Part shown: piece by piece, positions 1 through 20,000 of the stretch
Layout: the number at the start of each line of letters is the position of its first letter
Numbering within the stretch: position 1 is the stretch's first letter
From: an uncultured virus (IMG/VR IMGVR_UViG_3300049828_000286)
Lineage: Duplodnaviria; Heunggongvirae; Uroviricota; Caudoviricetes
DNA: 20,000 bases
Strand: one strand, 5' to 3'
IMG/VR virus record: IMGVR_UViG_3300049828_000286
Notes under the pieces: generated by a model
Databases searched by the model: none
Told to the model about the DNA's origin: nothing
The model's input: the letters and a program-made list of their open reading frames with translations, nothing else
Made by a program: the position numbers and the translations under genes

Positions 1-1
1 A

Positions 2-343
2 GCTGCCATTGTGTCCAGGCCGGCTAAACCACTCATGGTTCTCCATGCCCACGATGTAATCCTGTGGACTTGGAATGAAGCGGTTTGCAAAGTCCTCCAG
101 GACATGCTGCTCACCGATCAGCTTGACCGGTACAGTCTTGCCATCACTGTTCGTGATCGTCGTGCCGAACACGCGCTCCAGGATGACGCCGATGAACCAG
201 CTGTTGTGTGTAAGGACACGATGGCGATTGTCAGAGATGGCAATCTTGCTGCTGTCCATCAGGTCATGGATGGGCAAGTAGTCCTCAGCCTTGCCGCCAT
301 ACCGCCTGGCCGAACTCACCGCATGATGATAGGGCTTAGACAC
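2..343 (-). CDS. DUF6915-like conserved phage protein (runs off the left edge)
   Basis: Own translation: (M)SKPYHHAVSSARRYGGKAEDYLPIHDLMDSSK...DNRHRVLTHNSWF...ERVFGTTITNSDGKTVPVKLIGEQHVLEDF...FIPS. Matches the recalled DUF6915 pattern. Absent from the ORF track because it lacks a stop in the window. Confidence 0.75.
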   Translation of the reverse strand, partial: MSKPYHHAVSSARRYGGKAEDYLPIHDLMDSSKIAISDNRHRVLTHNSWFIGVILERVFGTTITNSDGKTVPVKLIGEQHVLEDFANRFIPSPQDYIVGMENHEWFSRPGHNGS

Positions 344-740
344 GTGGCAGCTCATTGACCACACTGACCTCGTACTGAGTGGCAAAGACCTTGTCGTAAA
401 TGCGGTCCCGTACCTCGTCTGGCAGGCTCATAATCAGGTCGCCGACATCCGTGTCTTGCCCTGCGATGATGCCAGCTGCCACCTTCTCCTTCTCGGTCAG
501 CTCTGTAATGACACATTTCCTCATGTCCTGGTCGTGGCCCCATCCACCCTGGACGGTGTCGAACCAGACTGACAGATCGTCATCGCCCATCTCGTCGTAG
601 AAATCCCGCGTCTGCTCCGTGACCCACTTTTTAGCTTCTTCCAGTGAGCCTGTCACGAACGCGGGAGACATCCCGTCAGAGCTGCTGTACGTTTCGTCGT
701 TGTACTCCCAGCTGGACTGTCCCACCACGTACTGCTTCAT
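336..740 (-). CDS. acidic hypothetical phage protein
   Basis: 134 aa ORF; ATGA overlap with upstream gene; internal KVAAGII motif. Confidence 0.7.
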   Translation of the reverse strand: MKQYVVGQSSWEYNDETYSSSDGMSPAFVTGSLEEAKKWVTEQTRDFYDEMGDDDLSVWFDTVQGGWGHDQDMRKCVITELTEKEKVAAGIIAGQDTDVGDLIMSLPDEVRDRIYDKVFATQYEVSVVNELPRV

Positions 741-1042
741 ACCTGGTCGGCCTCGATGTGCTGGTAGTACGCTTCGAGAACAGCAGTACGAAGGGCCGTG
801 TTGGCCTGTGGATTCCCCTGGTCGATGGGTACGAGGTACACGTACTTCTGGTCCTCGCCATCCTTGTCCTTGTAGCGGCGGTCAGGGAAGTCTACGAATG
901 GCTCCTTGCCGTCGATCTTGGACTTCCAGATGCTGATACCGCGAAGCTTGAGGCCATCCAGTGTGCCCTTCTCGAACCAGATTTCCGCCTCGGCAAGCTT
1001 GCTCTCTGGACGGCGAGTGTTCTTAATGATACGGATACGCAT
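737..1042 (-). CDS. SpoVG-like nucleic-acid-binding protein (paralog 1)
   Basis: KLAEAEIWF...GLKLRGISIWKS...FVDFPDRRYKDKDGE...YVYLVPI...LRTAVLEAY follows the SpoVG pattern; AGGAG RBS. Confidence 0.75.
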   Translation of the reverse strand: MRIRIIKNTRRPESKLAEAEIWFEKGTLDGLKLRGISIWKSKIDGKEPFVDFPDRRYKDKDGEDQKYVYLVPIDQGNPQANTALRTAVLEAYYQHIEADQV

Positions 1043-1071
1043 AGATACTCCTGTTTTGTGTGTGACTTGGG

Positions 1072-1227
1072 TTAAAACAACTGGCCCGCGATGAGCCGAC
1101 TCGTCTTGATTTTCAGCAGAATGCGCTGAAGCAGGCTCAGCCCGTGCAGTCGCTCTTCTTTGAGGGACTTGGCAATCGCATCTCTCATCGTGACGCGTGT
1201 GCTCTTGCCATCAGAATAGAACATCAT
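1072..1227 (-). CDS. small hypothetical protein ending RLIAGQLF
   Basis: Start overlaps stop of the 1224-1337 ORF. Confidence 0.55.
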   Translation of the reverse strand: MMFYSDGKSTRVTMRDAIAKSLKEERLHGLSLLQRILLKIKTSRLIAGQLF

Positions 1228-1337
1228 GCGTAGTACTCTATGATCGCCATGGTCCATTCACGTGACTCTTTCTGGTACTCCAGGTCATCCGTGATTCGCT
1301 GGATAACCTCAAGGATGCTCTCGATGGTGGCATCCAT
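1224..1337 (-). CDS. 37 aa peptide MDATIESILEVIQRITDDLEYQKESREWTMAIIEYYA
   Basis: Own translation; fills the gap exactly; N-terminus resembles that of the 1339-1755 ORF. Confidence 0.5.
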   Translation of the reverse strand: MDATIESILEVIQRITDDLEYQKESREWTMAIIEYYA

Positions 1338-1338
1338 C

Positions 1339-1755
1339 TCAGTCATGCTCGTATTCCTTTACTTCTGTTCGACCATCGGCGTACACAACAACCTTCGCGT
1401 GATCGCCAAAGGTCTCATGGAAGAAGTCTTCATCGAATCCATCGAGAAACGCACTCAGCTTGCTCTCGAGTAGCTCGTGGCCACCGTATCCAAGTTCCTC
1501 GTCGATGCCACGTTCATCGTCCTCTCCGTCAAACCGTGCGAATGGATAGGACGTGTTTACGCCAAACTCGCACGGATCTCCGTCGTTGAAGTAGGGCGTG
1601 TATTGTGTCCATCCGAAGTACAGCAGCGTCGGAAACTCCTCGAAGATTTTCTTCGCTGTCTCAGTAAACATGCTCTCCATGAGAGTGTTCTTTTCTGCCG
1701 ACAAATCGGAGATCTTCTGAATGATCTCGAGGATCCTCTTGTTCGTATCGTTCAT
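1339..1755 (-). CDS. conserved phage hypothetical protein (WTQYTPYFNDGDPCEFGV motif)
   Basis: Motif recalled from phage hypothetical proteins; GGAG RBS. Confidence 0.75.
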   Translation of the reverse strand: MNDTNKRILEIIQKISDLSAEKNTLMESMFTETAKKIFEEFPTLLYFGWTQYTPYFNDGDPCEFGVNTSYPFARFDGEDDERGIDEELGYGGHELLESKLSAFLDGFDEDFFHETFGDHAKVVVYADGRTEVKEYEHD

Positions 1756-1924
1756 GATTGCTCCAGGACGAGAACGGGCATTCCCTGATGCCTTAGGTGT
1801 TCAATGATGCGTCGAGCTGACGTGTCACACGCACGCACACAGTAGTGTCCAAGCCAGTGTGCGTCCAGTGGATCAAATGGCCAGTGCCGACAGTAGATGA
1901 ACCAGGTCCGGTCACGCTTCCAGG

Positions 1925-2212
1925 CTACGGCACCGTGGCAGTGTCGATGTCCTCCATGAACGCATTCAGGAAGCCGACGATCTCGCGGAACTGTTGCGCA
2001 CTGAGCTGTGATGCCGACCCGGCGATCCTGATGTCCACTTGATCGAGGTCCCATGACAGGCCATACGAAACGCTCAGTAGCCATTTGCGATTTCTCTCAT
2101 TCGCGATGTCAAACCGGAGACGACTACTACTCGTGTCTTTCTGGATGCACAGGGACATTCCATGACTGATGCCCGTCGAGACTATCGCCTTATCGCTGTT
2201 CTTCGTGTTCAT
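1925..2212 (-). CDS. hypothetical protein
   Basis: ORF in gene train; start assigned to MNTKNS. Confidence 0.6.
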   Translation of the reverse strand: MNTKNSDKAIVSTGISHGMSLCIQKDTSSSRLRFDIANERNRKWLLSVSYGLSWDLDQVDIRIAGSASQLSAQQFREIVGFLNAFMEDIDTATVP

Positions 2213-2360
2213 CCTTGACACGCCTCTTATGTTTAGACCGTCTACCGTCCCTGTCCTTCTCTGTCCGATGTGGCCGTGTGGGCTTTGGCACTGGTACGCG
2301 CGGCAGCCAGCGCTTCTTCTTATCCTTCGTAGGTTCTTGTTTATATTCTGCGGATCTCAT
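2190..2360 (-). CDS. small basic protein (PKPTRPHR...RSKHK)
   Basis: Lys/Arg-rich 56 aa ORF overlapping both neighbours. Confidence 0.5.
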   Translation of the reverse strand: MRSAEYKQEPTKDKKKRWLPRVPVPKPTRPHRTEKDRDGRRSKHKRRVKDEHEEQR

Positions 2361-2583
2361 CAGCGGTAAGCAACATGCGATAGTCATTTCGGTCAATGGC
2401 CCACTTGTACATTTGTGTAAGGGTCATCCAGTGATCATCACTCATGTGGTACCCGTGATAGTGGCCCGTAACACGAATCACGTAGCCACTGGATAGCCTG
2501 GCGTACTTATAGGGCTCCTCTCCAGAGAGTTTGGCCGCAATGAGCAGCTTGTCAATCTTACCCAGTTGCTCGGCTACGGCCAT
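2341..2583 (-). CDS. hypothetical protein with N-terminal AVAEQLGK / LLIAAKLSG
   Basis: AAGGAG upstream of ATG at 2583. Confidence 0.6.
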   Translation of the reverse strand: MAVAEQLGKIDKLLIAAKLSGEEPYKYARLSSGYVIRVTGHYHGYHMSDDHWMTLTQMYKWAIDRNDYRMLLTADEIRRI

Positions 2584-3034
2584 GTTGCCGTCTCTCCTTT
2601 GCGCGCTCTCGGAGACCTTCCTCACTATACTTAAGGCTCTTTTGCGCTATCCCTGCCCAGACAATCGTGCGTCCAGACCAATACCGCTTTGAGATGGTTC
2701 GATGCCTCAGTTCCATCCATAATCGGTACGCGTGCGAGACGTGATTGGCCATCTTCATGTTATTGACCAAGTTCATGGTCGCTTCCTGAAACGATGTACC
2801 ACATCCTACGCCGAGTTCAGTGAGTGAATAACCTGCACCGAAATTACCTTTCCTCAGCTGCGCTGTCATGGTAAATCGGGTGTAGGTCTTTCTGGAGCCA
2901 TCCCACTTAGGATAGTCGGCGTCAAGTCTGACGCACACCTCGGAGGGGATGTTCTCGAGATGCACGACCGTCACTTCCTTTGGCGTGAACATCTGCGATG
3001 CGCTTGAATTTTCCTTTTCTGATGTTGTTTCCAT
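2558..3034 (-). CDS. hypothetical protein (start uncertain)
   Basis: 158 aa ORF; long overlap with the upstream ORF suggests the true start may be MFTPKEV. Confidence 0.6.
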   Translation of the reverse strand: METTSEKENSSASQMFTPKEVTVVHLENIPSEVCVRLDADYPKWDGSRKTYTRFTMTAQLRKGNFGAGYSLTELGVGCGTSFQEATMNLVNNMKMANHVSHAYRLWMELRHRTISKRYWSGRTIVWAGIAQKSLKYSEEGLRERAKERRQHGRSRATG

Positions 3035-3323
3035 AGTTGAGCACGCCTTCTCTGATTTCTGTACGAGGCCGATAGCCGCAAAACGTGAGCCACGTCATCG
3101 CAGCTCTCGCTCTGTCATGTTTAGCCAATATTGCTAGCAGCCTGGACATGTCATCCTGCCACGTCACTAGACTCCATGTGACGATGGCCTCTAGTAGGCA
3201 TCCATCGACGGACACGTAGAGCTTTCTGACCGTGGAGCTGTCGTAGTAGTGAACCGTGAAGGCCCTTGCGCCTAAGAGCTTAGCCGCGACGATGTCCTTA
3301 TCGCTAAAGACCACTAAGGACAT
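2922..3323 (-). CDS. hypothetical protein with N-terminal DIVAAKLLG
   Basis: GAGG RBS; overlaps phosphoesterase stop. Confidence 0.6.
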   Translation of the reverse strand: MSLVVFSDKDIVAAKLLGARAFTVHYYDSSTVRKLYVSVDGCLLEAIVTWSLVTWQDDMSRLLAILAKHDRARAAMTWLTFCGYRPRTEIREGVLNYGNNIRKGKFKRIADVHAKGSDGRASREHPLRGVRQT

Positions 3324-3900
3324 CGGCTACCTCGTCATAGTGAACTGGCCGGAAGTCCCAGACATCCACGCCGACATTGAGCATGCGGCCATTCGTCTTC
3401 CAGGCCTCGTGAACATGGCCATGAATGAGCAGCCCACCGCTGTCCACTGGCCTGTACGGCGAGAGCTTCTCTTCTCGGCCATCGACGTGATCGCCGTGGT
3501 ATGGCAGATGACACAGCCGTACAGCTTCCGTCTTGCCATGGAGGTGAAAGAGCAGCGTATCCGTCTCGTGAATGCTCTTGAAGTACTTCAGGTACTCCTG
3601 CTCCCAATGCTCTCGCATACCTGGACGCTTGTGGTGATAACAGCGATGCGTCCTGTCGTGGTTGCCGTCGATGAGATACTTCTGGCCGTTCAGCCTGTCC
3701 ATGATAGGCAGGCTTTTGGCAATCTCACCCATGGCCACGTCGCCAAGGACCGTTACGAAGTCATTGGGCCGCACGACCGCGTTCCAGTTGTCCACGATGG
3801 CCTCTGTCATGTGGTCAAGGTCTGTGAATGGCCGTTTGGATAGCTCGATGATGCGGGCATGGCCTAGGTGAAGGTCGGCCGTGAACCAGGAATTGCTCAT
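3304..3900 (-). CDS. calcineurin-like metallophosphoesterase
   Basis: Metal-binding motifs present: DLHLGH, LGDV, GNHD, LCH, HGHVH, plus NVGVD; ATGA overlap at 3897-3900. Confidence 0.92.
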   Translation of the reverse strand: MSNSWFTADLHLGHARIIELSKRPFTDLDHMTEAIVDNWNAVVRPNDFVTVLGDVAMGEIAKSLPIMDRLNGQKYLIDGNHDRTHRCYHHKRPGMREHWEQEYLKYFKSIHETDTLLFHLHGKTEAVRLCHLPYHGDHVDGREEKLSPYRPVDSGGLLIHGHVHEAWKTNGRMLNVGVDVWDFRPVHYDEVADVLSGL

Positions 3901-4217
3901 TGGATTTCTACCAGCTCCCATCGTGGTCCTGGCTTCTTGACCCCAGCAACGACTTCATCGAACGTGTACCCTGAAATGCGCCTAACCATGAAGCCGGTTT
4001 TATTCCCACTCACAATTTCTTGGGCTCCAGTCGCAGCCACATCAGCCAGTATGTCTGCGGTCACCTTTTCAGCAGTCAAGTTCTCGATCTTGCGAGCGTG
4101 CTTCGCCTGCAGAGCAAGGACTTTTGCTGAGGCAACATCAGGCGCGACGACCCAGCACCCACAGTGCGCCTTGTTGTGAACTCGAAAGATATCCATGCCA
4201 GAGGATCCCGTGCTCAT
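3897..4217 (-). CDS. hypothetical protein
   Basis: Coupled by ATGA overlaps on both sides. Confidence 0.65.
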   Translation of the reverse strand: MSTGSSGMDIFRVHNKAHCGCWVVAPDVASAKVLALQAKHARKIENLTAEKVTADILADVAATGAQEIVSGNKTGFMVRRISGYTFDEVVAGVKKPGPRWELVEIQ

Positions 4218-4633
4218 TGGATTTCTCCTACTGGGTTGTCCGGGAACGTCGCATGGCGAATAAGCGTGTATGCCATAGCAAACTCACACTCATACTTCCG
4301 CCATCGATCCGGATCTAAGCCAAGATCTCCGGCTGTCTCGTCTCGATAGATGCCTTGCTGCGCGAATCGCATTCGCTCGATACATGCAGCCATCATCTCC
4401 AACCTTGCGTTCTCTGGCCTGTGCCGTGGCTGGATACTCCCGACCATGAAATCAGGGCCGTATATCCAGTCCCGCTCGCCAAAGTAGAAATAAGCCCTCC
4501 AGCACGGAGTGAAGACTTGTGATCTGGTACACAGAGACAGCCTCACGAGCTTTACCTCGCACCCATAGAGCAGTGCTCCAGCCATACCATGACGGGCGAT
4601 CTGTTCGTGTGACGCTGTATGAAGGTCTAGCAT
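4214..4633 (-). CDS. hypothetical protein
   Basis: 139 aa ORF in gene train. Confidence 0.65.
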   Translation of the reverse strand: MLDLHTASHEQIARHGMAGALLYGCEVKLVRLSLCTRSQVFTPCWRAYFYFGERDWIYGPDFMVGSIQPRHRPENARLEMMAACIERMRFAQQGIYRDETAGDLGLDPDRWRKYECEFAMAYTLIRHATFPDNPVGEIQ

Positions 4634-4652
4634 ACCATGGAGCTTAATGCGA

Positions 4653-5342
4653 CTATGATGTTTTTGGGCCGTACATGAGCCAGAACAGTGTGCTCAACGC
4701 GCTATTGATGGAGGCCGTCTTTGCCTTGATGTCAATGCCCCCACTGTGAAGCGTGCATGTTACGTTGTTGTAGTCAGTGGTGAAGTTGAAATCAAACGTC
4801 CCTCCACGAGCGACACTCATCGCGAGCTGGTCAGGTGTTTTCTCGACGTTCTGTCGGTTCACCCTCATGCCATATAATCGGGCCGAGGCATTTTGTCCCA
4901 GAGCCGATGGAACGAGGGCACACAGCGCGTCCATTTGTTGGCGAATGTTTCGCTGCGCACTGCTGTCCTTGTCGCGTGCTGATAGCAGCGTTTGCCACAA
5001 ATCACGGCTACTGGTGATGAATTCCTGCATCCGCTTGACCTGTGTCGCTGTCTTGTAGTGCCTGAACACCTCGATGCTCCTGTGGCCATCTTCCCCAGAT
5101 ATTCGATAGTTATGCGGGATGTACGTATGCAACGGGGCCTGGAGGTTCGATAGCGCTACCTTGAGATGACGGCCTTCTCGTCGCTGAACCTGATACACAG
5201 GCTGATCCTCGACTGGCCTGTCAGGGAAAGCTGTGGGATCGCGATACTCCGAGTACTCCCACGATGACACACCGACATCAGGCGCAGGGAGTTCGGTCCA
5301 TCCGAGCGCCTGTACCAACATGGCAAGCTGTGCTTGTGTCAT
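4653..5342 (-). CDS. hypothetical protein
   Basis: 229 aa ORF; GGAG RBS. Confidence 0.7.
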   Translation of the reverse strand: MTQAQLAMLVQALGWTELPAPDVGVSSWEYSEYRDPTAFPDRPVEDQPVYQVQRREGRHLKVALSNLQAPLHTYIPHNYRISGEDGHRSIEVFRHYKTATQVKRMQEFITSSRDLWQTLLSARDKDSSAQRNIRQQMDALCALVPSALGQNASARLYGMRVNRQNVEKTPDQLAMSVARGGTFDFNFTTDYNNVTCTLHSGGIDIKAKTASINSALSTLFWLMYGPKTS

Positions 5343-5410
5343 GACATCTCCAATCCAAGCGGCCTCTGTACCAGCCGATCATTGTCCACGAGTTGTATGC
5401 ATTGGCCTCG

Positions 5411-5671
5411 TCAGCCGTTCTCCTCGCGGTTAATGGCCAAGACCGTTATGGCCATGCGAACATCCTGGTCTTTCACAGCAAGAGCCCTAAGCATGCTGGC
5501 CGTGAATTGCAAGCGACGATTATAGCCAGTTAACCATCCCTCGCGTCGACCCTTCAGCACACACCAGCTGCGTTTTATTGGCCGTCTACACAACACACCA
5601 GCTGGCCTATAGACGTAAGGCTTAGCCTGCTGTAGTCTGGCCGCCACTACCAGTCGCTCGAATGTCGTCAT
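5411..5671 (-). CDS. basic hypothetical protein with N-terminal RLVVAARL
   Basis: ATGA overlap; flanked by a 29-bp direct repeat. Confidence 0.6.
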   Translation of the reverse strand: MTTFERLVVAARLQQAKPYVYRPAGVLCRRPIKRSWCVLKGRREGWLTGYNRRLQFTASMLRALAVKDQDVRMAITVLAINREENG

Positions 5672-5859
5672 AGCCCTAATGGCCTCTGTACCAGTTGATC
5701 ATTGTTCACACTCCTGAGAACGAACGACTGCTTGATCCCGAGGTCAGGCTGGTCCTTGACGATACGTTCTGCTGAGGGCCTGTCACCACAGCAGGCCACG
5801 AATCGGCCATCGCTGTCTGTGATAACAAACATGACATCATTAGCCCTGATGCGTGTCAC
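5668..5859 (-). CDS. small hypothetical protein
   Basis: GTGA/ATGA overlaps on both sides. Confidence 0.6.
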   Translation of the reverse strand: MTRIRANDVMFVITDSDGRFVACCGDRPSAERIVKDQPDLGIKQSFVLRSVNNDQLVQRPLGL

Positions 5860-6290
5860 GCAACCAGTTTTCGTCGCATGTGGAACTCACCTTGCCATGG
5901 CTCCCACCTAGCTCGCATCCTGGCCAGTGTGGCCAACGGGACATGGTGCAGGTTGCTGACGTACAGCTCGTAGTCCGTCATGCCCCCATCGAACAGGCTG
6001 ATGACCTTGACCGGGATGCCCATGCTCCATGCCATCTCGAGGTACGGCTTCATCTCCTGAACCGTCGTGAACGTGTTGGCTACCACGACATTCTGGCCTT
6101 CCTTGAGGGCATCCTCTGTCTCTCGCTGGCATTGCTGATGACAAAAGGCCAACTTGGCAGGGTCGAACAGATAGCGACCCTGGCCATCATGCATGTACAT
6201 GTCAGCCTCGATATGGAAGCTGCCAGTAAACAGGTTGACCGCCGTGTACGACTTGCCAGCACCTGGCAAGCCTCGCAGTAGGACCAGCAT
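5856..6290 (-). CDS. P-loop kinase, AAA_33 / polynucleotide-kinase-like
   Basis: LVLLRGLPGAGKS Walker A, IEADMY, VVVANTFT, NLHHVP...MRARWE; typical of the phage AAA_33 family. Confidence 0.88.
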   Translation of the reverse strand: MLVLLRGLPGAGKSYTAVNLFTGSFHIEADMYMHDGQGRYLFDPAKLAFCHQQCQRETEDALKEGQNVVVANTFTTVQEMKPYLEMAWSMGIPVKVISLFDGGMTDYELYVSNLHHVPLATLARMRARWEPWQGEFHMRRKLVA

Positions 6291-6304
6291 ATTAGAACGC
6301 CAGG

Positions 6305-6739
6305 TCACTTCTTTACCTTCCTTTTTAGGTGACTCTTCCAACGTCGCATGTGGACCATGGCAGCTGCGACCAGTTCAAGGTTGTTGGGCTCGTCAGACAC
6401 TGCCCGCATAGCATCAGAGAACCTGTCGCGCTGGTACTTTTCCTTGTCCCACTCCTTATGTAGCTTCTGGATGAGTGTCTGAGCCTGATGTTCCTCTTCT
6501 AGGGTAAGGTCCGAATAACCCTTTGCCTCTGAGACGTGTCGATTCAGGATGGGCAGTACAAGATCACGAGCCTTTCCGGTCAGCTCATCGTTAATATTGC
6601 CAGTTGCCACCATGTCCCTGAACTCTTCCCCGATGCTAGAGGCATAGACGGCGGGTATTGCTTCATCGAAGAAGCGAAAACGCTGCTCTAATGTCAGGCA
6701 CCCCAGCCGAAATCTAAACAGGCTGATATCGTCTGACAC
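6305..6739 (-). CDS. helical hypothetical protein with C-terminal ELVAAAM
   Basis: 144 aa ORF starting immediately after the upstream stop. Confidence 0.65.
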   Translation of the reverse strand: MSDDISLFRFRLGCLTLEQRFRFFDEAIPAVYASSIGEEFRDMVATGNINDELTGKARDLVLPILNRHVSEAKGYSDLTLEEEHQAQTLIQKLHKEWDKEKYQRDRFSDAMRAVSDEPNNLELVAAAMVHMRRWKSHLKRKVKK

Positions 6740-6913
6740 CTAGGCGACCTTCCGGTTGAGACGGCTGAAAGCCTTCCGCTGCTGGCGGGTCGCCTTCTTG
6801 CCGTTGAGGCCGAAGTGGGCCTGAATGGCCGCGTGTCGTTCCAGGCACTTCTTGCCCCAGGACGATCCGTTCATGCCGGGGAACTCGCTCTTCTTGATGC
6901 TGCGAACGCTCAT
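6740..6913 (-). CDS. small basic hypothetical protein
   Basis: AGGAG RBS before MSVRSIKK. Confidence 0.65.
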   Translation of the reverse strand: MSVRSIKKSEFPGMNGSSWGKKCLERHAAIQAHFGLNGKKATRQQRKAFSRLNRKVA

Positions 6914-6953
6914 AGTGGTATTACTCCTGTATTGTGTGTATTTCTCGTGAACA

Positions 6954-6975
6954 TCAGATCGGCACACTGTGCCGG
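6954..6975. repeat. palindromic element copy 1 (GGCACA-C-TGTGCC)
   Basis: TCAGATCGGCACACTGTGCCGG directly after the stop of 6976-7353. Confidence 0.75.
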
Positions 6976-7353
6976 TTAGTAGAGGTATCCGTGATACTCC
7001 TCGTCAGCGATGGTATGACCGTTATCCCTGGCCCACTGCTTTGCCGCAGAGATGCCAGCATCCTTGTAGGCATTGTTCCACTCTGCGCCGTCCGAGGAAA
7101 TCAACGCACGGTCGTTCTGGTAGCTGCCACTGGTTACCTCGATGTCAACTAACTCGCCGACTGTAGCCGCCATGGCATCCAGCTTAGCCCTCACATCAGC
7201 AGGTATACCGGTATCGACCCAAGCACCCTCACGACCCTTACGGCCTGGTGTTTTGTTGTCAGTGATCCACGCGTAGTGGCCCTCATTGACCAGGGACACG
7301 ATCTCATCACCCTGGCCACGTAGCACAACCATGTGTAGCTTCATTCTGCGCAT
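6976..7353 (-). CDS. hypothetical protein
   Basis: 125 aa ORF in gene train. Confidence 0.7.
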   Translation of the reverse strand: MRRMKLHMVVLRGQGDEIVSLVNEGHYAWITDNKTPGRKGREGAWVDTGIPADVRAKLDAMAATVGELVDIEVTSGSYQNDRALISSDGAEWNNAYKDAGISAAKQWARDNGHTIADEEYHGYLY

Positions 7354-7356
7354 CTC

Positions 7357-7647
7357 CTAGACGGGCTTCTTCAGCTTGACGCCGGCCTTGTTGAGCGCGT
7401 GACCAACAGCTTTCCGCTGGGCCGGATTCAACTTCACGAACAGCCGCTTCACAGCGACCAATCGTCCAACAGCCTTGTCTGGATTGTCCCCAGCACTCAG
7501 CTCAGACATGCCAGACACAAACAGGTCAGGGCGGTCCACTGGGTACATCTTGACAGTGGTCGTCACTGGGACCTCGACGCCATTGCGATTGCCGTACTCG
7601 TACACGAAGGACAGTCCGTATGTTCCAGTTTCCAATTCGATCTTCAT
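7357..7647 (-). CDS. conserved phage hypothetical protein (G..ELSAGD..DKAVGR..A..R pattern)
   Basis: AAGGAG RBS; pattern recalled from phage proteins. Confidence 0.7.
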   Translation of the reverse strand: MKIELETGTYGLSFVYEYGNRNGVEVPVTTTVKMYPVDRPDLFVSGMSELSAGDNPDKAVGRLVAVKRLFVKLNPAQRKAVGHALNKAGVKLKKPV

Positions 7648-7662
7648 GGTTGACTCCTTGAG

Positions 7663-7687
7663 ATGTCAGACTGGCACAGTGTGCCGG
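7663..7687. repeat. palindromic element copy 2 (GGCACA-G-TGTGCC)
   Basis: ATGTCAGACTGGCACAGTGTGCCGG, identical to 15048-15072. Confidence 0.8.
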
Positions 7688-7688
7688 T

Positions 7689-7754
7689 TTACGACAGCTT
7701 GACCACGTCTACTGGCATCTCTGCCAGCTTCTCGATCAGCTCCTTGACCGTCAT
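7689..7754 (-). pseudogene. 21-codon remnant MTVKELIEKLAEMPVDVVKLS
   Basis: GGAGG RBS; N-terminus typical of longer phage MTVKELIEKL proteins, but stops 1 nt before the palindromic element. Confidence 0.5.
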
Positions 7755-8011
7755 TAGTCCTCCGTCAGGCCGGTCGCTATCTCGTGCGGAAAACCGATCC
7801 GCATGTAGTCCCTATAGTTCGCGAGTTCAGGGCGGCCATGTGCAACCACGAAACCGACCCAGATGGACTGCCAGACTTCCTCGTCCCACGCCGTCCCATC
7901 GTACTCGTCTGGATTGGCCTCAGCGATGGCGCAGTCGGCCGCTGCTCGGTCGCATATGTCGACCTTCCAGAGCTGCTCAATCTCCTTGTCAGTCATAGCC
8001 TCCGTCCTCAT
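7754..8011 (-). CDS. hypothetical protein ending EIATGLTED
   Basis: Coupled ORF. Confidence 0.65.
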   Translation of the reverse strand: MRTEAMTDKEIEQLWKVDICDRAAADCAIAEANPDEYDGTAWDEEVWQSIWVGFVVAHGRPELANYRDYMRIGFPHEIATGLTED

Positions 8012-8385
8012 CCCATGAGTCCCTTTGCGATCTTGTACTTTGCCACGATGTTCAGCGGGTCAGCGACGACCTGGTTACCTGGGTACTCAATCAGCGACTG
8101 CATCGTCTCGCCATGCTGGAGAATACTATCCAGGGCATCACCACGGTACTTGTTCGTGGCGACGGCCAGGTGTGGCCGCACAATCAGTTCACCTACCACG
8201 AACGTATGGGTGAGCTGGCCGCCAAACAGCATATCACTGCTGGTAGATGCGCCAGCGATTGCTACGCCCTTCTCGCGATGGTTTAAGACGACCATCCAGG
8301 CCGGCACTCTGACCGCCGCGTGGCCATAGAGCATCTTGTGCATGGGACCGCCGTACAGCTCGTCCATCAGGTCCTCTTTGGTCAC
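8008..8385 (-). CDS. hypothetical protein ending KIAKGLMG
   Basis: Coupled ORF. Confidence 0.65.
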   Translation of the reverse strand: MTKEDLMDELYGGPMHKMLYGHAAVRVPAWMVVLNHREKGVAIAGASTSSDMLFGGQLTHTFVVGELIVRPHLAVATNKYRGDALDSILQHGETMQSLIEYPGNQVVADPLNIVAKYKIAKGLMG

Positions 8386-8672
8386 CGGCCTGCTCCGAAT
8401 GCCTCAGCAATCAGCCACCGATCAAGCTTGGCAAGGATCCACTTCTGAAGGCGCTTGCCATTTCTGCCTGGAAGGATAGTTGGCTTTTCCTTTGTGCCGT
8501 ATGTCCAGTAGTTTGGGAGCCTAATACTCGTGTTGCCGTCTCCGTCTTGCACGATGGAGATACCAGGCAGCGACATGTCAATCATGGGCCCTTCATGGAA
8601 GTGCAGCGTGGCAGTAATAGGCGCACCGTGGTAGTTTCTCGTTCTGCTGAACGATACAGTGAGGCTAGGTAT
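8382..8672 (-). CDS. divergent SpoVG-like protein (paralog 3; start uncertain, possibly ATA)
   Basis: ATLHFHEGPMIDMSLPGISIVQ...SIRLP...LQKWIL aligns with AEIWFEKGTLDGLKLRGISIWK (737) and AELHFSAGLLTGSKLVGFAVYR (8665). Confidence 0.55.
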   Translation of the reverse strand: MPSLTVSFSRTRNYHGAPITATLHFHEGPMIDMSLPGISIVQDGDGNTSIRLPNYWTYGTKEKPTILPGRNGKRLQKWILAKLDRWLIAEAFGAGR

Positions 8673-8988
8673 TTCCTGGTCCAGTAAGACCTTCTGCGAT
8701 GAGCCACGCCTTGTACTGCCAGATGATGCAGTCACGGATGCGCTCCATGGATTCGCCGTCATCGCCAGGACGAAGCAGCGCAAACGACCTACGCTCCCCC
8801 ATGACTGAGTACGTCCGAGCAGGAAAGGTCACTGACAGTTCGCCATTTTGACGCCGGTAGACGGCAAAGCCTACCAGCTTCGAACCTGTCAGGAGGCCAG
8901 CGCTAAAGTGCAGCTCTGCGTCGGCCAGTTTCACAGATGACGAACTGCTACCAGTATCATCAGATCGTATGAACTTAACGGCTGTCAT
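8665..8988 (-). CDS. SpoVG-like protein (paralog 2)
   Basis: KLADAELHF...KLVGFAVYRR...VTFPARTYSVMGERRSFALLRP...IRDCII. Confidence 0.75.
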   Translation of the reverse strand: MTAVKFIRSDDTGSSSSSVKLADAELHFSAGLLTGSKLVGFAVYRRQNGELSVTFPARTYSVMGERRSFALLRPGDDGESMERIRDCIIWQYKAWLIAEGLTGPGNT

Positions 8989-9160
8989 CGCTGTACTCTT
9001 GCCAGCAATTCACCCACTCATCGTCAGTGGGGTCGAGGATCAGGCTGTCGGCGCTGTACTTCACGAACTCGCGTTCGCCAGAGTGTACCGACTCCAGGAT
9101 CACGCCCTCTCCTTCATCACTCACGACCACGTACTGTCGGTTCTTGAAGACGGCTTTCAT
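8975..9160 (-). CDS. small hypothetical protein (LILDPTDDEW)
   Basis: GGAG RBS; coupled. Confidence 0.65.
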   Translation of the reverse strand: MKAVFKNRQYVVVSDEGEGVILESVHSGEREFVKYSADSLILDPTDDEWVNCWQEYSDDSR

Positions 9161-9321
9161 CCATCCACTCCCGCCTCGAGATCATCCAGGCGATCTGCCA
9201 ATTGCTGAATCACTTCGACCAGCGTGGCATAGAGAACATCTTGATCCATCTCACGACGCCAGCTGTCTATCAGCATTTGCATCGACTTAATGGCATCGTC
9301 ATCAGGTTCAGTGTCTGACAT
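9157..9321 (-). CDS. 54 aa acidic helical protein MSDTEPDDDAIKSMQ...
   Basis: Own translation; AAGGAG RBS; ATGA overlap with next gene. Confidence 0.6.
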   Translation of the reverse strand: MSDTEPDDDAIKSMQMLIDSWRREMDQDVLYATLVEVIQQLADRLDDLEAGVDG

Positions 9322-9330
9322 CAACGCTCC

Positions 9331-9594
9331 TTAACAGTAGGGACCGTGTGGCTTGAGTGCCATCTTTTCAGGGTGCTCAGCGTCCAGGACATCCTGTAGC
9401 AACCTGGCCCGGTAGACAAACCTGGCTCTGTCATTCTGGCCATCTTCCAGCAGGTCACTCTCGAGAATCTTGAGGGCCTGGAGCGGTTGATGTGCCAACG
9501 TGATCAGATTGTCCTCGTGCTGCAGCTTGTTCGCCTGGTATTCCTTGTCAGGAATGGCCAGGTACTGCGCGGACACAACGGCCAGTTCGCTCAT
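9331..9594 (-). CDS. hypothetical protein
   Basis: Start MSELAVV overlaps upstream stop. Confidence 0.65.
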   Translation of the reverse strand: MSELAVVSAQYLAIPDKEYQANKLQHEDNLITLAHQPLQALKILESDLLEDGQNDRARFVYRARLLQDVLDAEHPEKMALKPHGPYC

Positions 9595-9908
9595 GATATC
9601 GCCACTCCAAATGGCACTTCTTCCACGCGGTACTCTGTTTCGCCGTAATGGTAACTCACGCCAGTATCGTAGGGATTGGCGGCGACATACTTGTCTACGG
9701 CCATCCAGTCTGGGTCGTCGTCGTCTGGCTTGTTGTCCATGTACTCCTGACACTTGTCTCGATAGGCCATGGCCGGTTCGTGTGCGCCGAATGCCATTAC
9801 GACCCATTCCGTCTTATCTGAGTAGTTGCCTTGCTTACCGATGACTACATAGATCTTGCCAACGATAGACGCTGCGACAAGCTCCTTTGCCATGATGTCA
9901 GCGGTCAT
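9591..9908 (-). CDS. hypothetical protein, tandem paralog A1
   Basis: Similar along its length to 9905-10222. Confidence 0.75.
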   Translation of the reverse strand: MTADIMAKELVAASIVGKIYVVIGKQGNYSDKTEWVVMAFGAHEPAMAYRDKCQEYMDNKPDDDDPDWMAVDKYVAANPYDTGVSYHYGETEYRVEEVPFGVAIS

Positions 9909-10222
9909 ATGTCTTTTGCCAGGATAACCTCTTCGACCCAGAACAAATTGGCCGTTTCGCCAGGGTCATGCGGATTCTGCTGAAGGTACTTCATTCTGGC
10001 TAATATGCCGCTACCCGTATGATCGTCGCCTCTCACTGGACACGCTGACGCGTATGTCTGTGCCGCGACAGCCATGCGTTCAGCATCGTCCTTGTTGGCA
10101 AATGCCACGATTGGGCGCTCGTTGTTATATTCGTGAGGACTTTCCTCGCAGGCCCTGACCACATACATCTTGCCAAGGATGGCCATAGCCACGAGCGACT
10201 TCGACAGCTCGTTATCAGCCAC
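9905..10222 (-). CDS. hypothetical protein, tandem paralog A2
   Basis: LVA..I.GK.YVV, AF, Y...NP.D.G, VEEV shared with 9591-9908. Confidence 0.75.
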   Translation of the reverse strand: MADNELSKSLVAMAILGKMYVVRACEESPHEYNNERPIVAFANKDDAERMAVAAQTYASACPVRGDDHTGSGILARMKYLQQNPHDPGETANLFWVEEVILAKDI

Positions 10223-10526
10223 AGCGCACGTTGTACTTGGTCCGCAGATCGTTCGCGATCTTCGTCGCTTCTGCCCTCAGTGCCGCAGCGATAGCCTGCT
10301 GGATACCAGGCGTCTCCTCAGCACGAATGCTATTGGTGCTGAAATTGCTTGGCCTTCCAACGGCCTCCAAGTATGGCATATTGGCCACAGTCAGGAAGTC
10401 CTTGCGCCGCTTGAGCAGTGCATTGATGTCCGCGATGTCCTTCTCTGTTAGTTCTTTCAACCCAGCAGCCGCACACTTTGTCGGAGTACAGAGCTGGCCC
10501 CAACTTCCACACTGGCAGATCCACAT
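10215..10526 (-). CDS. hypothetical protein with N-terminal Cys cluster (WICQCG...C...C)
   Basis: AGGAG RBS. Confidence 0.65.
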   Translation of the reverse strand: MWICQCGSWGQLCTPTKCAAAGLKELTEKDIADINALLKRRKDFLTVANMPYLEAVGRPSNFSTNSIRAEETPGIQQAIAAALRAEATKIANDLRTKYNVRCG

Positions 10527-10535
10527 CGTGTTCTC

Positions 10536-11006
10536 CTAGCCGAAGATCAGTTCGCCAAAGATGGCCATCTGCAGGATGCAGTCATAGCCGTTGGCATCGA
10601 TGTCCCACTCGCCTTCACCGATGTACGAGTACTCTGAAAGTTGGCCGTTCTTGGTCACAAGGGTAGCCAGGCCAGCTGCGAAGTGTTCCTGCGTGACCTC
10701 GACGACAGGAGCCCTCATGGGGTCCATGCCATTGAAGCCCTTCCATCCAACAACCGGAAGCTTCAACTTGGCAGCTGATTCCTGCTGTGCTATTGGCAAT
10801 CCAGGGTCGTTGTCGTCACTGAAGCCCTGAATGCTGTACTCGCCTTCCTCGTCTGTGACGGCCACGAGGATAGCTAGTACATGGCCTCTATCGTCTCGCT
10901 TGGTACCGACCCGAGCGAACCAGCTATAGCTGGCATCCGTCGATCCGTCCAGATGGATCGCGATGTCATCAAACGGCACCGTGATAGGGACGAGATGCTT
11001 GGTCAT
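10536..11006 (-). CDS. conserved phage protein (C-terminal DIDA...D.ILQ.AIFGELIFG)
   Basis: C-terminal signature recalled from phage/MGE proteins; AAGGA RBS before MTKHLV. Confidence 0.75.
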   Translation of the reverse strand: MTKHLVPITVPFDDIAIHLDGSTDASYSWFARVGTKRDDRGHVLAILVAVTDEEGEYSIQGFSDDNDPGLPIAQQESAAKLKLPVVGWKGFNGMDPMRAPVVEVTQEHFAAGLATLVTKNGQLSEYSYIGEGEWDIDANGYDCILQMAIFGELIFG

Positions 11007-11152
11007 CAGATATCCTTTACCGTGAACGTGCCAGCCGCCATCCCTGACATCAGTCGGACCAGGCCGAGCATCTGCCAGTGATTGAGGTCTGTCGTGACGA
11101 GTAGCGTGCGTACTTCTCCACTGGCCTGTACCCACGTGATTTCGTATGTCAT
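11006..11152 (-). CDS. 48 aa protein MTYEITWVQASGEVRT...
   Basis: Own translation; TGATG overlap with next gene. Confidence 0.55.
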   Translation of the reverse strand: MTYEITWVQASGEVRTLLVTTDLNHWQMLGLVRLMSGMAAGTFTVKDI

Positions 11153-11174
11153 CGTACCATTGCTTTCTGTGTAC

Positions 11175-11405
11175 CTATCGACACAGTGCGGCGGCGATTA
11201 GCTCGGCCTCTGTCACAATGTCCAGGCGTTCGTTGTCCGTGAGAGGCGACAGGCTAGCGGCGATACTGTCAGCCGTGGCTTTGTCCATCAGCCTCGCTCG
11301 GTAGTCGCCATAAATGTCGCCGTTATCGCCATAGTATATGTAGCAACCGGCCAATGCCCTTCTACGCAACCTGTCCATGTACGACAACCTGACCGCGTAT
11401 CTCAC
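11175..11405 (-). CDS. hypothetical protein, tandem paralog B1 (ends EAELIAAALCR)
   Basis: Similar layout to 11402-11614 and 11611-11853. Confidence 0.65.
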   Translation of the reverse strand: MRYAVRLSYMDRLRRRALAGCYIYYGDNGDIYGDYRARLMDKATADSIAASLSPLTDNERLDIVTEAELIAAALCR

Positions 11406-11614
11406 TTGGCCAACTGTTCTGCGATGAACTCACGTTCGCTAAGCACTCTCACTCTGTATTGGCAGCGCCAGTACTCAGCACACAGGTTCGCTTGATCAAG
11501 TGGCATGTAGTTTGGTTCATATGTCATTTGCCACCAACTGCCAACCCAGTGCCTTCCGTACCAGACTGGACGAATCATCCCGTCTGATACCCTTATCTCA
11601 ACTAGCCATCTCAT
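11402..11614 (-). CDS. hypothetical protein, tandem paralog B2 (ends LSEREFIAEQLAK)
   Basis: 3' 30 nt nearly identical to those of 11611-11853. Confidence 0.7.
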   Translation of the reverse strand: MRWLVEIRVSDGMIRPVWYGRHWVGSWWQMTYEPNYMPLDQANLCAEYWRCQYRVRVLSEREFIAEQLAK

Positions 11615-11853
11615 TTGGCCAACTGTTCTGCGATGAACTCCTTCTCGCTGAGGATGCTGACATGACTGTTCGGCTTGGTTTGCCAGTAGGACTCGACCTT
11701 CCAGGCAGAATCAAGGTCCATGAACCAGGCCTTGTCGTCATACCAGCAAAACGATGTACCAGGCTTGATGTAGCCGTAGTACACCCTGATGGTCTTGCGT
11801 GCTGATCTGATGTCATACAGACCAGACTCGATCTGGACCACGTACCGGCTCAT
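11611..11853 (-). CDS. hypothetical protein, tandem paralog B3 (ends LSEKEFIAEQLAK)
   Basis: Coupled ORF with paralogous C-terminus. Confidence 0.7.
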   Translation of the reverse strand: MSRYVVQIESGLYDIRSARKTIRVYYGYIKPGTSFCWYDDKAWFMDLDSAWKVESYWQTKPNSHVSILSEKEFIAEQLAK

Positions 11854-12374
11854 GACAGGTTATGCCCCTTGACCAGTTTATCGATCTCGAGCTGGGCCTC
11901 ATCGTGCTCCTGCTCGGTGATCTTCTTACTCAGGAACAAGACGAGCAGCTTGATGCGGGCCTTGAGGATATCCTTCCTTGCCCACTTATCCTCGAGTTCC
12001 TGATCGTACTGTTCTCGACCACGCCATACGACCTCGGTTATTGGCACACCGTTGTCTTTGGCGAACTGTCGCATCTGCTCAGTCTTACCTTGACTGGCTG
12101 GACATTCCGGCGCGGGCTGGTCAGGCTCAGGCTTGAAGTCATGACGAGACATCATAGCTGTAAGGTCGTCGCGGAAGTGCTGAACTTTGGCCACACTGAC
12201 AGCCGCGAGCTCGTTAATCAAGGACTTGAGCTCACATTTGATGTGGTGTTTGCCTGACTGCATGTAGCAACTTGGACAGCATTTATGGCCGTTGCCATTC
12301 CTGCCAGACCATTCCAGCCGCGACAGCATCTCGTGACATCTGGACAGGAGATCATCGGTGTACGTCAGGCTCAT
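11850..12374 (-). CDS. hypothetical protein with CPSC...H..C putative zinc site
   Basis: LEWSG...CCPSC...HHIKC; AAGGAG RBS. Confidence 0.7.
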   Translation of the reverse strand: MSLTYTDDLLSRCHEMLSRLEWSGRNGNGHKCCPSCYMQSGKHHIKCELKSLINELAAVSVAKVQHFRDDLTAMMSRHDFKPEPDQPAPECPASQGKTEQMRQFAKDNGVPITEVVWRGREQYDQELEDKWARKDILKARIKLLVLFLSKKITEQEHDEAQLEIDKLVKGHNLS

Positions 12375-12586
12375 TGCCACTCCTTTGCCAGTTCAGCGAA
12401 CATCGCTGGCAACTTGGCATCCTCGTAGAACGGGCACATTGGGCCGGTTGCATCGAAGCACAGTTTGTCTGCGATCAGCGGGTCGACGTCGAACAAGGTG
12501 TTCACGTAGGCCTGGCCTGGGCGTTGACCCTTGGCCATCTTGTCGCCCGACTCTCGGTGCAGTCTTTGCCACTTGTCGGCTACCAC
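12371..12586 (-). CDS. conserved phage hypothetical protein (QRPGQAYVN.L...PFY.D)
   Basis: Recalled phage motif; GTG start after AAGGA. Confidence 0.65.
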   Translation of the reverse strand: MVADKWQRLHRESGDKMAKGQRPGQAYVNTLFDVDPLIADKLCFDATGPMCPFYEDAKLPAMFAELAKEWQ

Positions 12587-12771
12587 AGCCTGTCCTTTCC
12601 TGCGAAGAACCGCACGGACAGCGCGATCATTAGAATCCAGCTGCCTAGAAGCAGCGCGATCAGCCCTGCCAGGAGCTGGCCACGTTCCATCGCATCCACC
12701 GCCAGCACGACCACGCCATACAGAATGCACATGCATCCTGAGTATGTCAAGCCGTAAAATATTGGCCTCAT
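12580..12771 (-). CDS. small membrane protein, two predicted TM helices
   Basis: Two long hydrophobic stretches. Confidence 0.65.
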   Translation of the reverse strand: MRPIFYGLTYSGCMCILYGVVVLAVDAMERGQLLAGLIALLLGSWILMIALSVRFFAGKDRLW

Positions 12772-13082
12772 GACAGCTCTTCGACGTCGAACGTGACAGG
12801 CAACAGCGACCTGATCTGGTCAAAGTTCGGAGTGCTGTTGTTCATCTGCCGGTCGAACAGAGTGATCAGATCCGCCGCCTTCTGTGGCAGCTGGACCTCG
12901 ACAGTGTGGCCGTTCTCATTTCGCCATGCTTTGGCAAAGCCCACGCTGTGCGCTTTGCCAGTGTTGGCGTTGAGCGCAACGGCCAAGAGGCACGTGTTGC
13001 ATACGGAATGCCTGTCGTAGCCAGCGATGGCGGCGTCCAGGTGTTTACTGGTGACGGTGATAGTGGTCGTGTGTTCGTCCAT
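12768..13082 (-). CDS. hypothetical protein (C..C.LA.AL)
   Basis: Start MDEHTT downstream of a sigma70-like promoter. Confidence 0.7.
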   Translation of the reverse strand: MDEHTTTITVTSKHLDAAIAGYDRHSVCNTCLLAVALNANTGKAHSVGFAKAWRNENGHTVEVQLPQKAADLITLFDRQMNNSTPNFDQIRSLLPVTFDVEELS

Positions 13083-13101
13083 ATCGGTCTCTCTGTTGCC
13101 C

Positions 13102-13130
13102 ATCATGCACATGTTTCCTGTGCCTGTCAA
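13102..13130 (-). promoter_or_regulatory. sigma70-like promoter TTGACA-17-CATGAT
   Basis: Perfect -35, 17-bp spacer, intergenic. Confidence 0.65.
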
Positions 13131-13136
13131 GGGCAG

Positions 13137-13430
13137 TTATTGGGTGATTTCCAGAAGCAACTCGCCCACGCCGCCCCTGGCCCAGTCGCTTCTGGACCCG
13201 TCAGGCTGGACGAGCACGACAACCGGCTGCACACCATGGCCGTCGTAGAAGGAGGCACTCTTGGAGATGGCGAATCGCCGGCCAGGAAAGGCACGCAGGC
13301 CGAACTCTCCGGGAAAGTTGGCAATGGCGGCTCTGACTTCGCTGTACTGGCCAGTGCCCTCACACTCCGTGCAGACACCTTGGCCACGATGGCCACCTTC
13401 TCCGTTACAGGCAGGGCAAGTAGGAATCAC
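13137..13430 (-). CDS. protein with DnaJ-type CxxCxGxG zinc-finger repeats
   Basis: CPACNGEG and CTECEGTG. Confidence 0.7.
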   Translation of the reverse strand: MIPTCPACNGEGGHRGQGVCTECEGTGQYSEVRAAIANFPGEFGLRAFPGRRFAISKSASFYDGHGVQPVVVLVQPDGSRSDWARGGVGELLLEITQ

Positions 13431-13618
13431 TGCTGTGCCACCAATCGGCCGTTCAGGAAGCCCCAGGTTCGGCCAGTTTTGACCAACTGACTCGCGACCA
13501 GTTCACCCACTGGCGTCTTGAGCACCGGCACCATGACCACCTTGTGCAGGCGGTTGTCCAGGTTGGCCTCGACGTTGTTGTACTGAATCCACTGGCGGCG
13601 AGTTGCAATGCGCTTCAT
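13427..13618 (-). CDS. small hypothetical protein
   Basis: AAGGAG RBS; internal ELVASQLVK. Confidence 0.65.
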   Translation of the reverse strand: MKRIATRRQWIQYNNVEANLDNRLHKVVMVPVLKTPVGELVASQLVKTGRTWGFLNGRLVAQQ

Positions 13619-13668
13619 GTCACGCTCTCCTTGGCCAGCAAGCCATCGTCAGGCTCCGATTAGCTGGC

Positions 13669-13719
13669 GTTACGGAACAATTCCCAAGCTGCCCGGTGAC
13701 AGCCTGGGATTTCGGCAAC
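13669..13719 (-). other. long intergenic RNA hairpin (possible RNase III processing site)
   Basis: TCCCAGGCTG/CAGCTTGGGA inner stem plus outer stem; G-U pairs valid on the minus strand; no U-tract. Confidence 0.5.
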
Positions 13720-13904
13720 TAGGCCGAGACCGGCTCGCTGAAGAAGTCGACCCGCTTGATGCTGGGCAGGCTGAGCCGGAGGTTCTTCTGAACCTTCAGC
13801 ATGACGTCCGAGCTGTTCCGCAGGCGGCGGAACACGTTCTCCTTACGGCCATCCTGGTAGGTGACGACGAACTTGACGACGATGGTGTTGGGAATGGTGC
13901 TCAT
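13719..13904 (-). CDS. small basic hypothetical protein
   Basis: AAGGAG RBS. Confidence 0.7.
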   Translation of the reverse strand: MSTIPNTIVVKFVVTYQDGRKENVFRRLRNSSDVMLKVQKNLRLSLPSIKRVDFFSEPVSA

Positions 13905-13940
13905 GATACGTATGCTCCTTGTGTACGGGTGGACGTGAGA

Positions 13941-14147
13941 CTACTTGACCGCGACGACGTAGCCGTTCTTGACTTCGACGCTGGCGTACCAGCTGTGAGG
14001 GGCCGGGTAGTGTGGACCTTCCACTGATTCACGGCCATTCTGGTTGCAGGCGAAAGGGCCAGGAGAGAAGATGCTGACGATCTTGCCAGCGGCCACGGCG
14101 TCCTTGAGGGCCTTCTTGGTCTTGAAGTTGGGGCTGACGTAGGCCAT
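13941..14147 (-). CDS. conserved phage protein (NFKTKKALK...VEGPHYP.PH.WYA)
   Basis: Recalled phage family; GAGG RBS before MAYVSP. Confidence 0.75.
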   Translation of the reverse strand: MAYVSPNFKTKKALKDAVAAGKIVSIFSPGPFACNQNGRESVEGPHYPAPHSWYASVEVKNGYVVAVK

Positions 14148-14157
14148 GTGTGCCTCT

Positions 14158-14448
14158 CTACTCGTAATGCGGTCTCTCTGATGGGAACGTCGCGGCCGGA
14201 TGATCCTGGACGTAGATCTCGAGGTTGTCCTCGCCGAGGACACTGAAGCGAGTCCGGTTGTTCTCGTAGGCGGGACCGAAGATGGCCTTCAACTTCTCCT
14301 TGGCCGCCTTGATTTCGTCCTTGTTGTCCTCGACCAGGATGGAACCGAGTGGCCGGCCGAAGTCATACCACCAGCCGCCTTCTTCAGGGCCACCGTAGGC
14401 CCGGTTGACCTCGTAGGCGTTGACGTGCTTGTACTTGTCAGTGGACAT
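14158..14448 (-). CDS. conserved phage protein (YGGPEEGGWWY motif)
   Basis: Recalled motif; AAGGAG RBS. Confidence 0.78.
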   Translation of the reverse strand: MSTDKYKHVNAYEVNRAYGGPEEGGWWYDFGRPLGSILVEDNKDEIKAAKEKLKAIFGPAYENNRTRFSVLGEDNLEIYVQDHPAATFPSERPHYE

Positions 14449-14456
14449 GCTGCTCC

Positions 14457-14768
14457 TTACCAGTGATTCTCTGGGTAGAACTCTTCGCCCAGGTAGGGCG
14501 AGTGGTGGTAGATGACGTCGTTCTCTGTCAGCGTGACGGCTCGCATCGGCTGGTCGTCATACCAGCCGGCCTCTTCCTCCATCAGCTCGAGGAAGTCCTG
14601 GTACTCGTTGTCGACCTCCTGATCGACTTCGCCCTGCGTTTCGCGCTTCAGTTCCCGCCTCTCGGCCTTAACGCGACCCTTCTTGAAGATCGCGTTTGTC
14701 TTGGCCGTGTTCCTGGAAACGAGACGGGAGTTGTACGAGTGCTCCCAGTGCTTGTAGATGCCCTTCAT
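14457..14768 (-). CDS. hypothetical protein, basic N-half and acidic C-half
   Basis: AGGAG RBS; coupled. Confidence 0.7.
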   Translation of the reverse strand: MKGIYKHWEHSYNSRLVSRNTAKTNAIFKKGRVKAERRELKRETQGEVDQEVDNEYQDFLELMEEEAGWYDDQPMRAVTLTENDVIYHHSPYLGEEFYPENHW

Positions 14769-14932
14769 GCTCGCTGGTTCTCCTGGTTCGCTGGGTAGAT
14801 GTCGCCACCATGCTTCTTGGCGAGTTCACTGGCCAGTTCGTACTGGTAGGCATTGGCCACCTTCTCCAGGCCAAACCCGTGACTTCCCAGATACTGACCA
14901 GACTTGACGACGTAATACAGTTGGACCTTCAT
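14765..14932 (-). CDS. small hypothetical protein
   Basis: Start MKVQLY after GGA. Confidence 0.6.
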   Translation of the reverse strand: MKVQLYYVVKSGQYLGSHGFGLEKVANAYQYELASELAKKHGGDIYPANQENQRA

Positions 14933-15047
14933 GTCAGTCCATGTCCCAGAGTGGCTTCGTGGTGCGGAGATGCGTTGCCACTTTCTGAGCCACAGAGACA
15001 GGCTCAACTGGCTTGTTCGTTGGTTCCGTGTTCTTGTCCATTGCAGA

Positions 15048-15072
15048 ATGTCAGACTGGCACAGTGTGCCGG
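15048..15072. repeat. palindromic element copy 3 (GGCACA-G-TGTGCC)
   Basis: Directly after the TAG of 15073-15246; 25 bp identical to copy 2. Confidence 0.8.
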
Positions 15073-15246
15073 CTACTCGACGATGTACATGTGGCCGTAG
15101 TTGTCGATGAACCAGATGCCATCGATGAACTTGACTGAGTTCGCCGCCAACATCAGAAACGCCACGCCACGCCAGGTCGGCTTGACATGAGTTGACTTCT
15201 TGCTGTGCAGGTCCACCGACGTCAGTTCACAACGGTTGCTGCCCAT
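15073..15246 (-). CDS. 57 aa protein MGSNRCELTSVDLH...
   Basis: Own translation; AGGAG RBS. Confidence 0.65.
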   Translation of the reverse strand: MGSNRCELTSVDLHSKKSTHVKPTWRGVAFLMLAANSVKFIDGIWFIDNYGHMYIVE

Positions 15247-15273
15247 AGCTCTCTTCTCCTAGAGTGGCGGTAT

Positions 15274-15327
15274 GCAACTCCATAAGGCACATAAACGGCG
15301 TGGCCGGTTATATGCCCTAGCAATCGC
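15274..15327 (-). other. long intergenic RNA hairpin (possible RNase III processing site)
   Basis: TAGGGCATATAACCGG/CCGTTTATGTGCCTTA gives 15 of 16 pairs with G-U on the minus strand, extended by an outer stem. Confidence 0.55.
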
Positions 15328-15746
15328 TACAGCCCGACTGCGACCATCACCGAGTTGATGGTTTCCAGCGACTCCTTCAAGCCGCAGTCTGTGAAGTCTC
15401 GAACCGCCTTGATGGCTTCGATCTTGTTGCCCTTGACCAGGCTGGCATGAATGGCCGAGGCTTCGAACTCACTGAACGGGGAGCAGCACCACCTGCTCTG
15501 ACTGTTCAGGGCCTTCCTGACGGCCTCTGTCGTGAGCAGTGGCTTGCTGGCAGTGGCCAGCTTGTCCCGTAGCAGCTTGCAGTTGATCTTGCGATCCGCC
15601 GCCGTGTTGACCAGTGCGGTCATCAAGGAGCTGCCGTTGTTCTGGTAGTCCAGGATGAACTCGTTGGACTGGTTCTGCTCGTACGCCAGCAGCTGCTCCA
15701 ACAGCTCACGCTGTGGGCAAGTGATGGTGATGGTGATGTCCTTCAT
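15327..15746 (-). CDS. protein with C-terminal ribosomal L7/L12-CTD-like domain
   Basis: GNKIEAIKAVRDFTDCGLKESLETI resembles the L7/L12 KIxVIKxVRxxTGLGLKEAK motif; AAAGG RBS before MKDITI. Confidence 0.7.
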   Translation of the reverse strand: MKDITITITCPQRELLEQLLAYEQNQSNEFILDYQNNGSSLMTALVNTAADRKINCKLLRDKLATASKPLLTTEAVRKALNSQSRWCCSPFSEFEASAIHASLVKGNKIEAIKAVRDFTDCGLKESLETINSVMVAVGL

Positions 15747-15798
15747 AACTGCCTTTCTTGCGCATAGCCGTTTACGCGCAATTATTTCCCTCATTCTT

Positions 15799-15829
15799 GC
15801 GCTTAGGCGGAATTGCCTGATCGCAGTTT
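15799..15829. promoter_or_regulatory. bipartite motif copy 1, GCGCTTARGCGG-N9-ATCGCAGTTT
   Basis: Repeated at 16389-16419 with identical spacing. Confidence 0.55.
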
Positions 15830-15832
15830 TAA

Positions 15833-16345
15833 GGGGGTGCCGCAATGGGCCTCTCTCTGCCTACTGGGCTTGGAACCAGTAGTGCCCATTCCAGAGTGGC
15901 CAGCTAGCCTCTCAGTCGCTAGCCAGCCATTCTGTCCTCTGTGTTACTGAGAGAGGTCTCTTCCTAGCAGGCACCTTAGCTGCTAGAGTCGTGCCTTTTA
16001 CCGTCTGCGGCTGGTAAGCCTACCCGTGATTACTCAGCTGCTCATAACAGCTTTGCGGCCGATGTGGCCTATCCGGGGTCATGGCCAAGTGTCAGATTGG
16101 GTCAGCTGTATCAAGCTGGCCGTCTACCAGGGCTCGCCCTTTGGTCGGGTTACTGCGGTACGGTCGGACCTTAGACTTCCACGGTTATGTCTAACCGAGT
16201 CACTCAGGTCCTTGCTAACGAAACGGCGCTTATAGGGAGTCGCTATAAGGCCAGTTTCTGTACTGTGGCTCGGAATGGCTAGGCCCATTCCTCAAGCGCC
16301 ACAATATAGGGGGCAGTCGATAGCAGTTACACTACCCCCCACTCA
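15833..16345. ncRNA. candidate large structured non-coding RNA
   Basis: No credible ORF; 10 or more consecutive or nested stems. Confidence 0.45.
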
Positions 16346-16388
16346 GCAGTTAGGCACACTTCCCCCCTCCGATTTTTCCCCATGCCCC

Positions 16389-16419
16389 GCGCTTAAGCGG
16401 CCTGGAGGAATCGCAGTTT
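16389..16419. promoter_or_regulatory. bipartite motif copy 2
   Basis: GCGCTTAAGCGG-cctggagga-ATCGCAGTTT at the compositional boundary. Confidence 0.55.
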
Positions 16420-16969
16420 AGGAAGTAGGCCCATTGCCTACTCAGGCAGATCGGCTGGCCTGTCCTGCTGGCCTGTCCTGCCGTCCTGCCTGTCTTTGGC
16501 TGATCCCGTCCTTAGTCCGTTTTGGGACTACCAGCCCGCCAGCCTGCCTGCTGCTGACCTGCCAGCCGTCCATTCTGACGACTGCTCGGGATCTGCCTAT
16601 ACGTGAGTCTGCCTGTAGTGGCTGCCTGTAGCATCTACTCTGCTGCCAGCCTGCCTGCTGCTGCTATCGCAGATCGAGCCTACCGATCCGCCAGCCTGCC
16701 TGCTGCTGCTGTAGATGTCTGCCTGCCTGCCGTCCTGCCAGCCGTCCTGCTGCCTGCTGCTGGCTGTCCGGGCTGCTTAGTGACTCCACTAAACGATCCG
16801 GGCTGCCTGCCTGCCTGCTGCCTGTCCTGCTGGCCTACTGGCCTGCTCTGGCCTGTCTGCTGCTGTCCTGCCTGCCTTCCTGGCTGTCCTGCCTAGCCTG
16901 CCAGCCGTTCGGGCTGTAAGGCACAGTATTTGAACGGCTGCCAGCCGTCCTGCTGTGGCCTACAACAGC

Positions 16970-17012
16970 AAAAGGCAGGCAAGCAAACCCTGTCGGGCTG
17001 CCTGCCTGCCTT
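16970..17012 (-). terminator. intrinsic terminator after 17040-17396
   Basis: AAGGCAGGCAGGCA...TGCTTGCCTGCCTT stem running into TTTT on the minus strand. Confidence 0.6.
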
Positions 17013-17039
17013 AGTGGCCTATTTGGCCTGTCCTGCTGC

Positions 17040-17396
17040 CTAGAATCGGCTGGTGTCGATCACGGCTGCCTGCTTGGCTGGCCTGCTCGGCTGCTTGCTT
17101 GCACGGAAGGTGTCGTAGGCCTGCCGATCCATGATCAGGCCAGACTTGCATCGCGCCAATTCGCCTGCCTCAATCGCCGAATTGAGCAGTGACAGCCCGT
17201 CGGCGCTGAACTTCGATCCGAGGTACGTGACCGGGCTGATCTTGACTTCCCTGCCATCGGCGCGGCGGGCTGTCAGGAAGGGATAGGTCGCCCAAAGTGG
17301 CCTGATCCCGTTGAATCCCGATGCTGTGATAATGCGTCGGATCGTATCCGCTACGATCTTCGGGCTGGCTGCCTGCTGCTGCTGCTTCTTTGCCAT
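17040..17396 (-). CDS. hypothetical early protein
   Basis: AGGAG RBS, own promoter and terminator; globular-looking core. Confidence 0.75.
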   Translation of the reverse strand: MAKKQQQQAASPKIVADTIRRIITASGFNGIRPLWATYPFLTARRADGREVKISPVTYLGSKFSADGLSLLNSAIEAGELARCKSGLIMDRQAYDTFRASKQPSRPAKQAAVIDTSRF

Positions 17397-17535
17397 TGTG
17401 CCTTTTTCTCCTACCTTCCGGGCTGCCTGCTGGATTGCAAGATCAGCCCGGATACACTTCCGCCGTTAGACAGCCCGGAAACCTCACGGGCCAGCCAAAC
17501 CGACAGAAACATCAAAAGAACGAACCTCAATCACG

Positions 17536-17580
17536 ATCCTTGATCAGCCCGGACACACTGTCAACGTGTTTTTTGTGTGT
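17536..17580 (-). promoter_or_regulatory. sigma70-like promoter: A-tract, TTGACA-17-AAGGAT
   Basis: CACACAAAAAACACGTTGACAGTGTG shared with 19540-19565. Confidence 0.65.
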
Positions 17581-17596
17581 ATCCGGGCTGCCTGCT

Positions 17597-19309
17597 CTAT
17601 CTGGCCTGTCCCGTCCTATGTCCTGTCGCTGCTGGCTGGCGTCGTTTGACTGCTGTCGGGCTGCTGCCGATCCGGCTGTCTAGGCTGTCAACGTAGGCCT
17701 GCCGTTCGGCTGCTGCCTGCTCGGCCTGCTCGGCCTGCTCGGCTGTCCTATCTCCAGCCAGCAGATCGATCACATATTCGGCTGACTGCTGCTCCTGCTG
17801 GCTGCCTGTCATGCCGATTAGCCTGCCTTCCGGGATCACTGTCGGATCGGCCTGCCTGCTTTCATACGGTACAGACCACACATCAGACGTTCTGATCTGC
17901 TGACCTTCGATCCGTCTCACGGTAACGTATCGTTCTGCTGCTCGGCTGCTTCCACCTGGGAGAGGGATTCGGCCGGATCGGATTGACTCCTGTATGGCTG
18001 CTGCTGTGGCTGTTCCGATCTTGCCTGCTACCTGTCTGCCATCCTTGGCTGTTTGCAGCATGGCTGCTGCTGTCTGACTGGATACCAGCATCGCAGCCGT
18101 GGCAGGAGCGTATCCGGCTGCCTGCCGTGGCCTGCTCGGCCTGTATCCGTTAGCCTGCTGGCCTGCTGTCGGCTGGCCTGCCTTCCGTAGCGTCGGAGCA
18201 TCGATCACGGCTGCCTTGATCGTCCTGCCGTTTGGCTGGCCTGCTGCTGCCAGCCTGACAGCCTGCCGATCCGTGATCGTCGGATCGGTGACGACAACAG
18301 CCCGCACAATGGCAGCCCGATCCATGATCGCGGGCTGCTTGATCGGCCTATAGGCCTGATGTCGGAATGGCCTGACAGCATCGGCAGAGACACGATCATA
18401 TGGTCCCGATCCGTAGGCTGCCTGCTGCTCTGCCTGCCTGCCTGCCTGCCTGTATTCCCGATCTGCCCTATCCTGTCCGTTACGCTGTCGGGCTGCTGCC
18501 TGCTCGGCCTGCTGCTCGATCTTCGCTGCTGCTGTCTGCTTGCTTGCTAGCAGGTAGGCCAGCCGTCCTGCTGCTGTCCGTTCGGCTGCCAGCCGTTCGG
18601 CCTGCTGCCTGTCCTGCTCGGCCTGCTCGGCTGCCTGCTCGGCCTGCTGCTTGTCCTGCTCTGCCTTCCTGGCTGCCAGCCGAACGGCTGCTGCTGCGAT
18701 CTGCTGCCTGTCCTGCTCGGCCTGCTCGGCTGTCCTGTCCTGTAGCAGGCTGCTGCTTGGCCTGTCCTGCTTGGCCTGCTTGGCTGGCTGGCTGCTCGGC
18801 CTGTAGGCCTGCCCGATCCGAATGGTGCCGATCACGCCGACGGCTGCCAGCCTGCCGATCCATCGTTCGGCCTGCTGTCTGCTGGCTGCCTGCCTGCTGC
18901 TGCTGCTGCCGTGGCTGTAATAATGGACAACAAACCGGATCGGCCTGCTGGCCTGCTCGGCTGCTGTCCGTTCGGCCTGCTGCCTGTCCTGCTCGGCTGC
19001 CTGCTCTGTCCTTGCCTGCTCGGCCTGCTGGCTGGCCTGCTCGATCCGTACCTTCCGGGCTGCCAGCCGTTCGGCCTGCTTGGCCTGCTTGGCTGTCGGC
19101 TGCTGCTCGGCTGCTGCTGCCGTACCTCTGTCCTGCTGCTCGGCCTGCTCGGCTGCCAGCCATCGGCCGATCATGGCTTTTGCTTCCTTGAATGTGCTGC
19201 CAGCATCTACCGCAAGATCGCTGCCCTGCTCGACAATCGCCCAGCAATCCCTTGCGGTACGAACCACGATCCATCTCCCGATCACGTACTCGCCTGCTCT
19301 GACTTTCAT
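17597..19309 (-). CDS. 570 aa Ala/Gln/Arg-rich low-complexity protein
   Basis: 1.7 kb open frame; start MKVRAGEY follows GAAGGCAGGT; AEQ/QDRQQ/ERLAA repeats interspersed with non-repetitive segments. Confidence 0.6.
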   Translation of the reverse strand: MKVRAGEYVIGRWIVVRTARDCWAIVEQGSDLAVDAGSTFKEAKAMIGRWLAAEQAEQQDRGTAAAAEQQPTAKQAKQAERLAARKVRIEQASQQAEQARTEQAAEQDRQQAERTAAEQASRPIRFVVHYYSHGSSSSRQAASRQQAERWIGRLAAVGVIGTIRIGQAYRPSSQPAKQAKQDRPSSSLLQDRTAEQAEQDRQQIAAAAVRLAARKAEQDKQQAEQAAEQAEQDRQQAERLAAERTAAGRLAYLLASKQTAAAKIEQQAEQAAARQRNGQDRADREYRQAGRQAEQQAAYGSGPYDRVSADAVRPFRHQAYRPIKQPAIMDRAAIVRAVVVTDPTITDRQAVRLAAAGQPNGRTIKAAVIDAPTLRKAGQPTAGQQANGYRPSRPRQAAGYAPATAAMLVSSQTAAAMLQTAKDGRQVAGKIGTATAAAIQESIRSGRIPLPGGSSRAAERYVTVRRIEGQQIRTSDVWSVPYESRQADPTVIPEGRLIGMTGSQQEQQSAEYVIDLLAGDRTAEQAEQAEQAAAERQAYVDSLDSRIGSSPTAVKRRQPAATGHRTGQAR

Positions 19310-19313
19310 GCTG

Positions 19314-19466
19314 CTACCTGCCTTCCGGGCTGCTGTCCTGCCGTTTGTCCTGCTGTCCGATGGTAAGCCATTCGAGCCAAGCAAGCATAAGGTCAGCCTG
19401 CTCGGCTGTCGGCTGCCTGCTGCTGCTGTAGATGTCTGCTGCTGCCTGCTGCTGCTGCTGACTCAT
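19314..19466 (-). CDS. 50 aa protein MSQQQQQAAADIYSSSRQPTAEQADLMLAWLEWL...
   Basis: Own translation; GGAAGGT RBS; lies between the promoter and the long ORF. Confidence 0.5.
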   Translation of the reverse strand: MSQQQQQAAADIYSSSRQPTAEQADLMLAWLEWLTIGQQDKRQDSSPEGR

Positions 19467-19520
19467 ACCTTCCCGCCTTCCTCTGCCTGCCTGCTAGGCC
19501 AATCCCTAACAGGTAGGCGC

Positions 19521-19565
19521 AGCCTACCTGTAGGGATTGCACACTGTCAACGTGTTTTTTGTGTG
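19521..19565 (-). promoter_or_regulatory. sigma70-like promoter: A-tract, TTGACA-18-TAGGCT
   Basis: Same 26-bp upstream block as the 17536-17580 promoter. Confidence 0.65.
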
Positions 19566-19903
19566 GCCTGCTCGGCTGCCCTGCTGCTCGGCCTGCTGGC
19601 TGTCCTATATGTCTGCTGTCCTGGGTCGGCTGCCTGCTGTCGCTGGCCTGTCCCTTTGGCTTACCTGCCAGCCGTCAAATGGTCATAAGTCAAAGTGATA
19701 ACAGGTAGGCCGATCATACAAAGTCATCCTAGGATCGGAAAACTCATTAGAGCCACCACGAACGGCAGGCAGGCAAGGGTAAGAGTCGCACTAACCGAAA
19801 GAAACTTTTAGCCGGGCATCCTAGCTCGTTCTAGGCCTATTGTGCTTTTCCTTCGCTTTCGTGCCGTTTTCGCCTGTTTTCCTTGACTTTGTGCGGCAGA
19901 GGC

Positions 19904-19920
19904 AATTGGTCGGACCAATT
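19904..19920. promoter_or_regulatory. GntR/FadR-subfamily (PdhR/LldR-type) operator-like palindrome
   Basis: AATTGGTC-G-GACCAATT fits the PdhR consensus AATTGGTnnnACCAATT. Confidence 0.6.
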
Positions 19921-19930
19921 TCGTGTCAAT

Positions 19931-19977
19931 CCACATAATCTAGTGTGCCTTGCGATGCCGACCACAATATCTAGTAG
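19931..19977. promoter_or_regulatory. tandem NrdR-box-like sites
   Basis: CCACATAATCTAGTGT (19931) and CCACAATATCTAGTAG (19962), 31 bp apart; NrdR consensus acaCwAtATaTwGtg; TTGACA follows at 19978. Confidence 0.6.
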
Positions 19978-20000
19978 TTGACAGTGCCCGACAAGTGTGA

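Follow-up and report, generated by a model that had tools for sequence, protein, structure and literature searches.

A recurrent short helical motif on small proteins of an uncultured freshwater phage, possibly a docking tag

Three described systems come closest to the peptide motif reported here. As given in excerpts of two sources (PMC9026906, PMC3012670), the capsid-targeting sequence (CTS) of the T4 internal proteins IPI-III is an N-terminal propeptide of 10-19 residues, borne by basic proteins and removed by gp21. The bacterial microcompartment (BMC) encapsulation peptides are, in the excerpted account (PMC4594438), amphipathic helices of 15-20 residues, set off by a linker from the BMC-locus enzymes that carry them. 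The ClpX C-motif-1 and ssrA degrons require a free C-terminal Ala-Ala, according to part of the text of PMC9775585. A literature search, with most subscription papers outside its reach, returned no described phage tag of the kind presented below and no SpoVG in Acidobacteria phages.

The window, as we call the whole 20,000-nt stretch analysed (IMG/VR record IMGVR_UViG_3300049828_000286), comes from an uncultured freshwater phage whose hosts are probably Vicinamibacteria. Its minus strand, on which all features below lie, holds 43 small genes that follow one another closely in a single orientation (336..13618); they are probably early accessory genes, ‘early’ being judged from gene size, content and position beside the contig end. 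The function of most small phage genes is not known. About one third of the small proteins of this region carry a short peptide that a sequence-only reading had described as a helical tag appended to about 15 unrelated proteins. All 17 peptides that it quoted, from 16 genes (named here by their lower coordinate), are present in the ORFs named, and 13 of them fit the pattern it gave; those of 336, 7754 and 8008 (C-terminal) and the first of two in 2341 lack the leading hydrophobic residue. In eight of the 16 genes the tag lies at most 12 residues from the C-terminus, in three further inside and in five at the N-terminus.

The strict pattern [LIFV][IV]AxxΦ has 17 matches, in 17 of 50 curated small minus-strand genes (4,933 aa), versus 2.1 ± 1.4 expected, and none of 5,000 within-protein shuffles reached 17. 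Small proteins from other phage loci (n = 2,189), the background check that the earlier reading had called for, show no excess (96 matches versus 113 expected, O/E 0.85); by its excess the window ranks first of 92 loci. Control genes came from our own gene caller, which recovered 45 of the 50 curated window genes; 117 sequences were called, window included, with loci <5 kb left out and proteins >230 aa kept outside the small-protein controls. The 14 loci around homologs of gene 13941 have 14 strict matches versus 12.8 expected. The excess is locked to the coding frame (17 versus 2.2 expected), the other five frames together giving 7 versus 7.1. With synonymous codon differences in four of five paralog pairs, this bears out the proposal that conservation acts on the peptide. 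Across those five pairs four to seven of the seven tag residues are identical, versus 22-44% over the remaining protein, so the tag is retained while the rest diverges.

The carriers are less independent than had been claimed. Genes 11175/11402/11611, 9591/9905, 8382/8665 and probably 2341/5411 form paralog sets, and ‘about 15 unrelated’ shrinks to about 10 lineages among the 16 genes, six or seven of them with good flank support; the pattern is in part a product of gene duplication and chance. With paralogs collapsed, carriers make up 11-12 of 43-44 families. A strict match within 25 residues of a protein end occurs in 14 of 50 window genes versus 42 of 2,189 control proteins, in line with a mostly terminal position, but the bias is modest after collapse (7 of 13 versus 3.9 expected, p 0.054, for the strict pattern; 13 of 25 versus 7.1, p 0.009, for a looser core). 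The reported absence to the right of 13700 was not confirmed as stated (0 of 7 versus 17 of 43 genes, p 0.08). Nor are the helices more than slightly amphipathic, their hydrophobic moments being 0.06-0.38.

The best-supported case is gene 9591-9908, where the tag core (residues 10-15; 9864..9881) lies in an N-terminal helix ahead of a DUF7336-like domain; its paralog 9905-10222 carries the core at 10178..10195. Both proteins have 19 residues before the first strand, versus 10 or fewer in 119 of 136 homologs, and none of the 136 has the strict pattern there. In the AF2 model of 9591, a predicted helix (residues 2-16) meets strand 1 (18-26) without a linker, at pLDDT ~80. The two paralogs are 31% identical overall and share four of seven tag residues, three of these with different codons. 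Seven of 92 members of the family alignment match Pfam DUF7336 (PF24024; best E 0.0002) and the query itself does not; Atlas matches of 0.88 are leads only, as is the Atlas search with 8008. A fold search with 9591 was not informative (top Z 4.8). A match of the tag and first strand of 9591 to a Kelch-like repeat protein (P0028) was dismissed as coincidence, since the model has a helix there.

Genes 737, 8382 and 8665 are here called SpoVG-like, after the label of the earlier reading; the name went unconfirmed in Pfam, NCBIfam and PDB sequence searches (no SpoVG match in Pfam among 19 members, none in PDB by profile). The tag core follows the last helix of 8665-8988 (8686..8703), just beyond the domain end as had been noted, and recurs in the diverged paralog 8382-about 8675 (8397..8414), which shares five of seven tag residues, four of the five with different codons, versus 26% identity elsewhere. 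The third paralog, 737, lacks it, and the strict pattern is absent from the tails of all 117 homologs (80 host, 37 viral). Host tails are Ala-rich helices that end 11 residues past the last helix in 56 of 80 proteins, and a looser form, shifted outward by two residues, is matched by 11 of the 80, which suggests that the tag here may be a remodelled ancestral tail. In both families with homologs, DUF7336-like and SpoVG-like, the comparison supports an add-on specific to this lineage, which the earlier reading had proposed to check.

The third multi-gene family has a C-terminal tag. In 11611-11853 the core (11620..11637) falls in a predicted AF2 helix (residues 70-79), and its leave-family-out score exceeds those of all 600 sampled controls, a partly circular comparison. 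Its paralog 11402-11614 (11411..11428) has all seven tag codons identical in DNA, the one exception to codon divergence that had been singled out, and 11175-11405 (11184..11201) is a distant paralog. The N-terminal core of 2341-2583 (2527..2544) has the top flank score for the loose core, and a second, looser copy lies at 2563-2580; 5411-5671 (5633..5650, N-terminal) is probably its paralog (BLASTP, 23% identity over 81 columns). Also among the top flank scores is the N-terminal core of 2922-3323 (3276..3293), with an N-cap box and Gly at +6. Flank support is moderate for 13427-13618 (13484..13501, 23 residues from the C-terminus) and weak for the candidates in 1072-1257 (1078..1095, C-terminal) and 6305-6739 (6356..6373, 21 residues from the C-terminus). 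The internal tag-like helix of 336-740 (468..485) has a full N-cap box and departs from the strict pattern at -1. The C-terminal candidate of 8008-8385 (8017..8034) is weaker, its codons containing the next gene's SD-like word, and that of 7754-8011 (7766..7783) departs from the strict pattern, scores worst in the leave-out comparison and may be a chance match. Strict matches in a hydrophobic stretch of 12580 and in the middle of 5856 look incidental.

The searches turned up no relative phage that carries the tag: for 9591, for the 11611 family and for 2922, protein searches gave matches in this phage alone, viral scans run with 11611 and with 737 gave no relatives, tblastn of 9591, 12371, 8008 and 6305 against 50,697 phage records gave no match, and a 25-nt repeat search returned no stretches. 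Contigs from four runs cover the stretch, with no substitutions listed. The best hit of the tag profile among PDB sequences had E 0.54. The window has no Rfam match, promoter and terminator scans were at or below chance, and no BMC shell family occurs among 52 ORFs scanned.

The best single reading, to which we nonetheless give somewhat less than even chances, is a portable docking helix with one phage-encoded partner as its reader; the partner itself was not found. The motif would be a three-turn helix, often opening with an N-cap box Φ-S/T-D/E-x-D/E, followed by Φ-[IV]-A-x-x-L and often by Gly two residues on, which this phage lineage would have grafted, at one end or the other, onto small accessory proteins with several different folds. 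A narrow aliphatic ridge around the fixed Ala would fit a groove on one partner, so that diverse proteins would be gathered at one machine. We infer the binding, the single partner and its phage origin, the last being most likely because homologs in other Acidobacteriota phages lack the tag. One candidate for the partner is the prohead core, loaded with cargo that stays uncleaved (roughly half of this reading); an early hub is the other. Counted against the docking reading are the lack of any common charge or size class among carriers (pI 4.2-11.4; median 7.8 versus 6.6 in non-carriers, p 0.51), the non-significant flank similarity of the strict set taken alone (p 0.15) and the exact form AxxLxG (3 of the 34 genes outside the stretch from which that form was taken, versus 1.0 expected, p 0.08). 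The flanks of all 30 loose-core matches are more alike than those of random control matches (10/300 draws), and the relaxed Ax2[LI]xG occurs in 5 of the same 34 genes versus 1.4 expected (p 0.011), two of the five being paralogs.

The most serious competitor, which we consider unlikely, holds that there is no shared function, only a few paralog families and commonplace capped helices, rich in Ala/Leu and close to protein ends, that were picked out post hoc. At least nine of the 16 genes fall in four paralog sets, some strict matches look incidental as noted, and isolated N-terminal matches occur in other phages. To correct for the choice of pattern, we searched about 14 million patterns with paralogs collapsed in 480 control sets: the window's score was reached by 2-49 sets depending on setting (0.4-10%), by 11-49 under the harshest collapse, which also counts against docking, and by only three draws under a milder one. 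A score of 6.79 with at least six families is attained by 27 of 480 homolog-free control draws and, in the uncollapsed pool, by 37 of 400, and the best whole-protein score, 8.1, ranks second of 48 against control loci. The window itself was chosen from very many stretches, a further point against docking. What chance and duplication explain poorly is the gain of the same pattern in two families where 136 and 117 homologs lack any, and an 11-residue N-cap form present in three window families versus none of 2,189 controls, itself a pattern derived post hoc. A DNA-level by-product, with short junction segments copied between neighbours by recombination or shaped by overlapping ribosome-binding sites, would account for the likeness between the ends of 11402 and 11611 (81% identity over 54 nt) and between the starts of 9591 and 9905 (73% over 51 nt), the 29-nt repeat flanking 5411 and the SD-like words within the tag tails of 8008, 8382 and 7754. 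Third codon positions of the tag vary as codon use does across the window in general, however, the other frames have no excess, and copying accounts for spread inside families, not for retention across folds; as the sole cause it is largely refuted and very improbable, and as the route by which the tag spread it may have contributed.

Two further explanations keep the helix functional, and each seems to us improbable. Its reader might be a host protein, for instance an unfoldase or adaptor of the Clp type, that sets the lifetime or location of early proteins; the SpoVG-like tag stands where the host's Ala-rich tail sits, and such a tail resembles C-terminal ClpX signals as excerpted (PMC9775585). 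Yet a free Ala-Ala end is seen in none of the tags, several of which lie at the N-terminus or inside the protein, none of the 37 homologs from other phages carries one, and the tag profile reached only E 1.1 in three host genomes. Alternatively, the helix might be structural or self-associating, shielding the exposed face of the sheet in small alpha/beta domains or bundling with other copies, with no dedicated reader, which fits the absence of a linker in 9591 and the position of the 11611 helix after the last strand. By a weak hhalign match (probability 13%) the two families may have a fold in common, in which case both termini could lie close. The same pattern on the different SpoVG-like fold and the existence of homologs without the tag speak against it, as packing would not require one pattern across folds. 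Encapsulation peptides, a parallel for self-association, are reported to aggregate.

Overall, the observation is partly confirmed as real and its earlier interpretation partly supported. It is doubtful, though worth stating, that this phage, probably one of Vicinamibacteria, directs some 30 accessory proteins genome-wide, even host-derived ones, to one phage-built machine by means of a hitherto undescribed helix that stays uncleaved and works at either end. A shared handle, if true, would connect a third of the genes in this region with one partner, identifiable in a single pull-down, and would yield a short portable tag; lineage-specific address helices might then be a general way in which phages manage small orphan proteins. 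The clean gain of a helix ahead of a domain that occurs widely illustrates how tags of this kind can be recruited. If chance is the answer, the window becomes a calibration case, in which an eight-fold excess falls to p ~0.004-0.1 after paralogy and pattern choice.

Set against the described systems, as far as the excerpts describe them, the motif resembles the T4 CTS in that both are short, conserved peptides borne by small phage proteins that otherwise diverge. By its defining features it does not appear to be one, and the analogy suggested earlier breaks down on position (either end or inside, not only the first 10-19 residues), on the cleavage residue (the CTS is cut after a terminal Glu, whereas a Glu two places after the Ile/Val occurs at four of 16 tag sites, all C-terminal) and on cargo, which is basic in T4 and spans the pI range given above here. 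It shares with the ClpX degrons a small aliphatic, Ala-containing terminal character, one that the tails of the host SpoVG-like proteins also seem to have; unlike the degrons, none of 16 carriers ends in a free Ala-Ala and several tags are N-terminal. The tag differs from the BMC encapsulation peptides in being viral and shorter, in following a sequence pattern and in its low hydrophobic moment, and it lacks a linker. Like them, it is a short helical extension that can stand at either terminus and that homologs elsewhere do not have (here in two families), and it came to light by the same kind of comparison.

The strict tag pattern, [LIFV][IV]AxxΦ, which marks a predicted short helix at either end of small minus-strand proteins, is present beyond shuffle expectation: there are 17 matches in 17 of the 50 window proteins (named here by the left-end coordinates of their genes) vs 2.1 ± 1.4 expected from 5,000 shuffles, the highest ratio among 92 loci. 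All 17 peptides quoted in the sequence-only reading were found in the window, although only 13 match the pattern quoted with them. The excess is not general to real proteins: gene calling in other phage loci gave 2,189 small proteins, with 96 matches vs 113 expected. The coding frame has 17 matches vs 2.2 expected, the other five frames 7 vs 7.1, and third codon positions of the tag are variable. Thus, it is the peptide that recurs and not the DNA, in agreement with the earlier suggestion that selection acts on the peptide rather than on codons. We consider it likely that the tag is a selected shared element.

The location at protein ends, as first proposed, is a real bias but a moderate one. 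Terminal strict matches number 12 of 17 vs 7.3 expected (p = 0.016); with paralogs collapsed and a threshold of 15 residues, the strict pattern is terminal in 7 of 13 cases vs 3.9 (p = 0.054) and the looser core in 13 of 25 vs 7.1 (p = 0.009); thresholds of 12 and 20 residues give p values of 0.025–0.12. The carriers are not 'unrelated', as had been stated: genes 11175/11402/11611, 9591/9905 and 8382/8665 are paralog sets, 2341 and 5411 are probably paralogs judging by their sequences, and 2922 may join them. After collapse the strict pattern remains in 12 of 44 or 11 of 43 families.

Because the original pattern was chosen after seeing the data, we screened window and controls alike with some 14 million patterns of four positions. 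Uncollapsed, that pattern ranks top in the window (score 9.76); collapsed, the best window pattern scores 8.1 and the control maximum is 8.56 (47 loci). For the terminal 25 residues only, the window score is 8.41 under the milder collapse and 6.79 under the harshest. Among 480 sets of 50 non-homologous control proteins, three or four attain 8.41 and two attain 7.85 at seven families; 6.79 is attained in 11, 27 and 49 at seven, six and five families, respectively. With the uncollapsed pool as source, 400 draws gave corresponding counts of 8–14 and 21–79. The draws mix genomes and should therefore be conservative. Since control draws do attain these scores and the window itself was chosen out of very many, the motif statistic by itself is suggestive, not conclusive.

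Three SpoVG-like paralogs of Vicinamibacterales type occur in this one phage (737–1042 and 8382–8988), two tagged and one, gene 737, untagged; profile and structure searches neither support nor exclude the family name, which comes from the sequence-only reading. Genes 8665 and 8382 do carry the pattern past the domain end, after the last helix, where the strict form is absent from all 80 host homologs and from all 37 viral ones that were parsed. The tag of this family may be a remodelled ancestral tail, since the host homologs have Ala-rich tails, of which 11 of 80 match the pattern in a looser version placed some two residues more distally. Host tail length is fixed (56 of 80 end 11 residues past the last helix); the tail resembles a ClpX degron and is relaxed in viral homologs. 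The diverged paralog (8382–8700) has no ATG, GTG or TTG at the beginning of its domain, next to the gene 8665 stop; it may use a rare start codon or be recoded.

Genes 9591 and 9905 are members of a widespread DUF7336-like family (7 of 92 members match DUF7336). Among 136 homologs shorter than 400 aa (two longer ones were excluded), 119 have at most 10 residues preceding the first strand vs 19 in both window proteins; the strict pattern lies ahead of this strand in none of the 136 and the loose core in one. AlphaFold2 models the extension of gene 9591 as helix 2–16, with strand 18–26 directly after (mean pLDDT 90.8). The C-terminal tag of gene 11611 is likewise predicted as a helix, 70–79 (mean pLDDT 68).

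That chance plus paralogy produced the tag, with no shared function, is the account on which the control draws bear, and we regard it as unlikely. Besides the two families above, a shared element is supported by five paralog pairs in which four to seven of seven tag positions are identical vs 22–44% in the remaining sequence. Tag codons differ in four of these pairs and the tag DNA of 11402/11611 is identical; copying at the DNA level alone is very improbable as a general explanation. Flanks of all 30 loose-core matches are more alike than those of random control matches (reached in 10 of 300 draws), and for the strict set the similarity is not significant against control matches (p = 0.15). 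In the 34 window genes right of 5671, AxxLxG matches 3 times where 1.0 is expected (p = 0.08); a post-hoc relaxed form, Ax2[LI]xG, matches 5 times vs 1.4 (p = 0.011). The best-supported carriers are 2341, 2922, 336, 9591/9905, 13427, the 11611 family and the 8665 pair; 1072, 5411, 6305, 7754 and 8008 are weaker.

The fuller consensus, Φ-[ST]-[DE]-x-[DE]-Φ-[IV]-A-x-x-L-x-[GK], reads by helix-capping rules as an N-capped, Gly-closed helix of about three turns. Genes 336, 2922 and the 11611 family have its N-cap part complete, which none of the 2,189 controls does; this pattern was derived after the fact. The hydrophobic moment is low (0.06–0.38), speaking against a membrane-binding role; the aliphatic side chains at −1, 0 and +4 about the fixed Ala would pack closely in a groove. 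Our tentative proposal is a portable docking helix with one reading partner, which would function at either end, adjoining the domain without a linker. The tag is absent from homologs in other Acidobacteriota phages, so its partner would most likely be encoded by the phage itself; a host reader, e.g. a Clp protease or adaptor, seems improbable. A structural or self-associating helix is also doubtful.

The window lies at the end of a contig of 76,440 nt that encodes singleton proteins. Near-unchanged copies of its DNA are present in freshwater runs from three studies, of which one is possibly its own source. From 336 to 15746 lie 50 densely packed small minus-strand genes. Few window genes have family matches: DUF6915 (left edge), a phosphoesterase, an AAA_33 protein and a weak ribosomal L7/L12 C-terminal domain, the last (15327–15746) after an unrelated N-terminal part and near the presumed first-expressed end. 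Among the best 80 genome matches of gene 8665 (identity 50–68%), 75 are Acidobacteriota by record title, many of them Vicinamibacterales, so the host is likely of this type. A CAG-rich, strongly strand-biased low-complexity region (16000–19700) contains a 570-aa Ala/Gln-rich ORF.

Apart from one mismatch, a 49-nt stretch (2324–2372) also occurs in another contig, 17 kb long, of run X1. An intergenic repeat of 25 nt, palindromic at its core and a candidate operator or promoter, directly follows stop codons at 6951–6975, 7663–7687 and 15048–15072 (two copies identical, the core inverted in the third); it recurs with different flanks in run X1 contigs, and a search of viral contigs gave no match. 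A 21-codon mini-ORF (~7690–7753), which we take to resemble a common phage protein truncated soon after its start, overlaps the stop of gene 7754 and ends at this repeat. The frame of gene 5411 runs 24 codons beyond its TGA, where it nearly duplicates the peptide at the C-terminus of gene 5668 (a 29-nt direct repeat, 90%, within 5339–5413 and 5668–5709); readthrough, a recent nonsense change and an insertion scar are candidate explanations.

The T4 CTS, to which the tag had been likened, is a cleaved N-terminal propeptide of 10–19 residues on basic proteins (PMC9026906, PMC3012670). Both are short peptides common to divergent proteins, but the phage tag differs in position, cleavage residue and cargo charge, and the analogy does not hold. 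The ClpX C-motif-1 degron (PMC9775585) was rejected as the identity of the tag, and the motif is undescribed in the openly accessible literature searched. BMC encapsulation peptides are likewise helical add-ons at either terminus; those peptides are amphipathic and have a linker, whereas the phage tag has neither (PMC4594438). The tag would belong among portable terminal tags, a kind already known.

Follow-up and report, generated by a model that had tools for sequence, protein, structure and literature searches.

A 3.2-kb few-word zone near one end of a freshwater phage contig is probably a first-expressed segment free of restriction-enzyme targets

The window analysed here, a stretch of 20,000 nucleotides from a freshwater phage contig, contains near one end of the contig a 3.2-kb zone (16430..19680, minus-strand sense) of T-poor, strand-asymmetric DNA built from few words. 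The zone consists of three minus-strand genes, g50, g570 and g118, and approximately 1 kb of untranslated DNA, and forms the head of an operon pointing inward from the contig end. That end is common to two assemblies and lies 320 bp from the zone; in a comparison with assembled contigs, a Logan contig stops exactly at window position 20000. The right flank (19681..20000) is of ordinary composition up to the contig end and carries a palindrome, AATTGGTCGGACCAATT, at 19904-19920.

The first gene, g50 (19314..19466, minus strand), is a 50-aa open reading frame starting MSQQQQQAAA. It is followed by g570 (17597..19309, minus strand), whose 570-aa product is rich in Q, A, R and E, with long helices predicted, and whose frame is open for 621 codons, a length that no composition-matched simulation reached (four Markov orders, 500 simulations each). 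The third gene, g118 (17040..17396, minus strand), encodes 118 aa starting MAKKQQQQ. All three are ORFans: none of them falls into a PHROG or Pfam family or gives a sign of an anti-restriction function, and there is no PDB fold match at E ≤ 0.001. Besides self-hits, the search for relatives of g570 and g118 matched only the N-terminal domain of g570 (19124..19309, minus strand), a unit of about 50 aa modelled as four strands and a helix (pLDDT 89.6), and the relatives of g570 (P0002 and L001-L005) are limited to this domain. In the sole lineage with annotated context the relative is the first gene of an early operon, and in the L003 lineage the homologous gene is located 7.2 kb inside the contig, beside a divergent regulator. 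The closest relative, L001, shows (ACG)n words at gene starts, and a milder T-poor stretch begins at the homologue in L001 and L003-L005.

Two identical 26-nt boxes containing TTGACA, B and A, lie upstream of g50 and g118, respectively. Box A (17554-17579, in the region 17545..17590, minus strand) falls within a 14-bp inverted repeat of CAGCCCGGAYACAC, a half-site with a third copy at 17444-17457, and box B (19540-19565, in the region 19503..19565, minus strand), behind which g50 is the first gene, is followed by a hairpin or palindrome with 19-bp arms (19503-19542). Neither box was called by a consensus promoter scan because the -10 regions are weak. A third GTTGACAGTG box, on the plus strand at 19977-19986, faces outward at a distance of 14 bp from the contig end, beyond which the genome would extend should this box be a promoter. 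The starts of g570 and g118 each follow an SD-like GGAAGG, and the cassette CCGGAAGGYAGG occurs in six copies, both as ribosome-binding site and in-frame as AARK. Approximately 30 nt past the g118 stop, a terminator-like hairpin (16962..17012, minus strand) was found by folding, with a 17-pair stem followed by UUUUGCUGUUGU; a simple terminator scan did not call it. The untranslated part N1 (16430..17039, minus strand) has the densest CTG words and carries stops in all three minus frames (5, 3 and 7), its A content drops to 2% in 16800-16899, and it has an exact 27-nt piece in common with the start of g50.

The zone stands apart in composition from the remaining window, with 62.1% GC compared with 55.2% leftward and plus-strand fractions of A 0.119, C 0.341, G 0.280 and T 0.260 (A 0.198 in the left 16.4 kb). 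The abrupt switch that the original prediction placed at about 16420 is evident from the counts, CTG per 100-nt bin rising from 0-4 to 9-20 at 16400 and returning to 0-1 at 19700. The strand bias claimed for CTG words is likewise found, with 325 CTG versus 53 CAG on the plus strand of the zone, and orientation bias reaches 80:1 (word/reverse complement on the plus strand: CTGCTG 80/1, GCCTGC 76/2, CCTGC 103/4); 25 of the 33 six-mers with at least 15 copies have at most two reverse complements. There is no fixed-period array, as had been stated: Tandem Repeats Finder returns 36 rows, whose periods range between 3 and 42, and dispersed repeats form 23 families. The share of 6-mer positions whose 6-mer recurs at least three times is 0.63 in the zone versus 0.30-0.36 in four left slices of equal length, and the same vocabulary extends across coding and non-coding DNA, including the untranslated 1 kb. 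Tautz and co-workers reportedly described in 1986 cryptically simple sequences, made of scrambled short motifs and attributed to slippage. The zone resembles these in its few interspersed motifs of scrambled order, in the lack of a fixed period and in crossing the borders between coding and non-coding DNA, but differs in its extreme orientation bias, its palindrome depletion, its enrichment of GATC at synonymous sites and its location, in first place within a putative early operon of the phage.

With respect to individual words, the predicted GATC excess holds, with 48 sites in the zone versus 9.6 expected from base composition and 10.8±3.2 from an order-1 Markov model, in the contexts expected (CGATC 26, GATCG 13). 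The proposal that a low-order Markov model might explain the counts is correct in part: an order-2 model gives 38.1±5.9, so that trinucleotides account for the larger part of the excess but not for its entirety. GATC across the zone is mostly made of xxG-ATC codon pairs; 21 of the 24 ATC codons are preceded by a codon with final G (G at position 3 overall, 0.38), and Asp before C is encoded by GAT in 8 of 8 cases. The densest cluster, with 10 sites in about 206 bp, lies within g570 (18203..18411), g118 has 8 sites versus 3.6±1.2 in synonymous shuffles, and GATCCNTGATC occurs in four copies versus 0.04 expected, one of them at the would-be -10 of box A. Only 2 of the 48 GATC sites are inside a palindromic hexamer (12.5 expected, P = 8e-5); all four NGATCN' hexamers are avoided in the zone, GGATCC being absent. 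CGATCG is indeed missing from the zone (0 versus 7.0, maximal-order Markov), but also from the left 16.4 kb (0 versus 5.4), and this avoidance is therefore window-wide and not, as suggested, zone-specific. The absence of AGCT stands, at 0 versus 24.4 expected (Markov-2) and 91 in the left part; among the 103 four-mers with an expectation of at least 8, only AGCT and GTGC are at or below one quarter of it, AGCT being the more extreme. TGGCCA is absent from the zone and common in the left part (32 versus 4.7 from base composition, a real excess), but its absence is not significant, because only 0.9-1.8 copies are expected in the zone. In the relatives, neither the GATC excess nor the AGCT absence recurs, and T depletion is mild or absent.

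Gene shuffles that keep the protein, the codon families and all dinucleotides (1000 for the zone, 300 for left genes) show that 6-bp palindromes are depleted in the zone genes (12 versus 28.5±3.7; 0 of 1000 as low) and much less so in left genes (142 versus 162.3±8.5; 4 of 300), and the site avoidance that had been predicted is thus real and far stronger in the zone. The untranslated zone parts contain 2 palindromes versus 15.6 expected, compared with 24 versus 28.4 in left gene-poor DNA. Restriction targets are accordingly depleted in the zone relative to the remaining window, with GATC (48) and GGCC (51) as abundant palindromic exceptions, on account of which the avoidance is not universal. 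GATC is elevated in the zone genes (39 versus 30.0±2.0; 0 of 1000 as high) and as expected in left genes (55 versus 58.3), and GCAGGC numbers 52 versus 41.5 in the zone genes. These shuffle statistics are inflated because copies made by duplication are not independent, a concern answered only in part by the non-repetitive 1047 nt of the zone genes, which hold 8 palindromes versus 17.4±3.0 (1 of 1000) and 26 GATC versus 20.5 (1 of 1000 as high under the dinucleotide-preserving null). In this subset, 5-mers accompanied by their reverse complement number 549, compared with 482 in shuffles, so that the loss of palindromes there cannot be put down to strand asymmetry. Furthermore, the zone genes have 6.9/16.7/9.9% T at codon positions 1/2/3, compared with 14.6/25.7/18.8% in 26 left genes. 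T is thus roughly halved at all three positions and zone words are enriched at synonymous sites, in agreement with the earlier suggestion that the DNA vocabulary constrains the protein; the pressure inside the zone acts on DNA, not solely on protein.

By analogy with the first-exposed DNA of T5 and the Autographiviridae, we tentatively favour, at somewhat less than even probability, a reading in which the zone is an early module of foreign composition that slippage built and from which palindromes and inverted word pairs have been purged. It would be the promoter-proximal module of a leftward early operon, in which slippage and duplication of short units may have generated a T-poor sense-strand dialect of few CAG-type words. 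A constraint at the level of DNA would maintain this dialect, favouring GCAG, CAGC and GATC at codon junctions and removing palindromes and inverted word pairs, and the Q/A/R/E richness of the protein would largely follow from the DNA. The earliest exposed and expressed DNA would then offer almost no targets to Type II enzymes, which act on palindromes, or to Type III enzymes, which act on pairs of inversely oriented sites, whereas the remaining genome, with its normal site content, would be covered after the early proteins are made. GATC would be tolerated and even enriched, being presumably harmless or methylated in the host. An origin by slippage is suggested by the repeat rows of many periods, the dispersed families, the CCGGAAGGYAGG cassette and the (ACG)n words of L001; the outward GTTGACAGTG box, the weak -10 regions of boxes A and B, the abundant palindromes GATC and GGCC, the ORFan proteins, the position of the L003 homologue inside its contig and the relatives without GATC excess or AGCT absence count against the favoured reading. 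A bolder version, which we consider unlikely, describes the 3.2 kb of genes and spacers as a 'restriction-silent' leader written in a one-stranded few-word dialect, with a Q/A/R/E protein moulded by the DNA and GATC kept as a methylation mark or decoy; by removing palindromes and inverted pairs in general, the dialect would leave Type II and Type III enzymes, whatever their specificity, with little to act on in the first exposed DNA.

Known phages provide partial parallels to such an early module. Work on T5-like phages shows that these are restricted only if sites fall in the first-step-transfer region (PMC10644984), and describes this region as terminal DNA with inward early genes mostly of unknown function and large untranslated repeat regions (PMC10644984; bioRxiv 10.1101/866236), a layout that the zone near its contig end would share. 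In the untranslated regions of T5, however, inverted repeats, palindromes and DnaA boxes abound, whereas the zone is palindrome-depleted and has no DnaA boxes, and no sequence or protein similarity was found between the zone and the T5-like region. In Autographiviridae, a Type I system is escaped when its motif is absent from the first-injected region, though present elsewhere (PMC12455610). Avoidance in these T7-like phages is thus position-dependent, and their early promoters near the end point inward, as boxes A and B here would if they are promoters; however, their genomes are about 40 kb, whereas the present contig is 76.4 kb, and they avoid one motif, whereas the avoidance here is generic, covering palindromes and inverted pairs by way of a few-word strand-asymmetric dialect. 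T7 itself has 36 EcoP15I sites in a single orientation and escapes restriction (PMC3874151), which resembles the CTGCTG:CAGCAG ratio of 80:1 in the zone. This bias is regional here and genome-wide in T7; one orientation along the whole sequence is not observed, the ratio in the left 16.4 kb being 12:10, and immunity of the whole genome of the T7 kind therefore does not hold. In subcluster B3 mycobacteriophages GATC, despite being the palindromic core of restriction sites, reaches about four times expectation (PMC4841201), but in these phages the excess spans the whole genome and is accompanied by over-use of GGATCC, whereas here it is confined to 3.2 kb that lack GGATCC.

That the zone is an assembly artefact in low-complexity DNA, an objection raised in the original prediction itself, has a negligible probability. 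Logan contigs of the source run do break within repeats at 18622, 18732 and 18968, but the zone pieces 18953-19256, 19165-19429 and 17234-17443 recur with 0 differences each in three additional runs, which belong to two other studies, so that an artefact is contradicted, and the long open frame with its conserved domain exceeds every simulation; together with the counts, the identical pieces confirm the word domain as a whole. A neutral by-product is possible, albeit on the unlikely side. An acquired higher-GC module, amplified by slippage into cryptically simple DNA and encoding a tolerant coiled-coil or disordered protein, would experience no selection on sites, and a limited vocabulary on one strand together with the inheritance of copies would suffice to produce the scarcity of palindromes, the lack of AGCT and the surplus of GATC. 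This is consistent with the sharp compositional borders (62% versus 55% GC), the 64% GC, 13% T contig that carries the closest relative of the N-terminal domain, the many short arrays of differing periods, the fragments common to coding and non-coding DNA, another simple word in L001, (ACG)n, and the 38 of 48 GATC sites already given by the order-2 model. It does not account for the palindrome and GATC signals that remain in the non-repetitive 1047 nt, for the more frequent pairs of 5-mers and reverse complements in that subset, or for AGCT as the more extreme of two outliers among 103 four-mers.

Clusters of GATC mark E. coli oriC and the pac and oriR sites of P1, and the zone or its cluster at 18203-18411 could be a Dam/SeqA-type target, acting as an origin of replication, as a packaging site gated by methylation or as early promoters sensitive to it. 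The enrichment beyond protein, codon use and dinucleotides in the zone genes only, the 10 sites within about 206 bp and the GATCCNTGATC copies, one at the -10 place of box A, agree with such a cis element, which we nevertheless regard as improbable: the sites are spread over 3.2 kb and are mostly codon pairs, no methylase was found in the window, and a fixed contig end is not expected from a headful pac site. The features of a Dam-gated cluster, in which dense GATC is accompanied by DnaA boxes, iterons or an AT-rich unwinding region, were not found combined in the zone, which has no AT-rich unwinding stretch and none of the DnaA boxes of the window (11 versus 17.5 expected). Quite improbable, too, is selection on a U-poor, purine-rich early transcript for stability or host RNA-binding proteins, for instance through few RNase E sites or as a sponge of CAGGA or (AGC)n motifs, with the DNA patterns secondary. 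The sense strand has 11.9% T, untranslated N1 included, AGGA is denser in the zone (12.0 per kb) than in the left part (7.2 per kb), the fold of N1 is better than those of 20 shuffles (z = -10.3) and milder T-poor stretches exist in relatives; however, palindromic 6-mers are a property of double-stranded DNA whose depletion RNA stability does not predict, AGGA in g570 is at shuffle expectation (20 versus 21.6), and no Rfam family matched at E ≤ 1 except for one chance-level match. Oriented signals for translocases or nucleases, Chi-like or primase CTG sites that stop RecBCD-type degradation or direct loading, would account for the extreme orientation bias adjoining the contig end and for GCTGG-containing words on the strand with its 3' end there. 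They are highly improbable, as the words of L001 differ, no 8-mer stands out, even the most frequent (35 copies) being one of many variants, and, against the original suggestion of Chi-like signals, the five Chi motifs scanned give no match in the zone but one AGCGG.

Experiments on T5-like and T7-like phages have demonstrated position-specific restriction avoidance in first-exposed DNA, in each case for single motifs. The zone described here is probably the first-expressed segment of its phage, free of restriction-enzyme targets, and, if this is true, it represents a generic, composition-level form of such avoidance, in which classes of sites are avoided via a restricted vocabulary and its orientation. 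The zone is also a clear case of a protein composition dictated by a constraint at the DNA level. Regional depletion of palindromes at synonymous sites combined with orientation bias is suggested as an in-silico signature of leading regions, which would help to find these regions and their anti-defence genes in contigs of uncultured phages.

At window position 16400 the DNA abruptly changes vocabulary, as the original prediction had it: CTG counts per 100-nt bin rise from 0–4 to 9–20, and return to 0–1 at 19700. The + strand of the zone so delimited (16430–19680) consists of 11.9% A, 34.1% C, 28.0% G and 26.0% T, and its words have the claimed strand bias, with 325 CTG versus 53 CAG, 80 CTGCTG versus 1 CAGCAG, and 76 GCCTGC versus 2 GCAGGC; 25 of the 33 six-mers with at least 15 copies have a reverse complement present at most twice. 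No fixed-period array underlies this pattern: Tandem Repeats Finder resolves 36 short arrays, their periods ranging from 3 to 42, so the zone is scrambled simple sequence rather than one array. The excess of GATC is borne out, with 48 sites against 9.6 expected from base composition, 10.8 from an order-1 and 38.1 from an order-2 Markov model, and AGCT is indeed missing (0 versus 24.4 expected); of 103 four-mers expected at least 8 times, only AGCT and GTGC occur at a quarter of expectation or less, AGCT being the more extreme. CGATCG is absent as described (0 versus 7.0 expected), but its avoidance is window-wide rather than specific to the zone, since it is also absent from the left 16.4 kb (5.4 expected), and the proposed lack of TGGCCA is not significant at an expectation of only 0.9–1.8. 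Untranslated parts of the zone share the words of its genes, so the vocabulary spans coding and non-coding DNA. The zone is strongly non-random and a real feature.

That the zone arose through faulty assembly has a negligible probability, as identical pieces of it are found in runs of other studies. Parts of the window DNA recur in three more freshwater runs (X2–X4), which belong to two other studies, with exact matches (0 differences) at 18953–19256 in X2, 19165–19429 in X3 and 17234–17443 in X4, and a piece of X3 covering 16192–16465 that matches except for one 1-nt gap. Indels and joints at 85% likeness in X2–X4 were discounted as phage variation, since their source is unrelated CTG-rich contigs of greater depth. 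In the source run, a freshwater sediment metagenome, a 1033-nt contig of the Logan collection spans 18968–20000 and terminates exactly at 20000, which makes the right end of the window a contig end in two assemblies; it lies 320 bp from the zone, all runs being contigs without readable molecule ends.

The window is phage-like, with almost all plausible genes on the minus strand, and its gene products are on record from a single 76,440-bp contig. Phage families are matched by a few genes, which encode a phosphoesterase (phrog_547, E = 1e-50) and an AAA_33/polynucleotide-kinase-like ATPase. The matches of these two gave no host indication, and a 229-aa protein had no match. No near relatives of the window were found in phage records, IMG/VR or the JGI metagenome collection: megablast and blastn against phage records returned zero DNA relatives, tblastn with the 570-aa zone protein gave no match, IMG/VR contained neither the 26-nt promoter-like box of the zone nor relatives of its 118-aa protein or of a 172-aa neighbour, and a 30-nt string from the right end was not found in the JGI collection. 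Rfam yielded a single chance-level row for the window (mir-648, E = 0.61), and no tRNA genes were found in it.

The zone carries three minus-strand genes, named by their length in amino acids, and is read from right to left. Box B, a promoter-like TTGACA element (19540–19565), precedes a long hairpin or palindrome at 19503–19542, then g50 (19466–19314, starting MSQQQQQ) and, downstream of it, g570 (19309–17597); box A (17554–17579), identical to box B in 26/26 nt and with its TTGACA in the loop of a 14-bp inverted repeat of CAGCCCGGAYACAC, is followed by g118 (17396–17040, starting MAKKQQQQ) and, in an RNA fold, by a terminator-like hairpin with a U-rich tail at 16962–17012, all on the minus strand. 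The rest of the untranslated segment N1 (16430–17039), about 530 nt, has the densest words, with 2% A in 16800–16899. A promoter and terminator scan made no call for the boxes or for the hairpin after g118. A third GTTGACAGTG box faces outward 14 bp from the contig end. An alternative genetic code for N1 was rejected, as genes next to it translate normally with table 11 and N1 has stops in all three frames; + strand open reading frames of 200–270 aa in the zone have the length expected from composition alone (simulation means 195–233 codons).

GATCCNTGATC, which comprises two GATC sites 7 bp apart, has four copies on the + strand (17126, 17535, 18268 and 18319; 0.04 expected), one of them at the would-be −10 position of box A. 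Between the zone and the contig end, in DNA of ordinary composition, the flank holds a perfect palindrome, AATTGGTCGGACCAATT (19904–19920), which is nested in TTGAC...GTCAA and looks like an operator. On the other side, an ORF-less stretch of about 580 nt (15846–16429, minus strand) separates the zone from the next gene and is bracketed by two AAACTGCGAT...CCGCYTAAGCG copies (15800–15833 and 16390–16423). As RNA it folds far more stably than shuffled sequences (z = −6.0, 0/100 as stable); it had no Rfam match. A structured non-coding RNA of the phage is one candidate identity, a regulatory leader another.

The claim that the DNA vocabulary shapes the protein holds. T is roughly halved at all codon positions, the synonymous third included (6.9/16.7/9.9% at positions 1/2/3 in the zone genes versus 14.6/25.7/18.8% in 26 left genes), and DNA here dictates protein. 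GCAG, CAGC and GATC are enriched with z of about +5 over shuffles that keep protein and codon usage, even in a non-repetitive subset of 1047 nt (g570 codons 296–525 and g118). In stricter shuffles, which leave every dinucleotide intact as well, and with the reservation that inherited copies inflate shuffle statistics, the zone genes hold 39 GATC against 30.0 ± 2.0 (0/1000 as high; subset 26 versus 20.5 ± 1.6; left genes 55 versus 58.3), 52 GCAGGC against 41.5 (subset 16 versus 11.1 ± 1.5; left 4 versus 4.7) and 0 AGCT against 3.6 (9/1000; subset 0 versus 2.4 ± 1.2; left 64 versus 59.8). Six-bp palindromes number 12 against 28.5 ± 3.7 (0/1000 as low), 8 against 17.4 ± 3.0 in the subset (1/1000) and 142 against 162.3 ± 8.5 in the left genes (4/300); in untranslated zone DNA there are 2 against 15.6 expected, and in left gene-poor DNA 24 against 28.4. 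The palindrome loss in the subset is not simply strand asymmetry, because 5-mers with their reverse complement present are commoner there than in shuffles (549 versus 482). A G-ending codon precedes 21 of the 24 ATC codons, and Asp before C is coded GAT in 8/8 cases. Palindromic hexamers contain only 2 of the 48 GATC sites (12.5 expected, P = 8e-5), and CGATCG, GGATCC and AGATCT each number 0. These data establish a DNA-level constraint much stronger in the zone than in the neighbouring 16 kb, one that favours GATC and CAG-type words and eliminates palindromes and inverted pairs.

The left part is a second, different DNA dialect of the same phage. It has (1–16429) 32 copies of TGGCCA where base composition predicts 4.7, evenly spread at about one per 500 bp; 16 of these take the form xTG-GCC-Axx within minus-strand genes, and 7 fall between genes. 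TGGC (z = +6.0) and GCCA (z = +5.1) are the most enriched synonymous-site four-mers of the left genes. Both parts are short of CCGG and TGCA at synonymous sites (left genes 25 versus 42.2 and 27 versus 38.5, respectively), and together with the absence of CGATCG this points to ordinary genome-wide restriction avoidance toward host systems.

Families of dispersed 21–57-nt units are common to coding and non-coding parts of the zone, and an exact 27-nt piece of the g50 start is also present in N1. The cassette CCGGAAGGYAGG has six copies: two are the ribosome-binding sites of g570 and g118, one lies upstream of an in-frame internal ATG at 17812, and the others are in-frame inside g570 (e.g., as AARK) or in N1. 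Such sharing is the pattern that slippage and duplication would leave. The generative process is established as simple-sequence amplification in a foreign module, of the kind reportedly described by Tautz as cryptic simplicity of DNA; a literature search on cryptic simplicity in phages found nothing pertinent. The module would also be a mosaic import, to judge from its sharp borders, the GC shift and a closest relative of high GC. The ATG at 17812 (minus strand) has CCGGAAGGCAGG at 17822–17833 before it, the ribosome-binding cassette that also stands ahead of g570 and g118, and MTGSQQEQQ after it. It could mark an internal start, from which a C-terminal product of about 70 aa would be made, or be a relic of gene fusion.

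All three products are also present as called proteins in a public collection. At 621 codons, the open frame of g570 is longer than in any simulation (500 per Markov order, for orders 1, 2, 3 and 5; means 195–233 codons, maximum 606), and the protein is rich in Ala (20%), Gln (13%) and Arg (11%). A single-sequence model has long helices at 73–120, 188–299 and 504–547, and was excluded from the fold search because of its poor quality (mean pLDDT 55.6). An exhaustive HMMER search over 1.84 billion representatives matched g570 only to itself and, over residues 3–62, to one 105-aa protein (BLASTP 46% over 48 residues). The N-terminal domain is modeled with pLDDT 89.6 as four strands and one helix; it has no Pfam, PHROG or PDB sequence match, its profile has none in IMG/VR or GTDB genomes, and no PDB fold reaches E ≤ 0.001 with its model, single propeller blades coming closest. 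A metagenome scan with this domain gave 262 candidate stretches, five of which (L001–L005) encode a relative. The conserved domain of about 50 aa (AGEY...CW.I...DAG.TL..AK.MI..W) lies at 19124–19309 on the minus strand of the window, and at 145–291, 1900–2049 and 7249–7371 in L001, L002 and L003; several relatives have lineage-specific stretches of low complexity on its flanks, T/S/K-rich or Q/A/E-rich. The L001 relative (61% identity, on a contig of 64% GC and 13% T) begins MTTKTTKTTTTTK, a start coded with (ACG)n-type words. The L003 relative is encoded by a first gene, 62 aa in length, next to a divergent HTH regulator; Erf, exonuclease and NinB follow, and this domain gene heads an early operon.

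As to what the zone is for, it is possible, if doubtful, that its dialect serves no end and came about neutrally, through the cryptic simplicity of an imported module. A Dam- or GATC-dependent cis element would fit the GATC excess, as GATC clusters occur at oriC, P1 pac and P1 oriR, but it is unlikely, with DnaA boxes not enriched (11 versus 17.5 expected) and none in the zone. RNA-level selection for a U-poor transcript, which would exploit the preference of RNase E for U, is a shade less probable than such an element. Chi-like oriented signals, part of the original prediction, are very improbable, as known Chi motifs, which may not include that of the host, are absent from the zone apart from one AGCGG; the oriented words include CTG, which DnaG prefers.

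The likeliest benefit, which we put forward tentatively and by analogy, is restriction-silence: the zone dialect would protect the earliest exposed and expressed phage DNA. The zone heads an inward operon beside the contig end, which matches the first-exposed-DNA logic established by experiment in other phages. T5-like phages succumb to restriction only if the first-step-transfer region contains sites (PMC10644984), Autographiviridae escape a Type I system when its motif does not occur in the first-injected region, despite copies elsewhere (PMC12455610), and T7 evades EcoP15I by having all 36 sites in one orientation (PMC3874151). Subcluster B3 mycobacteriophages have GATC at about four times expectation, but that over-use is genome-wide and extends to GGATCC (PMC4841201), which numbers 0 in the zone. 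The untranslated first-step-transfer repeats of T5 are rich in palindromes and DnaA boxes (bioRxiv 10.1101/866236), whereas the zone is not. Against restriction-silence stand the plentiful GATC and GGCC in the zone, the outward orientation of the third GTTGACAGTG box, the mid-contig position of the L003 homologue, boxes left uncalled by the promoter scan, proteins without known function, and the inflation of the shuffle statistics by inherited copies. Furthermore, the relatives lack the GATC excess and the AGCT absence, and their T depletion is mild (L003, 9.9 versus 15.1% at third positions) or none (L002). Offered as a proposal with respect to function, restriction-silence would make the zone a new variant that combines leading-region restriction avoidance with cryptically simple DNA.
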